Shown: positions 1 to 53,750 of the stretch, in pieces
Layout: every line of letters starts with the position of its first letter
How positions within the stretch are numbered: position 1 is the stretch's first letter
Virus record (IMG/VR): IMGVR_UViG_3300010413_000043
Location: 1 to 53,750 of that record
From: a virus
Reading direction: 5' to 3' (one strand)
Length of the DNA: 53,750 nt
Notes under the pieces: model-generated
Databases searched by the model: none
The model's input: the letters and a program-made list of their open reading frames with translations, nothing else
What the model was told of the DNA's origin: nothing
Program-made: the position numbers and the translations under genes

Positions 1-144
1 GACAAAGTAAACGACTATTTCGCGGATCGTGAGCCATTTCAGGAGCTCCACCTCTTGTAATTATATGCGATACATAACCGGACCAATATTGTTGCAATGG
101 TTTAACACATTCCTCACATATTTGTAATTTATTCTCATAACACC
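1..144. repeat. Terminal direct repeat copy 1 (identical to 53607-53750); circular-closure overlap or DTR
   Basis: Compared base by base: 1-144 equals 53607-53750, 144/144. The repeat runs to the window end and lies inside a CDS. Confidence 0.95.
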
Positions 145-340
145 AATGATAATATTTATCATTTGCTTTAACTACAGAACCGGATCCGCCTATTTTACCG
201 AATATTGATTCCTGAATTTCTTTTCTAAGGTCGAATTTAATTGCAAAGCGCGTCCACTGAAATAAAGGATTATAACCTTTGTTTACTTCATCAAAATACT
301 GATCAAGCGTTTCAATTAATTGTAATTGTATTATTTTCAT
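1..340 (-). CDS. HNH endonuclease, 5' part of a gene that wraps the contig junction (continues 53750->53470)
   Basis: ATG at 340-338. MKIIQLQLIETLDQYF...CEECVKPLQQYW joins in frame with ORF 53470-53703, whose listed M is a TTG Leu. CxxC...HIITRG...N...CHKCH pattern. 158 aa on the circle. Confidence 0.7.
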   Translation of the reverse strand, partial: MKIIQLQLIETLDQYFDEVNKGYNPLFQWTRFAIKFDLRKEIQESIFGKIGGSGSVVKANDKYYHWCYENKLQICEECVKPLQQYWSGYVSHIITRGGAPEMAHDPRNSRLLC

Positions 341-359
341 GTCTCGTTTTTTTAAAAGG

Positions 360-379
360 CGGGGGACTGAGTACCCCCG
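360..379 (-). terminator. GC-rich hairpin downstream of CDS 400-1053
   Basis: CGGGGG(360-365)/CCCCCG(374-379) with an 8-nt loop. On the minus strand it is followed by CCTTTT, so the U-run is short. Confidence 0.4.
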
Positions 380-399
380 GAACCAACATAATACACATT

Positions 400-1053
400 T
401 TATTGAGTTATTTTCTCAGTTTTTGCCTTAATTTCTTTAGTGCCTTTTGATTTCACCCGTTTTTTCCCATCTACTAATAAATCAGTGCGAGGTTTTGGAG
501 GATTGAAACCAGGGATTTCAGGATCAGCCCTTACACCTTCGTACCTGTATTCAAAAGATGCCTTAATTAACCGGTTGCAAGCATCCTCCAAATTTGCCTC
601 AGTACCGATCTTGTTAGATGATAACAGGATTTCTTTTGTGCTCAAATTAAGTTTGTGTTTATTATCATCCAGTATTTCGGCATTAATGCTCACTAGCTTA
701 TTATCATCTGACTCCCAGTTTTTAAGATTAATACGTCTGATTTTAATCTTGCTTAAGATAAAATCAAGATGTTTTTTTGTCTTTTCTTTCTGTTCGTCAG
801 TAGCAGCAAACTCTTTTGAATGCACAATTGTATTAAAAGAATCATAACGATGTACCTTTGCAACCGTTAGTTTAAACTCTTCAAAGATATCTTTGAACTC
901 TTTAACAGGCTCCATTGTCATTTCTTCATTAGCGTAAATGTAATCCATTTCCTCGTTACGTATTATTGATACTTGATGCCTCATGGTAACACCACCATTT
1001 TCAATTAATCCAATCGAATGTAATTGATAATTTTCAAATTTAATCTCGTTCAT
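400..1053 (-). CDS. Hypothetical protein (217 aa)
   Basis: Long minus-strand ORF with an ATG start at 1053, tightly packed in the operon. No motif recognised. Confidence 0.7.
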   Translation of the reverse strand: MNEIKFENYQLHSIGLIENGGVTMRHQVSIIRNEEMDYIYANEEMTMEPVKEFKDIFEEFKLTVAKVHRYDSFNTIVHSKEFAATDEQKEKTKKHLDFILSKIKIRRINLKNWESDDNKLVSINAEILDDNKHKLNLSTKEILLSSNKIGTEANLEDACNRLIKASFEYRYEGVRADPEIPGFNPPKPRTDLLVDGKKRVKSKGTKEIKAKTEKITQ

Positions 1054-1067
1054 TGTTTAAATTGTTA

Positions 1068-1307
1068 TTAAATTACTATTCCCTTCCTATTTCCAGAAGA
1101 TTTAATTACAGTTTCTTTTTTTATTTTATTTCTTTTAGCTGGCTTTGCTATTTGCTTATTTTTAGCCAAAATAGCGGCCATTTTTAGACGTTCATCCCTT
1201 CGGCAATCAGAACACTTACCATTTACGTAAAACTGGTATAATACCCCGCAATTTTCGCAATAATAATCAGGCCATTCCGGATTGTACCACTTTGATGTTT
1301 TTTCCAT
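1068..1307 (-). CDS. Small zinc-ribbon protein (79 aa)
   Basis: CENCG...CSDC pair of CxxC motifs followed by a basic tail. ATG at 1307. Confidence 0.6.
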   Translation of the reverse strand: MEKTSKWYNPEWPDYYCENCGVLYQFYVNGKCSDCRRDERLKMAAILAKNKQIAKPAKRNKIKKETVIKSSGNRKGIVI

Positions 1308-1308
1308 A

Positions 1309-1713
1309 TCAAATAACTATAGGATCATCAATATAGAATCCAAAATGTTCTGCTGCAATTTCCTTTGTTTCCTCGATGAAATCACCTAATTCTTTCCATG
1401 TTAATTCAGATATATTTTTATTTCTTGCTGTATTTGTCATCTGATTAACTCTAAACTCAACATGTTTGGGAAGCATTCGTAAACCATTCTTTTTAAAATG
1501 ATCTCTGAACTGAGGATATATAGCTTTTTTAATGTATCCTATTCTTTTACTCTTTCCGTTTTCCGGCAAAACATTAATATTTAACAATAAGTCACACGCT
1601 TTTTTGTTGTTTTTTTCGTATGTCAATTTTACAAACTCATCGAGATCCCTCTTTCCGTATATGACAAGTTCTCCATTATTGTTAATTCTGGCTCTAATAA
1701 ATATTTCGTTCAT
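1309..1713 (-). CDS. Hypothetical protein (134 aa)
   Basis: ORF with an ATG at 1713. ATGA-type overlap with the upstream gene. Confidence 0.65.
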   Translation of the reverse strand: MNEIFIRARINNNGELVIYGKRDLDEFVKLTYEKNNKKACDLLLNINVLPENGKSKRIGYIKKAIYPQFRDHFKKNGLRMLPKHVEFRVNQMTNTARNKNISELTWKELGDFIEETKEIAAEHFGFYIDDPIVI

Positions 1714-2216
1714 GATATGAAATTAGTTAATTCCGTAAATCTTATTATATAGCATTCTACACCTGGGGCGTAAGTTAGTTCTTTTTGTGGAAGTCCTTTT
1801 TCTATATCAATAATTTGCGCAATCATTTTCTCAGTATTCTTTTTATAACCGCGCTGAAAGATGACATAATCATATTTTTGTGTTTCCAGTTTTTTCCAAA
1901 ATGGTTTGATCTCTCTGTATTCTTCCGTTTTCTTCCCTGATTTGATGAGGTCAAACCATTTATGAGTTAATACAAGGTAAAGATAATTAATTTTTTCATT
2001 AGTAATAAATCTTTCTTTTGGAATTGATATATCTATTCCTGTTATTGTCTTAATTGTGGCATGTCCATTTATAAAATTAACATGCCCTGTTACCTCATTC
2101 GTATAACCGTTTTGAGACTTGTATGTTATCTTCTGTAATGTTTTGTAAAAATCTTTTGACTTCATAACCTGATTTTGATTTAAGTTTATTGTTAAAAATC
2201 GGTGTGCAATATTCAT
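1710..2216 (-). CDS. ASCH-domain-like protein (start uncertain: ATG 2216 or 2165)
   Basis: The C-terminal half contains HKWFDLIKSGKKTEEYREIKPFW, resembling the ASCH core (sGkKt.E.R). The 5' end overlaps the upstream CDS by 71-122 nt. Confidence 0.5.
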   Translation of the reverse strand: MNIAHRFLTINLNQNQVMKSKDFYKTLQKITYKSQNGYTNEVTGHVNFINGHATIKTITGIDISIPKERFITNEKINYLYLVLTHKWFDLIKSGKKTEEYREIKPFWKKLETQKYDYVIFQRGYKKNTEKMIAQIIDIEKGLPQKELTYAPGVECYIIRFTELTNFIS

Positions 2217-2631
2217 TAAAATAGCCTACAGGAATACTTTTCCTTAAATCATGATAACTATTTAAATATTCATTTAGCTGTTTTGCAGACATAAACCACG
2301 TTCTTTTATATTTCCTGAAATTAACTACATATCCGGAAATTATTCCATCAAACAGGCCAGCATTGTATAAATCTTCTTTCTTTTTCATGCTGCTTTTTTT
2401 ATTCTCATAGAAAATATTGCTATATGATAAGCTGGTATCAGCAATACTTTTTAATTCAAGTATGAAAAGAGTTCTGTTAAAGAATATCTCACAGTCTGCA
2501 ATGTTGTACATTTGAAATCTTACATTATCATTCTTTTCAAAGCTAGCTGTCCCATCTCGGAATCTATAAAAAAAGACATCTGATGGTACCGAGTTTTTAA
2601 AATCCTGTTCAAATTTTTTGCCTTGGTTCAT
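2095..2631 (-). CDS. recU: RecU-like Holliday-junction resolvase / PD-(D/E)XK nuclease
   Basis: N-terminal GKKFEQDF, then D-x-ELKS (DCEIFFNRTLFILELKS) and a C-terminal RKSIP, a pattern resembling RecU. 178 aa. Confidence 0.55.
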   Translation of the reverse strand: MNQGKKFEQDFKNSVPSDVFFYRFRDGTASFEKNDNVRFQMYNIADCEIFFNRTLFILELKSIADTSLSYSNIFYENKKSSMKKKEDLYNAGLFDGIISGYVVNFRKYKRTWFMSAKQLNEYLNSYHDLRKSIPVGYFNEYCTPIFNNKLKSKSGYEVKRFLQNITEDNIQVSKRLYE

Positions 2632-2710
2632 AGCTGATAAATAATATTATAATTTAATTCTTTCGCTATATGCAATTCAAGGCTTGCGCCTTTAGATCCG
2701 TTCCATCCTT

Positions 2711-3031
2711 TCATAATTCTTTGATTTCTTTTTCTATTTGTTCTTTTTCCTTAGTGTAGTAATCAGATAACATAATTTTTATCTGATTTATAAGTTCTAT
2801 ATTTTCAATTCTAAGCTCAACATGATAACCAACAAATTCAGTGTATTGACATAATTCAATAACATTTATTGATTTCATGTTTTTTAACATCTTATCAACT
2901 ACTGAAAGTCTTCTATTAAGCTGTTTTCCTTTCTCGAAATTGTAAGCTTTATCAAAATAATCTTTTAACTGATTATCTTCTTCATTAGATTGAATGTTTT
3001 CTTTCTTCTTAAAAATGTTTCTTAGTTTCAT
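2711..3031 (-). CDS. Hypothetical coiled-coil protein (106 aa)
   Basis: ORF with an ATG at 3031. K/E-rich. Confidence 0.6.
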   Translation of the reverse strand: MKLRNIFKKKENIQSNEEDNQLKDYFDKAYNFEKGKQLNRRLSVVDKMLKNMKSINVIELCQYTEFVGYHVELRIENIELINQIKIMLSDYYTKEKEQIEKEIKEL

Positions 3032-3033
3032 AA

Positions 3034-3471
3034 TTATTTAATTTTTATTCCTTGAACTTTAAGTGAAAAAAGCATTTCATTTTCTTTTTTTGCTAATCTC
3101 CTACGAGCTTTCTCAGGGGCATCATATCGTAAATGGCACCTTTGACAAGCAGCTTTTAAACGTTCATCCTTTACATCGTGATTTTCCTCATCGTGATCAA
3201 GATGTGCAATTGTGAGTACTATTTTAATTATCTTATAACCGTCCTGTTCTGCCTCTTCAGCTTCAATATCTCCATGATGACTCTTTTCAATTAAAATAAA
3301 TTCATCATCTTTCCAGTAACCGATTTCATAATTATGCACTTTTCCGCACATTTCGCATTTAGCTTCATGGATAATGTTTCCGTTATTATCTCTTCTTTGT
3401 CCGGCTCTTATTAAGATTCTTTCTCTTATTTCTTGCCAGTTTTCAGGGTATCTTTTATAATCTATCGGCAT
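3034..3471 (-). CDS. HNH endonuclease
   Basis: CEMCGK...HLDHDEENHD...N...CQRCH motif. I set the start at the ATG at 3471 (MPIDYKRYPENW), just after the dnaB stop at 3473. Confidence 0.75.
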   Translation of the reverse strand: MPIDYKRYPENWQEIRERILIRAGQRRDNNGNIIHEAKCEMCGKVHNYEIGYWKDDEFILIEKSHHGDIEAEEAEQDGYKIIKIVLTIAHLDHDEENHDVKDERLKAACQRCHLRYDAPEKARRRLAKKENEMLFSLKVQGIKIK

Positions 3472-3472
3472 A

Positions 3473-4882
3473 TTAAAAAGGATTATCAGTGTTTTCAATT
3501 TCTTTTTGTTCTGGATCTTTATTTTCTCCGAATACTTGGTTTTCTGGTTCCATTTCCTCAATACTTCTCTCGACAATATCTGACCAGTTTTTCGATCTCC
3601 AAAATGAGAAATCAGCTAAAGGTCCGTTTCGATGTTTAGCAATAATAAACTCTATCTTTTGTTTAGTCGAATTTCCTTCATGATCTTCAAGTATTCCGTA
3701 ATATTCAGGACGATGAATAAAGGCTACTATATCTGCATCTTGTTCTAGCGAACCTGATTCACGTAAATCAGATAACTGAGGCCGTTTATCGGATCTCATT
3801 TCTACCTGTCTACTCAATTGTGCAAGTGAAATAATAGGAATATCAAGTTCCTTAGCTGTTGCCTTTAGGCTTGCTGATATTTCTGCAATCTCTCTTTCTC
3901 TATCTCTTTTACCAGGTGCCCGCATTAATTGTAAGTAATCAACAATAATCATATCAATATTATGCTCATATTTCATGTTCATTGCCTTTGCCCTGAATTC
4001 AATAACACTAATTCTAGGTGTATCATCAATGTAAATTCCCATATCCTCAATTCTGGCCTGAGCATATTCAATTTTTGACCAATCCAACTCATTCAATTCT
4101 CCGGATCTAAATTTACCATTCTCAATTCCTGTTTCACTCGATAAAAGTCTCCTGTAAAGTGATTCTTTGCTCATTTCAAGTGAAAAGAATCCTACTTTAT
4201 TATTAAATTTTGTTGGATTAATAGCAAATTTTAAGGCTAAACTCGTTTTCCCCATCGAAGGTCTCGCCCCAATTATTATTAAATCCTGTTGTTGCCATCC
4301 CCCTGTTATTCTGTCAAGTTTTTTAAAACCAGAAGTAACACCATTTATCCCTCCTTTATTTTCTATATGCTCAATTCTCTTTAATTCTTTAGCCCCGATT
4401 TGTCCTATATGCTCATAAGAACCTGTTGTTACATTATTAACTAAGTCATATAAACCCCTCTGAGTTTCGTTTAATATATCATCAATATCATACTCAGGAT
4501 CATAAGCTTTTTGTTGTGTTTCATGTGAAATCCTTATTAATTCCCGGCTTAACCATTTTTGTTTAATGAAGTAAGAATGTTCAACAATATGAGCAGATGA
4601 AAGAACATTATCAGTTAAAGATTGAATGTATACTGGTCCGCCGATTTCTTCAAGAGCTTTATTTTTATTTAGCTGTTCATATACAGTTAATAAGTCAATA
4701 GGTTTATTATTTAAGAATAATTGTTGTATTGCCTTATATATCTTTTGATGTTCATATTTATAGAAATTTTCAGGCTCAAGAATAGAAGCAATTTTTAAGA
4801 TTGCTTTTTTTTCCATTATAATAGCTCCTAAAACAGCCTTCTCTATCTCAATATTTTGAGGTGGTAATTTTCCTAGTTCCAT
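3473..4882 (-). CDS. dnaB: Replicative DNA helicase DnaB
   Basis: LPPQNIEIEKAVLGAII N-terminal domain, Walker A GARPSMGKTSLAL, IIVDYLQLM, and an arginine-finger region. The alternative start at 4906 would overlap the upstream gene. Confidence 0.92.
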   Translation of the reverse strand: MELGKLPPQNIEIEKAVLGAIIMEKKAILKIASILEPENFYKYEHQKIYKAIQQLFLNNKPIDLLTVYEQLNKNKALEEIGGPVYIQSLTDNVLSSAHIVEHSYFIKQKWLSRELIRISHETQQKAYDPEYDIDDILNETQRGLYDLVNNVTTGSYEHIGQIGAKELKRIEHIENKGGINGVTSGFKKLDRITGGWQQQDLIIIGARPSMGKTSLALKFAINPTKFNNKVGFFSLEMSKESLYRRLLSSETGIENGKFRSGELNELDWSKIEYAQARIEDMGIYIDDTPRISVIEFRAKAMNMKYEHNIDMIIVDYLQLMRAPGKRDREREIAEISASLKATAKELDIPIISLAQLSRQVEMRSDKRPQLSDLRESGSLEQDADIVAFIHRPEYYGILEDHEGNSTKQKIEFIIAKHRNGPLADFSFWRSKNWSDIVERSIEEMEPENQVFGENKDPEQKEIENTDNPF

Positions 4883-4883
4883 A

Positions 4884-5684
4884 TTAACTCCATTTATATC
4901 CATCATCTCCGTTAAATATTAGTGGGTTCCTTTGTGGTTTTTTTGTTTCCTCTTTTTTGCTTAATCGCTTTAAATCAGATTGCATTTTAGCCAGAAACTT
5001 ATCGTAATACATTACCCCTTCTTTGTCTTTTTTTCTGATTTTTAATAAAGATAAGAAATTAGGGGACCAAAGTTCATCATTGCGAGCAAATTTAATAACC
5101 TCGCAAATCTCTTTTAAATCTCTATTATCTTGTTCAATAAGTAAACGGATACAATCTTTCCATTTAATCTCCTTATCTTCTGTATTAGGTAAGTTTCTTT
5201 CAGGAAATAGTTTTAAAGTCCAATTGAAAATTTTAATAACTGGCTCCTCAAATGTAGTTTGAGGATCTTCATTTGGTTTACTATCTTGTTTATTATCTGG
5301 TATAGGTTTGGCAATTTCGCCTTTTCCATTTGGCAAATTTGCCAATTGGATTCGTGTAAATTGCAAAATGGCACCATATCTATCAATGAAAATATCTGAG
5401 AATGTATACCATTTTGTCCTATCATATTGAACATTATTGTAATTACCTGATATTAAAATATCATTACTAACTAATTTTTCTAATATTCTCCTGATTTGAT
5501 CACCTGTAAGATATGGAAATAATTCTTTAAAAGATTTAACTGAATTATATGACCAAAATTTTCCATCATAAAAATGCTTATTATTTGCTGCATTTTTTGA
5601 TAACCAAAAATCAAAATTATTAATTAAAATAGCCTGTTGAATGTCGTATTGAGTGGCTAACTCGATATTGAATGAGTGCTCCAT
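4884..5684 (-). CDS. Putative replication organiser / helicase-loader-like protein
   Basis: Immediately upstream of dnaB and coupled to it. The N-terminus has a winged-helix-like segment (LTGDQIRRILEKLVSNDIL). Assignment is by position only. Confidence 0.35.
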   Translation of the reverse strand: MEHSFNIELATQYDIQQAILINNFDFWLSKNAANNKHFYDGKFWSYNSVKSFKELFPYLTGDQIRRILEKLVSNDILISGNYNNVQYDRTKWYTFSDIFIDRYGAILQFTRIQLANLPNGKGEIAKPIPDNKQDSKPNEDPQTTFEEPVIKIFNWTLKLFPERNLPNTEDKEIKWKDCIRLLIEQDNRDLKEICEVIKFARNDELWSPNFLSLLKIRKKDKEGVMYYDKFLAKMQSDLKRLSKKEETKKPQRNPLIFNGDDGYKWS

Positions 5685-5717
5685 AACAATCCTTTTTTAT
5701 TAAATCCTTTTTAAAGT

Positions 5718-5760
5718 AAAAAAAGGAAGGAGAAAGGATTTTTAAACCTTCCTTTTTTTT
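5718..5760 (-). terminator. Hairpin plus U-run between the small ORF and the replication genes
   Basis: GGAAGG(5725-5730)/CCTTCC(5747-5752) with a 16-nt loop. It is flanked by A-run and T-run, so it reads as a terminator on both strands. Confidence 0.5.
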
Positions 5761-5797
5761 AATATATCAGCCGGTGCGCTTTCGGCCTTTGGTTTTA

Positions 5798-5828
5798 CAA
5801 ATATAGTTTAAATATCCAGACTATCAAA
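5798..5828 (-). promoter_or_regulatory. Full-consensus Bacteroidota-type promoter (TTTG-N19-TATATTTG)
   Basis: On the minus strand, TTTG (5828-5825), a 19-nt spacer, then TATATTTG (5805-5798). Spacing matches the three early cassettes. Confidence 0.55.
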
Positions 5829-5987
5829 AAGTTTTAATATTCTGATAGCAGAAACAAATTCAATTTCAAGCCTTTTAGCATTAGCATGTTTCTCAGGGTG
5901 TACTTTAGGATCATACTCTTCGACCTGTTTTCTTATTTCCGTTAAGTCAACCTCTAGGCTTAATATACAATTCTCGTGTTTTAACAT
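5808..5987 (-). CDS. Small hypothetical protein (59 aa, below the ORF-track cutoff)
   Basis: I translated it by hand: MLKHENCILSLEVDLTEIRKQVEEYDPKVHPEKHANAKRLEIEFVSAIRILKLFDSLDI. ATG at 5987, TAA at 5810-5808. It fills an otherwise empty gap. Confidence 0.45.
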   Translation of the reverse strand: MLKHENCILSLEVDLTEIRKQVEEYDPKVHPEKHANAKRLEIEFVSAIRILKLFDSLDI

Positions 5988-6011
5988 TATGTTGAATTTT
6001 TAGTAAGTTAA

Positions 6012-6428
6012 TTAAAATGGCAAATCATCTTCTATATTTTCTTGCTGATTAGCAACATTATTCGCATTGTTATTATCACTTTGCGAATTATTTTCGCTTT
6101 GTTTGCTACCTAGCATCTGAACGGTTTGGCATATTATCTCAGTAGTGTAATGTTTAACACCATCTTTATCATCCCACGACCTGGTATGCAAAAAACCTTC
6201 AATATAAAGTTGCATTCCTTTTTTGAAATACTTTTCTGCGACATCTGCAAGCTTATTCTTAATAACAATATTATGCCATTCTGTATGAGTTACTTTTTCG
6301 CCTTGCTTATTTGTATAATTCATGCTAGTTGCAACGCGAAAGTTTGCAATTTTGCCGCCATTTTCAAAGGTTTTTATTTCAGGATCAGCTCCTAAATGTC
6401 CAACGATTATTGATTTATTTATGCTCAT
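6012..6428 (-). CDS. ssb: Single-stranded DNA-binding protein
   Basis: MSINKSIIVGHLGADPEIKTF...WHNIV OB-fold pattern, an N/Q-rich linker and an acidic DDLPF C-terminal tip. Start set at the internal ATG at 6428. Confidence 0.9.
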   Translation of the reverse strand: MSINKSIIVGHLGADPEIKTFENGGKIANFRVATSMNYTNKQGEKVTHTEWHNIVIKNKLADVAEKYFKKGMQLYIEGFLHTRSWDDKDGVKHYTTEIICQTVQMLGSKQSENNSQSDNNNANNVANQQENIEDDLPF

Positions 6429-7125
6429 TTTCGTTATTATTTTTATTGCTGTTAATAATTCTGTAAACTGATGCAATATGAAGCGAAAACATTTGCGAAA
6501 TTTCTTTCGCACTTTTTCCTTCCTGAGAGAGTTTTATTATTCTTTTGTTTCTTTCTTCTATAGAAAATAAATCATCCGGTTTTATTGGTTCATAATTAAT
6601 ATTATCTGATTCATCTTTTATAAAAAGATCTATAGTTGATAAATTCCTTATAATAGATTCACCGAAAGATTCAGAATCTTTTATTGATTGTTTACTATAA
6701 AGATTTTTTTCTTTTTCACTCAATACAAATCCTTTATTTTCATCTTTCAACTTAATATAAGCATACATTATAATAATAAAGCCTGAATATAGCCCATAAT
6801 AAACAGAGGCAAACCATTTCCAAACGTTCTCTATTAATTCTGTGTTGTTATAAAGAAATACACCGATCGTTTCTAAAATGGCCGTTAAAATGACAAATAA
6901 CCAGAATAAACGATCTTTCCTATCGAGTAAAGCAATTATTATTGTTGTTACGATTCCGAAAGCTGCCCCGAAAAGATAAGGAACCAATAATTTAAGATCA
7001 TACCCGAATAAGATAAATAGTTTCGAATCCTTCCCGGGATCAAGAGAGTGCAAAAACTTGCTGTGAGTTATAAAAAGGAATAGGGCTATGAATATTAGCC
7101 CTATCACATAAAGTACCTTTTTCAT
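6415..7125 (-). CDS. Membrane protein with a C-terminal helix-turn-helix
   Basis: About 4 hydrophobic helices in the first 125 aa. The C-terminus (IIKLSQEGKSAKEISQMFSLHIASVYRIINS) resembles a sigma70-r4/resolvase-type HTH. Confidence 0.55.
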   Translation of the reverse strand: MKKVLYVIGLIFIALFLFITHSKFLHSLDPGKDSKLFILFGYDLKLLVPYLFGAAFGIVTTIIIALLDRKDRLFWLFVILTAILETIGVFLYNNTELIENVWKWFASVYYGLYSGFIIIMYAYIKLKDENKGFVLSEKEKNLYSKQSIKDSESFGESIIRNLSTIDLFIKDESDNINYEPIKPDDLFSIEERNKRIIKLSQEGKSAKEISQMFSLHIASVYRIINSNKNNNENEHK

Positions 7126-7811
7126 AGAATTATCTGTTTTTGAAGTTCATCAGCACTCTCAATAATATTTTTTATTTGATAAGTTGCATAAGAGTGAAAA
7201 TTTGTTCCTTCGATTTCAGGAATTTCAATCGCTGAAAGATCGGCAATGAATTTACATAAGCATTCAATTTTAGCATTATTACAAAACTCAGTTACAATCT
7301 TTTCGTTATCATTATTAGTAACAGAATCATTTTTGTCATCGAACAAATCGTTAGCCTCTTGCTTTTCTTTCTCAATAGCTGCTAATTTTTCCCTCAATAA
7401 CCTGTTTTCTTCCTCTGCCTTTTTTTTCTCTTCCTCAAGCTTTTTATTTTCTGCCTCAATTATGGCTAATACCTCAGCCTCTTTGCGCTTTTTTTCTGCT
7501 TCAAGATAAACATCACGCACCGATTTTTGAGCCTTTAGATGGCTTTCAATTGGCTCAATTAAATCGAGAAGTCTTTTCGATTCATTATCAATTTCTCGTT
7601 TAAGCTCTTTACGTTTTGAATCAATGCCGGTTCTAGTAGATACAACTTGCTTTAGAGCTTCTTTAACTTTGTCGTAACCTTCGACATCATCCTTATCTTT
7701 TACCGTAAACTTAAGAAATTCATCACTTGCTTTTTTTATCTGTTGGTCGGGTGATAAAGCAAGCTCTTTACTCAATTTGTCAATTCTTTCTGAAAATTTA
7801 CTCTTTTTCAT
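7122..7811 (-). CDS. Coiled-coil hypothetical protein
   Basis: K/E-rich coiled coil. The ORF-track start at 7835 is GTG, so I prefer the ATG at 7811 (MKKSKFSE). Confidence 0.6.
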   Translation of the reverse strand: MKKSKFSERIDKLSKELALSPDQQIKKASDEFLKFTVKDKDDVEGYDKVKEALKQVVSTRTGIDSKRKELKREIDNESKRLLDLIEPIESHLKAQKSVRDVYLEAEKKRKEAEVLAIIEAENKKLEEEKKKAEEENRLLREKLAAIEKEKQEANDLFDDKNDSVTNNDNEKIVTEFCNNAKIECLCKFIADLSAIEIPEIEGTNFHSYATYQIKNIIESADELQKQIIL

Positions 7812-7821
7812 TTCGTTTTTT

Positions 7822-8424
7822 TTATATGATTCCACGTTTTTGTAATTCTAAGTAGCACCGCTCAGTTGCCAGAACATCATCCTTACTATTATGAGCGTTG
7901 AAAGTTTCATTGAAAAGCTTAAAGTATAACTCTTCAAGACGGGGCCATTTTAAACCTCCATAATTACTAGGAATGTTGCAAAACTTAATTGATTTCATCA
8001 TCGTATCGATACGCTTATCTTTATCTAAAGTTTCAAGCATATTATCGAACATTATTTTTGATTTTCTCCGGTCCTCAAATTTTGAAATGATTCTAATGTA
8101 ATTAGCTTTTACAATAGAAGTATCAAAATTAATATTATGTCCGATTAAAAAATCTGCCTGGTAAGCATCATAAAGAAATTCATTCATAACTCCGTCAATT
8201 CTTACCCCTTCCTTTAATGCTCTTTCGGTTGTTATTCCGTGAACTTTTGAGGCTGATTCCGGTATTTCGTAACCATTAGGCTTTATAATGTAATCTTTTA
8301 CATATTCAGATCCCAAAACTTTCCAAGATAATTGTACTATATGTGGAAAATCTTTCCAGTTTTCACGCCATTTATGACCTTTTTTTGGTAAACCTGTTGT
8401 TTCAGTATCAAATATTATTATCAT
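7822..8424 (-). CDS. DEDDh 3'-5' exonuclease (DnaQ-like)
   Basis: Exo I IIFDTETTGL, Exo II GHNINFD, Exo III HNSKDDVLAT. Confidence 0.85.
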   Translation of the reverse strand: MIIIFDTETTGLPKKGHKWRENWKDFPHIVQLSWKVLGSEYVKDYIIKPNGYEIPESASKVHGITTERALKEGVRIDGVMNEFLYDAYQADFLIGHNINFDTSIVKANYIRIISKFEDRRKSKIMFDNMLETLDKDKRIDTMMKSIKFCNIPSNYGGLKWPRLEELYFKLFNETFNAHNSKDDVLATERCYLELQKRGII

Positions 8425-9014
8425 TTGTTAAATTTTAAGTAGTTATCAACTCCAACGCTTATACACCATGATATAAAAGATTCAGCAAGATTTATAATAT
8501 CCTGATCCATTCCTTCGTATGGATAGAACATAAATGAACGGTATTTAAATGTAACCGGTCTTTTTTCTAAGCTGGTATATTGAAAATGATGAAATACAAC
8601 GCAATCGAGATCGTAAACGTGCGCATATATACGCGGCTGATATGAATCTGTATAATAATCAGGTCCATACCAATTTTTGCTAGTTTTAAACTCATGTCCA
8701 ATATTTCCAGTTAAGGCATCGGCTATTAATGAAAGAGTTATTTCATCAGTTAACTGCGATCTCACTTTATATTCTTTAACAGCAAATTTAAATATGTTTG
8801 AAAAGTCTATTAATTGTTGTTTTTCCTCTTCAAAAAGTTTATCTGATTCCCCTTTCTCAATAAACTCGTGTACATCTGTACCGAATTGCATCGCATGACT
8901 TGTAAACTTTACGCCTTTTATTTGCTCTATGAGTTCATCAGGGGACTTCTCAAATTGAGTAAGTCCCAGAACCGAACGGTAAGAATCTAATAGAGATGGG
9001 CTAACCTTGTACAT
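8421..9014 (-). CDS. PD-(D/E)XK family nuclease (RecB/Cas4-like)
   Basis: YKVSPSLLDSY, GTDVHEFIE and D...EFK (IADALTGNIGHEFKTS) motifs. Start set at the ATG at 9014. Confidence 0.45.
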   Translation of the reverse strand: MYKVSPSLLDSYRSVLGLTQFEKSPDELIEQIKGVKFTSHAMQFGTDVHEFIEKGESDKLFEEEKQQLIDFSNIFKFAVKEYKVRSQLTDEITLSLIADALTGNIGHEFKTSKNWYGPDYYTDSYQPRIYAHVYDLDCVVFHHFQYTSLEKRPVTFKYRSFMFYPYEGMDQDIINLAESFISWCISVGVDNYLKFNK

Positions 9015-9939
9015 CTTCCTCGAATTTAACGAATTTCTTAACCTCAGAGTTATATATTGCCACCTTATTATCAGTCGCATGTTTTTTCAACAACGCAAAA
9101 ATTTGCAATTGAATGTTTTTGCTTTTATCTTTTTTAAGCTTTTCAATAAGCTCATTACATGCTTTGATAGTTTTAAAGCCGGATATTTCTTCTTTATAGG
9201 CTTTAATCTTATTTAAAAACTCTTGTTGCTTTTCTGAAATCTCATTCATTCGGTCAAGAGTTTTATTGATTAATTGCTGAAAGAAATTATCATATTCTTT
9301 TTCGCTTGATTCTGGTACCTCAATAAGTCCAATATTAGCGCAATCTTTGCCATCGTGAGCATCAACAGGCCTAAAATCAATTACTCTTTTATTCTGATCG
9401 GAATACATATATCCGATTAAATCTGATTCTTGACGTAAGATGTCAAGTGCTCCACCGGTAACTCTCGGTATCACCTTTCCATCCTTATCATTATCTTTCG
9501 AAGCGTGACATATAAATACAACATTTGCCCCCAGGCTTTTAGTCCAGTCTTTAAATTGTTTGAAAACGCTTTTAATTGCCCCGTAACCTTGTAAAGATAA
9601 CTCTCCCCCTCTTCGCTGATTCTTAGGATCAATCTTTTTAACGTAATTAGCAATGTAATTATCGATAAGTGTACCACCGGTATCGACAATAATTGTTTTA
9701 GGTGCTAATTGCACCAACTCCGGAGAGTTTTGTAACTCTGTAATATCTTCCCAAGAATCTACACGGACAAAATTCTTTTGCCCTATTGAACGTTGTACAC
9801 CCATATCAAAATCTAATAACAATGGGTTTTCAGATGTGAATGTTAATGATGTTTTACCGATTCCAGGATCCCCGAAAATAGTTGCTGATAGTGTTTCCGT
9901 TTTTAAAACATCTTGCTCATTAAAAAATTTAAGTGCCAT
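9001..9939 (-). CDS. AAA_24 / Sak4-like RecA-fold ATPase (recombination)
   Basis: Walker A GDPGIGKTS and Walker B-like IIVDTGG. Sits next to nucleases and SSB, as in Sak4-type modules. Confidence 0.6.
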   Translation of the reverse strand: MALKFFNEQDVLKTETLSATIFGDPGIGKTSLTFTSENPLLLDFDMGVQRSIGQKNFVRVDSWEDITELQNSPELVQLAPKTIIVDTGGTLIDNYIANYVKKIDPKNQRRGGELSLQGYGAIKSVFKQFKDWTKSLGANVVFICHASKDNDKDGKVIPRVTGGALDILRQESDLIGYMYSDQNKRVIDFRPVDAHDGKDCANIGLIEVPESSEKEYDNFFQQLINKTLDRMNEISEKQQEFLNKIKAYKEEISGFKTIKACNELIEKLKKDKSKNIQLQIFALLKKHATDNKVAIYNSEVKKFVKFEEDVQG

Positions 9940-9952
9940 AATAAATTAATTT

Positions 9953-10201
9953 TTAAAGGTTTTTATACTTGTCAATTATTTCTTGAGGGAAAAGCTCATC
10001 TAAGCTTACGCCCAAAACTTGACTAAATTTCATCATCGAATAAATATCGATTGATCTGTTACGATAAGTTGCCAATCTGGCAACTCTTGTCCTGGCTGAT
10101 TCTTTAGAAATATCGGGCCAAATCATGACACCGAGTTTTTCATAATCTAATTGTTCACCGGTCCGCGCATGATAAGCGGCCATAGCTTTTTTTATTTGCA
10201 T
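9953..10201 (-). CDS. XRE/Cro-like HTH transcriptional regulator
   Basis: 82 aa. SKESARTRVARLATYRNRSIDIYSMMKFSQVLGVSLDELF resembles the HTH_3 pattern. It is the second gene after early promoter 1. Confidence 0.6.
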   Translation of the reverse strand: MQIKKAMAAYHARTGEQLDYEKLGVMIWPDISKESARTRVARLATYRNRSIDIYSMMKFSQVLGVSLDELFPQEIIDKYKNL

Positions 10202-10217
10202 ATATAAATTTTAGATT

Positions 10218-10427
10218 TTACCATTTGCCAATATATATTATATCAACTTTATGGCCTGATAAATAAAATTTTACTTCTCTCCAAATTTCAGATAGAGTTT
10301 TATTTTCAAGATATTTATTATTACGATAACGCCAAAATACTCTCATTACAAGCTTCTGAGCTAAATATTTATTACTTCCAACTCCGTATCCTATATCTGT
10401 CCTTGCGTTTATTATTATATTTCTCAT
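10218..10427 (-). CDS. Hypothetical early protein (69 aa)
   Basis: First ORF after promoter cassette 1. ATG at 10427. Confidence 0.6.
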   Translation of the reverse strand: MRNIIINARTDIGYGVGSNKYLAQKLVMRVFWRYRNNKYLENKTLSEIWREVKFYLSGHKVDIIYIGKW

Positions 10428-10510
10428 TGTTATTAATGTTTCGTTTGTTACTTATACGATACAAATATATGAAATGTTACTTTAAATGCAAAGAAATGTT
10501 ACTTTTTTTT
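10428..10510 (-). promoter_or_regulatory. Early promoter-leader cassette 1
   Basis: Minus-strand TTTG (10492-10489), N19, TATATTTG (10469-10462). A 52-nt core is identical to the copies at 47318-47369 and 52375-52426. Confidence 0.75.
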
Positions 10511-10541
10511 AAAAAAAATACCCGGAAATTTATTCCGGGTA
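10511..10541 (-). terminator. Intrinsic terminator ending the late operon
   Basis: TACCCGGA(10519-10526)/TCCGGGTA(10534-10541) with a 7-nt loop, followed by 8 U on the minus strand. Confidence 0.8.
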
Positions 10542-10590
10542 CCTAATAATCAGTAAAAAAGTAATTATATAGCGAGAAAAATTACTCTTC

Positions 10591-10944
10591 TTATTCCTCT
10601 TCATCATCTTTGATAGCAACTATCAAGCTATCTAAGCCGACAAGCATTTCAATTGATTTCTCAATTACTTTCTCAACTTTGTCATTTTCAAGATCAAATT
10701 TTTCCTCGATATAATCTATTAATTCTTCTCTCTCATCATCATCAAGGTCGATAAATTCGGCTTTTATCTGTGTACCTGATTTAATAACTTTTACAATATC
10801 ACCGAATGAACCGGCTCCGATACCTAATGCCTCAGCTACGGATATTTTACCATCATCAACAAGGTTTTTTTCGATTTTCATACCGAAATTAATTGCAGCT
10901 TCTGCAGCAATTTTTAAGTTCTCAATACCTAATTTTCCAGCCAT
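10591..10944 (-). CDS. Acidic hypothetical protein (117 aa), last late gene
   Basis: ORF with an ATG at 10944 and a D/E-rich C-terminus. Confidence 0.6.
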   Translation of the reverse strand: MAGKLGIENLKIAAEAAINFGMKIEKNLVDDGKISVAEALGIGAGSFGDIVKVIKSGTQIKAEFIDLDDDEREELIDYIEEKFDLENDKVEKVIEKSIEMLVGLDSLIVAIKDDEEE

Positions 10945-11001
10945 ACTTTTAAATTTTTGGTTAATATTTAATATAAATTGTTAAAGTTCAAATGTACAAA
11001 A

Positions 11002-11223
11002 TTATTTTTCTATTTCACCTATACATTTTAGTAAAAACCTTCCTGTAAGTCCTGAAAGCCCACTAATCATAATTACCCATCCAGGCAGTGAAATAGCCCC
11101 AGCAACAATGCTTATTGCTGCCCCTAAAAAAACCATACTTTCACTTACTATTTTCACATTTTTAGGTGTCTTTGCTTTATATGCCTCAGATATTAAAGGG
11201 ATGCCTATTTTAACCTGTTTCAT
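11002..11223 (-). CDS. Small membrane protein, holin candidate
   Basis: 73 aa. The hydrophobic stretch MVFLGAAISIVAGAISLPGWVIMISGLSGL could form 1-2 transmembrane helices. Lies in the lysis cassette. Confidence 0.45.
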   Translation of the reverse strand: MKQVKIGIPLISEAYKAKTPKNVKIVSESMVFLGAAISIVAGAISLPGWVIMISGLSGLTGRFLLKCIGEIEK

Positions 11224-11597
11224 AACTTTATTGCTTTACTATATACAAATATACTTAGAAAGGCGAAAAAGCCCCTTAAAACCCAAAATTGCCAATCCGA
11301 CAATAAAGACATTACATCATCATAGATTCCTGATGTGGTACCCACGTAATTTAAATCTAATCCCCCGATCAGATTGTAGCTTAAATCAAATAAAGCTATA
11401 TGCATAAACCAATAAGATAAGCCTAATAAGATTATATAATGCCAGTTAATTTGTTTTTTATACAACAAAGGAATGGCAAAAAGACAAATCTTATATACAT
11501 TTTCAAGAAACTTACTCCAATCTTTCACATTTTCAGCAAATAAAACATCGACATAAGCATCTAAAATAATTAGTAAAATGAATATAATTAGTATCAT
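11220..11597 (-). CDS. Multi-pass membrane protein (125 aa), holin/lysis-associated candidate
   Basis: About 4 hydrophobic helices. ATGA overlap with the next gene. Confidence 0.45.
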   Translation of the reverse strand: MILIIFILLIILDAYVDVLFAENVKDWSKFLENVYKICLFAIPLLYKKQINWHYIILLGLSYWFMHIALFDLSYNLIGGLDLNYVGTTSGIYDDVMSLLSDWQFWVLRGFFAFLSIFVYSKAIKL

Positions 11598-11673
11598 ATT
11601 TTTTGTATTTTAGTCTCGATAATTAATGTTTAATTTTTATTGAATTTGTTTAATTATTGTAAAAATCGGCTTG

Positions 11674-11696
11674 AGCACTGGCATTTTGTCAGTGCT
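11674..11696. terminator. Hairpin after the endolysin stop; its T-run is on the plus strand
   Basis: AGCACTG(11674-11680)/CAGTGCT(11690-11696) with a 9-nt loop, followed by TTTTTTT on the plus strand only. Confidence 0.35.
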
Positions 11697-11700
11697 TTTT

Positions 11701-12342
11701 TTATCCGAATTGGCCAATTAACCATTCAGTTATTTTATCCTCAAAATATTCATTTTGCTTCGGATTAAGTAAAGCCTCCACATCATCTCTATTTGTTTGG
11801 AATTTCCATTCAAGTAAGTTAGCCAAATAATTAGGTTTTACTTTATCATTACCAGCCAAAATAGTAAAGTTTGCTTCCCAATCCGGATCCTTAATCTTTT
11901 CCTTTTCAGATAGCCAATAAGCGGCCCTAAACTTATCATTCGGATACATTACTTTAAAGTAATTAAAAAGGCTCGTTGCAATTGGATCACTTTCATCTTC
12001 GCCCCTTGAAGTCCATACGCTTGATCCCCTAGCTTTTCCCCATCCATCTGTATCACAATTTTCTATTCGTTCAGCATCATTATGCAAACTCAGAACAAAA
12101 GAAAAATCATAATCTTTAACTATTTCATTGTATCGCTGTACCCGTAATGATAAACCGGGTTCATTTGAGTACTGACAGAATGGAGAGAATATATCGAAAT
12201 TAGGGTTCTTAATAATTAAATTCTTTCGAATATTAAAGCACCTTTCACGGGACCAAATCCACTCTTGGTGTCTCCCGTCTGGACTTCTTTTCCCGGGGGT
12301 GTTTTTCCCGTGCGCTGCATCTAATATAATTACTTTTTTCAT
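11701..12342 (-). CDS. N-acetylmuramoyl-L-alanine amidase (endolysin)
   Basis: ILDAAHGKNTPGKRSPDG and LSLHNDAE resemble the Amidase_3 zinc-ligand motifs. Flanked by membrane proteins. Confidence 0.7.
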   Translation of the reverse strand: MKKVIILDAAHGKNTPGKRSPDGRHQEWIWSRERCFNIRKNLIIKNPNFDIFSPFCQYSNEPGLSLRVQRYNEIVKDYDFSFVLSLHNDAERIENCDTDGWGKARGSSVWTSRGEDESDPIATSLFNYFKVMYPNDKFRAAYWLSEKEKIKDPDWEANFTILAGNDKVKPNYLANLLEWKFQTNRDDVEALLNPKQNEYFEDKITEWLIGQFG

Positions 12343-12343
12343 G

Positions 12344-12694
12344 CTATTCTGTTTTTATTACTTTTAATACCAACGTTTCAAGCGAATTAAACCGCGAATC
12401 CATGTGCGCGATAATGTCTTTCTTAATAGTATCATGTTCACGCTTATTCTGGTTATCAATCTCAGTAATACGTTTATGTACTGCTTTGATTTGAATTTTA
12501 TTAGTATCCTTTATGTTTTCAATATCTCCAAAAAGATCCTCCTTAACAGATTTTAGATCTTTATCCACATCTTTTTTTAATGCATATTCCATTACATCTT
12601 TTTTTCTATTTCTTAAAATAGGATATAAAGCACTTACAATCGAAATAGCAAACGCCGAAATAATGCCAAAATTCTGAAGCGTGTCTGATACCAT
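12344..12694 (-). CDS. N-terminally anchored coiled-coil protein (spanin/holin-associated candidate)
   Basis: N-terminal transmembrane segment FGIISAFAISIVSALYPIL followed by a charged coiled coil. Confidence 0.4.
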   Translation of the reverse strand: MVSDTLQNFGIISAFAISIVSALYPILRNRKKDVMEYALKKDVDKDLKSVKEDLFGDIENIKDTNKIQIKAVHKRITEIDNQNKREHDTIKKDIIAHMDSRFNSLETLVLKVIKTE

Positions 12695-13041
12695 AGTCTT
12701 GATCTTTTAATTATTACAAATATAAGGGCTATACTGATTAATAAAACAGTATAATAAAAGTAAAATGTTAAATCAGTTTTTGGATTAATTAAATTTATTA
12801 TACTCATTATCAATAACCCTATCGCTCCCCCAGCGATGGCAATTGATATATCTTTTAATATACCAATATTGATTAGTTTGGCACTTCCTAAGAATATTAA
12901 AATACTTCCAGACAATACAGCCCGGAAGTAAATTATGTGTTCAATTCCATTATCAGTTTTAAAGCAAAATGTTATTGCTGCTCCAAAAAAGATTATGCAA
13001 CCCCCTAAAAAAATTAATATTTCAGCTAATTTTTTACTCAT
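12634..13041 (-). CDS. Multi-pass membrane protein (135 aa), holin candidate
   Basis: About 4 hydrophobic helices. It is the first sizeable gene of the lysis cassette. Confidence 0.45.
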   Translation of the reverse strand: MSKKLAEILIFLGGCIIFFGAAITFCFKTDNGIEHIIYFRAVLSGSILIFLGSAKLINIGILKDISIAIAGGAIGLLIMSIINLINPKTDLTFYFYYTVLLISIALIFVIIKRSRLWYQTRFRILALFRRLLFRL

Positions 13042-13127
13042 TTAGATGGCACATCAGGTTCGTTATCGTCATCATCGTCATTATCATGATCCCGATATTG
13101 ATTTTTTAAGTAATTTAGATTTTTCAT
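13038..13127 (-). CDS. Possible 29-aa acidic micro-ORF
   Basis: MKNLNYLKNQYRDHDNDDDDDNEPDVPSK. The stop overlaps the next ATG (ATGA). A TAACTTTG -7-like box lies 22 nt upstream at 13150-13157. Confidence 0.2.
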   Translation of the reverse strand: MKNLNYLKNQYRDHDNDDDDDNEPDVPSK

Positions 13128-13154
13128 AAATTTATATTTAAAGTTTAAACAAAG

Positions 13155-15611
13155 TTAGTATTTAATTATATTATTTCCCTTATAGTTAAATCTCATTCTT
13201 TCCCCTTTATAATTTATCTGATAAGGTTTTTTAATACTAATATACGCACCAATATCCCATAAATCATTTTGCTCAGATAGTACTATTGAATTTGGCCAAA
13301 CAGTAGTATTATTCAGTCCGTATTTATATGTTGTTCCTAAATTTTTCCCTCTATCAATTGCTGGACTATTTCTTTTTAATGAATAATTACCGTTCCCCAC
13401 ATCTGTAAATAATGGGTTTATATTAATAGATTTTAAAGTATCATAACCATAACCTTGCCAAGTTGCATAATTTACTACGCCTCCAGTATCGGTTTCAAAA
13501 TCTACACCATAATATAAGTTGTTATCAAACTGCCAGCCATTCAACGAACTATCAGCTAACCAAAACGCACTACCTCCCTGTATTGAGTATACTATGTTGT
13601 TATAAAACTGTCCAGAATCACTAGGATTTGGATATTCAGGCAAAACATCTCCATTATCATCGATCCATACAGCATTATTCAAAGAATAATTTTCATTAAC
13701 AAAAGTATTCTGATAAACTTTTGCATACGGTAATGCCCTAAAATAAATTGGTGTATAACAATCAATAAATAAATTACCGTATACCTCTGAACTACAATCA
13801 ATAGTATCTTCTGGGTTTTTATTTACATAACCTATTGTTGCTCCTTCTAACCAATTATACCTCAATATACATTTATTTCTGTAAGATAACCAAGTATGAA
13901 CACCATTTTCGTTTCCAACAAGTCTAGGCATCCTTATTTTATTTTTCTCTACAATAATACCTTGCTGATACCTATATTTAGGGATTAAAGATGATACACT
14001 AAATAAAGTATTAGTAACATTCTGTGCATTGTATTCAACATAATTATTCTGAAATACAAAACCACCTATATTTACTAAATCACTTGTTCCAAGAGAAAAG
14101 CTTGCAGTATCATCCATAATAAACGATGAATTTCTAATAACCAAATTAAAATCCTGCGCAGCACTATACCCCACATTTAAGTCATTTCCAAATGTCAAGC
14201 TATCAATTAAACAGTCCCTTACAGTATCACTATTTGTAAAATAAAAAGGAGTATTATAGAGACTTGTATTTGTAAGCTGAACATTCATATCTGTAACACC
14301 AAGATAGGATAAACCATTTGCAATAAAACTATTATTATTAATTATTGCAGTAAAATCATCATACCCAGTATATCTTAAGAATGATCCATACATATTCTCA
14401 AAACTACAATTTTTTATTGTTAAATTTCCTGTATTGTAAACATCTATAACATAACTTCCAGATACATGATCTCGATAAAACACACAAGAATCCCAAGTAT
14501 TATTACCTGAATGTGTACCTAATGAATATCTAAAATCTGAATTTAACTCCAATGGAGAAAAATAACATTTTTTAAATAATACATCTAAGGTATCTATAGT
14601 TGAAGAGGCTCTCAAACCACCTCCTATAATCGTAGAACCAAAAACATGTATTTTTATATTAATATTACTTTGAACAAAATAACTAGCATAACTATTAGTA
14701 TCATGATAGGTATAATACTCATATATATCAGAGCGTGGTATAATATGTTGAGCAGCAGGTGCATAATAATTGCGATTACCTTTAAAACATTTACCTTGAT
14801 AATTAATATTACCTAAAATGTAAGTATCTTCTACAAATAGTGTATCATTTGCTGGGACGATAGAATATAAAGAAGTTGTATTCCCTTTCACATGACAATC
14901 TTTCACGTGTATACTATTATTACCAGAACCAGTTAATCTAATAGCATATGTTGAATTTGGAATCTCAAAACCAATAATTGTAGCTTTGTAATATAATAAA
15001 AAACCATATGTTGATGCTGTAAAATCTGAATTACCAACACTAATAAAAGTATATTCTTCCCCTGTATTGCTAGTCACTTGTGGGCTTGTATAATCAAAAA
15101 CCACTATTGTATCACCGTCATTTGCTGCACTTATAGCTCCGGCAATTGTTGAATAAGTTTTATTAGTTCCAACCTCTAAAGGCGATTGAGGGTATAAAGC
15201 CCCAAAGTAGTTGTTATCATCTTTTGTAGGTGTTTCGTAAAATGCTATTCGACTTACTTTCTTAGGATATCTTTCCGTGCTATCAGAATTTAAAATTTGC
15301 CTTTCAAGTTTAAAAAATAAACTGTCCGCTTTATTATAATTTGCTTTATATTCATTAATTGTAGAAATAGCAAGTGTATCTCCTAATAAAATCAAATAAC
15401 CTCCTCTATTACACTGAAAGTAAGTACTATCAATAGTACCTCTATATTTCCAAACCTTCGCGTCCGAATCCGGCAATCCTGTGATACTATCTACTAATAA
15501 AGTATCGCTGCCTTGTACGCTAAATCCTTTCCAAAGCCTTGTAGGTGTTTGGTATTGCGCGCTCAGGCTAATTGTTATAATCGCAAATGCTATTGTAAGT
15601 GTTTTTTTCAT
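13155..15611 (-). CDS. Right-handed beta-helix (pectin-lyase-fold-like) protein with an N-terminal signal peptide; depolymerase/fibre candidate
   Basis: MKKTLTIAFAIITISLSAQ signal-like N-terminus. Repeated N-x-[ST]-I-x-[VI]-x-[DN]-C motifs (SIHVKDCHVKGN, LTIKNCSFEN, LVIRNSSF). Confidence 0.5.
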   Translation of the reverse strand: MKKTLTIAFAIITISLSAQYQTPTRLWKGFSVQGSDTLLVDSITGLPDSDAKVWKYRGTIDSTYFQCNRGGYLILLGDTLAISTINEYKANYNKADSLFFKLERQILNSDSTERYPKKVSRIAFYETPTKDDNNYFGALYPQSPLEVGTNKTYSTIAGAISAANDGDTIVVFDYTSPQVTSNTGEEYTFISVGNSDFTASTYGFLLYYKATIIGFEIPNSTYAIRLTGSGNNSIHVKDCHVKGNTTSLYSIVPANDTLFVEDTYILGNINYQGKCFKGNRNYYAPAAQHIIPRSDIYEYYTYHDTNSYASYFVQSNINIKIHVFGSTIIGGGLRASSTIDTLDVLFKKCYFSPLELNSDFRYSLGTHSGNNTWDSCVFYRDHVSGSYVIDVYNTGNLTIKNCSFENMYGSFLRYTGYDDFTAIINNNSFIANGLSYLGVTDMNVQLTNTSLYNTPFYFTNSDTVRDCLIDSLTFGNDLNVGYSAAQDFNLVIRNSSFIMDDTASFSLGTSDLVNIGGFVFQNNYVEYNAQNVTNTLFSVSSLIPKYRYQQGIIVEKNKIRMPRLVGNENGVHTWLSYRNKCILRYNWLEGATIGYVNKNPEDTIDCSSEVYGNLFIDCYTPIYFRALPYAKVYQNTFVNENYSLNNAVWIDDNGDVLPEYPNPSDSGQFYNNIVYSIQGGSAFWLADSSLNGWQFDNNLYYGVDFETDTGGVVNYATWQGYGYDTLKSININPLFTDVGNGNYSLKRNSPAIDRGKNLGTTYKYGLNNTTVWPNSIVLSEQNDLWDIGAYISIKKPYQINYKGERMRFNYKGNNIIKY

Positions 15612-15624
15612 ATCTTTTTTATTA

Positions 15625-17064
15625 TTAATTATCCTGTACAGGACTATACTGTATATATGTATTGTCTGCTTTCACAAATATTTGTACAATATCGTCTAAA
15701 CCCAAAATAATTGTTCCACTTGTATTAAAATTACCACCGTCATTTATCATTAATGTATATGTATCTGATGTTCCTATTATTGTATATATTCTACCTATTA
15801 CAGGATTATCAAAATCTGTTAATGTTACAGACGTTGTTGTTCCATCATAGTAATATATCTGTCTACTATTCATGTCTGGCGTAGCGTCTCCATCTGCAAT
15901 TGTTCCAGTAGTATAATTTGATCCATACATAGATAGATTACTTGCTACATTAACAGATCCACCCGTAAAATAATGAACGCAATCTCCGCCGCCAGTTGGC
16001 CCATAAAATATATCCACCTGCCCTGGCTCCTGATTAACAAATTTAATTGCAGTTTCATTTCCTATTATTAACTCGTTTTTATCTGAATTACCATACATAC
16101 TATCCGAAGAAATGGCAACATCTGAACTTATATTATTTGCTATGTTTATGTTAGCTTTATCTGTAAATAAACCTATTTCTCCATCAAGTCCATTTAGACT
16201 AACTTCTGCATAATTTGACCCAGCTTGAGAATGTAAAACAATATCAGACCCAGACGTTCCTGTTATATATGTATTGTCATCAGAACCTGTTAAGCCTGAA
16301 ATATTAATTTCAAAAGTTCCATCTCTGGCAATATAAAAATAATTATACCCATTTCCGTTATAATCACCAAAATGATATGCATCACCATCAAATGAAAATT
16401 CCTGTCCTGTAGTAACATCACTAACTGTCTGAAATCCTCCAGACCCGTCAGATATTTGTATATTTCCCGTAGTCCCTGCCGACTGTCCTGACGTGCAATT
16501 AAGGCAATAGCCTGCCGTATCTGCATAAATAGAACTATCAATATTATTTGTATCAATTTGAGCCCACGTTAATCTTAAGCTATCAGGATCATATATTGGC
16601 ACTGCTAAATAATTCGGAAACCATATTGGCCATAACGAATCAATTGATGATGTATCCATTTGCGCCCATGTCATTTTTCCAGAATCAGGATCAAATATAG
16701 CTGCAGACAAATAATCAGGCACCCAATCAGGGAAAATAGTATCCACATTTGTAGTATAAATTTGAGCCCACGTTAATCTTAAACTATCCGGATCGTAAAT
16801 AGGAGATGCTAAATAATTAGGTAACCAATTTGGAAGTAATCCAAGTTTTATTAAATCACTATATTGAAATACTTCAGGACCTACTTTAATAGAATCAAAC
16901 ACACAAAATTGTATATAACTTGAATCTGTAGTTCCGTAAATTGGACTATTCCAAACTTTTAAATTACCCCAAATGACAACGTCTTTATATAATCTTTCAG
17001 GATTTTGCCCGAATAAATTAAATCCAATTATTAAGGCTGCTATTATTGTAATTATCTTTTTCAT
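15625..17064 (-). CDS. Signal-peptide protein with 3 tandem 34-aa repeats and a G/S/T/N-rich fibre-like C-terminus
   Basis: MKKIITIIAALIIGFNLFGQ signal-like N-terminus. Repeats (PNYLA.PIYDPDSLRLTWAQ) span aa 77-178. Confidence 0.5.
   Translation of the reverse strand: MKKIITIIAALIIGFNLFGQNPERLYKDVVIWGNLKVWNSPIYGTTDSSYIQFCVFDSIKVGPEVFQYSDLIKLGLLPNWLPNYLASPIYDPDSLRLTWAQIYTTNVDTIFPDWVPDYLSAAIFDPDSGKMTWAQMDTSSIDSLWPIWFPNYLAVPIYDPDSLRLTWAQIDTNNIDSSIYADTAGYCLNCTSGQSAGTTGNIQISDGSGGFQTVSDVTTGQEFSFDGDAYHFGDYNGNGYNYFYIARDGTFEINISGLTGSDDNTYITGTSGSDIVLHSQAGSNYAEVSLNGLDGEIGLFTDKANINIANNISSDVAISSDSMYGNSDKNELIIGNETAIKFVNQEPGQVDIFYGPTGGGDCVHYFTGGSVNVASNLSMYGSNYTTGTIADGDATPDMNSRQIYYYDGTTTSVTLTDFDNPVIGRIYTIIGTSDTYTLMINDGGNFNTSGTIILGLDDIVQIFVKADNTYIQYSPVQDN
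16531..16836 (-). repeat. 3 x 102-bp in-frame tandem repeat
   Basis: Encodes LPNWLPNYLASPIYDPDSLRLTWAQIYTTNVDTI / FPDWVPDYLSAAIFDPDSGKMTWAQMDTSSIDSL / WPIWFPNYLAVPIYDPDSLRLTWAQIDTNNIDSS. Confidence 0.85.
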
Positions 17065-19271
17065 AATAAATATAATGTTGTATCTAAAACTAAATCAATA
17101 TCATTTCCATCACCTGTATTATCGGTAACATCAATCCTTATAGAATTGCCGCTAATGCTTTTTAATATGTCAATTCCAACATCATCAAGCTCCGCAATTC
17201 TATTACTATCAGTACCGGCCTTATTACTTAATAATAGGCTTCCTTTTTCTGTCAATGTATCTCTTGTTGCAACATATTCAATTTTAATTACATTATGCAA
17301 TGTTACATCTCCAACTGCAACATAATAATTAGTAGAACTATTCGGTATAGTATCCTCGATTATTATATTCTGTTTTTTTGATGTTATACTTATACCATCG
17401 TTAAAATTCTTTAAACCGTATATATCTTGTGATTGATCTGATATATGGCCCCATGTTACTCCTATATCAGCTTCCTGTAATCCTGATAAATTATTATGAT
17501 TTGAAGGTGTTGATCCTCTGGAAATTTCTGTAACTCTCCAGTCAATGTAATTATTACCATCCCCGGTTAATGAATATTTCGCATTTACACTATTTGTAAA
17601 ACTTGTTTTGCATTCTAATATTAATGTTGCAATAGGAACAAATTCAGGGCTTGGTAAATTACCTAATAATTGTCCTAATTCAGTTGATGCTCCTGTAGTG
17701 GCTAATGCAGCACTTGAGTATTGATTTATACCTAAAAATACAACAGGATTATTATTTATAGCTCCGACAGCTAACAAATGAATAAGCATAAAATAATTAC
17801 TTGTTACCTCAGTCAATTGCCATGTTGATCCTGTATATTGATTATACTGGGGTAATGGAGTAGCTCCAACAGGAAAACTATACCCTGCATTAGTCGAAGC
17901 TCTCCAATATCCATTACTACCGAATCTATAGTAATATTTTAATCCTGTAGTGCTCGCAATTGTATTTAGTATATGTTCAAGATCCTCATCTACAATTATA
18001 CCCGTTAATACCCCGAACTGAGCATGAGAATTTAAGGATCCATCTCCTATAATTAAATTGTTTGGAGATAGACCAGATATATATTGAGCACCCCTTGTCC
18101 TATGCAAATAAAGATGTGTTACAGGAGACATACTCATTCCGTGACGTTCATCAACAATCAACTCAGCTAATGCAGTATCAGCATTCCAATAAATATAAGC
18201 TACTGTACATTTATGCAAAATTAATTCAGCTATTTCAGCACTTGATCCATTCGTTAAAACTAATAATGTTTCACCATCAAAATAAATTATATGATCACCA
18301 GTTGTATCAGGTATTACAACATCATCAGAACTTTCTTTTTCGTATTTTTCACCCTCAATGTAATAGTGATAATCAGTATCATTTGGAGTAATTGTAAATG
18401 TACGTGTTGCATCTACAAATGATAAATCTGTAGAGTCTCTTTCATCAGGAGGAAATCCATTATTATCCGTAGTTTCAACAGTTAAATTAGTGGTTTGAAT
18501 ATCTACAGTGATCAATCCACTTGTTTCATCACCTATAACATCAACAATTCCAATTAATACAACATAACTGCCATCTGTGGGTAATATTGTAGTCATTTGT
18601 CCATTTGTACCCAAATACAACCTATCATTTACGGCCCATGCTGTTGTATCCATTGTAACTTGACCGAGTTTGGTAATATTACCGTAAGTACCATTTTCAA
18701 TTGTAGTTGTCGCAACTGCTACCGGCCTTGATCTATCCTTATAACGATTATCAGCAAGCCCTATATCATCACCAAATGGACATACTGCGGTACCATTTGG
18801 AATATCTGATCCACTTGTATTAAGAACATAAAAGGCAATTTCACGACCTGGATTCAATTGCAATTCTTCATCATCTGTAAAATAGGCAATCGCCTTTTTC
18901 GCTGCATCATACCATATACGCCCCTCCTTATAGGTAGGTGCCGTAATTGTAGGTGTGATATCAATATAATCGAATACAGTACTTATTTCCTCAATCAATC
19001 CTGCTAATTCATCAATTGCCTCCTTAACTGTTTCCTCAGTTAATCCAGAATCTGTATTATCATATCTTATGTTTAAACTATCGAAAACATCTGATGCAAC
19101 ATTTGTCGGATCGTATGTAGAAGATTGCATAAAATAACCGGCAATTGTACTAAATGCTATACGATAAGAAATGAAGTTCCCTAATCCATCGGGTAAAATA
19201 ATATGAAAATAACCCCCTGTTATATCCGTGGTTATTCCAATTGCACTAAGTTTAGTATCCGGTCCTGTCAT
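17061..19271 (-). CDS. Tail fibre / receptor-binding protein candidate (736 aa)
   Basis: Large ORF in the distal tail region with T/G/N-rich composition. Assignment is by position. Confidence 0.4.
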   Translation of the reverse strand: MTGPDTKLSAIGITTDITGGYFHIILPDGLGNFISYRIAFSTIAGYFMQSSTYDPTNVASDVFDSLNIRYDNTDSGLTEETVKEAIDELAGLIEEISTVFDYIDITPTITAPTYKEGRIWYDAAKKAIAYFTDDEELQLNPGREIAFYVLNTSGSDIPNGTAVCPFGDDIGLADNRYKDRSRPVAVATTTIENGTYGNITKLGQVTMDTTAWAVNDRLYLGTNGQMTTILPTDGSYVVLIGIVDVIGDETSGLITVDIQTTNLTVETTDNNGFPPDERDSTDLSFVDATRTFTITPNDTDYHYYIEGEKYEKESSDDVVIPDTTGDHIIYFDGETLLVLTNGSSAEIAELILHKCTVAYIYWNADTALAELIVDERHGMSMSPVTHLYLHRTRGAQYISGLSPNNLIIGDGSLNSHAQFGVLTGIIVDEDLEHILNTIASTTGLKYYYRFGSNGYWRASTNAGYSFPVGATPLPQYNQYTGSTWQLTEVTSNYFMLIHLLAVGAINNNPVVFLGINQYSSAALATTGASTELGQLLGNLPSPEFVPIATLILECKTSFTNSVNAKYSLTGDGNNYIDWRVTEISRGSTPSNHNNLSGLQEADIGVTWGHISDQSQDIYGLKNFNDGISITSKKQNIIIEDTIPNSSTNYYVAVGDVTLHNVIKIEYVATRDTLTEKGSLLLSNKAGTDSNRIAELDDVGIDILKSISGNSIRIDVTDNTGDGNDIDLVLDTTLYLL

Positions 19272-19273
19272 GA

Positions 19274-20086
19274 TTATTTGCTTGAATATGTTATATTAAC
19301 CTCTTTTAAATTTATCTCATAATTCGCTAAATCAGATCTATCGATCTGAGTCATTGCAATAGTATCCTCATTAATCCACCTAATCCCATTCACTGAAATG
19401 GTATTACAGCTAAAAATAGCATTTAAGATATGCTGATAATACATAGGTGTATTAAATATCTTTAGTATTCCTGAATTCACGGGAGTACTTCGAGTCTTTA
19501 CGAATTTTCCTCTGTCACTGGGATAACCGGATATTTCATTTTGTGGTTCGCCTGGTATTATTCTACCTTCGAAATATGTTTTTGCAGTGAATACATTAGT
19601 ACCATTATCATCAAAAATCATCCCATAATCATTGTAAGAATTTGAATATTCAAGTTCAAACAATCTCTTTAAATATTTAGATTCTGAATGTACTTTAATA
19701 TATTCAGATTGTATCGATTCATCAGGCATATCAATATAATAAATACCCGTCTCAGTTATTGACCATGTATATTTATAAATATTTTCAGATATCCATCCAG
19801 TCGGTGTAATATCCTCCGGATTAATCTTTGTGTATAATTCCCATTCTTTTAAAGCATTCAATTTATAAATATACAATTGTTGCGATGCCGGAGAATACAT
19901 GCCAAATTGTAAAACTAAATCCTCATTAATTTTAAAATCCTTTAAGAATTTAGATGCATTTATCCCAGGGAAATAATCAACATGCTCAATTACATTGTAT
20001 TGAGTAGGCCAATAATTAATATAATCAGGCTCTTTTGTAGTATCCCTGAATCTAACCGGGTTCATATTTGGTATTCTAACAGCCAT
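19274..20086 (-). CDS. Tail-associated structural protein (270 aa)
   Basis: Lies between the large post-TMP tail protein and the fibre gene. Assignment is by position only. Confidence 0.3.
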   Translation of the reverse strand: MAVRIPNMNPVRFRDTTKEPDYINYWPTQYNVIEHVDYFPGINASKFLKDFKINEDLVLQFGMYSPASQQLYIYKLNALKEWELYTKINPEDITPTGWISENIYKYTWSITETGIYYIDMPDESIQSEYIKVHSESKYLKRLFELEYSNSYNDYGMIFDDNGTNVFTAKTYFEGRIIPGEPQNEISGYPSDRGKFVKTRSTPVNSGILKIFNTPMYYQHILNAIFSCNTISVNGIRWINEDTIAMTQIDRSDLANYEINLKEVNITYSSK

Positions 20087-22800
20087 TATTCAAAAGTATA
20101 ATTGTTTTCATCTTCAAAAGTATAATTATCACTATCCTCATAAACATAATTAAGTGATTCAACATATTCCCGCCTTATAACTTCCCATGTAGCTTTCAAA
20201 GGATAAGATTCCACGTTAAGAGACTTAATAAAACCATTGTATTCTTCTTCATCATGAGTATATCTAATGAATCCATGAGGATCAGAATTCATTGTATTAA
20301 ATATCTCTTGATTTATCTCTTTTTCGAATGTATCTAAAACAGGTATATAGTATTTTCCCGAAAGTTCATCATATTTAATATTATCAATTTCGTTTACAAT
20401 TTTACCGGCCTGATTTGTATATATAATTGAAACACCTTTTTTTAAGCTTAAAAAGCGTATATCTTGGGGATGTTTCCAAAGCATAGGTGTAAGCATAGAC
20501 TTATGTCTTAAAACGTTTTCACGGCCTGTAATGCGTAAATTAAAGTATTGATCTATGTTAACTATACCAGACAATTCAGAATCTCCGCTTTTCCCCTGAA
20601 TTGCTCTTATTCTATCTGTATCAATTATGTAACGGAATTCATCATATTTTGTATCTTCAGTAGAATTTGTAGAATATTGTTTCCTGCGACATAAATCAAT
20701 TGCAATTGAGGCACCATGATAATCAGCTCTCCAATTAACCTCATTTTTTACGGGTTGATTTATTGTATATTCCAACGGCATATTAAATTCACTTACCCCG
20801 TTTAAATCTTCAAAATCAACCTCTGGCCATCCACATTTAATCGAAGGAATATAAGCATCCGGATAAGGTTCGGATTCAAAATTATTAACCTCACCTAAAT
20901 CAAACATAAAATAATTATCCTTAAAAAACTCAGACATAGTTTCAATGAAGAATCTATCATTAACACGATCATAACCTAATCCAACTGGTTCGATTGCGAA
21001 TAATGAATTAAATAAACCGTCAATTGATGCAAGTATACCCTTATCTGGGAATTGCCTTAAATTAAAACCAGATGTTAAGAAAAGATTAGCCCATTTTCCA
21101 TTCACTAAATAAGTCTCATAATCGCTTTCTATATGTCCTAATAATGTGCTATAGATTACTTTATCTGTATCCTGCTCGCTTGTCGCTAATTGTAAAACCT
21201 TTCCGAAAGCCTCATGCAAGAATAAACCTCTTGTATTTGTTTGTTCTACAGATGGGAATATCTCATATCCATTTAGATTAAATAATACATTATTAGAATA
21301 ACTGATTTTATATCCTATAATATCAGTAATTAAATAGATAACATAAAATTTAATATATCCACCGGCAGGTACTTCCCAATCATAAAGCATATTTGATAAA
21401 TCAAATTCTGGATTTATGATCTGTGTTGTGCCTCCTGATTGAGAAAATGTATTTGAATAATTATCTATGTTAATAATTTGTACAGGTATGTCATCTGCAT
21501 CATACACATAAACAATATATGAAATACTGACAAATGCTGAGTTTCCAAATATAGACGGTATTAAATAAAGAGAATTAAATTGTTGTACATCAATATTTGT
21601 TATCCTAAAAATAGTATCATAATCAGTTGTATTCTCATAAATAACACCATCATCGCCATTACCTACAATACGATCACCAATATCATTTATAGTTGTTTCC
21701 TCAAGTGTTGGATACCATTCTACGGGGGTATCATTATTACTCCAAATGATATTATAAAGATGATCTCTTATTCTCATTTTAGTTTCGAATCTGAGATATA
21801 AATCAAGAGGATCAACCTTAATTATTTGCTCGGCAATAGGTGTTAATTGCTTTCCATCATGTGAAATATTAGTAAATAAATCATATTCAACTTCGGACCT
21901 ATCAATTAATTTAGCCTCTTTAGTACCGTCTTTAATACCTATCTCAACAAATCTATCTGTAATCAAGAATTTAACTTTCCCGGGTGTGAAATTCAATATA
22001 CCATCATAGAACTTTACATAATCTCCTGTTTGTGTATTAATTTCATAAATCTCAACAGTTATCTCAGCTAATATGTCGTATAAATCATATTGGTCTTTAA
22101 TAAAATCACCACCCCCATAATTACGAATATACCAACGTAAAGAAACTGCATAATTTCGTAGAATAGAATTATACTTTTTAGATCGTTCCCATTTTATTTG
22201 TAGTTTTTCCCAACCGGCTGGGTTTTCTTTCACCAAATATGTTTCAGATTCTTTAATTAACTCTACCTCATCAATCTCAAAATATACTCCAGCCTGGTTA
22301 ATCTTAAAGTAAAGAACCTCTATTGTATTATCAATCTCAATTGCCTCGGATAAATAAACCTCTGCATTACCGTCATTGTAAGGTAATGTAATTTCATCTT
22401 CTGAGCCTAGTTTAATAGATGATAAGTAGCTATTTGTGCGATATCTGAATCTAACATGGTACCGATAATTTGGATCCATTTCCCCTAGAATAGCGTAAAG
22501 CGTTGCGTGAAGATCCGAAATATCATCAGTAGTTTCGAAACGTTGTGCATTTCCTGTAAAATTATTTCCTGTAACTATTTCAGTTTGTTGGCTTACTATA
22601 TAAGCAATATACCAATTTTGAGCTAACCCATTTGTGTCATTAATCCAATCATATTGATCTGTGCCTCCTCCATTTTCAACACCTTCAGCCGGGGGATTAT
22701 TTTTAAATACATATTTATAAAAAGTATTTTTATACTCATCACCGAAATAAGTTAAGTAATCGTTATAACTACCGTTAAAATATGTATCTAAATATGCCAT
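20086..22800 (-). CDS. Large distal-tail/baseplate-hub-like protein with an N-terminal jelly-roll (CBM-like) domain
   Basis: Directly follows the tape measure gene, with its ATG at 22800 overlapping the TMP TGA. The N-terminal domain ends in YFEIDEVELIKE. Confidence 0.45.
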   Translation of the reverse strand: MAYLDTYFNGSYNDYLTYFGDEYKNTFYKYVFKNNPPAEGVENGGGTDQYDWINDTNGLAQNWYIAYIVSQQTEIVTGNNFTGNAQRFETTDDISDLHATLYAILGEMDPNYRYHVRFRYRTNSYLSSIKLGSEDEITLPYNDGNAEVYLSEAIEIDNTIEVLYFKINQAGVYFEIDEVELIKESETYLVKENPAGWEKLQIKWERSKKYNSILRNYAVSLRWYIRNYGGGDFIKDQYDLYDILAEITVEIYEINTQTGDYVKFYDGILNFTPGKVKFLITDRFVEIGIKDGTKEAKLIDRSEVEYDLFTNISHDGKQLTPIAEQIIKVDPLDLYLRFETKMRIRDHLYNIIWSNNDTPVEWYPTLEETTINDIGDRIVGNGDDGVIYENTTDYDTIFRITNIDVQQFNSLYLIPSIFGNSAFVSISYIVYVYDADDIPVQIINIDNYSNTFSQSGGTTQIINPEFDLSNMLYDWEVPAGGYIKFYVIYLITDIIGYKISYSNNVLFNLNGYEIFPSVEQTNTRGLFLHEAFGKVLQLATSEQDTDKVIYSTLLGHIESDYETYLVNGKWANLFLTSGFNLRQFPDKGILASIDGLFNSLFAIEPVGLGYDRVNDRFFIETMSEFFKDNYFMFDLGEVNNFESEPYPDAYIPSIKCGWPEVDFEDLNGVSEFNMPLEYTINQPVKNEVNWRADYHGASIAIDLCRRKQYSTNSTEDTKYDEFRYIIDTDRIRAIQGKSGDSELSGIVNIDQYFNLRITGRENVLRHKSMLTPMLWKHPQDIRFLSLKKGVSIIYTNQAGKIVNEIDNIKYDELSGKYYIPVLDTFEKEINQEIFNTMNSDPHGFIRYTHDEEEYNGFIKSLNVESYPLKATWEVIRREYVESLNYVYEDSDNYTFEDENNYTFE

Positions 22801-25625
22801 CAATGTCCAAAATATTCGTTCTCAAACTTAATGCGACTATTCCCGTATTCGACTGTTTTATGGAATTTATCACCGTTAATTATAGTATTACTTGTTGTTT
22901 GTTTTGATTGTCTTTGTTTTTCAAGTGCAATTATCTGATCTAGTTTATGATTTGTAATTCCCCCGTATTCAGATAATATTTTCTCAGTTTCACGGTTAGG
23001 AATAACCCTATCACCTTTTTTCAAATGCGTATACATTCTATTTTCAGCAAGCCAAGGACCTGAATCTGATATAATAAGTTCACGCCCTTTCTCACCTACC
23101 TCAGCCCATGTATCTTTTAATACTCCATCCGGGCCTGTACCTTTCCAATATTGCGGGATAGGTTGAGCAATTATGCTTGCGATCTGAGCGGCTCCCGTAG
23201 CTGCTACTAAAGCGGCAAGTATATAATTAGGTAATGATTTTGTGACAGCTACAGCCGTATTTATTCCGGCATTAAAAACAGCCTGTATTTTTTCATTTAT
23301 TGCGGCTTGTCTTTCAAGTTTATTTTTTTGCTTCTGATAATTTTCGTCAATTTTTTCTTTTAATTTAGTGTTATCACCTGCCAACTCAATTTCACGCTGA
23401 TACTGATTTTCAAGTATCGCAAGTTCATTTGATTTACTTGTTTTATAATAATTAAACCCCTCATTAATTAGATTTTGAGTAGCTGTAATTTCTTCTTGAT
23501 TTTTTGTTATAAATTTTTCATTATCTTCTTTATCCTTTTCCTCTTTTTTCTTCCTAAACTCCTCTTCAATATCAAACATTCTTTCTTCGTGCTCATACTT
23601 CAAAGCTTCAAGTTCTTCATTTAATAATGTTTGAACTTCTATCATTTTTTTACCATTCTCAGTCTCTACTTCCTGAAATACTTTCCCTTCATTTATTAAT
23701 CTTTGATATTTTTCATTTTCCCATGCAATTTCTTGTTTTTTAATTTCTTCAATTGTTTTTAAATTACGTCTTATTCTTTCCTGTTCTATTCCTTTAACTG
23801 TTTCCTCGGCAGCTTTTAATCTATCATTTTGCTCTTTATTTAATGCTGCCTGAGCTGCCGCCAAATCTTGCTCCGCTTTTCTTCTCTCTACAATTACCTC
23901 ACGTAAACGATTAGTTCCACGTTCAGATATTTGTAACCCCTCAGCATACATTACTATCTCTGTATTATTAAGCTTAAGAAGTTTATTTGTATCTAATTCA
24001 ATTTCATTAAAATCTTCGAATAATTTAATTTGGTCATTAAAAGACTCCTTCATTATGCCCTGAGTTTCGACTAGTTTTTCCTGCCTAAATGTTAACGATT
24101 TATCTGTATCTGCAATTATCTGCTCATTTACTGTTTTTTGCGCATCGGCAACATCTAAAATTAAATCTAATCGTTGCTCGAATACATCCAATTCAGTCAT
24201 CCTTCGCTTTTGATTATTCTCTGCCTCAACTCTTAAAATCTCGTTGCTTGCCTGAATAGCTTCTATTTTAGTGTCAGTATACGCTTTCTCTATTTCAATA
24301 CCCTCTTTAGTTATTGAAACTAGCTCGCCGCTTGCTTCCCGTCTTATATGTCCAGCTTTAATTGCCTCCTCAATTTCCATATCTGCAATCTTTAGCCTTT
24401 CATTAGCTAAAAAAGCCTCCTCTTTAGTCCTCTTCATTTCAACCTCTCCGAGCTTAATTCTTGCCTCTATCATTTGAGCCATGCTTACAGTATCATCATC
24501 CGCCGTAATTGCTAATAAATCGGCCTCTGATTGTAAATTAGCTATTCTTGTTCTACTTTCATTATCAATATCATTATACGCATCCCTTAATTGCAATAGT
24601 TGTTGACGAACAGCGGCCAAAGCTCCAACCTCATCATAAAATCCTTTAGCATTTTCTTTTTGAGTATTTACAAGTTCGCTTAATGTATCCTTAATTCCTT
24701 GAATAGCACCTTTATCATTCATTTTTTCAAATAATGTACTATACCATTTTGACATATTCTTAAGAGAACTCTCTAAACCTCCTTTTTCGAATACACCTGC
24801 CAAATCAACTGAAAATTCTCTAAATTTTTTCTTCATTATATCAATATCCGCACTTACTAAACTTGTAGCCTTTCCAAATTTCAATGCACCATCTCGTGTA
24901 GATGCAAATGATTTACCCAATGCCCCAACAACTAAAGCAATCGCCGCAAAAGTGGCGACAATCGGATTTGCTAATAATGCCATCATTTGTTGTCCGACTC
25001 CTTGAATACCACTTGCAACATTTCCAAGAGGTCCTAGTAGCGCATCCAGAGCACTTTGGTAATTACCTATGTTTATTTTTTGCTGAACATAAGAATCAGC
25101 ATTATTTTTAATTATTTCATCATTTTCCTTAATTTTTCGTTTCAATTCAGCATAACGAACTATATTGTTATCAAGAGTTGGATTTAGGTTATTCATTTCC
25201 TCTCTTAATTTTCTATTTTCAGATCTCAATTGATTAATAGATCCAGATTCTGCCTTTCTTAATTTTATTTCTTCCTTTATCTTTTTATTTTGTTCAGATC
25301 TTAAAATTGCGGCTTTAGCCATTTCTTTCCCTGTTTCTGATCTCTCTGCTCTGGCTTTTGCTAAAATTTCAACGGTTTTTTTCTGTAATTTTTCCTCCTC
25401 CTTTATTGATTGTGCTAAAATATCAAGATTATCATTTGTTTTCTTAACAGCTTTGGTGTTATTTTCATGAGATGTTTTATTTTCTTTTAATGTTTTATCG
25501 AGTGAAATAGAAGCATCTACAAGTTGACGATAAGTTTGCACAACTTTAGTTAATGACTTCTCAATATCCTGAAAAGTCCTGTCAGTTTCACTAAGCTGCT
25601 TATTAAAATTAATAATTTTCGGCAT
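22800..25625 (-). CDS. Tail tape measure protein
   Basis: 941 aa with long K/E/Q coiled coils and hydrophobic G/A-rich segments (LLGPLGNVASGIQGVGQQMMALLANPIVATFAAIALVVGALG). Preceded by a chaperone pair. Confidence 0.85.
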   Translation of the reverse strand: MPKIINFNKQLSETDRTFQDIEKSLTKVVQTYRQLVDASISLDKTLKENKTSHENNTKAVKKTNDNLDILAQSIKEEEKLQKKTVEILAKARAERSETGKEMAKAAILRSEQNKKIKEEIKLRKAESGSINQLRSENRKLREEMNNLNPTLDNNIVRYAELKRKIKENDEIIKNNADSYVQQKINIGNYQSALDALLGPLGNVASGIQGVGQQMMALLANPIVATFAAIALVVGALGKSFASTRDGALKFGKATSLVSADIDIMKKKFREFSVDLAGVFEKGGLESSLKNMSKWYSTLFEKMNDKGAIQGIKDTLSELVNTQKENAKGFYDEVGALAAVRQQLLQLRDAYNDIDNESRTRIANLQSEADLLAITADDDTVSMAQMIEARIKLGEVEMKRTKEEAFLANERLKIADMEIEEAIKAGHIRREASGELVSITKEGIEIEKAYTDTKIEAIQASNEILRVEAENNQKRRMTELDVFEQRLDLILDVADAQKTVNEQIIADTDKSLTFRQEKLVETQGIMKESFNDQIKLFEDFNEIELDTNKLLKLNNTEIVMYAEGLQISERGTNRLREVIVERRKAEQDLAAAQAALNKEQNDRLKAAEETVKGIEQERIRRNLKTIEEIKKQEIAWENEKYQRLINEGKVFQEVETENGKKMIEVQTLLNEELEALKYEHEERMFDIEEEFRKKKEEKDKEDNEKFITKNQEEITATQNLINEGFNYYKTSKSNELAILENQYQREIELAGDNTKLKEKIDENYQKQKNKLERQAAINEKIQAVFNAGINTAVAVTKSLPNYILAALVAATGAAQIASIIAQPIPQYWKGTGPDGVLKDTWAEVGEKGRELIISDSGPWLAENRMYTHLKKGDRVIPNRETEKILSEYGGITNHKLDQIIALEKQRQSKQTTSNTIINGDKFHKTVEYGNSRIKFENEYFGH

Positions 25626-26322
25626 GATGTTTCCTCTTTTTCATTTCTGCAAGCATTTTATCAATCTCAGCTTGCAAATAATACCACTCGTTAATTGAAA
25701 TTTTCTTCCAATTTATTTCTCTCTTCAATAAATTTGATGTCTGAATAATAGCCTGATTGAATGAAATATTGCCACTTGCAACAGCTTTATTCATTTCACT
25801 ATCTGCAATTCTATTCATATTTATTCTTGTTCTTTCCCTTCTTATTGCAGAATGTACCTTATTAATGCTTTTAATGCTTAGATCTGGTACTGAAATGCCA
25901 TAATATTTAAGATCCTCAATGGTCTGTTTATCATTATATTTCATCAATGAAAATATACTTTCCAACCCGACTAATTTATTTTTTTCTAAAATGCTTTTTT
26001 TTGATTCCTCAATAGCATCTTTAAACTCATCTTTCCCGCTTATCTCATCAAGTTTTTTTGTAATCCTGTCATATAATTGGAGAAGATTACCGGTATCATA
26101 GAAACGAGGAAGTTCTTTAACTTTCAACAAAAACCTATAATCACATTTTTCTATTATTTTAAAGAACCTCCAAGCCGGTAATCTATCTCCATTTATATAA
26201 GGGATAAGCTTTTTATTTTTCCGCTTTATTCTCTTTACTTTCAGCCTCTTTTTTATCAAAAGAAGCTTTAGTAACAACTTTCTCTTTCTTCTCCATGTTA
26301 TCAATCTGTAATTCTTTTCCAT
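25609..26322 (-). CDS. Tail assembly chaperone, T-like extension frame (probably expressed by a frame change from 26213-26506)
   Basis: No Met between residue 1 and about residue 126. The first 36 codons overlap the upstream ORF and read as K/R/L junk. Open in the +1 frame relative to the G-like ORF. Confidence 0.5.
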   Translation of the reverse strand: MEKNYRLITWRRKRKLLLKLLLIKKRLKVKRIKRKNKKLIPYINGDRLPAWRFFKIIEKCDYRFLLKVKELPRFYDTGNLLQLYDRITKKLDEISGKDEFKDAIEESKKSILEKNKLVGLESIFSLMKYNDKQTIEDLKYYGISVPDLSIKSINKVHSAIRRERTRINMNRIADSEMNKAVASGNISFNQAIIQTSNLLKREINWKKISINEWYYLQAEIDKMLAEMKKRKHHAENY

Positions 26323-26506
26323 TTTTATCCCTTATTATCGTTTTGTTTCCTTCAATTTTCACACTTTCAAGTATGTCATTGTGTTTTACAAGGTCCCTTA
26401 ATACTTCATGATAACCAGCTTTAGTTTTCAAAATCACAACTTCAAGTTTCGATTTCTTAGCCAATGCAATTGCCCGGCCTCTTGACATTTTATATTTTAA
26501 ATCCAT
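26213..26506 (-). CDS. Tail assembly chaperone, G-like
   Basis: Small ORF just upstream of the TMP. The listed start at 26512 is TTG. ATG options are 26506 and 26488. Confidence 0.5.
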   Translation of the reverse strand: MDLKYKMSRGRAIALAKKSKLEVVILKTKAGYHEVLRDLVKHNDILESVKIEGNKTIIRDKNGKELQIDNMEKKEKVVTKASFDKKEAESKENKAEK

Positions 26507-26930
26507 CTTCAATTTTTTTTATTATTTGATCTCCTGCATTTCCATCGAGAATTATATCCATTTGTTTATCCTGTATGCCATATATATCTGAACTGTATTT
26601 TTCTTCTAGATTTAACGCTAGAGGTTCACCATCTCTCATCTCATCAGAAGCAATTACCAATTCTCCTGGTATATTTGTCTCAGTGACATATAAGCTTGAG
26701 TAAAAATCTCCTGTTTTATGCAAATCAGGGTTTGAAAAACCTTTCTGCTTTTGAGTTGATTCAGCATATTCCGGAGTAATAAAATCACCGGTACTTAATT
26801 CACCATTTTGCAAATTTTTTCTGTTGGCTTCTGTTATCTCGGACGAATTAGATAACAGAGCCTCAGAAAAAATATCAGGTAAATTGCTACGGATATTCTT
26901 AAAATCTTTAAGTAAATCCTCGAATGGCAT
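26490..26930 (-). CDS. Hypothetical virion-module protein (146 aa)
   Basis: ORF with an ATG at 26930, lying between the tail tube gene and the chaperones. Confidence 0.55.
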   Translation of the reverse strand: MPFEDLLKDFKNIRSNLPDIFSEALLSNSSEITEANRKNLQNGELSTGDFITPEYAESTQKQKGFSNPDLHKTGDFYSSLYVTETNIPGELVIASDEMRDGEPLALNLEEKYSSDIYGIQDKQMDIILDGNAGDQIIKKIEDGFKI

Positions 26931-26934
26931 AATA

Positions 26935-27831
26935 TTAGGCTTCTACGTCAACAATATTACTTTTAACAAGTGGTTCAGCAGTTGATCTCGCTCTTGCCTG
27001 TCCACTTGTCATACCTGCAGAAGTTGCATCGACGCTATATATACCATCGCTGGTTTCAGTAACAGTATAGTCAGTTGTCGGAGTAAGAAGTACACCATCC
27101 TGATCCCAAATATCAAAATCGGCTGCTAATAAACCTGTTGCAGCTGTTTTACTAATTAAATCAGTACCATCAGCATCCTTTTTTCCTGAATTGACGTAAG
27201 TCAATGTTAAAGTAAAAGCATTTGCGGCAATAGCTGATGAAACTGCTGTAATATCAAGTGGGCCTCTTAAATCTTTAGGATCCCATGTTGGATTTAAATA
27301 ATAACCATTTACGTCCAAATCGTCAATATTAGCCTCCTGAATCTGAATCTTTGTTTTTGTTGCTACCTCCGAAGGTGTTGGCAATGGCCATACGTGAAAT
27401 AGATTTGTACTTAAACCCTGGACTGTACCATTTGTATTCTGTTTAAATATCAATGTACCTTTCATGTCTATATAAATAATTGTCCAGTCAATATCATTAT
27501 AAGTACGAGCAATCTTATGTGAAGCTAGTGGCATAATTGCCTCATACATTGCACCTCGTAAACCTTCATAATTAAAGATTTTTTCTTGTGTACTTGTTTC
27601 TTCTACGCTTCCTTCAGTATCTTGATTTTCTACTGAAACAAGTCTTTGAATAGGGAAGATTTTCTGATCTGCTATATATCCGATCACAGTTTCTCTGTCA
27701 GCCAATTCTTGTGCGCTGGCTAACGAGAATCCTGGGGCTAATAATAGCAAACCTTTGTAATTCTGTACCGGATATTTTTTTTCGCATATTTGCGCGATCC
27801 CGGCCACTTCGTTTGCACAATTTAAACTCAT
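26935..27831 (-). CDS. Major tail (tube) protein candidate with a C-terminal Ig-like domain
   Basis: Position upstream of the chaperones and TMP. The C-terminus is T/D/S-rich and beta-like (FTLTLTYVNSGKKDADGTD...YTVTETSDGIYSV). Confidence 0.5.
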   Translation of the reverse strand: MSLNCANEVAGIAQICEKKYPVQNYKGLLLLAPGFSLASAQELADRETVIGYIADQKIFPIQRLVSVENQDTEGSVEETSTQEKIFNYEGLRGAMYEAIMPLASHKIARTYNDIDWTIIYIDMKGTLIFKQNTNGTVQGLSTNLFHVWPLPTPSEVATKTKIQIQEANIDDLDVNGYYLNPTWDPKDLRGPLDITAVSSAIAANAFTLTLTYVNSGKKDADGTDLISKTAATGLLAADFDIWDQDGVLLTPTTDYTVTETSDGIYSVDATSAGMTSGQARARSTAEPLVKSNIVDVEA

Positions 27832-27849
27832 TTTATTATATATTAAAAA

Positions 27850-29955
27850 TTAAACTTCAATTAATTCTACTTCATCTATTTGAATTGTAATATCTCCATA
27901 CTCATCAGCACTTTGAAACCTTAAAGTCAATTGCTTTGCGGCAGTTGGAACAAAAGTATTTGTTTCTATTGTTATACAATTACCGCTATTTATTGGAAAA
28001 TTTTGATCAACAAACGATCCTCCGGATAAATTAAATACAGAAATATTAAGAGCGTTTCCTATAGCCCTATATTTTAATCTTATTTTATATGTATGTCCTG
28101 ATTTATAAAAATTTATCCATTTATCAACAACAGGTGTAATACCAGCATAATTAATATTCATTTCCTGATAATCATCTGAAAACCCGTTTGTAGCCGTTCT
28201 AATTACAAATGTATCAGATCCTATACCCAGCCATTGCAATGTTCTCGCTAAACCAGAGACTAATCCTCCCATTGTGTCAAAATCTGTTGTATCACTTGCT
28301 CCTAAATTCACAATAGCTGATCCGGTATAGTTATAAGTTACTGCCCCTGTTCCGACATCATCGTCAAATTGAAGTGTTCCTGATGTCCTGGCATTAGCTA
28401 AATATAATTTATATGTTCCAACACTTAACTCTGTTATTAATAAAGTACTAAAAGTACCATTATAATCATCAATAAATGTAAATGGTGTTCCTGATACAGC
28501 ATAAGGATATCCTGAGTTAGTCACTTGTACTGTCATTATATGCGCTTCCTCAAAATCAGTAATGGTCAGAGCTATAGCCACTGTGGAACTATATTCTGCC
28601 GTTCCATTATATCTCGTCCCGGAAATAGTAATATCTCCATCTGTAAATCCAGGAGAATCAACAATAACACTATATTGTCCTGACCCTAAATTGTTAAAGG
28701 TATTAATTGTTAAAGCTCCATTAGTGTCATCAATAAATGATATTTCAGATTGTAATAAATTAGTAACCGCAATGATTTCAAGTACATCTGTTACGGAAAA
28801 TTCAATTTGTGTTGAACTTGTAACATTTACGTTGATAATATTTACATTTCTCAATGTTTGATAACTTTCACTATCAGCATAAGAACCATTATCTATTGCA
28901 ATTGTACCAGACCAGAATGATTTATCAGGCAATGTAAGAGTATAAGAACCTGCCGATACTTCTGTTATTATAGCTATAATTGTTCCATTAATATTATCAG
29001 TTAATATAATGTCAGATATAGTAAGACCGGTTATTGCCGTTAGTGTCGAAGCATTACGAAATTTAAAACTAATTTGTGATGTTGTGGCAGTAATATCATA
29101 TATTTCACCTAATATCGAACTAATCGCATAGGCTGCGGAACCATAGTAATTATCCTCATCAATTGCAATTGTTCCGGCAGTCAAATCATCCGATAAACCA
29201 GTTATGTAATAATTACCATCACCATTATCTTTCAATGTTGTATATGTTAATATACCATTTGTTATGTCTGTTATCTGAAATTCCGTTAATCCTTCTATTT
29301 CGAATCTGTAAACTTTATCTGTTACTTTAAAATATAATTCATCAATTGTCCCCGATATATCTGTAATATCAACAAAAATTAGGTTAAGATTGTTAATATT
29401 GAAATCCATCTTTTCAACAATTCCGTAATCATTATACTGTCTTGAATCTTTCAGCTCCACATATACAGGCGTATATGATAATTTAGTATCACCGATAACC
29501 TGATCTTCGATATTAATTAGATTAATTTCAAATCCTTTAATTTCTATTTCATCCGGTGAATATGCTAATACCTGATTGTTTCTGTCAACGAATATAACAT
29601 CAAAATCCTGTTGTGAAAGTGTACGCAAATTCTTATGAAAATAGAATGATACAAAGTATTGTAATTTGAATATATACTTTCCGTTTTTTATGAATATTGC
29701 TGTATCATCTTCCCCAGTATTATATAAAGTTTCCTCGTAATTATCAATTACATTCTTAATATTTAATACCGGTATAATATATCCATCCTTAATAGCCTGT
29801 ATCCATATATTTTCGTTAGTAAAATCATCAATATTACCAAATGAAAATTCAGGAGATACCAGGAACATACTTTTAAATTGTTGTATGTTATTCCTGTTCT
29901 TACATTTAGCAGGCCAACCTGTCGTGGTTTGTATGTTAAATTCTTCAACTATCAC
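27850..29955 (-). CDS. Tail-tube paralogue extended by about 4 Ig-like repeats and a C-terminal jelly-roll (CBM-like) domain
   Basis: The N-terminal 190 aa align by eye with the product of 26935-27831 (SPEFSF/APGFSL, IIPVLNI/IFPIQRL, FHKNLRT..DVIFVD/SHKIART..TIIYID). The only start is GTG at 29955. Confidence 0.45.
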   Translation of the reverse strand: MIVEEFNIQTTTGWPAKCKNRNNIQQFKSMFLVSPEFSFGNIDDFTNENIWIQAIKDGYIIPVLNIKNVIDNYEETLYNTGEDDTAIFIKNGKYIFKLQYFVSFYFHKNLRTLSQQDFDVIFVDRNNQVLAYSPDEIEIKGFEINLINIEDQVIGDTKLSYTPVYVELKDSRQYNDYGIVEKMDFNINNLNLIFVDITDISGTIDELYFKVTDKVYRFEIEGLTEFQITDITNGILTYTTLKDNGDGNYYITGLSDDLTAGTIAIDEDNYYGSAAYAISSILGEIYDITATTSQISFKFRNASTLTAITGLTISDIILTDNINGTIIAIITEVSAGSYTLTLPDKSFWSGTIAIDNGSYADSESYQTLRNVNIINVNVTSSTQIEFSVTDVLEIIAVTNLLQSEISFIDDTNGALTINTFNNLGSGQYSVIVDSPGFTDGDITISGTRYNGTAEYSSTVAIALTITDFEEAHIMTVQVTNSGYPYAVSGTPFTFIDDYNGTFSTLLITELSVGTYKLYLANARTSGTLQFDDDVGTGAVTYNYTGSAIVNLGASDTTDFDTMGGLVSGLARTLQWLGIGSDTFVIRTATNGFSDDYQEMNINYAGITPVVDKWINFYKSGHTYKIRLKYRAIGNALNISVFNLSGGSFVDQNFPINSGNCITIETNTFVPTAAKQLTLRFQSADEYGDITIQIDEVELIEV
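28321..29373 (-). repeat. About 4 tandem 80-aa Ig-like domain repeats (divergent)
   Basis: Recurrent pattern I.F.v.d...i.GLt..dI...D..nG.l......g.G.Y.l....t.GTIAID...Y.gsa.Y across aa 195-545. Confidence 0.55.
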
Positions 29956-30652
29956 AGTTATCAGAGCTCAAAATTTCTAAATTATTTATATTGATATCTA
30001 TACCATCGAGCATATCGTCAAAAATTAATTGCTCGTTCCCTTGAATGCCTTCGACACCCCAATAAAGACGATCATATTTAGAATGATTGATATCTTCTAA
30101 ATAAGCTGCTCTAATGTCAGGACTATAAGCAATACCTTTTAATAGCCTTAAATATATAGGATATAAAATTGGTCTGAATGTATTATCATATCTTTGGCTC
30201 GAATCATACGTCTGATTCGTATAATCCAGTATTATGATCCTTAAATTTGGCACTATATACTCAAGGTCAAAACCTGAAGAATGATTTTCTTCAAAGTCCT
30301 GTAGTAATGCAATTAATGGGTATTTCTTGTATTTATATTCTTGCGATTCTGTCTTTTCATTCAGAACCTTAGAAATATCTTTAGGATGTCCATACAAATA
30401 ATAAGGTGCTAAAGCTGTCCAAGTTTCCCCGGTAAAATCTAAACCTGTTTCGGCTTGAATCGTAAAACCTGTTGCCGTTATATTAGTTATTGTATATTCT
30501 ATACTTGAAATTTCAATAATAGATTCAAATGAAAGCTCGTTCTCAGAGGTTATCTCATATACCCCCGTAGAAATCTCATTTGAACCTGTTATAGTTCCTG
30601 TTAATCTTATAGATTCAACTATACTCTCGAATATGTCAACAAGTATTTTCAT
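29945..30652 (-). CDS. Head-tail joining/tail completion candidate (235 aa)
   Basis: Lies between the capsid and tail tube genes. Assignment is by position only. Confidence 0.3.
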   Translation of the reverse strand: MKILVDIFESIVESIRLTGTITGSNEISTGVYEITSENELSFESIIEISSIEYTITNITATGFTIQAETGLDFTGETWTALAPYYLYGHPKDISKVLNEKTESQEYKYKKYPLIALLQDFEENHSSGFDLEYIVPNLRIIILDYTNQTYDSSQRYDNTFRPILYPIYLRLLKGIAYSPDIRAAYLEDINHSKYDRLYWGVEGIQGNEQLIFDDMLDGIDININNLEILSSDNCDS

Positions 30653-31296
30653 TAAAACCTCATTATGTTTACTTTAGAAATAGGTTCAAATACCCATTCA
30701 TGGTAAGTTGTTTTGTTAGCTAATAGAAAGTTGTAAGCGCTTGATTCCTTATTCCAGTGCAAATAATTACTTGAATCAAGCCAGAAATCACTATAATCTA
30801 CAATTCCATACTTATTAAATAGCTCCCTTTTTCTAGGACTCTTACCGAACAAATCAACACATTTATTATGAGATGCAATTACTTTATTAATCTGGTCCAC
30901 ATTATTAGCATTTTCAAGCTTTGGTTTTGTGGTTCCTATTGTATTAGTTCGGGTTGCTGTTTCGTTTAAATACTGAGAATGCACATAATAAGAAATAAGG
31001 CTCGTTTTATCATCATTTATTAGACCGTTCCAGTAAGTAGTAATTGTATGGTTATTTAATGTGAATGATAGACTTGAACCGTTTATTAACGAATCAAATC
31101 TATCAGGTAATGGAGTCACAGGGTAAGCCTCCCAGGCTGACATTAATAGAGAATACAACTCATAACCAAGCAGCTTAATTAAAATTTTCTTTTCGAATCT
31201 TTCAATTGCTGCATTCACCTCTCCAACTTGATAACTATTACCAACCTGAGGAAGTACTATTTCACCGTTAAAATATGTATTATCTATTAATGCCAT
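30652..31296 (-). CDS. Head-tail connector candidate (214 aa)
   Basis: Lies between the capsid and tail tube genes. Assignment is by position only. Confidence 0.3.
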   Translation of the reverse strand: MALIDNTYFNGEIVLPQVGNSYQVGEVNAAIERFEKKILIKLLGYELYSLLMSAWEAYPVTPLPDRFDSLINGSSLSFTLNNHTITTYWNGLINDDKTSLISYYVHSQYLNETATRTNTIGTTKPKLENANNVDQINKVIASHNKCVDLFGKSPRKRELFNKYGIVDYSDFWLDSSNYLHWNKESSAYNFLLANKTTYHEWVFEPISKVNIMRF

Positions 31297-31328
31297 TTTG
31301 AAATGATTAAATGAGTTTTAAACCCCTA

Positions 31329-31565
31329 TTATTTTTTAAATTTTGCATAGACTTCTTTCAAGAAATCCTCAGCATCTTTTTCAGATTTAGCTTTTTTAGA
31401 AGCGTTCACCTTACCACGAGGTTTAAGTGATTTTAGTCCGGAGTGAGCTTTTACAAATTCATCCTCAGTTTTATACTTTTTTATCTGATCAGGAAACCAA
31501 GTTATTCCTTTATATTCTACACCTTCCAATTTTTTTGCCGGTGTACCTACTTTTTTTACTGCCAT
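31329..31565 (-). CDS. Lysine-rich hypothetical protein (78 aa)
   Basis: ORF with an ATG at 31565, just downstream of the capsid gene. Confidence 0.5.
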   Translation of the reverse strand: MAVKKVGTPAKKLEGVEYKGITWFPDQIKKYKTEDEFVKAHSGLKSLKPRGKVNASKKAKSEKDAEDFLKEVYAKFKK

Positions 31566-31601
31566 TTGTTTTATTTTTTAATTAATACTTTTTTTTGTGA
31601 A

Positions 31602-31628
31602 GGGAAAAGGCTATTAAAACCTTTTCCC
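31602..31628 (-). other. Strong 9-bp hairpin after the capsid gene (no U-run)
   Basis: GGGAAAAGG(31602-31610)/CCTTTTCCC(31620-31628) with a 9-nt loop. Neither strand has a trailing T-run. Confidence 0.6.
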
Positions 31629-31658
31629 ATATATGCTAAAAATTAATATTATGGCCAA

Positions 31659-33422
31659 TTATGCGGCTGTAATGTCTGCAATAGCATCGGCAAAACGACC
31701 GTATATAAACCAATAAGGATTGTATTTTGGTAAAATGAATTCCTCTTCTACAATGAAAGTAATCTGATTTTTAGCTGCATCCGTGGTATCCTCATAAGCC
31801 TTAATAGTAAGGGAAGTATACTCTGATAGAGCAACAGCCATTTGAAAATCACCTACTAAGAATTGGCCAGCTGGCATAAATGTGCTTGTCACAATTGGCA
31901 ATCCATTCACTGTAATTCTTCCGAAAGCATCACGGGCTACACCCACATATTGATCATCAGTAGCTTTGATTAATCCCATTTTATCAAGATCGGCAGGATT
32001 AATAACAATACCAGTTGCCATATATTCACCTGTCTGTAAAAGAGATTTTGAAACCACTAAAACGTCATAAATTTGTGGATTTTGGACGGCTAAATACCAA
32101 GTACTTGAACCGGTTGCCACCCAGTTTGCAACGGTTTCACCACCAACATAATCAACATTGATAATTATATTATAAGCATCAACAATTATAGATGTAAATT
32201 CTGCCGCATAACTGGCATCAGTATTACCGGCTGTAATTTCGAAAGTATCACCATTTCTTAGTCCGTGAGGATTAGTAAAAGTTACTTGAGTGGCATCACC
32301 CGATGTTAAAATTGTGGCCTCTGCATAAGCAGAAATTGCACCTGCTGTATAATCTACAGGGGTGAGATCGAAGGTTTGAGCATCTTTTACCAAACCATCT
32401 ACATTATCACCTTCGCCATCGCCAAAAAGAATTTGATAATCTTCTTTATTTCTAATGAAATTAGGCAATTTCTGTCCTAAATAAGATACTAACCATCGTA
32501 AACCATTAGTTTTAATATACCTTTTTGAAAGAGGAAGTTTCCCAGCAATACGGCTAATAGTCCATGTATTTTCTCGTGTTTTGAACCCGATATCTTGTGC
32601 CTCATCATTTTCACCAAGCACATCAAAACCACCTGTTAAAGCATCAGTGTAATCATATACCTCAGGTGCTGTTATTTGTGTGCTTGTAGTTGTGTCAACT
32701 GGCATAAGATCCCTAATGTGCATTTGTCGCATTGGGGTATCCCTAACATTCATGCGAGGTTCAGTAATAAAAATACTTCCTGTATGATCTACAGATACAG
32801 AAACAGTTTTCTCTCGTTGTTCATCAGTAAGTGCATCAGCATTTACCAATGTACCATCTTTTAACATGGTTTTCTTTTCGAAAGCACCTTTGCCACCATC
32901 ATTTAACCAGGCTTTAAAATCGTCTGAATTTACATAGTTCTTAATAAGCTCTTTTACCATGTCTTTATTTTGACCTGATATAATAGGCTCATTATCCCTT
33001 TTTTCTGAAATCTTTTTGATCTCAAGGCCATGCTTTTGAAGAATCTCATTCATTTCTTTGAGCTTTCCGGACACATTTTCATCATCTTTCAACTCTCCGA
33101 TTTGCTTTCCGAAAGCATCCTCTAAAGTTTTTAACTTCTTAGTAACATCCTCAGCAATTTCATTTAGTTTACTAGCCTCAACAAACTTATCTTTCCCAGG
33201 AATAGTTTTTTTCAATTCCTCAATAGTATCATTTATACCTTTTAAAGATTCCTCAATTGTGGCTTTAGTTTCCTTTTTAATTTTGGTCAAAAGTTCATCT
33301 GTTGATCCTGATCCCTCTTCTAGGGCACTTACTGTTCTAATTGCCATTATTATAGGCAACATAAAGGCAAATAATAAATTAAAAATGCCCCTTCTTTTGT
33401 TTGAAAAAAATTGTTTATACAT
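31659..33422 (-). CDS. Major capsid protein (HK97-fold type) with an N-terminal coiled-coil delta/scaffold-like region
   Basis: 587 aa immediately after a U35-type protease. Residues 40-140 form a K/E coiled coil like the HK97 gp5 delta domain. The C-terminal 400 aa are capsid-like. Confidence 0.7.
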   Translation of the reverse strand: MYKQFFSNKRRGIFNLLFAFMLPIIMAIRTVSALEEGSGSTDELLTKIKKETKATIEESLKGINDTIEELKKTIPGKDKFVEASKLNEIAEDVTKKLKTLEDAFGKQIGELKDDENVSGKLKEMNEILQKHGLEIKKISEKRDNEPIISGQNKDMVKELIKNYVNSDDFKAWLNDGGKGAFEKKTMLKDGTLVNADALTDEQREKTVSVSVDHTGSIFITEPRMNVRDTPMRQMHIRDLMPVDTTTSTQITAPEVYDYTDALTGGFDVLGENDEAQDIGFKTRENTWTISRIAGKLPLSKRYIKTNGLRWLVSYLGQKLPNFIRNKEDYQILFGDGEGDNVDGLVKDAQTFDLTPVDYTAGAISAYAEATILTSGDATQVTFTNPHGLRNGDTFEITAGNTDASYAAEFTSIIVDAYNIIINVDYVGGETVANWVATGSSTWYLAVQNPQIYDVLVVSKSLLQTGEYMATGIVINPADLDKMGLIKATDDQYVGVARDAFGRITVNGLPIVTSTFMPAGQFLVGDFQMAVALSEYTSLTIKAYEDTTDAAKNQITFIVEEEFILPKYNPYWFIYGRFADAIADITAA

Positions 33423-33440
33423 CTTTTTAAATTTTAGTTG

Positions 33441-34268
33441 TTATCTCAATTTGAAGTTGTCCGTTAAATACTTATAATTAATCTTAGTGGTTAAAACCGG
33501 CTCTGATTTAGTCTGAGTGGTCAAACTCGGCTCAAACTTGTTATTATCAAGCGTAGGAGTCATTATATTAGATCCCAAAGGTACGGCACTCCCTTCAATT
33601 ACTTTTGCTTCAGTTACCGCAAAGAAATAACCTTTCTCATCGGCTCTTTCTTTATTTGCGATTTTATCATAGTATTTATTCCATACTGAAAATTCCTCTT
33701 TATAATCCTCATTATTCACAGCAAGAAATAATTTAACGTATCTCATGCCGACAGAATGATTTTTAACCCATCCATTAGAATATTGCTCCCACATATATTC
33801 ATTTCTTTTTCTCTTAACAAGAGAATCAAAAATTAATAATTGTGTGGTACCTGGAATATTCAATCCTAATTCTTTCCATTCGTAGTTTTTTGTGTATGCC
33901 CGTAAATCCTCACCATCCGATATTATATTCTTATATGCCATCACATGCTCCTGTAAATGCATTAGCATATTACTTTCTGATAGTGATTTTTTCCAAATAC
34001 CAGGTAGATGTACATCATCATGCGAGTCCATCCAATTTGTTGAATTAATTGCAGCTAATACCCGTAATTCATCAGAAGGATTATCAATCTTACTATTTGC
34101 CTTAATAGCTCCTTCTTTGCCTTGAATATAAAGTATACCTCCATGATTTAAGCCATCAGCAAATTTTAAGCTCTCTTTTTTAAGCTTAATAATCTTAGTT
34201 TTATTCTCGATTAAGAATTCAATCTTTTCTTCTTTTGTCTCAAATTGAGGTATTATCAAATCTTCCAT
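33441..34268 (-). CDS. Prohead protease (HK97 / peptidase U35-S78 family)
   Basis: MDSHDDVHLPGIWKKSL and VTEAKVIEGSAVPLGSN resemble U35 motifs. Lies between the portal and capsid genes. Confidence 0.7.
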   Translation of the reverse strand: MEDLIIPQFETKEEKIEFLIENKTKIIKLKKESLKFADGLNHGGILYIQGKEGAIKANSKIDNPSDELRVLAAINSTNWMDSHDDVHLPGIWKKSLSESNMLMHLQEHVMAYKNIISDGEDLRAYTKNYEWKELGLNIPGTTQLLIFDSLVKRKRNEYMWEQYSNGWVKNHSVGMRYVKLFLAVNNEDYKEEFSVWNKYYDKIANKERADEKGYFFAVTEAKVIEGSAVPLGSNIMTPTLDNNKFEPSLTTQTKSEPVLTTKINYKYLTDNFKLR

Positions 34269-34274
34269 AGCTGA

Positions 34275-34379
34275 CTATTTTAATATTTTTTTATCAAGCA
34301 ATTTTGCCTTTTTCTCAATTGCTTTAGCGAGTTCATCATCGCCTTTATTCTTTGCTTTATTGATTGTTGTTTTGTCCAT
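34275..34379 (-). CDS. Possible 34-aa basic micro-ORF
   Basis: MDKTTINKAKNKGDDELAKAIEKKAKLLDKKILK. It fills the portal-protease gap and overlaps the portal 3' end by 23 nt. Confidence 0.2.
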   Translation of the reverse strand: MDKTTINKAKNKGDDELAKAIEKKAKLLDKKILK

Positions 34380-35751
34380 TTTGATTTATTGTTATCCCGA
34401 TTATTTGTAATTGCTCGGGTGTTAATTCAAATATTCTCTTATCTCCATCCGATAAAGGCTGTTGATTAAGGGCTTTTCTCCATTCATTCCAAGTACACAC
34501 ACCTTTCATAAATTGATTTTCAAATTGATTATTTATAAGTGAGTTTGCCGTGGCTCTTTCTTTAAAATCCTCCTGCAATACTGCAACATGTTCAAATGTT
34601 GGTATATATTGTAACCCGAAATCCTCAAGTCTTAACCAATCATTTAAATCATTTATGTAATCATCAAATTCAGGAATAATAGTATCCTGATACAATCGTT
34701 TTAATGATGCGTTTTGATTCTCGAATGTTGCCCCTTGTATATAAAGTTTTACTAATATCTCGGGTACTCCTAAAGTGTGAGCAACTATTAAAGAATCATT
34801 AGCAATAGATTCGAATATCCCTAGTTTTCTTATGTCCTGATCTATAATTGTAGTCTTAATAGGCACCTTAGTAACAAGATTAGGCAATTGACCATCAAGA
34901 AAACCATAATCATTAAATTGCTCTTGTAATTCATCTTTTTCATCATCTTCAAGTGGATCACTTGCATTAAATCCATCACTCGGTTGTACATCTGGAGATA
35001 TCACCAATCTGGCACCCCTATTTTTTAAAACTACATTTTGGCTTTCGTAACCCATCTCAATATTTGAAATCGGCTTTGATAATGGTTTTAAAGGAGATTG
35101 TCCGAATATAAGATCATTAGTATCACTTAAATTAACATTAACCTCTTTCCGATGCAATATATCATCGTATTTAAATGTCATATTTTTATCAGCCAAATAA
35201 CCAAAAGTCCATTTATCAATTATCTCACTCAAATCAGTCGCATTGAAATAATTACCTTTCAAATAAACATTCATATATTGTGGCCAAAGATTCCAAATAA
35301 CTTGTACAGTTTCAAGATTCATAGTATAATTATCCGGCTTGTTTCCATATTGGAAAGAATTTCCGAATACTTTTTTGAAAAATAAATATGACCTGAGATA
35401 TTCCCAGCGTGATTGTAAAGGATTTGGATTATTAATTAGCCTGAATGCTTTTTGAATAAGCTTTTTTTTCTGTATGTTAAGATTGTATAGATCGCTTTCT
35501 GAATAAATATCACCTGTCTTTAGGTCTTTTACTTTCACTCTGCCGTTTGCAAAGGCTTTAGAAAGGATATCTATAACCGCAAAAACTACCGGATTATCGT
35601 TTATTATGTTTTCGTATGCCTTAAGGTCCTGAGTGTTTACCCATGTGGGGGTGTTATTTCCTAGATAGTAGACATTATATCCGGTGGGTAATATTTTTTT
35701 GACCTCTTTTTGAGGAATTTGTTTTTTCTTAAATTTAAAAGGGTTTCTCAT
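34357..35751 (-). CDS. Portal protein
   Basis: 464 aa lying between TerL and the prohead protease, with typical size and order. Confidence 0.7.
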   Translation of the reverse strand: MRNPFKFKKKQIPQKEVKKILPTGYNVYYLGNNTPTWVNTQDLKAYENIINDNPVVFAVIDILSKAFANGRVKVKDLKTGDIYSESDLYNLNIQKKKLIQKAFRLINNPNPLQSRWEYLRSYLFFKKVFGNSFQYGNKPDNYTMNLETVQVIWNLWPQYMNVYLKGNYFNATDLSEIIDKWTFGYLADKNMTFKYDDILHRKEVNVNLSDTNDLIFGQSPLKPLSKPISNIEMGYESQNVVLKNRGARLVISPDVQPSDGFNASDPLEDDEKDELQEQFNDYGFLDGQLPNLVTKVPIKTTIIDQDIRKLGIFESIANDSLIVAHTLGVPEILVKLYIQGATFENQNASLKRLYQDTIIPEFDDYINDLNDWLRLEDFGLQYIPTFEHVAVLQEDFKERATANSLINNQFENQFMKGVCTWNEWRKALNQQPLSDGDKRIFELTPEQLQIIGITINQNGQNNNQ

Positions 35752-35872
35752 CTACCTTTTTTCTTTCAAAATTAAAGTAAATGAGTATACAGATAAAGTT
35801 TAATTAATTAATATATGACATTATGACGTATTTAAATTGCATAAAATAGTTAAAATGTCAGTTTATTGTATT

Positions 35873-36076
35873 TTATTTTTGTTGATATCCTTTTTTTTGT
35901 TTAATGATATCTCTTTCGAAGAATATCTCCCAATCTTTGAATCGTTTGTAATTTGGTCTATGAATCTTTTTTGCCGCTTTTCTTCTCCATCTTGCTACAC
36001 TTTGACCAGAACGGCCAATTATACGCCCTGCATCAGCCATTGAACATTCAAATATTCTTTTATCACATCTATTCAT
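35873..36076 (-). CDS. Small NUMOD1-like HTH protein (67 aa)
   Basis: IFECSMADAGRIIGRSGQSVARWRRK resembles the NUMOD1 DNA-binding motif of homing endonucleases. Start set at the ATG at 36076. Confidence 0.4.
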   Translation of the reverse strand: MNRCDKRIFECSMADAGRIIGRSGQSVARWRRKAAKKIHRPNYKRFKDWEIFFERDIIKQKKGYQQK

Positions 36077-36086
36077 TAATATAATG

Positions 36087-37628
36087 CTAGTCGGTTTCTT
36101 CTGTATATGTATCATCATTATCGTTATTTTGTTCGTCTTTATATTTCAGTTTTACAAGCTTTTTAAATATTGCCCTTATCCCCTTACTTAAACCGGCAGT
36201 GCTATCAGGGGCATCATCATTATCATTCTTTCCTTCTTTTACAAAGTCTGTCAAGTTTACAAAGTATTCTTTGTATGCATCATCCTGCTCATCATCCTCA
36301 AGAAAATAAAAGTCATAAATATATCCGGCTTCGAAAAGTATTCGAGTTATCTTCATTACATTTGATGGCTGTCTTAATCCATTAACTTTATAAGGTTTTA
36401 CAAGATTTCTAATATTATTAACATATAAAGTACCCTCTTTATTTGTCTCTATGTATGTCCAATCAATACCATGCTTTTTAATAAATGCCACCTGTTTAGG
36501 TTGTGTGTATTTGAATTCTTTCCTGGTAAATATTACATCTGTTATGAAAACATCATAAATATTATCTGGATTACTGAATATATAACCAACAGGTGCGCTA
36601 TAATAATCATTTCCTTTATCGGCAGTATCGACAAAACATACCTTCCCGATTAGGTTATCCATGTTCAAATCTGCCTTTCTGAATCGTTTTAATTCAGATT
36701 TACGGAACAATATACCCTTAAATTCAACCGGATTTTGCATGTACTCGGATAACCAAAACTCCTCTTTTCCTTTCCTGTAAAATCTATCCCGGATCTTTCT
36801 ATACTTCTTAGTCGTTTTAACTTTCTCGCAAAATGAATTGTCGTTTTCATCCAGAGCCGGGACCTTTATAAATATGTCATAATCCCCGGCATCATGTTTC
36901 ACACCCATATAATCTTTCGTGGTCCAACGTGTACCCACATCATACTGCTTTACTATATCCTCAAGCCTGGAATCAAAAGCAGAATCCATAAATATGTCAG
37001 TCCTTTCAATTATAGTCGGACTCATAGCCTCATTATGTGATTTGTATAAATCGTCCGTTATAGCCACCAGAGTTGCACCCAATCCAATTATTGCACCATC
37101 CACACCGGCACCGAAATAACTTACACCCTGCTCTGATTTTTCTAATGACCAACCGGTTACAGCTGCATTTTCTCGGTCAAGATATATACCTGGAAATACA
37201 TCACAAAATTTTTCTGAATTAATAATATTCCTAACGTCACGAGAAAGTTTGTTGTATAGGCTTTGTCCGTGTGAAACTCTCATTATGCTTTCAGTCGGAT
37301 ATTTACCAAGTCCCCACGTACAAGCCATACTAATACCGTAGCTTTTTCCGGCACGAGGTGGAAGAGATGCCCCAGCTATCTCAGGGTTCTCATTGAACTT
37401 TTCTACATACTTATTACTCTTTATTCTTTCGATTAATCCAACTGGTATCTTTTCTTTTCTTTCCCACTGTATAAGGTATTGATACACGTCTATTACAGGT
37501 TGTAGAAAATCCTGACGTTCTAAAAAGAAGTCAGGATTCATGTACACACAGTATTCCCATGCATAGGAACGCGCTAATATTATCTGAAGTTCATCATCTG
37601 TAATCGAAGGAAGTTTCTCCCTACCCAT
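36087..37628 (-). CDS. terL: Terminase large subunit
   Basis: Walker A-like PPRAGKSY, Walker B VAITDDLY, and a C-terminal nuclease-like VDTADKGNDYYS. 513 aa, upstream of the portal gene. Confidence 0.85.
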   Translation of the reverse strand: MGREKLPSITDDELQIILARSYAWEYCVYMNPDFFLERQDFLQPVIDVYQYLIQWERKEKIPVGLIERIKSNKYVEKFNENPEIAGASLPPRAGKSYGISMACTWGLGKYPTESIMRVSHGQSLYNKLSRDVRNIINSEKFCDVFPGIYLDRENAAVTGWSLEKSEQGVSYFGAGVDGAIIGLGATLVAITDDLYKSHNEAMSPTIIERTDIFMDSAFDSRLEDIVKQYDVGTRWTTKDYMGVKHDAGDYDIFIKVPALDENDNSFCEKVKTTKKYRKIRDRFYRKGKEEFWLSEYMQNPVEFKGILFRKSELKRFRKADLNMDNLIGKVCFVDTADKGNDYYSAPVGYIFSNPDNIYDVFITDVIFTRKEFKYTQPKQVAFIKKHGIDWTYIETNKEGTLYVNNIRNLVKPYKVNGLRQPSNVMKITRILFEAGYIYDFYFLEDDEQDDAYKEYFVNLTDFVKEGKNDNDDAPDSTAGLSKGIRAIFKKLVKLKYKDEQNNDNDDTYTEETD

Positions 37629-37629
37629 A

Positions 37630-38058
37630 TTAAATACATGTAATTACTAATGTTTGCAGTTTTCCGGCATCGTAAATATACTCGACATCTGTAATTTTTA
37701 ATATTAAATCACCTTCATCGTAAGGATTATCAATTCTTATTTTATCGTATCTTCTAGGAACTATTCCAAAAGGAAATTCCATTGTAATACTTTTCAGCCC
37801 ATTTTTACCAGGCTTAAAGTGTGCTTCTGAATAAACTATACATTTTATAGTTTTTGCTGGTGCTAATAGTTCATCATTTTTTGCTAAAAAGTAAAATAAG
37901 GCTCCGAATATCAATAATAAATATGATAATAATAAAGCATATTTTTCAATGTCATCTAATTCAATGAACATAAATAATACTTTGTTTATTATCCATATTG
38001 CTACACCCCATTGTAGCAAAATTTTTGACCACTTTGATAAATTTTCAATTCTTTTCAT
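37630..38058 (-). CDS. Membrane protein (first late gene, in the usual TerS position)
   Basis: Two hydrophobic helices (ILLQWGVAIWIINKVLFMF, ALLLSYLLLIFGALFYFL). The listed start at 38079 is TTG; the ATG is at 38058. Confidence 0.55.
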   Translation of the reverse strand: MKRIENLSKWSKILLQWGVAIWIINKVLFMFIELDDIEKYALLLSYLLLIFGALFYFLAKNDELLAPAKTIKCIVYSEAHFKPGKNGLKSITMEFPFGIVPRRYDKIRIDNPYDEGDLILKITDVEYIYDAGKLQTLVITCI

Positions 38059-38100
38059 AATGTTACGTTTATGTAACAAAAATACTTAATTTTTTGGAAT

Positions 38101-38128
38101 AAAAAAACCCTGTGAAGCACTCACAGGG
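38101..38128 (-). terminator. Strong intrinsic terminator immediately upstream of the late operon
   Basis: CCCTGTGA(38108-38115)/TCACAGGG(38121-38128) with a 5-nt loop, followed by 7 U on the minus strand (plus-strand A-run 38101-38107). Confidence 0.8.
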
Positions 38129-38195
38129 TAACGAAACATTTAACTGAAAAGCCGGTTTAAAAATAAACCCCAGAATAATTGCCTTACAATCTATA

Positions 38196-38203
38196 CAAAT
38201 ATA
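38196..38203 (-). promoter_or_regulatory. -7-type promoter box TATATTTG (no matching -33)
   Basis: The minus-strand 13-mer TGTATATTTGTAT is identical to the one at 52517-52529. ATATTTGTAT is shared with the three early cassettes. Confidence 0.45.
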
Positions 38204-38214
38204 CAATTTTTTGA

Positions 38215-38454
38215 TTAAAACATAACCCTATACATATCTTTTAATATTATCGTATCATTGATATTGAATATTGTATCATGCTTTAAGAGTCTTGATGATT
38301 TACATCTGTAATCATAGACATAATAATACTTTTCATCTTCATTATATATTACTTTTGCCCCTGTATTATAATCCTGTTCAATACAGTTACATAATTTATA
38401 AGTTGAGCAGGAATAGAACATTAATAAGATTGTTAGTTTAGTTAGATTTTTCAT
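38215..38454 (-). CDS. Putative lipoprotein (79 aa)
   Basis: MKNLTKLTILLMFYSCS reads as a signal peptide with a lipobox-like Cys. Confidence 0.5.
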   Translation of the reverse strand: MKNLTKLTILLMFYSCSTYKLCNCIEQDYNTGAKVIYNEDEKYYYVYDYRCKSSRLLKHDTIFNINDTIILKDMYRVMF

Positions 38455-38460
38455 TTTGTT

Positions 38461-38808
38461 TTAATTTACATACAATTTATTATTTTTTATGAAATTATAA
38501 GCCAGGTCAAAGCTTCCTTTTTCCATGTCTTGTTTATTATTGGTAATATTTAAGTTATCGATTAGATCGTGAGTATCGTTTATCATTGCATTATTAATAT
38601 CCTTATTTGCAAAATGCAGAACGTTGCTAATAAAATCAAGGTCCGGATCATCTTTTCTTAGCTCATTTAATATATGAATATAAGCCAATTTAAGCCTAAT
38701 AAATACTATTCTATCATTATTGCTTTTACATAAGCTTAAAGACATATTACACAATTCAAGTGCCTTATTAAATGAGTATATTAGCTTTATCTTAGTTTCT
38801 GGATTCAT
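38461..38808 (-). CDS. Hypothetical protein (115 aa)
   Basis: ORF with an ATG at 38808. Confidence 0.6.
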   Translation of the reverse strand: MNPETKIKLIYSFNKALELCNMSLSLCKSNNDRIVFIRLKLAYIHILNELRKDDPDLDFISNVLHFANKDINNAMINDTHDLIDNLNITNNKQDMEKGSFDLAYNFIKNNKLYVN

Positions 38809-38815
38809 TTGGTTT

Positions 38816-39130
38816 TTATTTTCCAGTTATTTCATATATAAAACCAAAATCATTATGATCAACATTTATAATTAATGCTTTTGGACAATTTTGTATAGAG
38901 TCTAGTAAATAAGTATTAATTATTTCGCTTCTACCCTTTAAAAATCTCATTTTATCATAAAAATAAATGGCGTTATCTAATGAATCAAATTCTTCATATT
39001 TAGTAATATAAACAGTATCGTTAGAATAACATCCATTGTTATACTTGCAATCTCTCATTGTGTTCAAATCCGATTTTTCAGATACATTTGTTATTATCAT
39101 AATAACCCAAAATACTATATATTTTTCCAT
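38816..39130 (-). CDS. Hypothetical protein with a hydrophobic N-terminus (104 aa)
   Basis: MEKYIVFWVIMIITNV is an N-terminal hydrophobic segment. Confidence 0.55.
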   Translation of the reverse strand: MEKYIVFWVIMIITNVSEKSDLNTMRDCKYNNGCYSNDTVYITKYEEFDSLDNAIYFYDKMRFLKGRSEIINTYLLDSIQNCPKALIINVDHNDFGFIYEITGK

Positions 39131-39132
39131 AT

Positions 39133-39339
39133 CTAATCTATTAAATAATTAATTATTCCATCTACTTTAAGAGTCTCTGATTTAAGTAGTCTTATGTAAT
39201 CCGGATTATCTTTGTGTTTATCATAGTCTGCAATCATTGCAGCAAGGTTTTTAATTGGAGTGAGTTTGTTCCGGAGTTCGGCTTTCTTTTCCAGCTCTTC
39301 CCATTCTGCATCCGTGTATTTGTTTCTTAGATTTCCCAT
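39133..39339 (-). CDS. Hypothetical protein (68 aa)
   Basis: ORF with an ATG at 39339. Confidence 0.55.
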   Translation of the reverse strand: MGNLRNKYTDAEWEELEKKAELRNKLTPIKNLAAMIADYDKHKDNPDYIRLLKSETLKVDGIINYLID

Positions 39340-39340
39340 T

Positions 39341-39928
39341 TTATAACTGTTTAATTATTTCACTCCATTGCTCAGACATAGCTTCGGCAATTCCTTTGAA
39401 AGTCTTTGATCTTAATTTCGCTCTGTCATTAGATGGCGACATTTTCCAAATTCTTTGCTCTCTACCTTCTACTATATTAGTAGGTTTAAGCTTAGGTAAA
39501 CTATTTAACAAAATACAAGTAGCTTTTGTTTCTCCGTGTCCAAATTGCCACGGCTGTATGATTTGGTCTGGTTTTCTGTAATGGGTTGACATTATTCCGA
39601 TTGGATTTTCTATAGCAAAGGGTATTTTTAATTTAGTAAACGCCAAGAAAAAATCAATAGACTTCTGTTGCCTTCCATCCATTTGCTTTTCTTTAAACCA
39701 CCGAGCACCACTTGAAGCTAAGTCAGTACACGGAGGAAAGGCAATAACAGCTATATATTTGCCAGAATAAGCTTCTTTTATCGCATCGTTTCGTATGTGC
39801 CATTCATGGTATCCCCCACTACAATCTATTAAATCACAACTATAAGCCTCAATTCCTTTATTTCTAAAAGCTATAGTCACAGCCTGGCTTTCTTCGCATG
39901 CTACTAATTTCATTATTTTTCCCTTCAT
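39341..39928 (-). CDS. C5-cytosine-methyltransferase-like protein lacking a canonical motif I
   Basis: Motif IV-like FPPCTDLASSG with the catalytic Cys, motif VI-like ENP, and a C-terminal RSKTFKGIAEAMSEQW. LVACEESQA stands in place of FxGxG. Confidence 0.5.
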   Translation of the reverse strand: MKGKIMKLVACEESQAVTIAFRNKGIEAYSCDLIDCSGGYHEWHIRNDAIKEAYSGKYIAVIAFPPCTDLASSGARWFKEKQMDGRQQKSIDFFLAFTKLKIPFAIENPIGIMSTHYRKPDQIIQPWQFGHGETKATCILLNSLPKLKPTNIVEGREQRIWKMSPSNDRAKLRSKTFKGIAEAMSEQWSEIIKQL

Positions 39929-40224
39929 AAAGCTTTTTTAAGTTGTTTGCATTTTATCCAATCTTCACCTCTTCCTATTCCGGAGTCTATCATATGTTCA
40001 CATCTTAAGCATTTATTTGATCCTATATAGCATTCTTTTAATTTACATTTTTCATAAAAATCACCATCAATGTTTTTTGGATAATATTTATTTTCCTCCC
40101 ATTTTTTTAGTGCTTTGTAATATGCTTTTTCTCCTCCTTTAATTGTCCAGGTTCCGTATTTAGAATATTTATGACTTTCCTCCCAGCCGGAATTTTCCGG
40201 ATTTGGTTTGCTTGTTTGTTTCAT
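39925..40224 (-). CDS. Cys-rich small protein (99 aa)
   Basis: CKLKEC...CLRCEH...C cluster. ATGA overlaps on both sides. Confidence 0.55.
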   Translation of the reverse strand: MKQTSKPNPENSGWEESHKYSKYGTWTIKGGEKAYYKALKKWEENKYYPKNIDGDFYEKCKLKECYIGSNKCLRCEHMIDSGIGRGEDWIKCKQLKKAL

Positions 40225-41087
40225 TTTGTTAAGTATTTAATCGCATCTTTATATTTTATTCCGTTATTTTCGTAATTCATAACTGAATTATATATTGCTG
40301 GATAATTATTTTTCAATCGTTCAAATCTATTATCCAAATGGCAACCAAATCCGCATACCATACAGCCAGTCTGCTTTTCTCCTTTATCATAAATCTCACA
40401 ATAAGATAATTTATATTTTCTTATTATTTCCCAAATATCATTTGTTGTAAATATACTCAAAGGATAACTAGCCTGTCTTTTAGTATAAAAAGAATTACAT
40501 CCATTTTTTAAATACTTTTGCTTACGCAAACTGCTTTCTGAAGCCATTGTTCCAATTATTGGTTTCAATCCTGTTTCTTTCTCGAATTTAATTGCTGGCT
40601 TTTTCTTTAAATAATAGCAGCATTTTTCTGATATATCAAAATGTGATTTAATTAAATACTGCCATTTATTTGAAATCTTACCCTGATTACCATTACGACC
40701 ATTTAAGCGTAAGTTAAGAAGCTTTTCGCTATTCGTTGTTCTTGCTTCTCTTATATATTGAGCCTGCTCCTTAGATATCAGAGGAAATCCATATTTTTCA
40801 ATTACTTTTTTTAAATTTATTTCAGGCTCTATTCTAATTAAATTAGGAATAGTTTTAATAAATTTATAAATATCAGGATACTCATTTGTTGTATTGAAAA
40901 ATACGGCTGGTATATCTTTTTTTATCATTCGACACAAATATAACAATACTGTACTGTCCTTACCTCCTGAAAAACTTACATAGCTATCAAAATGATTAAG
41001 CCAATTTTCTATAGTTCCTAAAGCATGGTCAATTTTTTGATTTATATTCCATGTTAATCTATCGTTATATTCTTTAATACTTACCAT
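40221..41087 (-). CDS. PAPS-reductase / DndC-like PP-loop ATPase
   Basis: PP-loop SFSGGKDSTVLL and a C-terminal Cys cluster CMVCGFGCH. Confidence 0.7.
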   Translation of the reverse strand: MVSIKEYNDRLTWNINQKIDHALGTIENWLNHFDSYVSFSGGKDSTVLLYLCRMIKKDIPAVFFNTTNEYPDIYKFIKTIPNLIRIEPEINLKKVIEKYGFPLISKEQAQYIREARTTNSEKLLNLRLNGRNGNQGKISNKWQYLIKSHFDISEKCCYYLKKKPAIKFEKETGLKPIIGTMASESSLRKQKYLKNGCNSFYTKRQASYPLSIFTTNDIWEIIRKYKLSYCEIYDKGEKQTGCMVCGFGCHLDNRFERLKNNYPAIYNSVMNYENNGIKYKDAIKYLTK

Positions 41088-41140
41088 CTCTTCAATTTTT
41101 AATTATAAACTATCTTTAAGTGCTTCTTTTCATGTAATTA

Positions 41141-41983
41141 TTATGAAATATAAGATAAATAATCTGAAATATCATTTATTAAAACATCAATCATTTCATT
41201 TTTACTTTTCAGCGTTTTAAGTTTTTTTATTGATTTTAGATTATCTAAAATCATTAATTGTTTTTCTTTAGATATATCTTTATGAAACACAGCTTTTTCA
41301 ACTGCATATTTAACAGCTTTGCGAATTGATTCTTCTTCTTTTTTTGCTTCCTCTAATGATATAAATGATTTTCTATAATCACTATCGCCAAATGGTTTAG
41401 TGTCGCTAAAAGCATAATTATTATTTATCTGAGTAAATCTTAAATAATTTCTGTTTTGCTTTCCAAAACGTGCATATTCTGAATATTTTTCACTTAATTT
41501 ATTATATTCATCTATGGCTATTTCTCGTCCATTTACTGTAAATAATACTTCATTTGATGAATACATTCCAGTTACATAAGAATCAATAAAATTTGATTCT
41601 GAATAAACCATATAGCCTACGATAATAATTTTAACATCTTTAGGCTCAGGATCTTTATAAACAGGCTCAAAATCTTTCAATTCTTTTCTATTAGCTATTG
41701 CTCTTAATGTTTCCTGTTCAGATGATTCAGAAGAATAATTCTGTGGCTTAGATTCATAATACTCAACTGTTATTATTTCTTCGCCTCTCGAATAATGAAT
41801 TATTTCTTTAGAATTTTTAAGTGTTTGAAACACATCACTTTTTTTTATTATAATATCTTGATGCGTCAATTCACTATCTATAATATTGCCATTAAGTAAG
41901 TATTTAGTATAATTAGACAATCGACCTCTTTTTATTAGAAAAGCATCTTTTTCAACTATTTCAATTACTTTAATTTCTTCCAT
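41141..41983 (-). CDS. Hypothetical protein (280 aa)
   Basis: ORF with an ATG at 41983. Confidence 0.65.
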   Translation of the reverse strand: MEEIKVIEIVEKDAFLIKRGRLSNYTKYLLNGNIIDSELTHQDIIIKKSDVFQTLKNSKEIIHYSRGEEIITVEYYESKPQNYSSESSEQETLRAIANRKELKDFEPVYKDPEPKDVKIIIVGYMVYSESNFIDSYVTGMYSSNEVLFTVNGREIAIDEYNKLSEKYSEYARFGKQNRNYLRFTQINNNYAFSDTKPFGDSDYRKSFISLEEAKKEEESIRKAVKYAVEKAVFHKDISKEKQLMILDNLKSIKKLKTLKSKNEMIDVLINDISDYLSYIS

Positions 41984-42010
41984 GAATATTTTTATTTTAG
42001 TGTTTAAAGT

Positions 42011-42247
42011 TTACTTTATTTTTAAAAAATCTATAAACCGCTCATTTTTGTGTATCTTCTCGATTATAGCGTTTTTTATGTCCGGGTCAGTTGAAGATAG
42101 ATAGTCTTTATTTAAAAGCTCTATTTCTTTCTCGCACTCCTCTATTGTAAAAGAAACATTTTTCTCTTTTTTAGATCTAAGAACAATTATAGAGAACGTA
42201 ATAAGGCATAAAGCCTCTATTATAAGTACTATTAGTATTACTTTCAT
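42011..42247 (-). CDS. Small N-terminally anchored membrane protein (78 aa)
   Basis: MKVILIVLIIEALCLITFSIIVL is a transmembrane segment. Confidence 0.55.
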   Translation of the reverse strand: MKVILIVLIIEALCLITFSIIVLRSKKEKNVSFTIEECEKEIELLNKDYLSSTDPDIKNAIIEKIHKNERFIDFLKIK

Positions 42248-42252
42248 TTTTT

Positions 42253-42762
42253 TTATTTTTTTTGCATTAATAATAATTGATTCTGAGCAATTTTAGCAAT
42301 TTCATAAGCTACTTTTATCTTAGAATACTCATTGCTTGTATTGTCAGTTTCATACGATTTGTTTTCTTTAAAAAAAATATCCCATTCTTTTACACTTTTT
42401 TCTTTGCAGCCTATTTTAATTAAATCTTTGAATACTATTATATTCCATTTGCAATAAAGATTTAATATTATAGCTCCGACATCCTGATTGCCTCTGATAT
42501 CCTGATTGCCTATGACATACTGATAGCCTATGACATCCTGATTGCCTATGACATACTGATAGCCTATGACATCCTGATTGCCTCCGACATACTGATAGCC
42601 TATGACATACTGATATCCTCTGACATTCTGATAGCCTATGACATTCTGATTGCCTTTTGTTATTAAATTACCTTCAACGTATATATTGTTACATATTATG
42701 TTTTTTGTAATTATTGTTTCACCAGATATATACACGTTTTCATTTAGCATATTTATATCCAT
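42253..42762 (-). CDS. Hexapeptide-repeat (beta-helix-like) protein
   Basis: About 10 consecutive hexapeptides (VIGYQY / VIGNQD / VRGYQY). 169 aa. Confidence 0.6.
   Translation of the reverse strand: MDINMLNENVYISGETIITKNIICNNIYVEGNLITKGNQNVIGYQNVRGYQYVIGYQYVGGNQDVIGYQYVIGNQDVIGYQYVIGNQDIRGNQDVGAIILNLYCKWNIIVFKDLIKIGCKEKSVKEWDIFFKENKSYETDNTSNEYSKIKVAYEIAKIAQNQLLLMQKK
42478..42655 (-). repeat. About 10 x 18-bp tandem repeat (coding)
   Basis: Plus strand reads gacatcctgattgcctat / gacatactgatagcctat alternating with point variants. Confidence 0.9.
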
Positions 42763-42772
42763 TCCCTCAGTA

Positions 42773-42789
42773 TATTCTATAATAGAATA
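42773..42789. repeat. 17-bp perfect palindrome TATTCTATAATAGAATA in an intergenic leader
   Basis: Read directly. It lies 11 nt upstream of the ATG at 42762. Confidence 0.7.
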
Positions 42790-42839
42790 CGTTATACCAT
42801 TAATTAATTTTGTTTTAATTTTTTTTATTTTTTTTATGA

Positions 42840-43061
42840 TTAAAATAAAGAATACTTTAGCATTACCAGCTCTGTTTTTCTAGCTTCAAGCTCTTTTATA
42901 TGATCTTCTATTCCTAAAATAGATAAAGGCCTACGATCTTTAAGCGTTTTGTATTCAGGATGGATCTCAATATCACGCTGTATTCTTCGAATAGCTCGTC
43001 TATCTATGTTTAATAGACGGTCGATTCTATTTATTTCTTCTCTGTACTCAATGTTTGTCAT
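42840..43061 (-). CDS. Hypothetical protein (73 aa)
   Basis: ORF with an ATG at 43061. R/E-rich and helical-looking. Confidence 0.55.
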   Translation of the reverse strand: MTNIEYREEINRIDRLLNIDRRAIRRIQRDIEIHPEYKTLKDRRPLSILGIEDHIKELEARKTELVMLKYSLF

Positions 43062-43065
43062 GACG

Positions 43066-43218
43066 TTAATTTTTAAAAATTATAAAATCTGATTCATTTA
43101 AAGTAGTGACAAGCTCCTTCATGTCTTCATCTTCTTTGTACATTATACAAGCAAGAGAATAGTCAGTTATTTCATTCTCTTTCTGCTCGTAATCAAATGC
43201 TATGTTAGATGTGTTCAT
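43066..43218 (-). CDS. Small hypothetical protein (50 aa, below the ORF-track cutoff)
   Basis: I translated it by hand: MNTSNIAFDYEQKENEITDYSLACIMYKEDEDMKELVTTLNESDFIIFKN. It fills the gap, and its stop is 4 nt before the next ATG. Confidence 0.4.
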   Translation of the reverse strand: MNTSNIAFDYEQKENEITDYSLACIMYKEDEDMKELVTTLNESDFIIFKN

Positions 43219-43274
43219 GTATTTAGTTTTTAATGTGTTCGTTTTTGGACGTGGCGTTTATTCGGATGTTAGCC

Positions 43275-43634
43275 TCAATAATAAGAGACCTCACACGTTA
43301 TTGTATTATTAGGATTTCTCATGTCGTAGTTAGTTTGCCACTTTTTGAATGTTACAATCCTTAATCCTGATTCGCTACCGTCATCATACCAGTAAGTTTC
43401 TTCGGTGTCACTATGCTCAACTATAAATCTTTTAAATCTCCTTCTTTTTTCGGATTCAATATCGGTGGATATCCCTAATTCTACAAATCGTTGCATTATT
43501 ACAGCATCTTTCTTTTTATTAATCTCATCAATAACTTCCCCGATTAATTTATGTTGAATATCGAAAAAATTACTGAGGCTAACACCACCTATACCCAATT
43601 GGGCAGTTTCGTTGTTTTTTGAAGTTTCTTTCAT
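43275..43634 (-). CDS. Hypothetical protein (119 aa)
   Basis: ORF with an ATG at 43634, in the GC-richer segment. Confidence 0.6.
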   Translation of the reverse strand: MKETSKNNETAQLGIGGVSLSNFFDIQHKLIGEVIDEINKKKDAVIMQRFVELGISTDIESEKRRRFKRFIVEHSDTEETYWYDDGSESGLRIVTFKKWQTNYDMRNPNNTITCEVSYY

Positions 43635-43702
43635 TCTATTAAGTTTTATCTGTTATTGAAGTTTTGTGCTATTAATTGCCCAACTGGGTATAGCTGTAAC
43701 CG

Positions 43703-43996
43703 TTAGCAATCAGTTTGTTCAACTGTTGCCATACACACTAAACAAGTCTCATAAAATATTTCCTTTTCTGTTAATTTATTTCCACAAGAGCAAACCGAAT
43801 TGCTAACACGTTGTAAATACAAACCGCTGTTGCCCGTATTATCCCCATTCGCTTGCTGTTGTGCTAAAAAGCAATACATTGCTGTTAAACAATCTTCTGC
43901 TTGCAATAACGGCTCAGTGTTTCGTTCGGTCAACTCTTCAACCGTGTAACCAGTAATGTCGCTTAATATTTCCTTTGCTGTTTTTAATTCGCTCAT
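43703..43996 (-). CDS. Hypothetical protein with a C-terminal CxC...CxxC (97 aa)
   Basis: CSCG...CLVC near the C-terminus. Confidence 0.55.
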   Translation of the reverse strand: MSELKTAKEILSDITGYTVEELTERNTEPLLQAEDCLTAMYCFLAQQQANGDNTGNSGLYLQRVSNSVCSCGNKLTEKEIFYETCLVCMATVEQTDC

Positions 43997-44074
43997 TATT
44001 CTGTTATTTAAAGTTTATCACTCGCATTGTCTTTAGTGCTAGTTTAGTAAAGCGGTCAGCACTTACAACCACCG

Positions 44075-45139
44075 TTACCGGCAATGCTTGGCTTTTAAGC
44101 CATTAAGTAAATGCGCAATTACATCAACAGTCCATCCGTTACCAAGCATTCTGTATCTTTGGGTATTACTTACACAATCGGTGTATCCATCAGGTACATT
44201 TTGCAGTCTTTCGCATTCGGTTGGTGTAATGTATCTAAAAAAGAACTCGTCAGCAGGTATCCTATTCGGTAAAGTAAAAGGTACTACAACGTTATCTTTT
44301 CCAACTGTGGTTAAAGCGTTCGTTTTACCATCATATCTAAACTCAATGTATTGCTGTGTTAAGCCTTTAGTCTTTTGTTTTCCGTCCTGTCTTTTACCAT
44401 TTACTAAATACCTACCTCTCATTGCTGCAATAGCTTGCTTATCATTTGGTAAATCAACAATCCCAAAAAATCTTTGTGCGCTGTATTTCTTATGGTGGCT
44501 TGCTTCAAGCATCTGCATTTTTTCATTGTCAGCGTGTACAGTAAGCACTTTATCTTTTCTTTGGCTATGTTTAGCAAGCCATTGCATAGCCTTTTCAGTG
44601 TAGTAGTAATTTTCTTCATTTACTCCTGTTTCTCGCACATCTCCCCAAGTAATGTTTTTATCTTCTGGCTGTATTAAGTTAGGTAGGTTTGTCCAATATA
44701 GCCTTTTACGGTTCTGTGCACTTACAAGGTTGCTGTTTATTTCTATTGGTTCAACTCCTAAAGCTTCGGTAATTACCTGCTCATACTCTTTTTTCATTTT
44801 CACGTTTTCAAGCAAAAAGTATTTAGGTTTGCATTCTTTCAGTAATCGTACAAATTCAAAAAATAGTTTACTTCTTGGGTCTTCAAAATTTAATTGCTTT
44901 CCTGCAAAACTAAAACCCTGGCATGGGCTACCACCTACAAGTAAATCAATCGGTTCTAAATCTTCCGCTTTTACCTTGGTTACATCTCCAAGCTGTATAG
45001 TGTCGGGGTAGTTCTTATCGTTTACTTGGTTAGCATACTTGTCAATCTCGCTACTGTAGCGTTTATCAACTTTAATTCCTATTCTGTCTAAGGCTATCCA
45101 AATGCAGCCAATTCCGTTAAAAGTGCTTAATACGTTCAT
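44075..45139 (-). CDS. dcm: DNA (cytosine-5)-methyltransferase
   Basis: Motif I STFNGIG, motif IV GGSPCQGFSFAG, motif VI LLENV, motif X MLGNGWTV. The listed start at 45169 is TTG. The ATG at 45139 has a TAATTTTG box 12 nt upstream. Confidence 0.9.
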   Translation of the reverse strand: MNVLSTFNGIGCIWIALDRIGIKVDKRYSSEIDKYANQVNDKNYPDTIQLGDVTKVKAEDLEPIDLLVGGSPCQGFSFAGKQLNFEDPRSKLFFEFVRLLKECKPKYFLLENVKMKKEYEQVITEALGVEPIEINSNLVSAQNRKRLYWTNLPNLIQPEDKNITWGDVRETGVNEENYYYTEKAMQWLAKHSQRKDKVLTVHADNEKMQMLEASHHKKYSAQRFFGIVDLPNDKQAIAAMRGRYLVNGKRQDGKQKTKGLTQQYIEFRYDGKTNALTTVGKDNVVVPFTLPNRIPADEFFFRYITPTECERLQNVPDGYTDCVSNTQRYRMLGNGWTVDVIAHLLNGLKAKHCR

Positions 45140-45250
45140 ATTTAATTTTTTCAAAATTATTTTTGCCAACCCTCAAAAAATAAAACAAAAAGGTTCGGCT
45201 CATTTAATCAACTTCAGTGCAGTTATTCGCACTGTTCTTATACCAATTCG

Positions 45251-45547
45251 TTATGTGGCATTATAAAACCAGCCACTACCATTTAATTTGCCATCGCACT
45301 CATTAAATATTGGTTCGGTTATAACTTTGCCCTCTTTTTTCAATTCTCGCAATGCTTTTTTAATAGCTTCGTGCGAATAATATTTATTTGTTTTATGGTC
45401 AATTTCTTCCTGTAAACACATCATTCCATACCAATACCCACGCTCTTTATAGTGCCAATATTCAAGCACTTCCAAAACAACGCCACATAACAACGCATCA
45501 TACGCCATTGGCTTGCTGTTATTTGAGGTTTCGTTCTTTTTACTCAT
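45251..45547 (-). CDS. Hypothetical protein (98 aa)
   Basis: ORF with an ATG at 45547, lying between rtcB and dcm. Confidence 0.55.
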   Translation of the reverse strand: MSKKNETSNNSKPMAYDALLCGVVLEVLEYWHYKERGYWYGMMCLQEEIDHKTNKYYSHEAIKKALRELKKEGKVITEPIFNECDGKLNGSGWFYNAT

Positions 45548-45710
45548 GTTTTCTGTATTTTAAAGTTTTGTAATTCTAATTAAAACGCCAACAGGCGCAT
45601 ATGCAAACCGTTACCAACAAGCGGAAGAAAGGCGGTGCATTTAATCAAGGTTTCTGCAAATTTGACCATAATTAAAAATAGCCCTCCCCGCTTTTGGTTT
45701 TTCAAACCAA

Positions 45711-46895
45711 TTATGAATGAGCTTTGAAGTTATAAATAGGCTTAATTACTTCAATCACATCTACCGTGTCTTTTATAGCTTCTAAAATTTCGTTCATTGG
45801 CTTATATGCGTTCGGAGCTTCATCTAATGTTTCTGATAAAACAGAAGTTGAATAAACATCTTTCATTTGCTCTTTAAATTCGTCAAAATCAAGTTGTCTA
45901 TGTGCTTCTTTTCTGCCCATCAAACGCCCTGCTCCGTGTGGTGCTGAATAATTCCAATCCTCATTTCCTTTGCCTTTTGCAATAATTGATCCGTCACGCA
46001 TATTAATTGGAATCAATAACACTTCTCCTTTCTCAGCAGACACAGCACCTTTTCGCAACATCATTCTGTTAAAATCAATATAGTTGTGAATTGTTTCAAA
46101 AGAGTGCATTGCACTTAGTCCTGCTTCTCTAAGTATGATTTCAGCCATAGTTTTACGATTTAAAATAGCATACTCTTGCATTACTTTCATATCATGCATG
46201 TAGTTTTCAAAATCAGCTCCTGTTAAATAGGCTAAGTCATTATTAATATTTGGCTTTTTAAGTTTTTTCAACTCTTTACCAATTTCATTTTGTCTGCCTT
46301 CTTTTTTCAGGCGTTCAATAAGCTCTTCACGTTCTTTTGAATTGTCGGTCAAATTTCCAATTGCAATGTCTTGGTAATATTTTGCAACTTGTCCACCGAT
46401 ATTTCGAGAGCCTGAATGAATAACTAAATACAAATCGCCTTTTTCATTTTTACCAACTTCAATAAAATGGTTTCCACCACCTAATGAGCCTGTTGATAAT
46501 CTTGCACGGTCAATATTTAGATTTTTAGCAATAAGTCTATCGAAGTCAAATTCTGCTTTTGGTTCAGTGTGTATATTAAAGCCATTTGGAATAAACTCAT
46601 TTATTACAGCATCTAATTTTTGCAAATCAATTTCGTTGTCTGCTAACATTACTGTAAGCATTCCGCAGCCAATATCAACACCAACTAAATTAGGAGTAAT
46701 CTTATCTTTAATTTCCATAGTTGTGCCAATTGTACAGCCTACGCCAGCATGGCAGTCAGGCATAATTCTAATTTTAGAATCCTTGTAAGGTTCAAATTTT
46801 CCAAGTTCTTTAATCTGTTCTAAAGCAACGTCTTCTAAAGTAGTTGCGTAAATTTTAATATCGTTTCCGTTATTTCTTTTAATTATTTTTGCCAT
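45711..46895 (-). CDS. rtcB: RNA 3'-phosphate/5'-OH ligase RtcB
   Basis: PDCHAGVGCTIGT, GGGNHFIE, HSGSR and SAPHGAGR are the conserved RtcB metal/GMP-His motifs. 394 aa. Confidence 0.9.
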   Translation of the reverse strand: MAKIIKRNNGNDIKIYATTLEDVALEQIKELGKFEPYKDSKIRIMPDCHAGVGCTIGTTMEIKDKITPNLVGVDIGCGMLTVMLADNEIDLQKLDAVINEFIPNGFNIHTEPKAEFDFDRLIAKNLNIDRARLSTGSLGGGNHFIEVGKNEKGDLYLVIHSGSRNIGGQVAKYYQDIAIGNLTDNSKEREELIERLKKEGRQNEIGKELKKLKKPNINNDLAYLTGADFENYMHDMKVMQEYAILNRKTMAEIILREAGLSAMHSFETIHNYIDFNRMMLRKGAVSAEKGEVLLIPINMRDGSIIAKGKGNEDWNYSAPHGAGRLMGRKEAHRQLDFDEFKEQMKDVYSTSVLSETLDEAPNAYKPMNEILEAIKDTVDVIEVIKPIYNFKAHS

Positions 46896-47059
46896 CGCTT
46901 CGTTATTTTCAATTATTACTTTAGTATTTCAAATCGAGGTCAGTGATAACCGCCAGTTGGTAACAAGTGGTATAAAACAAAACCTCTGTTAGTGTCGTTC
47001 ATTGTTCGGGATGTGGCGGTGTCGGTTTCGATTTCATACTACAAGCCAGTTAGCGTGCA

Positions 47060-47269
47060 TTAAAACAATTCAAATTTTCCACCTTTATGATTTCCGGATG
47101 CTCTCTGATCTGCTAATTCTCTTACACCTCTATTTGCCTTAATTTTGTTCAGGCAGTAATTATATCTATCTATAATTGACTGTTGTTTGTAAAGGTGATT
47201 AATTGCCTCGTCTGATACTGATGTTAGTATAGCTGCGTCTTTTTCGATGTTTTTTGTAAATGAGTTCAT
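47060..47269 (-). CDS. Hypothetical early protein (69 aa)
   Basis: First ORF after promoter cassette 2, with the ATG at 47269 (MNSFTKNIEKD). The listed upstream extension starts at a TTG inside the promoter. Confidence 0.55.
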   Translation of the reverse strand: MNSFTKNIEKDAAILTSVSDEAINHLYKQQSIIDRYNYCLNKIKANRGVRELADQRASGNHKGGKFELF

Positions 47270-47370
47270 GATGTTTCGTTTAATGTTTCGTTTAATGTTT
47301 CGTTTGTTACTTATACGATACAAATATATGAAATGTTACTTTAAATGCAAAGAAATGTTACTTTTTTTTT
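47270..47370 (-). promoter_or_regulatory. Early promoter-leader cassette 2 (3 copies of the 12-nt leader repeat)
   Basis: Minus-strand TTTG (47351-47348), N19, TATATTTG (47328-47321). The leader is AAACGAAACATT x3 (47271-47306). Confidence 0.75.
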
Positions 47371-47380
47371 ATTTGATATA

Positions 47381-47402
47381 AAAAAACCAGGTTTTATCCT
47401 GG
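47381..47402 (-). terminator. Weak hairpin plus U-run after the TerS-like gene
   Basis: CCAGG(47387-47391)/CCTGG(47398-47402) with a 6-nt loop, followed by 6 U on the minus strand. Confidence 0.5.
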
Positions 47403-47421
47403 AAAATATAGTTTACAATGA

Positions 47422-47853
47422 CTATTTTTTATACTTGCTTTTTGATGATTCTTTCAATTTTAATAATAGGTCTGGATCGACATCATTAAGATTTATATTG
47501 TTCTCAGTTTTTCCAATACCTTTATTCTGATTTATCACAATGTTAGGATCTTTAGTAAATCCTCGGCTCCTTCCTTTCTGATTTAAATAGTACTCAACGG
47601 CTTTTAATCTGATTGCATCATTGTCAGATGTCATGAGATCTATTATTGTTCCCTCGGCTATATCCAGATTCCTTTCTTCTATTTCTATTAAGATATCAGA
47701 TGGTAGATTCAAAGCCCTTTTTCTTACTGCTTGTCTTGTAAGATGTATACCAAGATCCTTTTGAATGTGTGCTGCAGTCTGAGCGTATAGGCCAGAATTT
47801 TTTCGTAAGTATTCTATGAATTTCTTTCTTGATAGTTTAGGAGTAGGAGCCAT
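47422..47853 (-). CDS. Terminase small subunit candidate
   Basis: N-terminal HTH-like segment (SGLYAQTAAHIQKDLGIHLTRQAVRKRA), then DAIRLKAVEYYLNQKGRSRGF, a pattern typical of TerS oligomerisation cores. 143 aa. Confidence 0.45.
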   Translation of the reverse strand: MAPTPKLSRKKFIEYLRKNSGLYAQTAAHIQKDLGIHLTRQAVRKRALNLPSDILIEIEERNLDIAEGTIIDLMTSDNDAIRLKAVEYYLNQKGRSRGFTKDPNIVINQNKGIGKTENNINLNDVDPDLLLKLKESSKSKYKK

Positions 47854-47973
47854 AAGCTAAAATATTATGACAACCATATTTATTAACATTTGATTTATAA
47901 TTTCCTTTATTTTTATTTATTTCAATTAAATGCTTCATAGGTTGTCTTGTTAATAACTTTTGTAAAATTAAAC

Positions 47974-48019
47974 AAAAAAACGTGAAAATGTATTGTTTAA
48001 GATACATAATTCCACGTTT
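47974..48019 (-). terminator. Long imperfect hairpin plus U-run
   Basis: AAACGTG(47978-47984)/CACGTTT(48013-48019) encloses ATGTAT/ATACAT. The plus-strand A-run at 47974-47980 gives the U-tail on the minus strand. Confidence 0.55.
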
Positions 48020-48070
48020 TAAGTTTAAACAGCACAAATTAACCCAGGAAAAGTTATTTATTTGCGTTTC

Positions 48071-48415
48071 CTAATCATCTATTTTTTGAATCAATTCAGC
48101 GAGATTATATAATTTTTTCATCAAATCAACATCTCTTAGTCCTCTTACATCTACAATATGATGATCGATATCTCTACATAGTTTAATAATTTCCTCTTTT
48201 CTTGATGGAACATAATTAAACCATTGTTGTGCTTTATCAGTATATTCAATATTTAACCCAGGGAATATCTCCTCCCATTCACTTGCACTTTTTATTGTAC
48301 CTTCACGAAAGTAATTTTCCGGACCATCATATTCCTTAAGTAATTTATAATATCTCTCATGTTCTTTATTTTCCCCCAGTCTTTTGGACAATTGTTTTCT
48401 CTTAAATAGTTTCAT
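48071..48415 (-). CDS. Hypothetical protein (114 aa)
   Basis: ORF with an ATG at 48415. Confidence 0.6.
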   Translation of the reverse strand: MKLFKRKQLSKRLGENKEHERYYKLLKEYDGPENYFREGTIKSASEWEEIFPGLNIEYTDKAQQWFNYVPSRKEEIIKLCRDIDHHIVDVRGLRDVDLMKKLYNLAELIQKIDD

Positions 48416-48416
48416 A

Positions 48417-48587
48417 TTATGCCTTTTTAATTCGATTAATAATAGTGTTCTTTATCCTTGTTTCTTTTCCGGTTAAAAGCTTAATTAAACGTTTTCTGAG
48501 TTCTGATTTTTCTTCCCCGCCGAATTTATCGACTATGCTGTATATTTCAATTAATTCTGCTTTGGTAATCATTTGCTCTATTTTCAT
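48417..48587 (-). CDS. Small hypothetical protein (56 aa, below the ORF-track cutoff)
   Basis: I translated it by hand: MKIEQMITKAELIEIYSIVDKFGGEEKSELRKRLIKLLTGKETRIKNTIINRIKKA. The stop abuts the next ATG (TAATATG). Confidence 0.4.
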   Translation of the reverse strand: MKIEQMITKAELIEIYSIVDKFGGEEKSELRKRLIKLLTGKETRIKNTIINRIKKA

Positions 48588-48831
48588 TTTTAATTATTAC
48601 TTTTTCGAATTCTTTAATCGGGTCAAGTCCTTTGAATTTTAAAAACATGAAGCATGTAGTTGCTAGGTCTGTAGCTTCTTCAATTTCGTTTTCTTCGCTG
48701 TATGCGTTTTTAAGCTCATTAAACTCTTCTTCAATTTTATCAAAAAAGTCTTTTTCTGTTGTATGTTCATTAATGAGGCCACGATTTTTTATGGCCTCGT
48801 ATGAGCGGTTTATTAATGTTTTCATATCCAT
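48547..48831 (-). CDS. MazG-like nucleotide pyrophosphohydrolase candidate
   Basis: A 94-aa all-helical pattern with EE..E and E..D acidic pairs (KIEEEFNELKNA...EIEEATDLA), resembling MazG/dUTPase_2. Confidence 0.4.
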   Translation of the reverse strand: MDMKTLINRSYEAIKNRGLINEHTTEKDFFDKIEEEFNELKNAYSEENEIEEATDLATTCFMFLKFKGLDPIKEFEKVIIKNENRANDYQSRIN

Positions 48832-51134
48832 GATAGTTGTCCTTTCTGCTCTATTGCATTTCTATGATTTTTTACATTGACATTAAAATATGATTCTTTT
48901 AATTCAATTGATATTGATTTACGATTCATTTTTAATGCCTGATACCCTTCTGAACCAATTCCTCCGAATGGGCTCAATAATGTTTCACCTTTATTTGAAT
49001 ATAAAGTAATTAGTCTTTCAATAACAGGAAGTTGCAGAGGACAAATGTGTTTTTCATCATTATTTGCTCTGGCATTAATATATTGAAGCGTATCTGTTGC
49101 GTTTATATCCATCCATACAGGAGACGCATATCTTTGCCAAATATGATGAGAATATTGCTCTTTTCTTGAATATTTACTTTCTGGATCATACCCCCAGAAT
49201 TCATTAAATCCTGATATGTCACGGGGAAATTTATCAAAATCTCCCATTGGTATGTAATTTTCAAGTAAGTCATGTTCAACAGGAACTTCATTTTCATGTT
49301 TAGTTTTAAAACATTGAATTAAATCAAATATTCCAGTTCTAACCTGAATACTATCCTTACATAATTGTTGATGAGCTAATCCTTTTGTTTTTGTTCTTAC
49401 AGCTGCTAATAATGGATCTTTCCATATAGCGTGTTCTGAATGTAAAAACATATCTTCATCCTCGAATAAATCACCTATCATTGAATTAAATCTTCTTAAC
49501 CCTATATAACCATCACGGCTTTTTAATGTTGGTAAATTCATTGAATGAACACATATACATCTTCCAGGCTTAATTACTCTTTTTATTTCTTTAACTAAAT
49601 ACTTGAATTGTTGTTTGAATTGTTCATAATCAGATACATTACCCATATCCTCAATATGATTCGAATAAACATATAAATCTGCAAATGGAGGAGAAAATAC
49701 CATTATGTCGACTGAATTGTCTGGTATTTCTTTTATTCTTTGAACACAATCACCACGCATAAGCCAGTAATTATCTGTTTTTACGTCTGATGTTTTATCT
49801 ACTTTCACAGTTAATTTGTTATTTAAATTCTTGTTTACTGATTTTGTCATTAATTCTTGCATTTCATTAAATTTTTTATGTTTTTCTTGTTGAGTTTTAG
49901 TTACATTAATCATTCTATCAGTTGTAATCATATAACAATTTACAGGCTCAGTTCTTCCATATCTCCATGATCTACGCATTGCTTGATATGATTGTTCAAA
50001 ACTGAAATCAACAGAATTAAATATTTGATAACCGCAATTTTGATAATTCAATCCCATTGATGCAATTGATTGTTTAGTTATCAATATTTCATATTCTTTG
50101 TGAGCAAATCCAATTAAATCAGCCTCTTTTTTTTCTTGTTTATCTGAGCCCTGAACATTTCTACAGTCATATCCTAATTTAGTTAATTGCTTATAAATAT
50201 TATCAGCCTCAATGTTTTGTTTAGTCCAAATAATTATTTGCTCATTTTTATGTATTTCTTCTTTAATTATTGATATTGTTTGATTTATTCTTTCTTTTTC
50301 TGTATCCCTTAAACTTTGATTATAGTCCGTAGCATTAACAGCAAGTCCAGGAAATAACATTCCTTCGGGTATTGGTGTACTAACTTGTTTCTCAATTATG
50401 TTTAATTTAGGTAAATCGAATCCATTCATATTAAATCCTATATCTTTAGGATGAGAATACATAATTGCCCATGTACTTACAAATTCATAAAATCTATCTA
50501 TTGCATGACCTTTAAGTCTCCATTTACTTCCTTTTTGTTTTTTAGAATCATTAACAAAATACATTGCAAGCATTTCATCGTATGTCATTACATCTAAGAA
50601 TTCACAATGATTACCTAGTTCTGTTGGATCATTAGGACTTGGAGTAGCTGAAAAACAAAATTTATATGGAGTTTCTTTAAATTTTTCAATTAATAAATTT
50701 CTATATTTTCCAGTTTGATTTTTCAGTATTGAACTTTCATCTAAACAAATACAAGAGTAAATTGAAGTATCTATATTTTCAAGTTGCTCGTAATTTGATA
50801 TTTGAATTGGTGATGTATTATTTTCACACCACCTCTTAACTTTAATATTAAACTTATTACCTTCTTCTATTGTTTGGGCTGATACAGCAAGTGGTGATAA
50901 TATTAATGAAGGTTTATTAGTATATTTATTTACTTGATATGCAATATCTAACTGCATAGCTGTTTTACCTTGGCCTGTATTGGCAAATATTGCATATTTA
51001 CCAGCCATTAAAGCTCTTTTAATTGTGAATTTCTGAAATTCAAATAATTTATCATTAAGTTCATTTTCAGAAATATCAAATCCAGAATAAATAATATTCT
51101 TCTGCTTACTATTTAAAAATTCGTTATAATTCAT
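48822..51134 (-). CDS. SNF2/DEAD-type helicase fused to an N6-adenine/N4-cytosine DNA methyltransferase
   Basis: Helicase motifs ANTGQGKT, LDESS, SAT and QAMRRSWRYGR are followed by MTase motif IV FSPPF and a C-terminal motif I SPFGGIGSEG (beta-class order). Confidence 0.8.
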   Translation of the reverse strand: MNYNEFLNSKQKNIIYSGFDISENELNDKLFEFQKFTIKRALMAGKYAIFANTGQGKTAMQLDIAYQVNKYTNKPSLILSPLAVSAQTIEEGNKFNIKVKRWCENNTSPIQISNYEQLENIDTSIYSCICLDESSILKNQTGKYRNLLIEKFKETPYKFCFSATPSPNDPTELGNHCEFLDVMTYDEMLAMYFVNDSKKQKGSKWRLKGHAIDRFYEFVSTWAIMYSHPKDIGFNMNGFDLPKLNIIEKQVSTPIPEGMLFPGLAVNATDYNQSLRDTEKERINQTISIIKEEIHKNEQIIIWTKQNIEADNIYKQLTKLGYDCRNVQGSDKQEKKEADLIGFAHKEYEILITKQSIASMGLNYQNCGYQIFNSVDFSFEQSYQAMRRSWRYGRTEPVNCYMITTDRMINVTKTQQEKHKKFNEMQELMTKSVNKNLNNKLTVKVDKTSDVKTDNYWLMRGDCVQRIKEIPDNSVDIMVFSPPFADLYVYSNHIEDMGNVSDYEQFKQQFKYLVKEIKRVIKPGRCICVHSMNLPTLKSRDGYIGLRRFNSMIGDLFEDEDMFLHSEHAIWKDPLLAAVRTKTKGLAHQQLCKDSIQVRTGIFDLIQCFKTKHENEVPVEHDLLENYIPMGDFDKFPRDISGFNEFWGYDPESKYSRKEQYSHHIWQRYASPVWMDINATDTLQYINARANNDEKHICPLQLPVIERLITLYSNKGETLLSPFGGIGSEGYQALKMNRKSISIELKESYFNVNVKNHRNAIEQKGQLSWI

Positions 51135-51275
51135 TATTTCGTTTTAGTGTTAAACATTTACAAGCTTCATAATATCCTTTAGATATTTTTATAAATACTT
51201 TGCCTTTACATTCCACGCAATTTTCATTCGGGGTAAGGATTGTTTGAGAATTTTTTTTAATTTGAAATTTTTTAA

Positions 51276-51500
51276 TTAATATCTACTCTTGAACTCCCGC
51301 CTGGAATTCATTTTTTCTCTCTTTACTTCGGTTTCGATTACATCAATATTATTAGTAATGTAATCAAAAACAGGCCGATTATTATAGTTCTTTTCAAAGT
51401 TATAATAAATGTAATGTAAATAACTGGCTGGTACATTACACATTTTTACGCCCTTGTACTTTCCGAAAGGCATTATTGAATGATCGTTTAATATACTCAT
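51276..51500 (-). CDS. DUF3820-like small protein
   Basis: MPFGKYKGVKMCNVPASYLHYI matches the mPFGKykG...P..YL core of that family. Confidence 0.45.
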   Translation of the reverse strand: MSILNDHSIMPFGKYKGVKMCNVPASYLHYIYYNFEKNYNNRPVFDYITNNIDVIETEVKREKMNSRREFKSRY

Positions 51501-51510
51501 GATTAAAGTT

Positions 51511-51783
51511 TTATGTTGTTTCTCTTTCTATGCTAATTAAATTAAACCTGATTGTTGTTCCATTCTGGAATTGAATATATCCCTCCTGAACTCCATGACC
51601 GCAGCAAGCATTTTTGACACCCGTTAAATTTGCCAGACATGGATCATGACCATCATTAGTTGCTGTTTTTCCACATTTAGGACATTGGCGATAATCATTT
51701 ATAGTAATTCCATCCTCGTAAACCCACTCTTGTTTATAGAAGTCCCAAAAAACTAAATGACCGAAGTGATAAGCTGAAATCAT
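51511..51783 (-). CDS. Cys-rich hypothetical protein
   Basis: CPKCG...HDPC...ACCGHG cluster. The listed start at 51789 is TTG; the ATG is at 51783. Confidence 0.55.
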   Translation of the reverse strand: MISAYHFGHLVFWDFYKQEWVYEDGITINDYRQCPKCGKTATNDGHDPCLANLTGVKNACCGHGVQEGYIQFQNGTTIRFNLISIERETT

Positions 51784-51785
51784 AA

Positions 51786-51941
51786 TCAAAATATTATATC
51801 GTAAAAATCAAGATTATTAACCATGTCACATTCACTTACTAATGCTTTACTGGCTATTTCAATAGCTTCATTCTCTGTGTAGTCTCCATCAATTGTTATC
51901 TCAACATCAATAGTTACTTTGCCTTTAAATGTGTGTGCCAT
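51786..51941 (-). CDS. Small hypothetical protein (51 aa, below the ORF-track cutoff)
   Basis: I translated it by hand: MAHTFKGKVTIDVEITIDGDYTENEAIEIASKALVSECDMVNNLDFYDIIF. The stop is 2 nt before the next ATG. Confidence 0.4.
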   Translation of the reverse strand: MAHTFKGKVTIDVEITIDGDYTENEAIEIASKALVSECDMVNNLDFYDIIF

Positions 51942-51953
51942 TTCTTTAATTTT

Positions 51954-51989
51954 AAAAACCCCCGGAGCCTTCCAACTCCCCGAGGGTTT
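51954..51989 (-). terminator. GC-rich imperfect hairpin plus short U-run after the first gene of early unit 2
   Basis: AAACCCCCGGAG(51956-51967) pairs with CTCCCCGAGGGTTT(51976-51989), with one mismatch and a 2-nt bulge. Followed by 5 U on the minus strand. Confidence 0.5.
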
Positions 51990-52008
51990 GAGTTTACATG
52001 TATGAAAA

Positions 52009-52338
52009 TTAATTTAATTTGTTATTTATGTGAATTCTTACTTCAATTCCAGCTTTTTGAGCAGCTTTAGCAATCTTGAAAATATGATCAGAATTATTGA
52101 TCTTTTTTGTATTTTCAGTTTTATAAAAATCATCGATAATAATTCTGAAGTTCGGATGGTTAGAGTCTGTTAATTGTCTAAATCTAATATGTGTTAATAC
52201 CTCATAAATATTACAACACCCAAAACCATAACATTCAATAGGATAATTCCATGATGTGAAATTCATTGTTTCATATGCTATTTGTAAATAAATCATGTCT
52301 GATTCATATACTTTATCAATAATCTTTAGCTTTTTCAT
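52009..52338 (-). CDS. Hypothetical early protein (109 aa)
   Basis: First ORF after promoter cassette 3. ATG at 52338. Confidence 0.6.
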   Translation of the reverse strand: MKKLKIIDKVYESDMIYLQIAYETMNFTSWNYPIECYGFGCCNIYEVLTHIRFRQLTDSNHPNFRIIIDDFYKTENTKKINNSDHIFKIAKAAQKAGIEVRIHINNKLN

Positions 52339-52426
52339 GATGTTTCGTTTAATGTTTCGTTTCTATTGTATACTATACAAATATATGAAATGTTACTTTA
52401 AATGCAAAGAAATGTTACTTTTTTTT
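52339..52426 (-). promoter_or_regulatory. Early promoter-leader cassette 3 (2 copies of the leader repeat)
   Basis: Minus-strand TTTG (52408-52405), N19, TATATTTG (52385-52378). Same 52-nt core as the other two cassettes. Confidence 0.75.
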
Positions 52427-52435
52427 AAAAAAAAT

Positions 52436-52464
52436 AAAAAAAAGCCTGGTTGGGTTCCAGGCTT
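52436..52464 (-). terminator. Intrinsic terminator ending early unit 1
   Basis: AAGCCTGG(52442-52449)/CCAGGCTT(52457-52464) with a 7-nt loop, followed by a U-run on the minus strand. Confidence 0.8.
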
Positions 52465-52519
52465 GAAATGTTCATTTAAAGAGTGTCTAAATAGGTGTAT
52501 TAACCGTCTGTCATCAATA

Positions 52520-52527
52520 CAAATATA
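52520..52527 (-). promoter_or_regulatory. -7-type box TATATTTG between a gene stop and a terminator
   Basis: The TGTATATTTGTAT 13-mer is identical to the one at 38193-38205. No -33 TTTG at N19. Confidence 0.4.
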
Positions 52528-52549
52528 CAAAAATTATTTTCTTTTTTAC

Positions 52550-53074
52550 TTAGATATGTATTAAAGTTCCATCTAATTTTGATCTTTTTAACCTAATAAC
52601 ATTATGATCCCCGTATGCCACTAATGCAGAAGGCTGTTGATTACCGGTAATTTTTCCGTTTATATCCTTTATAGGATTACCGTTTATATCCATATATTGA
52701 ATACGCCCCCGAAGGAATAATATTGCATCAGCTTTACCAAATATATGATCCTGCCATGCTGCCGTATCTGTATTTACATTTATTAGCATTATACCGTTAT
52801 TATGTCTCGCCATTCTATAACACCAATCTCTAATTGTATACCCTTTTTGTCTCAAATAAGGAGGATTAAGCCAAATAGATCCGAATCTTTCCCAATCTTG
52901 TTTCATTCCGTCATCCTCTTCACAAAACGAATGTTTAGCCGTTGGCCACGGTTGCATCCATTTAGGCAAATAAGCCGGATCTAGATCATTAGCCTCGTGC
53001 CCTCCTAATGCTATTAAAATGCTTTGAGGAGTCAAATAAATATTATTCCCATCCTGTTTATCGAATCTACTCAC
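52550..53074 (-). CDS. Phage-type DNA N6-adenine methyltransferase (Dam, PF05869-like)
   Basis: DLDPA...WLNPPY catalytic motif and a 174-aa size typical of this family. The start is GTG at 53074, with no nearby ATG. Confidence 0.75.
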   Translation of the reverse strand: MSRFDKQDGNNIYLTPQSILIALGGHEANDLDPAYLPKWMQPWPTAKHSFCEEDDGMKQDWERFGSIWLNPPYLRQKGYTIRDWCYRMARHNNGIMLINVNTDTAAWQDHIFGKADAILFLRGRIQYMDINGNPIKDINGKITGNQQPSALVAYGDHNVIRLKRSKLDGTLIHI

Positions 53075-53516
53075 TATCTTTAATTTTCTGGTTTACAAAA
53101 ATTGCAGTTTCTATAGGTGTATAATCCTTTTTTCGGCATATTCTTATAGTATCGTTATGAACCATTGATTTGTGCATTAAAACACCGAAATCCTCGTTTA
53201 AATGCTTAAAAACTGATTCATTATACATTAACTCTTCCTTTTTATCGAATAACTGATCGTATAATTTATTTAAGTGATTAAATCGAGGTTTGAAATGCTT
53301 TGATTTTTTGTTGATATTAGTGATGATATGATTACATTTTTTATTGTAATCGTTTCTTAGTATGTCAAGAATTTCAATTTGTTGATTGCTGATGTGTTTT
53401 CCGGTTTTAGGATTGAAATCTATCTTGTTTATTCCCTCCGATAGATCGTTAATATAATCCTCTATAAGTTTATAAAACCTCAATTCTTCGCGTTTCTTTA
53501 TTCGTACTGTACTCAT
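53067..53516 (-). CDS. Hypothetical protein (149 aa)
   Basis: ORF with an ATG at 53516. It overlaps the HNH 3' end by 47 nt. Confidence 0.55.
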   Translation of the reverse strand: MSTVRIKKREELRFYKLIEDYINDLSEGINKIDFNPKTGKHISNQQIEILDILRNDYNKKCNHIITNINKKSKHFKPRFNHLNKLYDQLFDKKEELMYNESVFKHLNEDFGVLMHKSMVHNDTIRICRKKDYTPIETAIFVNQKIKDSE

Positions 53517-53750
53517 GTCTCAAAATGTTAGTTAATATTTCGTCAATAGGATATATTTTCAATTCTCTATGTGTGTGCTCATGTTCTGCAGCCGTATGGC
53601 ATTTGTGACAAAGTAAACGACTATTTCGCGGATCGTGAGCCATTTCAGGAGCTCCACCTCTTGTAATTATATGCGATACATAACCGGACCAATATTGTTG
53701 CAATGGTTTAACACATTCCTCACATATTTGTAATTTATTCTCATAACACC
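53470..53750 (-). CDS. HNH endonuclease, 3' part of the junction-spanning gene (see 1-340)
   Basis: HIITRGGAPEMAHDPRNSRLLCHKCH. The reading frame stays open to the window end and continues at 340-145 on the circle. Confidence 0.7.
   Translation of the reverse strand, partial: CYENKLQICEECVKPLQQYWSGYVSHIITRGGAPEMAHDPRNSRLLCHKCHTAAEHEHTHRELKIYPIDEILTNILRHEYSTNKETRRIEVL
53607..53750. repeat. Terminal direct repeat copy 2 (identical to 1-144)
   Basis: 144/144 identity with the window start. Confidence 0.95.

Follow-up and report, generated by a model that had tools for sequence, protein, structure and literature searches.

A triplicated cassette of terminator, predicted promoter, and leader heads the non-structural operons of a siphovirus-like phage

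This study asked why one 52-nt intergenic sequence recurs without a single difference at three places in a phage genome, and what a repeat lying each time between a hairpin and a small open reading frame may do there. The window, that is, the whole stretch of 53,750 nucleotides analyzed here (IMG/VR record IMGVR_UViG_3300010413_000043), represents a siphovirus-like phage with a 53.6-kb genome in a circular assembly; the assignment is based on its TerL, portal, major capsid, and tape-measure genes, and every gene lies on the same strand. We infer that the host is a member of the Bacteroidota because Shine-Dalgarno motifs are few, the start context is A-rich, and the DnaB homologues bear Bacteroidota names. 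Only 4 of 73 genes carry a Shine-Dalgarno-like motif; over the same 73 genes, A is enriched at −3, −6, and −11 to −14, which matches the Bacteroidota pattern. All DnaB homologues with a source name were labeled Bacteroidota, Bacteroidales, or Bacteroides, and they were 47-54% identical, the relative L059 excepted. A search for literature on the transcriptional organization of Bacteroidota phages returned none, crAss-like phages aside. We consider it likely that the repeat belongs to a composite module consisting of a terminator, a promoter of the host sigma-A type, and a leader.

The initial annotation described three near-identical cassettes, and the exact triplication was confirmed. The core occurred three times (c1, c2, and c3; Table 1), always on the minus (coding) strand, and zero matches were obtained in 100 dinucleotide-preserving shuffles, even with up to 3 mismatches; no copy would be expected by chance. 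Exact pairwise identity extended over 78 nt between c1 and c2, 62 nt between c1 and c3, and 52 nt between c2 and c3. Homology ended abruptly, at the A-run on one side and at the leader on the other. Because similarity 5' of the A-run was at the random level, the terminator hairpins are not homologous and the repeat comprises the promoter and leader only. Inside each core, an exact 13-nt direct repeat, AAAGTAACATTTC, appears twice with a spacing of 22 nt. Independent Logan assemblies of the same phage (L004 and L058) were broken inside the cassette, which argues against an artefact of a single assembler.

Table 1. Coordinates of the cassettes, their flanking elements, and related features in the window.
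Feature	Coordinates	Strand	Details
c1 terminator hairpin	10517-10543	minus	−17.1 kcal/mol, z −3.6; U-run to 10511; ends structural/lysis operon
c1 core	10459-10510	minus	A8 tract, box1, −33, box2, −7
c1 box1 AAAGTAACATTTC	10505-10493	minus	
c1 −33 TTTG	10492-10489	minus	
c1 box2	10483-10471	minus	
c1 −7 TATATTTG	10469-10462	minus	
c1 TTTG-N19-TATATTTG	10492-10462		
c1 predicted start	10457		5 nt past G of −7 box
c1 predicted 5'UTR, 30-nt	10428-10457	minus	one AACGAAACAT unit (10445-10436); A at −3; MFE about 0 kcal/mol
c1 first gene, 69-aa ORFan	10218-10427	minus	opens recombination/replication operon
82-aa XRE/Cro/C-protein-like helix-turn-helix protein	9953-10201	minus	second gene after c1; candidate regulator
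c2 terminator	47387-47402	minus	weak, −7.2 kcal/mol; 5-bp stem + U7
c2 core	47318-47369	minus	exact 52-mer
c2 box1	47364-47352	minus	
c2 −33	47351-47348	minus	
c2 box2	47342-47330	minus	
c2 −7	47328-47321	minus	
c2 TTTG-N19-TATATTTG	47351-47321		
c2 predicted start	47316		
c2 predicted 5'UTR, 47-nt	47270-47316	minus	three tandem 12-nt units; AACGAAACAT at 47304, 47292, 47280; adjoins ATG
c2 first gene, 69-aa ORFan	47060-47269	minus	opens RtcB operon
Gene just 5' of c2	47422-47853		
RtcB	45711-46895		c2 operon
c3 terminator	52442-52464	minus	−12.4 kcal/mol; z −4.8
c3 core	52375-52426	minus	exact 52-mer
c3 box1	52421-52409	minus	
c3 −33	52408-52405	minus	
c3 box2	52399-52387	minus	
c3 −7	52385-52378	minus	
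c3 TTTG-N19-TATATTTG	52408-52378		
c3 predicted start	52373		
c3 predicted 5'UTR, 35-nt	52339-52373	minus	two tandem 12-nt units; start region AGTA, not CGTA
c3 first gene, 109-aa ORFan	52009-52338	minus	opens anti-defence operon
SNF2 helicase-methyltransferase fusion	48822-51134		c3 operon
Fourth boundary, head of late operon	38059-38203	minus	
Fourth boundary, −7 box TATATTTG	38203-38196	minus	
Fourth boundary, AAUGUUUCGUU in ~90-nt predicted short RNA	38140-38130	minus	antisense to cassette leader unit
Fourth boundary, terminator	38129-38107	minus	
Fourth boundary, second −7 box TATTTTTG	38084-38077	minus	
Fourth boundary, leader AAACGTAACATT		minus	adjoins TerS ATG (38058)
236-aa membrane protein	6415-7125		C-terminal helix-turn-helix

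The core had been proposed to match the sigma-A consensus of the Bacteroidota, which comprises T−12, A−11, T−8, T−7, T−6, and G−5 (TAHHTTTG in Flavobacterium johnsoniae) together with TTTG at −33 (PMC6847099). This match was borne out by the spacing, by TAHHTTTG, and by the A-tract upstream, which lies at about −53 to −46 relative to the predicted start. On the coding strand, 10 of the 35 TAHHTTTG matches were intergenic, compared with a non-coding share of 6.7% of the genome; genome-wide, TTTG-N17-21-TAnnTTTG was found 6 times against 3.7 expected, which is not a significant excess. Like Bacteroidota primary-sigma promoters, the cassettes combine a perfect −7 box, TTTG, a 19-nt spacer, and an AT-rich −28/−18 region with leaders that are unstructured, lack a Shine-Dalgarno sequence, and have A at −3. 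Unlike in such promoters, the surrounding 40 nt are identical in the three copies, and two features go beyond the consensus, namely the 13-nt direct repeat inside the core and a frame formed by GTAACA...CGTA.

The flanks of the core also agreed with the initial annotation. A hairpin with a U-run was present directly upstream of all three copies, and the ATG of a small ORFan, which had been placed within 25-50 nt, was located 31, 48, and 36 nt past the core (10427, 47269, and 52338, respectively). A strict scan of the coding strand yielded four intergenic terminators only, three preceding cassettes and one preceding the TerS promoter. The weakness of the c2 terminator leaves the operons incompletely insulated from one another. 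As a separate observation, the c3 terminator also closes a promoter-to-terminator unit of about 80 nt that begins at a −7 box (52527-52520) and would give a short RNA at 52515-52436; a further short-RNA unit is predicted at 5797-5715. The view that the cassettes partition the genome into early units was therefore correct for the borders of the units but not for their number, since four rather than three were counted; the gene content of the cassette operons, and that only, suggests that they are early.

The three cassette-headed operons encode anti-defence functions (c3), RtcB and methyltransferases (c2), and recombination and replication functions (c1); at 38.1 kb, a separate terminator and a promoter of another kind precede the 27-kb structural and lysis block. 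The c3 operon includes an SNF2 helicase-methyltransferase fusion; the c2 operon, which also holds a PAPS-reductase-like gene, extends to the 38.1-kb terminator; and the c1 operon contains Sak4, exonuclease, SSB, DnaD-like, DnaB, HNH, resolvase, and Dam genes. The three first ORFans had no match in Pfam or PHROG, and no paralogy was detected between those of c1 and c2 (E = 4.8), the c3 ORFan being compared by eye only. A search of the entire window against Rfam matched no family.

The leaders are A/C-rich, lack a Shine-Dalgarno sequence, and are built of one to three copies of a 12-nt unit, AACGAAACATTA. Those of c2, c3, and the L059_a cassette folded to 0 kcal/mol, and 200 of 200 shuffles folded at least as well. 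The motif AACGNNACAT adjoins five ATGs, namely those of c1-c3, TerS, and an ORF spanning the contig junction, and each of these genes is the first after a hairpin. More broadly, AACGW was present within 25 nt 5' of the start in 15 of 73 genes, compared with approximately 4% expected (an approximately 5-fold enrichment).

Under the favored explanation, an intrinsic terminator, different in sequence at each copy, would halt transcription from the preceding operon, and a strong promoter would be read by the host primary sigma factor of the Bacteroidota sigma-A type. The unstructured leader of 30-47 nt, with A at −3 and no Shine-Dalgarno sequence, may permit efficient translation initiation without Shine-Dalgarno pairing. 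The three copies would drive all non-structural genes, which, sharing one promoter type, would be co-activated once the host RNA polymerase meets the DNA. The copies would have been born by duplication, with their identity kept by homologous recombination or gene conversion, and the same homology could allow the cassettes to serve as linkers for the exchange of modules.

The perfect identity among the copies is probably the result of duplication or gene conversion. Homologous recombination or gene conversion is the simplest means of upkeep for 52-78 nt of identity because the phage has genes for Sak4, an exonuclease, and SSB. Neither a plain promoter nor gene conversion, however, explains the 13-nt internal repeat. 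The conservation of the core had been taken to imply selection on more than the −33 and −7 boxes. Identity alone did not sustain this claim, duplication or gene conversion being an equally good explanation, but it gained support from the conservation of GTAACA and CGTA in a second phage.

This phage, L059, was the only true relative found (DnaB 78% and Sak4 71% identical). It has at least three homologous cassettes, in each of which a non-homologous terminator of its own is combined with a CA-rich leader, (CAA)n, ahead of a small first ORF. In the six cassettes of the two phages, GTAACA in the spacer was invariant and CGTA in the start region was present in five, c3 having AGTA; the two blocks are 16-17 nt apart, whereas flanking genes, terminators, and even the −33/−7 boxes vary between the phages. 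The pattern GTAAC-N16/17-CGTA matched cassettes only, twice in the window (0.22 expected) and three times in L059 (0.11 expected). The sigma-A boxes of L059 were imperfect (TAATTTAG), and in the third copy (L059_c) they were degenerate and shifted by 2 nt, whereas GTAACA and CGTACAAT were intact. Because the boxes of L059 decay while these blocks persist, sigma-A recognition may not be the sole or main constraint. The conservation suggests a second recognition layer, in the form of either an ECF-like promoter or operators for a Cro-like protein.

The L059-type cassette pattern had no match in IMG/VR. The IMG/VR relatives identified through the SNF2-methyltransferase (L005-L017) had only that gene in common with the window, and the motifs repeated in them, for example AACATGTT-N5-AACATGTTTTG in L008, were not homologous to the cassette with the 52-nt core. 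The TerL relatives were only 36% identical and not informative. The numerous RtcB relatives had no cassette upstream of RtcB, a gene that moves between unrelated phages, and the Sak4 relatives L061, L063, and L064 had no repeated cassettes.

One form of the second layer, in which a phage regulator binds the GTAACA-type boxes as phased operators, is possible but in our judgment rather unlikely. With a spacing of 22-23 nt, the boxes would lie at about −45, −23, and −1 in the window, whereas L059 would have those at about −23 and −1 only, and the regulator would feed back on the three promoters together, shutting off or tuning the early operons. In favor of this proposal, every copy contains the 13-nt direct repeat without a mismatch, and the spacer box is conserved in L059. 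Moreover, AA[AC]G[AT]AACA[TA] occurred 15 times on the coding strand, compared with 2.6 expected, and 12 of these 15 occurrences were in cassettes. The best candidate regulator is an 82-aa Cro/C-protein-like protein, which is conserved at the same position in L059. Its structural model is confident (pLDDT 85.5), and its top folds, C.Csp231I, the N-terminal domain of lambda cI, SinR, and P22 c2, are XRE repressors and controller proteins solved on operators. However, XRE dimers typically bind inverted rather than direct repeats, the Foldseek E-values were weak (0.03-1) with no sequence-level family match, box1 is missing from L059, and a membrane-anchored helix-turn-helix protein (the 236-aa protein) is an alternative candidate binder.

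Equally doubtful is the proposal that the cassettes are kept mainly as recombination linkers, similar to the PeSLs of T4-like phages, with every swapped module carrying along a terminator and promoter of its own. Promoter function would then be necessary, but the long identity would serve homologous exchange or result from it. In one two-genome comparison, protein homology between the window and L059 began or ended at the cassettes. Both the lysis/structural block upstream of c1 and the first ORF past the cassette are unrelated between the two phages; the gene just 5' of c2 has its homologue two genes upstream of L059_b; and c3 with the SNF2-methyltransferase module has no counterpart in L059. 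The SNF2-methyltransferase gene travels alone among unrelated phages, and many other contigs carry RtcB at 85-96% identity. The recombination genes named above and the PeSL precedent (PMC2839356) favor the same proposal. Against it, the comparison involves one relative only, recombination between c2 and c1 would remove essential structural genes, and no variant with a deletion or mini-circle was seen.

The other form of the second layer, which we regard as improbable, is a constrained promoter for an ECF (group 4) sigma factor, with GTAAC and a T-tract as the −35 element, a 16-17-nt spacer, and CGTA as the −10 element. A host ECF factor or an unrecognized phage sigma factor would read this promoter, which would overlap or succeed the sigma-A boxes and could, for example, keep early and middle operons running after host sigma-A shut-off. 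In ECF promoters, the −35 element typically contains AAC and is followed directly by a T-tract, the −10 element is CGTA, CGTC, or CGAC, and the spacer measures 14-17 nt (PMC5758882). Measured against this description, which covers factors such as B. subtilis sigma-W, five of the six cassettes have AAC and CGT 14-17 nt apart. The resemblance to sigma-W-type promoters thus covers GTAAC, the T-tract, the spacer, and CGTA, and the fixed spacing in two phages, the restriction of the pattern to cassettes, and its persistence in L059_c are in its favor. However, the frame overlaps a perfect sigma-A promoter, which differs from known ECF promoters; c3 has AGTA in place of CGTA; and the resemblance was spotted post hoc. 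No cognate sigma factor was identified, and searches of the window against Pfam, PHROGs, and PDB sequences revealed no recognizable sigma-like protein; no phage RNA polymerase was found in the window either. The weak Sigma70_r4_2 match (E = 0.09) belongs to the 236-aa protein, which was rejected as a sigma factor because it is a membrane protein, with four N-terminal membrane helices and a C-terminal helix-turn-helix.

The fourth boundary, at 38.1 kb, differs from the cassettes in its layout. A predicted promoter is followed by a predicted short RNA, a terminator, and a second −7 box ahead of TerS. Late control in lambda consists of PR'-6S RNA-tR', and the boundary resembles it in combining a strong promoter (predicted here), a short RNA, and a terminator, in this case just before the terminase genes. 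It differs from lambda in having a second promoter after the terminator, and no Q-like protein was identified. This likeness concerns the fourth boundary and not the cassettes.

Within the predicted short RNA, AAUGUUUCGUU is single-stranded and perfectly complementary to the leader unit over 11 nt. When the duplex energy of this putative anti-leader RNA was compared across all coding-strand windows, the cassette leaders ranked in the top approximately 1% or better but were not uniquely best, and the lead therefore depends on the exact complement and its single-stranded placement only. A broader proposal, to which we assign a small probability, treats the cassette as a switch with several inputs. 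The GTAAC-N16/17-CGTA/GTAACA layer, acting as an ECF-type promoter or as operators arrayed for the 82-aa protein, would re-program the three non-structural operons together. The ATG-adjoining 12-nt leader units would be targets of the short RNA (approximately 38191 to 38100), which would silence translation of the early operons once late transcription starts. The same element would, in cis, hide the TerS start in read-through transcripts.

Finally, a MITE-like mobile element, replication iterons, or a packaging signal in place of a promoter is hardly credible: although GTAACATTTC-N12-GTAACATTTC recurs with 22-nt spacing in iteron-like tandem arrays of unrelated metagenomic and genomic contigs, these share just 20 specified bases with the core (at most 33 of 52 identical) and lack promoter boxes; exact and two-box searches yielded only such unrelated 22-bp arrays or chance AT-rich matches, and no core copy was found in IMG/VR, JGI metagenomes, GTDB genomes, or cultured phages, so that the wide spread in unrelated contexts named in the initial annotation as a refuting outcome did not appear; reading the flanks and alignment by eye revealed neither terminal inverted repeats nor target-site duplications; the repeat is always intergenic and in sense orientation with a terminator before and an ATG after; and a better origin candidate lies beside the initiator gene at approximately 5.7 kb.

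The composite module of terminator, predicted sigma-A-type promoter, and leader thus remains the favored explanation. The cassettes are a Bacteroidota counterpart of regulatory cassettes in T4-like phages and are therefore mostly ordinary; current concepts are not overturned, and the value of the locus lies in a clean new instance with a few conserved features left unexplained. It offers a compact example of a genome in which one promoter-leader module, used three times, would serve all non-structural genes alongside four terminators and a separate late-control region. Judging from L059, mosaicism among Bacteroidota siphoviruses may likewise be shaped by linker cassettes of the PeSL kind. Combined with its unstructured leader, the 52-nt core could directly become a strong, portable expression part for Bacteroidota, a group that lacks tools based on Shine-Dalgarno sequences, and the GTAACA/CGTA frame, the Cro-like candidate regulator, and the putative anti-leader RNA are testable extra layers of control.

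Three further known systems invite comparison. The SAS/ESAS elements of Cluster K mycobacteriophages (PMC3203893) may resemble the leader motif in being short, asymmetric, near the ATGs of non-structural genes, and in a single orientation. SAS has a Shine-Dalgarno-like AGGAG core, occurs 10-19 times per genome, and may be the target of a factor from host or phage (PMC3203893), whereas the leader motif here is free of a Shine-Dalgarno sequence, tandemly repeated, and tied to a predicted promoter. The intergenic repeats of halovirus HF2 (class I, 58 bp; class II, 29 bp) were shown to carry promoters, and their positions are conserved among related viruses (PMC8707807). They are likewise dispersed, near-identical, and intergenic, but HF2 has an archaeal host and another promoter type, and no associated terminators or repeated leaders have been described.

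The closest parallel is provided by the PeSLs, the promoter-early stem-loops of T4-like myoviruses (Arbiol et al. 2010, PMC2839356; Comeau et al. 2014, PMC4122927), which are dispersed through hyperplastic ORFan-rich regions; recombination among their copies yields mini-circles as well as indels that distinguish relatives. Because cassettes and PeSLs share no sequence homology, the resemblance is functional only. The cassettes differ in having Bacteroidota −33/−7 boxes instead of sigma-70 −35/−10 elements, three copies instead of dozens, stem-loops that vary in sequence and in every case precede the promoter, and a leader of tandem 12-nt units without a Shine-Dalgarno sequence; their phage is siphovirus-like, not a T4-like myovirus, and is known so far from a single metagenome (Logan SRR14699974). 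In common with PeSLs, each of the three copies is an intergenic composite of approximately 100 bp that joins a stem-loop terminator to a host-sigma promoter (predicted here) whose upstream region is AT-rich and to the start of translation of an ORFan downstream. Such an ORFan follows every copy, three in the window and at least three in L059, and variable gene content adjoins. For both the repeated PeSLs and the cassettes, transcription insulation and modular shuffling are the proposed roles.

We searched the window for the 52-nt string that the initial annotation had placed at the heart of three terminator-promoter-leader cassettes (c1, c2, and c3). The results revealed exactly three copies, all on the minus strand, and the core was absent from 100 dinucleotide-preserving shuffles even at 3 mismatches. 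Alignment of the sites revealed that the homology begins sharply at the A8 run and extends into the leader, with exact identity over 78 nt (c1/c2), 62 nt (c1/c3), and 52 nt (c2/c3), and that identity 5' of the A-run is at the random level. The claim that each copy is preceded by a hairpin with a U-run and followed by the ATG of a small ORFan was confirmed, the core-to-ATG distance being 31 nt in c1 (ATG 10427), 48 nt in c2 (47269), and 36 nt in c3 (52338). The hairpin sequences are not related to one another. The first ORFs (69, 69, and 109 aa, respectively) had no family match; those of c1 and c2 are not paralogues, and reading revealed no obvious similarity for that of c3. Two Logan assemblies of the same phage, L004 and L058, are interrupted within a cassette, indicating that the repeats are real.

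Coordinates of the cassettes and associated features in the window and in the related phage L059
Feature	Position	Strand	Basis or remark
c1 core	10459-10510	minus	exact match
c2 core	47318-47369	minus	exact match
c3 core	52375-52426	minus	exact match
Hairpin and U-run before c1	10543-10517	minus	-17.1 kcal/mol
Hairpin and U-run before c2	47402-47387	minus	-7.2 kcal/mol
Hairpin and U-run before c3	52464-52442	minus	-12.4 kcal/mol
Fourth terminator, ahead of terminase promoter	38129-38107	minus	strict terminator scan
Promoter-to-terminator unit supplying the c3 terminator	52527 to 52442	minus	fold z-score -4.8
Promoter-to-terminator unit directly before TerS promoter	38203 to 38107	minus	-7 box TATATTTG at 38203-38196; strong terminator 38129-38107
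Promoter-to-terminator unit ahead of DnaD-like initiator gene	5805 to ~5715	minus	perfect -7 box and hairpin
Amidase endolysin	11701-12342		
L059 homologous cassette	2869-2932		
L059 homologous cassette	21630-21693		
L059 homologous cassette	16427-16479		more diverged

Several features of the sequence point to a Bacteroidota host. Of the 73 genes, no more than 4 have a Shine-Dalgarno-like 4-mer; the gene starts show strong enrichment of A at -11 to -14, -6, and -3; and 10 of the 35 coding-strand matches to TAHHTTTG lie in the intergenic 6.7% of the genome. L059 aside, DnaB homologues are 47-54% identical, and those with a source name are all from Bacteroidota, Bacteroidales, or Bacteroides. 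The published Bacteroidota consensus comprises -33 TTTG and -7 TAnnTTTG, with T-12, A-11, T-8, T-7, T-6, and G-5 nearly invariant, no G at -10 and -9, and AT-rich -18 and -28 regions (PMC6847099). The core fits this consensus fully, with an A-tract at approximately -53 to -46, TTTG at -35 to -32, a 19-nt spacer, and the -7 box TATATTTG at -12 to -5. Judged by boxes and spacing, the earlier assignment of the core to a putative sigma-A promoter was thus borne out, and the predicted start sites (10457, 47316, and 52373) would yield 5'UTRs of 30, 47, and 35 nt. Genome-wide, the complete two-box pattern showed no enrichment (6 found versus 3.7 expected); on the coding strand, all four matches are intergenic.

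The window carries a 144-bp terminal overlap (1-144 = 53607-53750), indicating a circularly assembled genome of approximately 53.6 kb; its genes all lie on the minus strand, its GC content is approximately 31%, and its gene set is siphovirus-like (TerL, portal, major capsid, and tape-measure). A strict scan of the coding strand identified only four intergenic terminators, three before the cassettes and one before the terminase promoter, indicating four transcription units. The proposal that the cassettes partition the genome therefore held in that they head three non-structural operons, but the units number four rather than three: the structural and lysis block, 27 kb long, is controlled from a region of its own, and the three non-structural operons share one promoter-leader. 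The reading of the cassettes as terminator-promoter-leader units of the Bacteroidota sigma-A type heading these operons is sound.

The c1 operon comprises two small genes, Sak4, a PDDEXK protein, an exonuclease, and SSB, followed by a DnaD-like initiator, DnaB, an HNH protein, a resolvase, and Dam. The replication module also encodes a 236-aa protein (6415-7125, minus), conserved in L059, whose N-terminal part has four transmembrane helices and whose C-terminal part has a helix-turn-helix (weak matches to HTH_23 and Sigma70_r4_2); it appears to be a membrane-anchored DNA-binding protein. The c2 operon contains an ORFan, RtcB, methyltransferases, and a PAPS-reductase-like gene, and the c3 operon contains ORFans and an SNF2 helicase-methyltransferase fusion. 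As a module of one gene, this fusion (48822-51134) occurs at 61-73% identity in IMG/VR phages that are otherwise unrelated, the loci retrieved by it having only that gene in common with the window. RtcB (45711-46895), likewise a travelling gene, has 85-96% identical counterparts in many contigs of no relation. Both genes appear to be highly mobile and to serve in counter-defence. Two repeat-bearing ORFs were also observed: 42253-42762 contains an 18-nt tandem repeat of approximately 10 copies (42442-42691) encoding hexapeptide repeats, and 15625-17064, whose product is probably tail-fibre-like, contains three 102-nt repeats (16536-16833). An HNH-like ORF of approximately 165 aa crossing the contig junction (ATG near 338, minus strand) was missed in the ORF listing; ahead of it lie a hairpin, CGGGGG...CCCCCG, and a leader-like AAAAAAACGAGACATG.

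The leaders carry tandem copies of AACGAAACATTA reaching the ATG (one in c1, three in c2, and two in c3) and A at -3. They fold at approximately 0 kcal/mol, and for c2 and c3 all 200 of 200 shuffles folded at least as well. In a non-Shine-Dalgarno host, initiation is tuned by the absence of structure and by upstream A residues (PMC6847099), and such leaders are what this type of host favours. Of the 73 start codons, 15 have AACGW (AACGA or AACGT) in the preceding 25 nt, against approximately 4% expected, and AACGNNACAT adjoins the ATG in five genes, each the first after a hairpin: those of c1-c3, TerS (38069), and the junction-spanning HNH-like ORF. AAAACGA(T) also precedes ATGs in the unrelated phage L008. 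AACGA/AACGT may be a start-associated motif particular to the host or phage group in the absence of a Shine-Dalgarno setting.

The initial annotation had taken the identity of the cores to imply selection on more than the -33 and -7 boxes. Perfect identity among three paralogous copies is alone no proof of base-by-base selection, and given the phage's own recombination system (Sak4, exonuclease, and SSB), the economical way to account for it is recent duplication or gene conversion. The claim nevertheless stands in part, because an internal repeat and a GTAACA/CGTA frame require more than a plain sigma-A promoter. Each core contains a 13-nt exact direct repeat, AAAGTAACATTTC, at 22-nt spacing (approximately -48 to -36 and -26 to -14), with a further GTAxxA around +1, and the degenerate box motif occurs 15 times on the coding strand (2.6 expected), 12 of them inside cassettes. 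Among six cassettes, three here and three in L059, the spacer GTAACA, the start-region xGTA, and the TA of the -7 box are invariant, and CGTA is present in five. Matches to GTAAC-N16/17-CGTA are confined to cassettes in both phages, and in the L059_c cassette the GTAACA and start-region blocks are intact, with the sigma-A boxes degenerate and displaced by 2 nt.

One explanation considered for these two features is a set of phased operators for a phage regulator, the candidate being the 82-aa product of the second gene after c1 (9953-10201). This protein is conserved in L059 and models confidently (pLDDT 85.5), and the best fold matches of the model are all XRE-type DNA binders (the controller protein C.Csp231I in structures with its operators, lambda cI N-terminal domain, SinR, and P22 c2); their E-values are weak, and no sequence-family match was found. 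An ECF-class promoter was also considered, its hallmarks being a -35 element with AAC, a T-tract next to it, and, across a spacer of 14-17 nt, CGTA as the -10 element (PMC5758882), but the phage has no recognisable sigma factor and c3 has AGTA. As for a widespread repeat, the core was absent from IMG/VR, JGI metagenomes, GTDB genomes, and cultured phages, in which the two-box pattern retrieved only unrelated iteron arrays.

A hairpin with a U-run also lies 75-95 nt beyond each of three additional perfect -7 boxes (TATATTTGTA). The unit directly upstream of c3 (52436-52527, minus) is approximately 80 nt long, with three predicted hairpins (-21 kcal/mol), no Rfam match, and no ORF, and is a candidate small RNA. 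The unit at 38 kb (38088-38203, minus) is predicted to yield an RNA of approximately 90 nt, in which the predicted single-stranded stretch AAUGUUUCGUU (38140-38130) complements the leader unit exactly over 11 nt. On the plus strand, the degenerate box/leader motif has just one match besides this site, and the leader 10-mer matches exactly here alone; when windows are ranked by duplex energy, the cassette leaders fall in the top ~1% or better but are not uniquely first. In a read-through transcript, the stretch can pair around the TerS start. As a lead only, this RNA could work in trans as an anti-leader RNA, work in cis as a mask, or form an antitermination unit of the lambda PR' kind. The fourth complete TTTG-N19-TATATTTG promoter lies in the region 5700-5828 (minus), directly upstream of the DnaD-like initiator gene; after it come a long hairpin (GGAAGG...CCTTCC, flanked by A/T and with a T-run) and repeated AAAAAGGATT motifs, and the region may act as an origin of replication or as a regulated leader. 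Four features are left unexplained and merit experiment: the frame of GTAACA and CGTA, the direct repeat inside the core, the 12-mers associated with starts, and the short RNA complementary to the leader unit.

The sole syntenic relative is L059 (ENA ERZ23490721 scaffold_1, 52,227 nt; DnaB 78% and Sak4 71% identical). Its DnaB (10001-12484) carries a LAGLIDADG/Hom_end intein (827 aa versus 477 aa in the window), and its replication module has additional HNH and AP2 endonuclease genes. The L059 cassettes comprise a terminator, a promoter region, a CA-rich (CAA)n leader, and a small-ORF ATG; their terminators differ from each other (-12.7, -16.5, and -14.4 kcal/mol), and the leaders of L059_a and L059_b are unstructured when folded. 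The six cassettes have kept their architecture but not the sequences of their terminators and leaders, a pattern that favours selection on function. At the protein level, homology of the two phages starts or stops at cassettes. Between c1 and L059_a, the upstream block and the first ORF are unrelated, with homology seen for the second ORF and the replication module; the gene directly upstream of c2 (47422-47853) has its L059 homologue two genes upstream of L059_b, and c3 with its module has no counterpart in L059.

L008, in which the SNF2-methyltransferase gene is all that matches the window, has five promoter-like cassettes of its own (1926, 9891, 13972, 16745, and 21509), arranged as AACATGTT-N5-AACATGTTTTG, 20-24 nt, TAnnTTTG, a leader with AAAACGAT, and ATG, which suggests that these phages commonly carry repeated promoter modules with a palindromic pair upstream. 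The cassette-bounded mosaicism of the window and L059 is the pattern reported for the promoter-early stem-loops (PeSLs) of T4-like phages (PMC2839356, PMC4122927). In kind, the cassettes are a Bacteroidota counterpart of both these PeSLs and the intergenic repeats with promoters in halovirus HF2.

Follow-up and report, generated by a model that had tools for sequence, protein, structure and literature searches.

A candidate small-RNA gene within a predicted terminator-promoter junction ahead of the late operon of a Bacteroidota phage

The window analyzed here, the 53,750-nucleotide IMG/VR record IMGVR_UViG_3300010413_000043, corresponds to a complete phage genome of approximately 53.6 kb, bases 1-144 being identical to bases 53607-53750. 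Its G+C content is 31.6% and all genes reside on the minus strand. Genes for replication and DNA modification, including those for AAA_24, exonuclease, SSB, and DnaB proteins, four methyltransferases, and RtcB, extend from 10425 to 400 and, over the circular junction, from 53703 to 38215. The structural and lysis genes constitute a late operon running from 38058 to approximately 10600, with TerL at 36087-37628 and with portal and amidase genes. The upstream (middle) unit closes with a gene, 38215..38454 on the minus strand, whose 79-aa product has a lipoprotein-type N-terminus and neither a Pfam nor a PHROG match. The first late gene (37630..38058, minus strand) specifies a protein of 142 aa whose N-terminal half is hydrophobic, with two transmembrane helices discernible by eye; apart from the orthologue in the closest relative this protein is an orphan, and no recognizable TerS was found at this position. 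A tRNA search of the window yielded no gene. Neither a megablast search of the window against deposited phages nor exact-pattern scans of IMG/VR revealed a close DNA relative, and when IMG/VR, metagenomes, and genomes were searched with TerL, the only relatives obtained had identities of no more than 41%. The named TerL relatives and every match in the genome collections belong to the Bacteroidota, mostly as Bacteroidales prophages. Promoters of Bacteroides are characterized by a -7 element, TAnnTTTG, and a less constant -33 element, TTTG (PMC7366714). Since the hosts of the TerL relatives are all Bacteroidota, TAnnTTTG can legitimately be read as a -7 box in this genome. A scan for the sigma-70 consensus (104 sites versus 111 expected) is uninformative for Bacteroidota and was set aside.

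On the minus strand, the stop codon TAA of the 79-aa ORF (38217-38215) is followed by box A, TTGTATATTTGTAT (38206-38193), which holds the -7 element TATATTTG, a perfect match to TAnnTTTG, at 38203-38196. A leader of 66 nt separates box A from an intrinsic terminator composed of a hairpin, ACCCTGTGAGTGCTTCACAGGGT, at 38129-38107 (9-10-bp stem with five G-C pairs, -14.0 kcal/mol) and a run of seven T at 38107-38101; the ATG of the late operon follows at 38058. This order of elements, put forward in a preliminary description made from the sequence, was recovered at the same coordinates. Box A lacks a good -33 element, TATG being present by eye at a 17-nt spacer. The 10-mer TATATTTGTA occurs in eight copies on the coding strand and in none on the opposite strand, against approximately 0.4 copies expected from a composition estimate; all copies are intergenic or lie just 5′ of start codons, and four of the eight have TTTG-N19 at the -33 position. 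The exact 14-mer TTGTATATTTGTAT is found once more, at 52530-52517. A strict scan located only four strong coding-strand terminators (52464, 38129, 10543, and 7107), two of which come after the 14-mer box. From 38100 to 10543 the same scan gave no strong coding-strand terminator, the only weaker one residing at 12930-12903, and the 27-kb late run proposed to start at ATG 38058 is thus borne out; it includes TerL, portal, and amidase. Terminator scans found no other terminator of the upstream operon before 38129. The possibility that the GC-rich palindrome represents a cos or pac site is ruled out by the terminator orientation together with the T-run, and is also opposed by the presence of equivalent hairpins, unrelated in sequence, at other operon boundaries.

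A second, perfect -7 box, TATTTTTG, is located between the hairpin and the ATG on the minus strand (38084-38077) and is referred to as P2, the candidate late promoter. It lies 18 nt 5′ of ATG 38058, and the T-run of the terminator occupies its -33 position with a 19-nt spacer. A transcript started from P2 would carry a 5′UTR of approximately 12-16 nt; the mode of 5′UTR lengths in Bacteroides is 23 nt (PMC7366714). Two boxes in the lysis region sit 22 nt 5′ of their ATGs, indicating that short leaders are normal in this phage. The arrangement of a terminator followed by a promoter recurs in the same genome at 52464/52385, 47402/47328, and 10543/10469, and 104-nt repeated modules with this geometry are found at 52443-52340, 47386-47283, and 10527-10424. 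A TAnnTTTG box is present within 60 nt past three of the four strong terminators as well as past the weaker terminator at 47402. A -7-like box likewise follows the last terminator and precedes the first late gene in four related loci (L003, L004, L007, and L089). A promoter for the late operon downstream of the terminator is therefore present at the sequence level as a prediction. As the P2 box stands in the standard junction geometry, neither read-through nor an antiterminator would be required for late expression. Judged from these patterns, the hairpin and P2 probably form an insulating terminator/promoter junction, with the late operon being transcribed from its own promoter.

The 14-mer box also heads a second unit of the same build. 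Unit B (52434..52530, minus strand) consists of the box, a leader of approximately 52 nt, and a terminator (52464-52442) with its T-run. On its 3′ side, a full-consensus promoter (52408-52378) precedes an early gene (52338-52009). Because unit B stands before an early gene with a promoter of its own, the combination of box, leader, and terminator is not specific to the late operon. The boxes of units A and B have just TTGTATATTTGTAT(A/T)GAT in common, and past the box no sequence is common to the leaders of unit A, unit B, and the corresponding unit of the closest relative. A duplex search against start regions disclosed no phage target for the leader of unit B.

The nearest genome is a 52.2-kb scaffold (ENA ERZ23490721 scaffold_1) with identities of 65% for TerL, 78% for DnaB, and 43% for the first late gene. 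At the orthologous position, the closest relative (L003) carries a first terminator, T1, followed by the box TACATTTG (P1), approximately 45 nt, a second terminator, T2, with six T, a -33/-7 pair (TTTG-N21-TAACTTTA) past this second hairpin, and the ATG of the gene at the terS position. With transcription of the upstream operon already terminated at T1, the P1-T2 segment amounts to a free-standing mini transcription unit, and it folds in the same manner as unit A, with a 5′ hairpin, a single-stranded linker, and a terminator. In a distant prophage (L089), one or more boxes are followed after 40-76 nt by a terminator and then by TATTTTTG shortly before the ATG. L004 and L007 exhibit at the late boundary the plain order of stop codon, terminator, box, and ATG, the junction box being tttttttATTTGcaat-N-TATATTTG in L004 and TACTTTTG in L007. 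A similar unit does exist in L004 at another locus, where the weaker terminator ends 2 nt before an array of five tRNA genes; no promoter lies between the two, and read-through must therefore happen there. In a distant TerL set, a box was found upstream of the terminator for just 11 of 83 terminators, which shows that the box-terminator unit is not widespread in the TerL clade at large.

These observations bear on the likeness to the PR′-tR′ region of lambda that the preliminary description had proposed. The part of the comparison concerning a promoter box and a strong terminator ahead of the late operon holds, whereas two hallmarks of the lambda arrangement are missing at the sequence level: no Q homologue was found, and a promoter box does lie between the terminator and the late genes. 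The accompanying claim that late expression would need an antiterminator or a terminator-resistant polymerase is not supported, in view of the P2 box past the terminator and of the occurrence of unit B before an early gene that is separately promoted. The description had also recognized no Q homologue, which agrees with the negative Pfam and PHROG scans, in themselves weak negative evidence: among 52 proteins, of which 50 (mostly non-structural) were searched against Pfam and 10 against PHROGs, none matched a Q, N, NusG/KOW, or sigma family at E ≤ 0.01. Regulated read-through could still operate, with box A as the late promoter and the polymerase rendered terminator-resistant by a novel phage factor or by a put-like leader RNA. 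The succession of box, leader, strong terminator, and late operon is real and its position is kept in the closest relative, the unit of L004 directly precedes five tRNA genes without a promoter, and the leader of unit A has a stable predicted 5′ structure. However, the perfect -7 box in standard geometry between terminator and ATG, the identical unit B upstream of a separately promoted early gene, the lack of Q, N, NusG-like, or sigma proteins among the 52 scanned, and the absence of a common leader sequence beyond the box in units A and B and L003 all speak against regulated read-through, which we regard as unlikely. Under read-through, the RNA of approximately 90 nt would be a terminated by-product that could also act as a small RNA like StxS or lambda 6S, a double role for which there is precedent (PMC7547250; bioRxiv 10.1101/2024.10.31.621285). 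In Shiga toxin phages, the PR′-tR′ transcript serves both as the antitermination substrate and as the sRNA StxS (PMC7547250), and lambda 6S acts as an sRNA with a target in the early operon (PMC7547250; bioRxiv 10.1101/2024.10.31.621285). As such terminated PR′ transcripts can be sRNAs, the read-through and sRNA readings are not mutually exclusive.

The predicted short transcript of unit A, a candidate sRNA, covers 38101..38190 on the minus strand and would measure approximately 86-92 nt; we infer its 5′ end to lie some 5-7 nt past box A and its 3′ end inside the T-run. It folds at -24.7 kcal/mol (z = -3.4). A 5′ stem-loop at 38142..38191 on the minus strand, for which the minimum free energy (MFE) and centroid structures coincide, is separated from the terminator hairpin by a predicted single-stranded linker of 12 nt, AAAUGUUUCGUU (38141-38130, minus strand). 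In the MFE structure the linker remains unpaired, and its accessibility exceeds that of the rest of the RNA. An Rfam search of the whole window returned nothing at gathering thresholds, the best permissive hit having E = 0.13 and 25.9 bits against a threshold of 59.

The linker contains AAUGUUUCGUU, the exact reverse complement over 11 nt of AACGAAACAUU. The coding strand has four copies of AACGAAACAUU and six of its 10-mer core, every one of them in an early 5′UTR and none elsewhere. The sites fall within tandem 12-nt repeats (AAACGAAACATY; AAACGAAACATT) at the first genes of three early operons. The predicted targets, all on the minus strand, comprise two tandem AAACGAAACATY repeats adjoining ATG 52338 (52339..52362), three tandem repeats adjoining ATG 47269 (47270..47305), and one repeat 9 nt 5′ of ATG 10425 (10435..10446). 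The late 5′UTR features a related 12-mer, AAACGTAACATT (38059..38070, minus strand), which adjoins ATG 38058 and deviates from the early repeat by one central mismatch. With the early UTRs, the seed is calculated to form duplexes of -14.5 to -15.0 kcal/mol, versus -8.4 kcal/mol with the late UTR. When unit A was paired with all 69 start regions, the best three were those of the three early-module genes.

The statistical weight of this match depends on the way in which it is assessed. Whole-leader duplex energies, calculated with RNAduplex for all start regions, are no better than those of shuffles, the best-energy test is not significant (29/300), and 36% of shuffled leaders possess some 11-nt complement to some start region, a consequence of T-runs pairing with A-rich leaders. 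These generic duplex and 11-mer tests were discarded as uninformative because of the AT-richness of the genome. A more specific test, restricted to early-module words that contain G or C, is significant: position 38140 is the sole coding-strand 11-mer to complement one of these words, composition leads one to expect 0.016-0.025 copies per genome, and an 11-mer of this kind turns up in 65 of 20,000 shuffled leaders (0.3%). This test was, however, designed post hoc, when the match had already been seen.

The same part of the RNA can also pair in cis. For nucleotides 38152-38129, a duplex of -12.6 kcal/mol with the start region of the late operon (38071-38052) is predicted, a value reached by 18 of 2000 shuffles. 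The predicted accessibility of the late start is 0.30 in the read-through RNA versus 0.64 in the RNA originating from P2, and a weak 6-bp counterpart of the cis pairing exists in the closest relative. The modeled structures suggest translational masking of read-through transcripts; this agrees with P2 being the productive late promoter and tells further against regulated read-through.

A simpler account would see nothing but an ordinary junction, in which the hairpin simply terminates the upstream operon, late transcription starts from P2, and box A is weak, vestigial, or fortuitous and yields no product that matters. The inverted 12-mer would then be a DNA site centered approximately 64 bp upstream of the P2 start, and the regulator binding there would also bind the direct repeats at the early promoters and leaders, repressing early and activating late transcription. 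Several findings are in keeping with this account. The hairpin at 38129 is the first terminator that the upstream operon meets, box A is devoid of a -33 element, and L004 and L007 manage with a plain succession of stop, terminator, box, and ATG. The motif G(T/A)AACATT is found in promoter spacers as well, both in the window (two copies per module) and in the closest relative; spacers are not transcribed from those promoters, which would suit a DNA-binding protein, and HTH proteins are encoded at 6415-7125 and 2711-3031. Equally, the complementarity could arise if the DNA held a protein-binding motif in inverted copy. On the other hand, boxes A and B share an exact 14-mer, each located 52-66 nt before a strong terminator, which is unlikely to arise by chance; in the closest relative the unit lies between two terminators, an arrangement in which T2 is dispensable for terminating the upstream operon; and the inverted linker copy matches the transcribed 5′UTR version at 11 of 11 positions, in contrast to the two mismatches seen by eye with the promoter-spacer version. 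Taken as a whole, an ordinary junction appears rather improbable as the full explanation, and the same degree of doubt applies to the DNA site with its dual regulator.

Comparison of the repeats in the two phages is informative in this respect. The three homologous early modules of the closest relative end in (AAC)n tracts rather than in AAACGAAACATT repeats, and the sole same-strand complement of (AAC)n in 30.5 kb of this relative is a (GTT)6 tract (L092, 18187-18204). This tract forms the 18-nt apical loop of a hairpin of -31.6 kcal/mol (z = -3.3) that is intergenic and upstream of the Dam gene. Both phages consequently hold a predicted single-stranded complement of their own early-leader repeat, and the sequences of the two pairs differ. 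Such co-variation of leader and anti-leader, which is based on two genomes, favors an interaction at the level of RNA. The same pattern would arise from an inverted DNA site bound by a protein that co-evolves with it. The position of (GTT)6 in a hairpin loop, and not near the late promoter, fits an RNA role better than an activator site. The (GTT)6 element resides at another locus and has neither a promoter nor a terminator of its own. At the orthologous position, the unit of the closest relative bears no clear anti-UTR seed, the complements of its linker being A-rich words that are expected near starts, and no meaningful complements were found for the units of L004 and L089, the match of the latter falling within coding sequence.

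A further rival is a translation-coupled attenuator. A ribosome translating a linker ORF (AUG 38139, 17 codons) would block formation of the hairpin and permit read-through, tying transcription of the late operon (unit A) or of the downstream gene (unit B) to translational capacity. In each of the two units the sequence (U)UUAAAUG stands 8-11 nt ahead of the hairpin, and an ORF of 17 codons in unit A or 16 codons in unit B extends across the terminator; an AUG is also present in the linkers of L003 and L004. However, the peptides of units A and B are unrelated, the ORF of L003 comprises four codons, that of L004 continues into the tRNA genes, and an AUG is to be expected anyway in a seed complementing targets that contain CAU. 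Both the attenuator and the coupling to translational capacity that it implies are highly improbable.

The best explanation, offered tentatively and derived from sequence patterns in two metagenomic genomes, is that unit A constitutes a gene for a trans-acting phage sRNA of approximately 90 nt, set within the insulating terminator/promoter junction and directed by its seed against the early leaders of the phage itself. According to this model, the hairpin and its seven T would end transcription arriving from the upstream replication and modification genes, and the late operon would be transcribed from P2 (TATTTTTG, 38084-38077). Box A (38206-38193) would be a real promoter whose transcript stops at the shared terminator, yielding an RNA of approximately 90 nt made up of the 5′ stem-loop, the 12-nt single-stranded linker, and the terminator hairpin. 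The linker AAAUGUUUCGUU would pair in trans with the AAACGAAACAUU repeats that adjoin the start codons of the early operons in one to three copies. In the simplest case, pairing would block ribosome access and turn off translation of the early genes, activation or destabilization of the early mRNAs being equally possible outcomes. The late 5′UTR, owing to its one central mismatch, would largely escape pairing in trans, while the same stretch of the linker would pair in cis with the late start and keep read-through RNA translationally silent.

The proposed RNA shares features with several known systems. Like the PR′-qut-tR′ region of lambda and the StxS locus of Shiga toxin phages, the locus combines a promoter with a strong intrinsic terminator within approximately 100 nt, directly upstream of the late operon, and, as with StxS and lambda 6S, the short terminated RNA may regulate in trans. 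Unlike in lambda, there is no Q homologue, a consensus promoter box lies between the terminator and the late genes, the host sigma factor and promoter type are those of Bacteroidota with their -7/-33 elements, and a second identical unit stands before an early gene; moreover, the QBE and pause elements are not recognizable, there being no model for pausing with the Bacteroidota sigma-A. Antisense RNAs of phage immunity include c4 of P1 and P7 and the CI RNA of P4, and further small antisense RNAs are OOP of lambda and sar of P22. Such RNAs are small and control phage operons through short stretches of complementarity to sites repeated in the operon leaders, a mode of action that unit A would share. 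The known RNAs differ in that they arise by processing from the operon under their control or are antisense to it, serve lysogenic immunity, and belong to enterobacterial phages; unit A would be a separate promoter-terminator unit with predicted targets in early 5′UTRs, and it has no sequence or structural homology to them and no Rfam match. Phage HK022 employs put, a cis-acting antitermination RNA; both put and the leader of unit A are structured RNAs encoded a short way past a promoter and ahead of terminators. The 5′ stem-loop is not conserved among units A and B and L003.

The closest parallel in the presumed host group is provided by the intergenic sRNAs of Bacteroides, which have their own transcription start site, an intrinsic terminator, and single-stranded seeds directed against translation-initiation regions (PMC7366714). 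As in intergenic and 3′UTR sRNAs such as GibS (PMC7366714), unit A features its own -7 box, an intrinsic terminator, AT-richness, and a predicted length of approximately 90 nt, as well as a predicted extended single-stranded seed against translation-initiation regions; the terminator may be held in common with the upstream mRNA. Unlike these sRNAs, unit A is encoded by a phage, its predicted targets are that phage's own early leaders, its description derives from sequence, and its seed adjoins the terminator instead of residing in the 5′ portion.

The literature searched describes neither a phage-encoded sRNA nor late antitermination for Bacteroidota phages, and almost nothing is known about the timing of gene expression in phages of this group other than the crAss-like ones. 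If expressed, unit A would represent a compact phage RNA aimed at the leaders of its own early operons. A promoter and a terminator ahead of late genes do not by themselves imply Q-type antitermination, and the map of junctions drawn up here, with its modules in which a promoter follows a terminator, its TATATTTGTAT boxes devoid of a -33 element, and its leaders of A/C-rich repeats, should help in annotating and engineering phages of gut Bacteroidales. It is conceivable, albeit doubtful on the strength of the present comparisons, that the Bacteroidota siphophages of this lineage time their development partly by means of RNA, through leader repeats and a matching anti-leader RNA. In its full form, which we hold to be just as doubtful, this reading would have a lineage-specific A/C-rich repeat adjoining the start of the first gene of every early operon and an anti-leader displayed as a single strand in a small structured RNA. 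On this reading, the RNA of unit A, encoded exactly at the boundary of middle and late genes, would shut off all early operons in trans and mask late read-through in cis, such that the switch from early to late expression would be accomplished without a protein of the Q, sigma, or activator type.

The first and last 144 bp of the window (1-144 and 53607-53750) constitute an exact repeat with one copy at each end, and the window is a complete genome of about 53.6 kb, circular or terminally redundant. The box-leader-terminator element ahead of the late operon (unit A) lies between two genes. Directly upstream lies a 79-aa ORF (38215-38454) with a lipoprotein-type signal (MKNLTKLTILLMFYSCS...), which may represent a gene of the moron or superinfection-exclusion type. 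Downstream, the position usually taken by TerS is occupied by a 142-aa protein (37630-38058) with a hydrophobic N-terminal half, in which two TM helices were recognized by eye. This protein yielded no family match and is conserved in the closest relative only (ENA ERZ23490721 scaffold_1; 43% identity); more distant relatives carry a GP3_package TerS at this position.

A second mini-unit of the same build, unit B, is located at 52434-52530 and features a 14-mer box identical to that of unit A. Its hairpin is spanned by a 16-codon ORF, and no evident phage target was found for its predicted RNA of about 80 nt. Early genes are preceded by a 104-nt module present in three copies (10424-10527, 47283-47386, and 52340-52443) that are 81-100% identical. 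Each module contains the T-run of a terminator, followed by a −33 TTTG flanked by two direct GTAACATTTC repeats, then by TATATTTGTAT, and finally by a 5′UTR in which one to three tandem AAACGAAACATY 12-mers abut the ATG. The three modules look like co-regulated early promoters equipped with operator-like repeats.

In another relative (L004 9545-10083), a full-consensus promoter is followed by a structured leader of about 96 nt, a hairpin with T6, and an array of five tRNA genes (Pro, Gln, His, Arg, and Leu). The hairpin and its T6 stop 2 nt short of the array. Since no promoter is present between this terminator and the array, tRNA expression in L004 has to cross the terminator. In the closest relative (piece L092), a strong intergenic hairpin upstream of Dam (18164-18228) displays an 18-nt loop, (GTT)6, the sole same-strand complement, within the 30.5 kb covered, of that phage's own (AAC)n early 5′UTR tracts. 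The DnaB helicase of the relative (827 aa; L092 10001-12484) harbors a LAGLIDADG/Hom_end intein-like insertion that is missing from the 477-aa DnaB of the window.

Repeats also occur within ORFs. ORF 42253-42762 contains an 18-nt sequence, resembling GACATCCTGATTGCCTAT when read on the plus strand, in ten tandem copies (42442-42691), and its product would be a hexapeptide-repeat protein. Within ORF 15625-17064 there are three 102-nt tandem repeats (16536-16833; 64-81% identical to the reference copy), which probably correspond to a domain that is repeated in a tail or fibre protein.

The window is unusually rich in DNA/RNA-modification genes, encoding four DNA methyltransferases (39341-39928, 44075-45169, 48822-51134, and 52550-53074; one of them is fused to a SNF2/DEAD helicase), an RtcB RNA ligase (45711-46895), and a PAPS-reductase-like protein (40221-41087). 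This set suggests anti-restriction and anti-tRNA-cleavage functions.

Follow-up and report, generated by a model that had tools for sequence, protein, structure and literature searches.

Three adjacent phage genes encoding a PAPS-reductase-family protein, an ORFan and a C5-methylase-fold protein are probably separate accessory genes

The window analysed here is a stretch of viral DNA of 53,750 nucleotides, and the block under study comprises three minus-strand ORFs of 288, 99 and 195 amino acids (Table 1). These ORFs are probably independent accessory genes that lie close against one another, with no dedicated three-gene pathway. The original prediction had joined them in a single pathway for DNA modification. 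All three were indeed present where it had placed them, and most of what it said of each product was confirmed; the claim that the genes act together was not sustained, there being no conserved trio, the middle gene being an ORFan and ATGA overlaps being common in this genome. Setting the three-gene hypermodification pathway aside saves effort on a false lead and leaves, as the element of widest interest, a phage family of C5-methylase descent with a replaced cofactor loop.

Table 1. Coordinates of the three ORFs of the block and of neighbouring methylase and RtcB genes in the window
Feature	Coordinates	Strand	Basis
PAPS-reductase-family PP-loop protein, 288 aa	40221-41087	minus	PHROG 424
ORFan with 5 Cys, 99 aa	39925-40224	minus	ORF list
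C5-DNA-methylase-fold protein, no target-recognition domain, 195 aa	39341-39928	minus	PHROG 757
Dcm-type C5 DNA methylase, canonical, 364 aa	44075-45169	minus	PF00145 5.9e-45, PHROG 116
RtcB RNA ligase	45711-46895	minus	PF01139 4.3e-60, PHROG 1075 1e-135
SNF2/DEAD helicase + N6/N4 DNA methylase fusion, 770 aa	48822-51134	minus	PF01555 1.1e-15, PF00271, PF00270, PF00176
Dam-like N6-adenine methylase	52550-53074	minus	PF05869 1.3e-14, PHROG 111 3e-33

The locus, its junctions and the middle ORF

The Dcm, Dam-like, helicase-methylase and RtcB genes are all located at most 13 kb from the three-gene block. A role of the block in DNA modification is plausible because three other methylase genes surround it, and the block probably belongs to a stretch of early genes in a tailed phage genome, rich in methylases and devoted to self-modification and anti-defence. 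The phage host is probably a member of the Bacteroidales. A megablast search of positions 38000-43000 against 50,697 phage records gave no match. The three ORFs probably exceed chance since, by a rough estimate, a 99-codon open frame is unlikely at about 28% G+C.

The three genes had been described as joined by ATGA overlaps, and both overlaps can be read directly in the sequence: ...ACA AAA TGA of the 288-residue ORF overlaps the ATG of the 99-residue ORF (40221-40224), and ...GCT TTA TGA of the latter overlaps the ATG at 39928. The first overlap stands and the second probably vanishes. In the alignment nearly all homologues of the 195-residue protein begin one or two residues ahead of the conserved L-V-A-C-E-E-S-Q; because these starts match Met6, the internal ATG at 39913 is probably the true start, and the second junction would therefore be an 11-nt gap. 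Such overlaps are ordinary in this phage genome, where 4-nt overlaps were identified in 7 of the 68 same-strand junctions of the window and other overlaps or gaps of 10 nt or less in a further 24. They are therefore no sign of a functional unit.

The middle ORF had been announced as a Cys-rich protein between the other two genes, and it is present with five cysteines (C60, C65, C72, C75 and C92). No match was identified in Pfam, PHROG, NCBIfam or PADLOC, and a homologue search over 5.8 billion proteins recovered only the protein itself. It was absent from 249 related loci, the last 80 loci lying outside this search: tblastn at E <= 1e-3 gave no match in sets of 80 and 89 loci, and in a further locus set tblastn at E <= 10 gave chance-level matches only (E >= 0.7). 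Small Cys-containing ORFs also precede the 195-aa family at loci L021 and L025-L027, where the identity with the 99-residue product was 17-21% and not significant. A conserved middle gene was rejected on the grounds of these empty database, homologue and tblastn searches and of that alignment. The product is a lineage-specific ORFan and may be a small zinc-binding protein.

Co-occurrence of the flanking genes

Co-occurrence was scored in intervals of 5-6 kb. The samples were three, none of more than 80-89 loci, and their loci had been selected for similarity. For the 195-aa family, 160 loci (80 viral contigs and 80 genome contigs) were searched with the PAPS-like HMM over 6 kb to each side. 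A PAPS-like gene was found within this distance in nine of them (L021, L053, L023, L187, L261, L211, L204 and L185/L190, the last two being the same phage) and 94% were without it; in seven of the 160 the two genes were adjacent, with both gene orders represented. From the other side, the 195-aa HMM matched 3 of 89 PAPS-like loci, leaving 97% without. Where the PAPS-like protein was closely related to that of the window (64-74% identity), the 195-aa family was never alongside, and the adjoining genes were of the terminase, DUF5131, helicase or glycosyltransferase-like types. All-against-all clustering of the neighbours of the 195-aa family identified no conserved partner, the largest cluster being a methylase/ParB-methylase group present in 12 of 80 loci. 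The commonest neighbour of the PAPS-like gene was a ParB-like or ParB-methylase cluster (25 of 89 loci), and a canonical Dcm was close to it in 8 of 89.

Direct adjacency of the two flanking families was identified in the window and in L021, L053, L187, L261, L023, L211, L204 and L177. L021 has the order of the window: PAPS-like gene, small Cys-containing ORF and 195-aa family. The PAPS-like proteins of the adjacent loci are very divergent, those of L021 and L023 being 25-26% identical to the one in the window, and their hosts differ. By a rough estimate the frequency of adjacency exceeds that expected from random placement, which is well under 1%. The two families may thus have a facultative link or may share a mobile cassette.

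In the pathway as originally proposed, the PP-loop enzyme, the Cys-rich protein and the methylase-like protein would together install a sulfur- or nitrogen-containing non-methyl modification in DNA through the catalytic Cys. The tight packing and common direction of the three genes agree with it, the chemistries are complementary on paper, several unrelated loci have the two flanking families next to each other and L021 repeats the order, though its small middle ORF, which also contains Cys, is unrelated. It is nevertheless very improbable. Failure of the three genes to co-occur elsewhere had been named in advance as a refuting result, and this was the outcome: the 99-residue ORF was found nowhere else and 94-97% of the loci of either flanking family are without the other. 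Besides, the gene order varies, the same CEESQ sequence is present in 195-aa proteins with or without a PAPS-like neighbour, and the 4-nt overlaps, of which the second is probably lost with the likelier start codon, are frequent along the genome. A narrower proposal keeps only the PAPS-like and 195-aa proteins, which in a minority of phages would be facultative partners or would travel as a two-gene cassette, the former perhaps providing or altering a cofactor or substrate for the latter. The recurrence of adjacency in unrelated phages with very divergent PAPS-like sequences and differing hosts argues for it, and the PAPS-like genes near Dcm and near ParB-like or ParB-methylase genes suggest a general tie to DNA-methylation islands. 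The great majority of each family is found apart, however, neither has a subfamily specific to the paired state, and the adjacency may merely reflect a common accessory module, so this partnership is also unlikely, if less so than the full pathway. Separate accessory genes remain the preferred reading, and the two flanking proteins are described below on their own.

The PAPS-reductase-family protein

The 288-residue product contains the PP-loop SFSGGKDS (residues 38-45, encoded at 40953-40976) and the CMVCGFGCH cluster (residues 242-250, encoded at 40338-40364), both of which had been noticed before, and a CC pair (Cys156/157, residues 156-157, encoded at 40617-40622). Its description as PAPS-reductase/DndC-like was borne out by Pfam PF01507 (2.9e-19; 70 bits with a cut-off of 22.5), by a significant full-length match to PHROG 424 (6.3e-48 across residues 17-279), by weak PADLOC matches to BrxP (5.9e-13) and SspD (1.8e-10) with partial coverage of the models, and by Foldseek. 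The AF2 model (pLDDT 94) fits CysH and APS reductases, which were the best structural matches (E about 1e-9), followed by TtuA, LarE and NcsA. Homologues number in the thousands, and the nearest records with a name are Bacteroidales MAGs. Among 35 homologues S40, G42, K43, D44, S45, C156, C157, C197, C242 and C245 are invariant, and C249 is variable, with GFGAH in several of them. These features suggest a PP-loop ATP pyrophosphatase of the PAPS-reductase, DndC, SspD and BrxP kind, in which the conserved cysteines resemble the ligands of a 4Fe-4S cluster. By analogy, it would adenylate a substrate and transfer sulfur.

The PP-loop domain of DndC, SspD and BrxP, from the Dnd, Ssp and BREX type 4 systems, belongs to the same Pfam family, and the conserved cysteines of the 288-residue protein, suggestive of an Fe-S cluster, may extend the likeness. 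Unlike phosphorothioation loci, the neighbourhood contains no DndD/SspC/BrxC-type NTPase, cysteine desulfurase or DndE, and no DUF4007 accompanies the gene. Phosphorothioate synthesis requires a PAPS-domain protein and a P-loop NTPase, the latter being essential (PMC12914056). No P-loop NTPase domain was identified with Pfam or PHROG in the genes flanking the 288-residue ORF, and Walker-A proteins are limited in the window to DnaB, AAA_24 and the SNF2-methylase, all at least 8 kb away and none adjacent. A phosphorothioation system was rejected in view of the missing partner NTPase.

As a matter of routine, phage PAPS reductase genes are described as auxiliary genes of sulfur metabolism. An auxiliary metabolic CysH raising host sulfate assimilation would agree with the labels of PF01507 and PHROG 424 ("PAPS reductase", category "auxiliary metabolic gene"), with the presence of a PAPS/APS reductase domain with a PP-loop-type motif and with the structural matches, best for CysH and APS reductases. 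This identity is extremely unlikely nonetheless. The NCBIfam CysH and APS-reductase models scored 38.8, 21 and 26.5 bits with cut-offs of 165, 254 and 235, respectively. The C-terminal catalytic Cys of the E-C-G-L-H type is absent as a conserved feature from the family, its sole candidate being C249 (GFGCH), which follows the CxxC by four residues and is replaced by Ala in several homologues. The neighbours in related loci are ParB-like/ParB-methylase, canonical Dcm, primase/helicase and HNH genes, with no sulfur-metabolism genes among them. The CysH reading was rejected on account of the low scores, the Cys and the DNA-type neighbours, and the protein is presumed not to be a sulfate-assimilation CysH. 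A phage "PAPS reductase" family lacking the conserved CysH Cys and situated among ParB and methylase genes points instead to DNA or defence biology. Phage genes of the PHROG 424 type have been treated as uncharacterised or as possible anti-defence genes (PMC13551039, PMC11437467), and PMC13551039 cites, as its reference 56, a phage PAPS reductase that reportedly evades Dnd. Genes of this type are often found beside ParB-like genes; the copy in the window is a direct member of PHROG 424 but has no ParB-like neighbour.

The 195-residue protein and its family

The 195-residue protein retains PPC (residues 65-67, encoded at 39728-39736, with Cys67 in the nucleophile position) and ENP (residues 107-109, encoded at 39602-39610, with Glu107), and presents LVACEESQA where F-x-G-x-G would be expected, in accordance with the original prediction; the C-E-E-S-Q is encoded at 39884-39898. 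Profile-profile comparison (hhalign) places LVACEESQA exactly on the columns that form the F-x-G-x-G loop in canonical C5 methylases, and C11, E12, E13, S14 and Q15 are invariant in 43 sequences of the family. A diverse family alignment matched canonical Dcm with a probability of 94.4% (E 9e-8) and motifs I-IV aligned; a shallow one compared with the single Dcm sequence of the window was uninformative (probability 1.7%). In motif IV, A-F-P-P-C67-T is aligned to G-G-S-P-C-Q and is invariant across the superfamily. I-E107-N-P is likewise invariant, its equivalence to motif VI being based on order and fold, as the hhalign match ends after motif IV, and ENP was identified in 140 of the 150 top representatives. 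Also kept are the acidic residues that hhalign places at motifs II and III, whose counterparts in canonical enzymes hold the cofactor by its ribose and adenine, and there is an additional invariant Cys138 (K-x-T-C).

The protein gave a significant full-length match to PHROG 757 (5.5e-62 across residues 7-193), no Pfam match, with PF00145 missed even at E <= 1, and nothing among the sequences of solved structures at E <= 10; its profile recovered M.HaeIII alone from the PDB sequences (E 0.23). The AF2 model is a single compact domain of moderate confidence (pLDDT 77), with DNMT1, M.HaeIII and DNMT2 as top Foldseek matches (E about 1e-4, TM about 0.48). Together with the hhalign result these matches support the homology to C5 methylases that had been proposed. 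The C5 methylases of PF00145 (M.HaeIII, M.HhaI and Dcm) have the same fold and a common descent with this protein, as well as the catalytic P-C of motif IV and probably the E-N-x of motif VI. They differ in that the 195-residue protein is about half their size and has C-E-E-S-Q for F-x-G-x-G and P-C-T for P-C-Q. The target-recognition domain is absent (195 residues vs 324-364 in M.HaeIII and the Dcm of the window), and no Pfam domain fusions were identified in ten longer relatives.

This is a very large family, with more than 8000 homologues (68-79% identical among the matches listed) and 4436 clusters at 50% identity and E <= 1e-3. CEESQ is the commonest form of the loop, found in 55 of the 150 top representatives, and intermediate forms in the superfamily are CEFSG, CEYSG and CEESG. 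The E. coli phage relatives (RB49 gp189, rV5 gp226 and gp47 of Citrobacter phage Stevie) keep S-L-F-D-G-S-G. These three, annotated as "DNA methyltransferase" and just 26-29% identical to the 195-residue protein, share with it A-F-P-P-C-T-x-L, E-N-P, K-x-T-C, R-S-x-T and the small size, and differ in the canonical motif I and in an insert of about 20 residues after P-W-x-(F/Y)-G. At 50% identity or more the family was found in contigs assigned to Firmicutes, Bacteroidota, Proteobacteria, Actinobacteria, CPR and archaeal MAGs, and one relative is carried by a microvirus record of 6.8 kb; the microvirus and the wide spread over phyla argue for a family acting alone. A literature search on PHROG 757, the E. 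coli phage relatives and microvirus methylases found nothing on this family, and JSS1_004, which came up in it, was rejected as irrelevant, being a kinase.

The protein probably works by itself. Its family, a very large one among phages and of C5 cytosine DNA methylase descent, has lost the target-recognition domain and, in this clade, turned the glycine loop into the invariant C-E-E-S-Q. It may still attack DNA cytosines at C6, with a low sequence specificity and a remodelled cofactor pocket. That it is still a methyl donor enzyme is quite possible, if a little short of probable; another substrate or a non-catalytic role is somewhat doubtful, and a different chemistry at C5, non-methyl or cofactor-free, is slightly more so. 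A small but ordinary SAM-dependent C5 cytosine DNA methylase, protecting phage DNA from restriction, is possible without being favoured. The label of PHROG 757 ("DNA methyltransferase") and that of some IMG records ("site-specific DNA-cytosine methylase") suggest it, as do the homology with retained PPC, ENP and motif II/III acidic residues, the F-D-G-S-G of the E. coli phage relatives and the frequent proximity of the family to other methylases. Against it are the failure to match PF00145, the loss of the motif I aromatic residue and both glycines to an invariant C-E-E-S-Q, a length too short for a target-recognition domain, a motif VIII that reads E-T-K-A-T for Q-x-R-x-R (in an alignment read by eye) and the complete Dcm already present in the phage.

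PHROG 757, labelled as it is, contains a very large and highly conserved clade with a replaced and fixed cofactor loop; should it prove to be something other than a methylase, the annotation of many phage genomes is wrong and an activity common among phages has gone unrecognised. An improbable extension is that the CEESQ clade is a stand-alone enzyme other than a SAM methylase, using Cys67/Glu107 and perhaps Cys138 for other chemistry on cytosine in DNA, and perhaps fed by a neighbouring PAPS-like protein in a minority of phages. If true, the conservation of CEESQ over many phyla and in a microvirus would imply a widespread unrecognised DNA-modifying or anti-defence activity. The chemistry may be the attachment to C5 of a non-methyl group drawn from another adenosyl cofactor, a cofactor-free exchange, a deamination or the removal of a C5 group. 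A precedent for a non-methyl group on phage cytosine C5 is CmoX, a phage C5-carboxymethyltransferase (PMC12783734), an example of the type of chemistry originally proposed.

Arrangement of the three ORFs and their genomic context

Every gene of the window lies on the minus strand, and the 288-aa, 99-aa and 195-aa ORFs are consecutive (see table). All the motifs quoted in the original prediction were found in them. Of the two ATGA overlaps described there, the 4-nt overlap at 40221-40224 was confirmed by reading the DNA directly. The second (39925-39928, between the 99-aa and 195-aa ORFs) holds only if the latter uses its first ATG. Nearly all homologues of the 195-aa protein start 1-2 residues ahead of the conserved L-V-A-C-E-E-S-Q, so that the true start is likely the internal ATG at 39913 (minus strand, Met6). 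With this start the product has 190 aa and one of the two overlaps is gone; it may be an annotation choice. Gene overlaps are ordinary in this phage, with 4-nt overlaps at 7 of 68 same-strand junctions and other overlaps or gaps of at most 10 nt at 24 more.

Given the methylase and RtcB genes upstream and TerL after them, the three ORFs end an early accessory region with many genes for self-modification and counter-defence. The phage has four methylase or methylase-like genes (Dcm, the SNF2-methylase fusion, the Dam-like gene and the 195-aa gene) as well as RtcB, an arsenal of self-modification and repair unusually dense for a 54-kb genome. The closest named homologues of the 288-aa protein, in Bacteroidales MAGs, suggest a Bacteroidales host. 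A 169-aa protein is also encoded in the window. Short, nearly identical repeats (…GYQYVIGNQDVIGYQYVIGNQDV…) fill its middle and point to a repetitive fold of the beta-solenoid type; its only matches are to PHROGs 5070 and 7964, both of unknown function.

Features of the window and of the compared loci
Feature	Sequence	Position	Strand	Remark
195-aa ORF	window	39341-39928	-	ORF listing
99-aa ORF	window	39925-40224	-	ORF listing
288-aa ORF	window	40221-41087	-	ORF listing
TerL	window	36087-37628	-	after the three ORFs; assigned by reading the sequence
169-aa protein	window	42253-42762	-	short repeats
Full Dcm	window	44075-45169	-	within 13 kb upstream of the three ORFs
RtcB RNA ligase	window	45711-46895	-	within 13 kb upstream of the three ORFs
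SNF2 helicase fused to N6/N4 methylase	window	48822-51134	-	within 13 kb upstream
Dam-like methylase	window	52550-53074	-	within 13 kb upstream of the three ORFs
Small Cys-containing ORF	L021	1561-1875
Small Cys-containing ORF	L025	5588-6007
Small Cys-containing ORF	L026	4086-4508
Small Cys-containing ORF	L027	3546-3890
DUF5131 (PF07505) gene	L098	3327-3998		directly upstream of PAPS-like gene
DUF5131 (PF07505) gene	L099	464-1135		directly upstream of PAPS-like gene
Relative of 195-aa protein	L179 (MG945187)	5902-6636		Microviridae sp.

Co-occurrence of the three genes

A joint pathway of the three genes, proposed to install a non-methyl DNA modification, is not supported: the flanking families are mostly found apart and the middle gene is an ORFan. 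Among 80 viral contigs with the 195-aa family (+-6 kb), the HMM of PAPS-like proteins (relatives of the 288-aa protein) matched three loci. In L021 the order is PAPS-like gene, 104-aa Cys-containing ORF and 195-aa family; the PAPS-like gene is directly upstream of this family in L053 and directly downstream in L023. Conversely, among 89 viral contigs with PAPS-like relatives (+-5 kb) the 195-aa HMM matched three loci, adjacent in L177 and about 4 kb away in L165 and L174. A further 80 loci of the 195-aa family from bacterial and archaeal genome assemblies gave six PAPS-like matches: directly upstream in L187 and L261, downstream in L211 and L204, and 4.6 kb away in L185 and L190, which are the same phage. 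In total, a PAPS-like gene was identified at 9 of the 160 loci with the 195-aa family, which in turn was present at 3 of the 89 PAPS-like loci; both gene orders were seen, and the middle gene was conserved in none. The trio, whose co-occurrence the original prediction had taken as its own test, does not recur in these loci.

Adjacency of the PAPS-like and 195-aa genes is a minority, non-obligate arrangement, although by a rough estimate probably commoner than expected from random placement. Such pairs fit with both genes belonging to one DNA-modification module, and their weak recurrence is still of interest. When neighbours were clustered, no conserved partner emerged for the 195-aa family, and close PAPS-like homologues (64-74% identity) lie among quite different genes. 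PAPS-like genes are most often accompanied by a ParB-like or ParB-methylase cluster (25 of 89 loci, L084-L178), a pairing in phages that parallels DndB-DndC; canonical Dcm was present in 8 of the 89. Genes for HNH endonuclease, SSB and primase/helicase recur often in these loci as well. In L098 and L099, the PAPS-like protein is 68% identical to that of the window, preceded by a DUF5131 gene and followed by an SNF2/DEAD helicase.

The 99-aa protein contains five cysteines and is an ORFan: it had no match in any family library searched, its sole match among 5.8 billion proteins was itself, and tblastn of related loci gave none. The cluster is best described as new representatives of the catalogued phage families PHROG 424 and PHROG 757, together with this ORFan. 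Four loci (L021, L025, L026 and L027) have a gene of a small Cys-containing family (…VDPVHAAG-C-Y-C-x-E-C…) directly before the 195-aa family; in L021 a PAPS-like gene is present too. The small family gave no PHROG match and shows no significant similarity to the 99-aa ORF.

The 288-aa PAPS-reductase-family protein

The domain assignment of this protein was right. It matches PAPS_reduct (PF01507, 2.9e-19) and PHROG 424 (6e-48), partially matches models of the defence proteins BrxP and SspD, and scores far under the cut-offs of the NCBI curated CysH and APS-reductase models. The best structural matches of its model (pLDDT 94, from a 35-sequence alignment) are CysH and APS reductases (E ~1e-9); the FAD-synthase PAPS domain, CysD and the sulfur transferases TtuA, LarE and NcsA come next. 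Invariant residues in the alignment include the S-G-G-K-D-S loop and Cys156, 157, 197, 242 and 245, a C-C ... C-x-x-C pattern presumably resembling the [4Fe-4S] ligands of APS reductases; by phmmer, P. aeruginosa APS reductase matches residues 199-256. Cys249 (G-F-G-C-H) is Ala in several homologues, so the CysH-type catalytic cysteine is not conserved. The protein would be an ATP-pyrophosphatase that probably carries an Fe-S cluster, and the analogy with DndC, SspD, BrxP and TtuA suggests that it transfers sulfur. A P-loop NTPase is also required in every known phosphorothioation system (PMC12914056); none adjoins the 288-aa gene. Phage PAPS-like copies are described as uncharacterised, or as potentially anti-defence, in PMC13551039 and PMC11437467.

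The 195-aa methylase-like protein and its distribution

The C5-methylase assignment was likewise borne out. No Pfam match was obtained, and PHROG 757 ('DNA methyltransferase') matched at 5.5e-62. The superfamily profile aligned with the canonical Dcm profile at 94.4% probability (E 9e-8) across motifs I-IV, where C11-E12-E13-S14-Q15 corresponds to F-x-G-x-G (motif I), Asp32 to the motif II Glu, Asp48 to the motif III Asp and P-P-C67-T to P-C-Q (motif IV); E-N-P at residues 107-109 is invariant. Top Foldseek matches of the model (pLDDT 77) were DNMT1, M.HaeIII and DNMT2 (E ~1e-4, TM ~0.48), and then viral predicted structures labelled cytosine methylases. Unlike canonical C5 methylases, the protein is too short, at 195 residues, for a target-recognition domain. 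Two very large phage proteins (BFVD A0A6J5NPY6, 1126 aa, and A0A6J5SE15, 1397 aa) contain a structurally similar domain with 24-29% identity, so the module also occurs within giant multi-domain proteins; one carries a helicase / UvrB N-terminal domain annotation.

The replacement loop C-E-E-S-Q is invariant in 43 homologues, which argues that it is selected and not decayed. The E. coli phage relatives RB49, rV5, Stevie and Psq-1 keep S-L-F-D-G-S-G instead, and an Acinetobacter prophage relative has A-C-E-Y-S-G. Among the best 150 representatives CEESQ is commonest (55), followed by CEFSG (25) and then CEESG and CEYSG. With the glycine loop replaced and two of three canonical cofactor-contact motifs kept, the cofactor pocket appears remodelled; the protein may still transfer a methyl group. 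It would act alone on DNA cytosines via Cys67 and Glu107 and would show low sequence specificity. The CEESQ clade itself is likewise a remaining point of interest.

The homologue search gave at least 8000 candidates (68-79% identity among the matches listed), and an exhaustive search 4436 clusters at 50% identity (E <= 1e-3). The distribution of the family is stand-alone. At 50-69% identity it extends over genome contigs (L183-L262) assigned to Firmicutes, Bacteroidota, Proteobacteria, Actinobacteria, Planctomycetota, Verrucomicrobiota and CPR and to Woese-, Pace- and Thorarchaeota MAGs, a degree of conservation that is very high for an accessory protein of phages; MAG binning may put viral contigs in the wrong genome. 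A relative with 36% identity and the motif A-C-E-R-T-Q was identified in a 6.8-kb ssDNA microvirus (GenBank MG945187, 6796 nt, marked 'UNVERIFIED'); if genuine, this is an unusually small genome for a gene of the methylase type.
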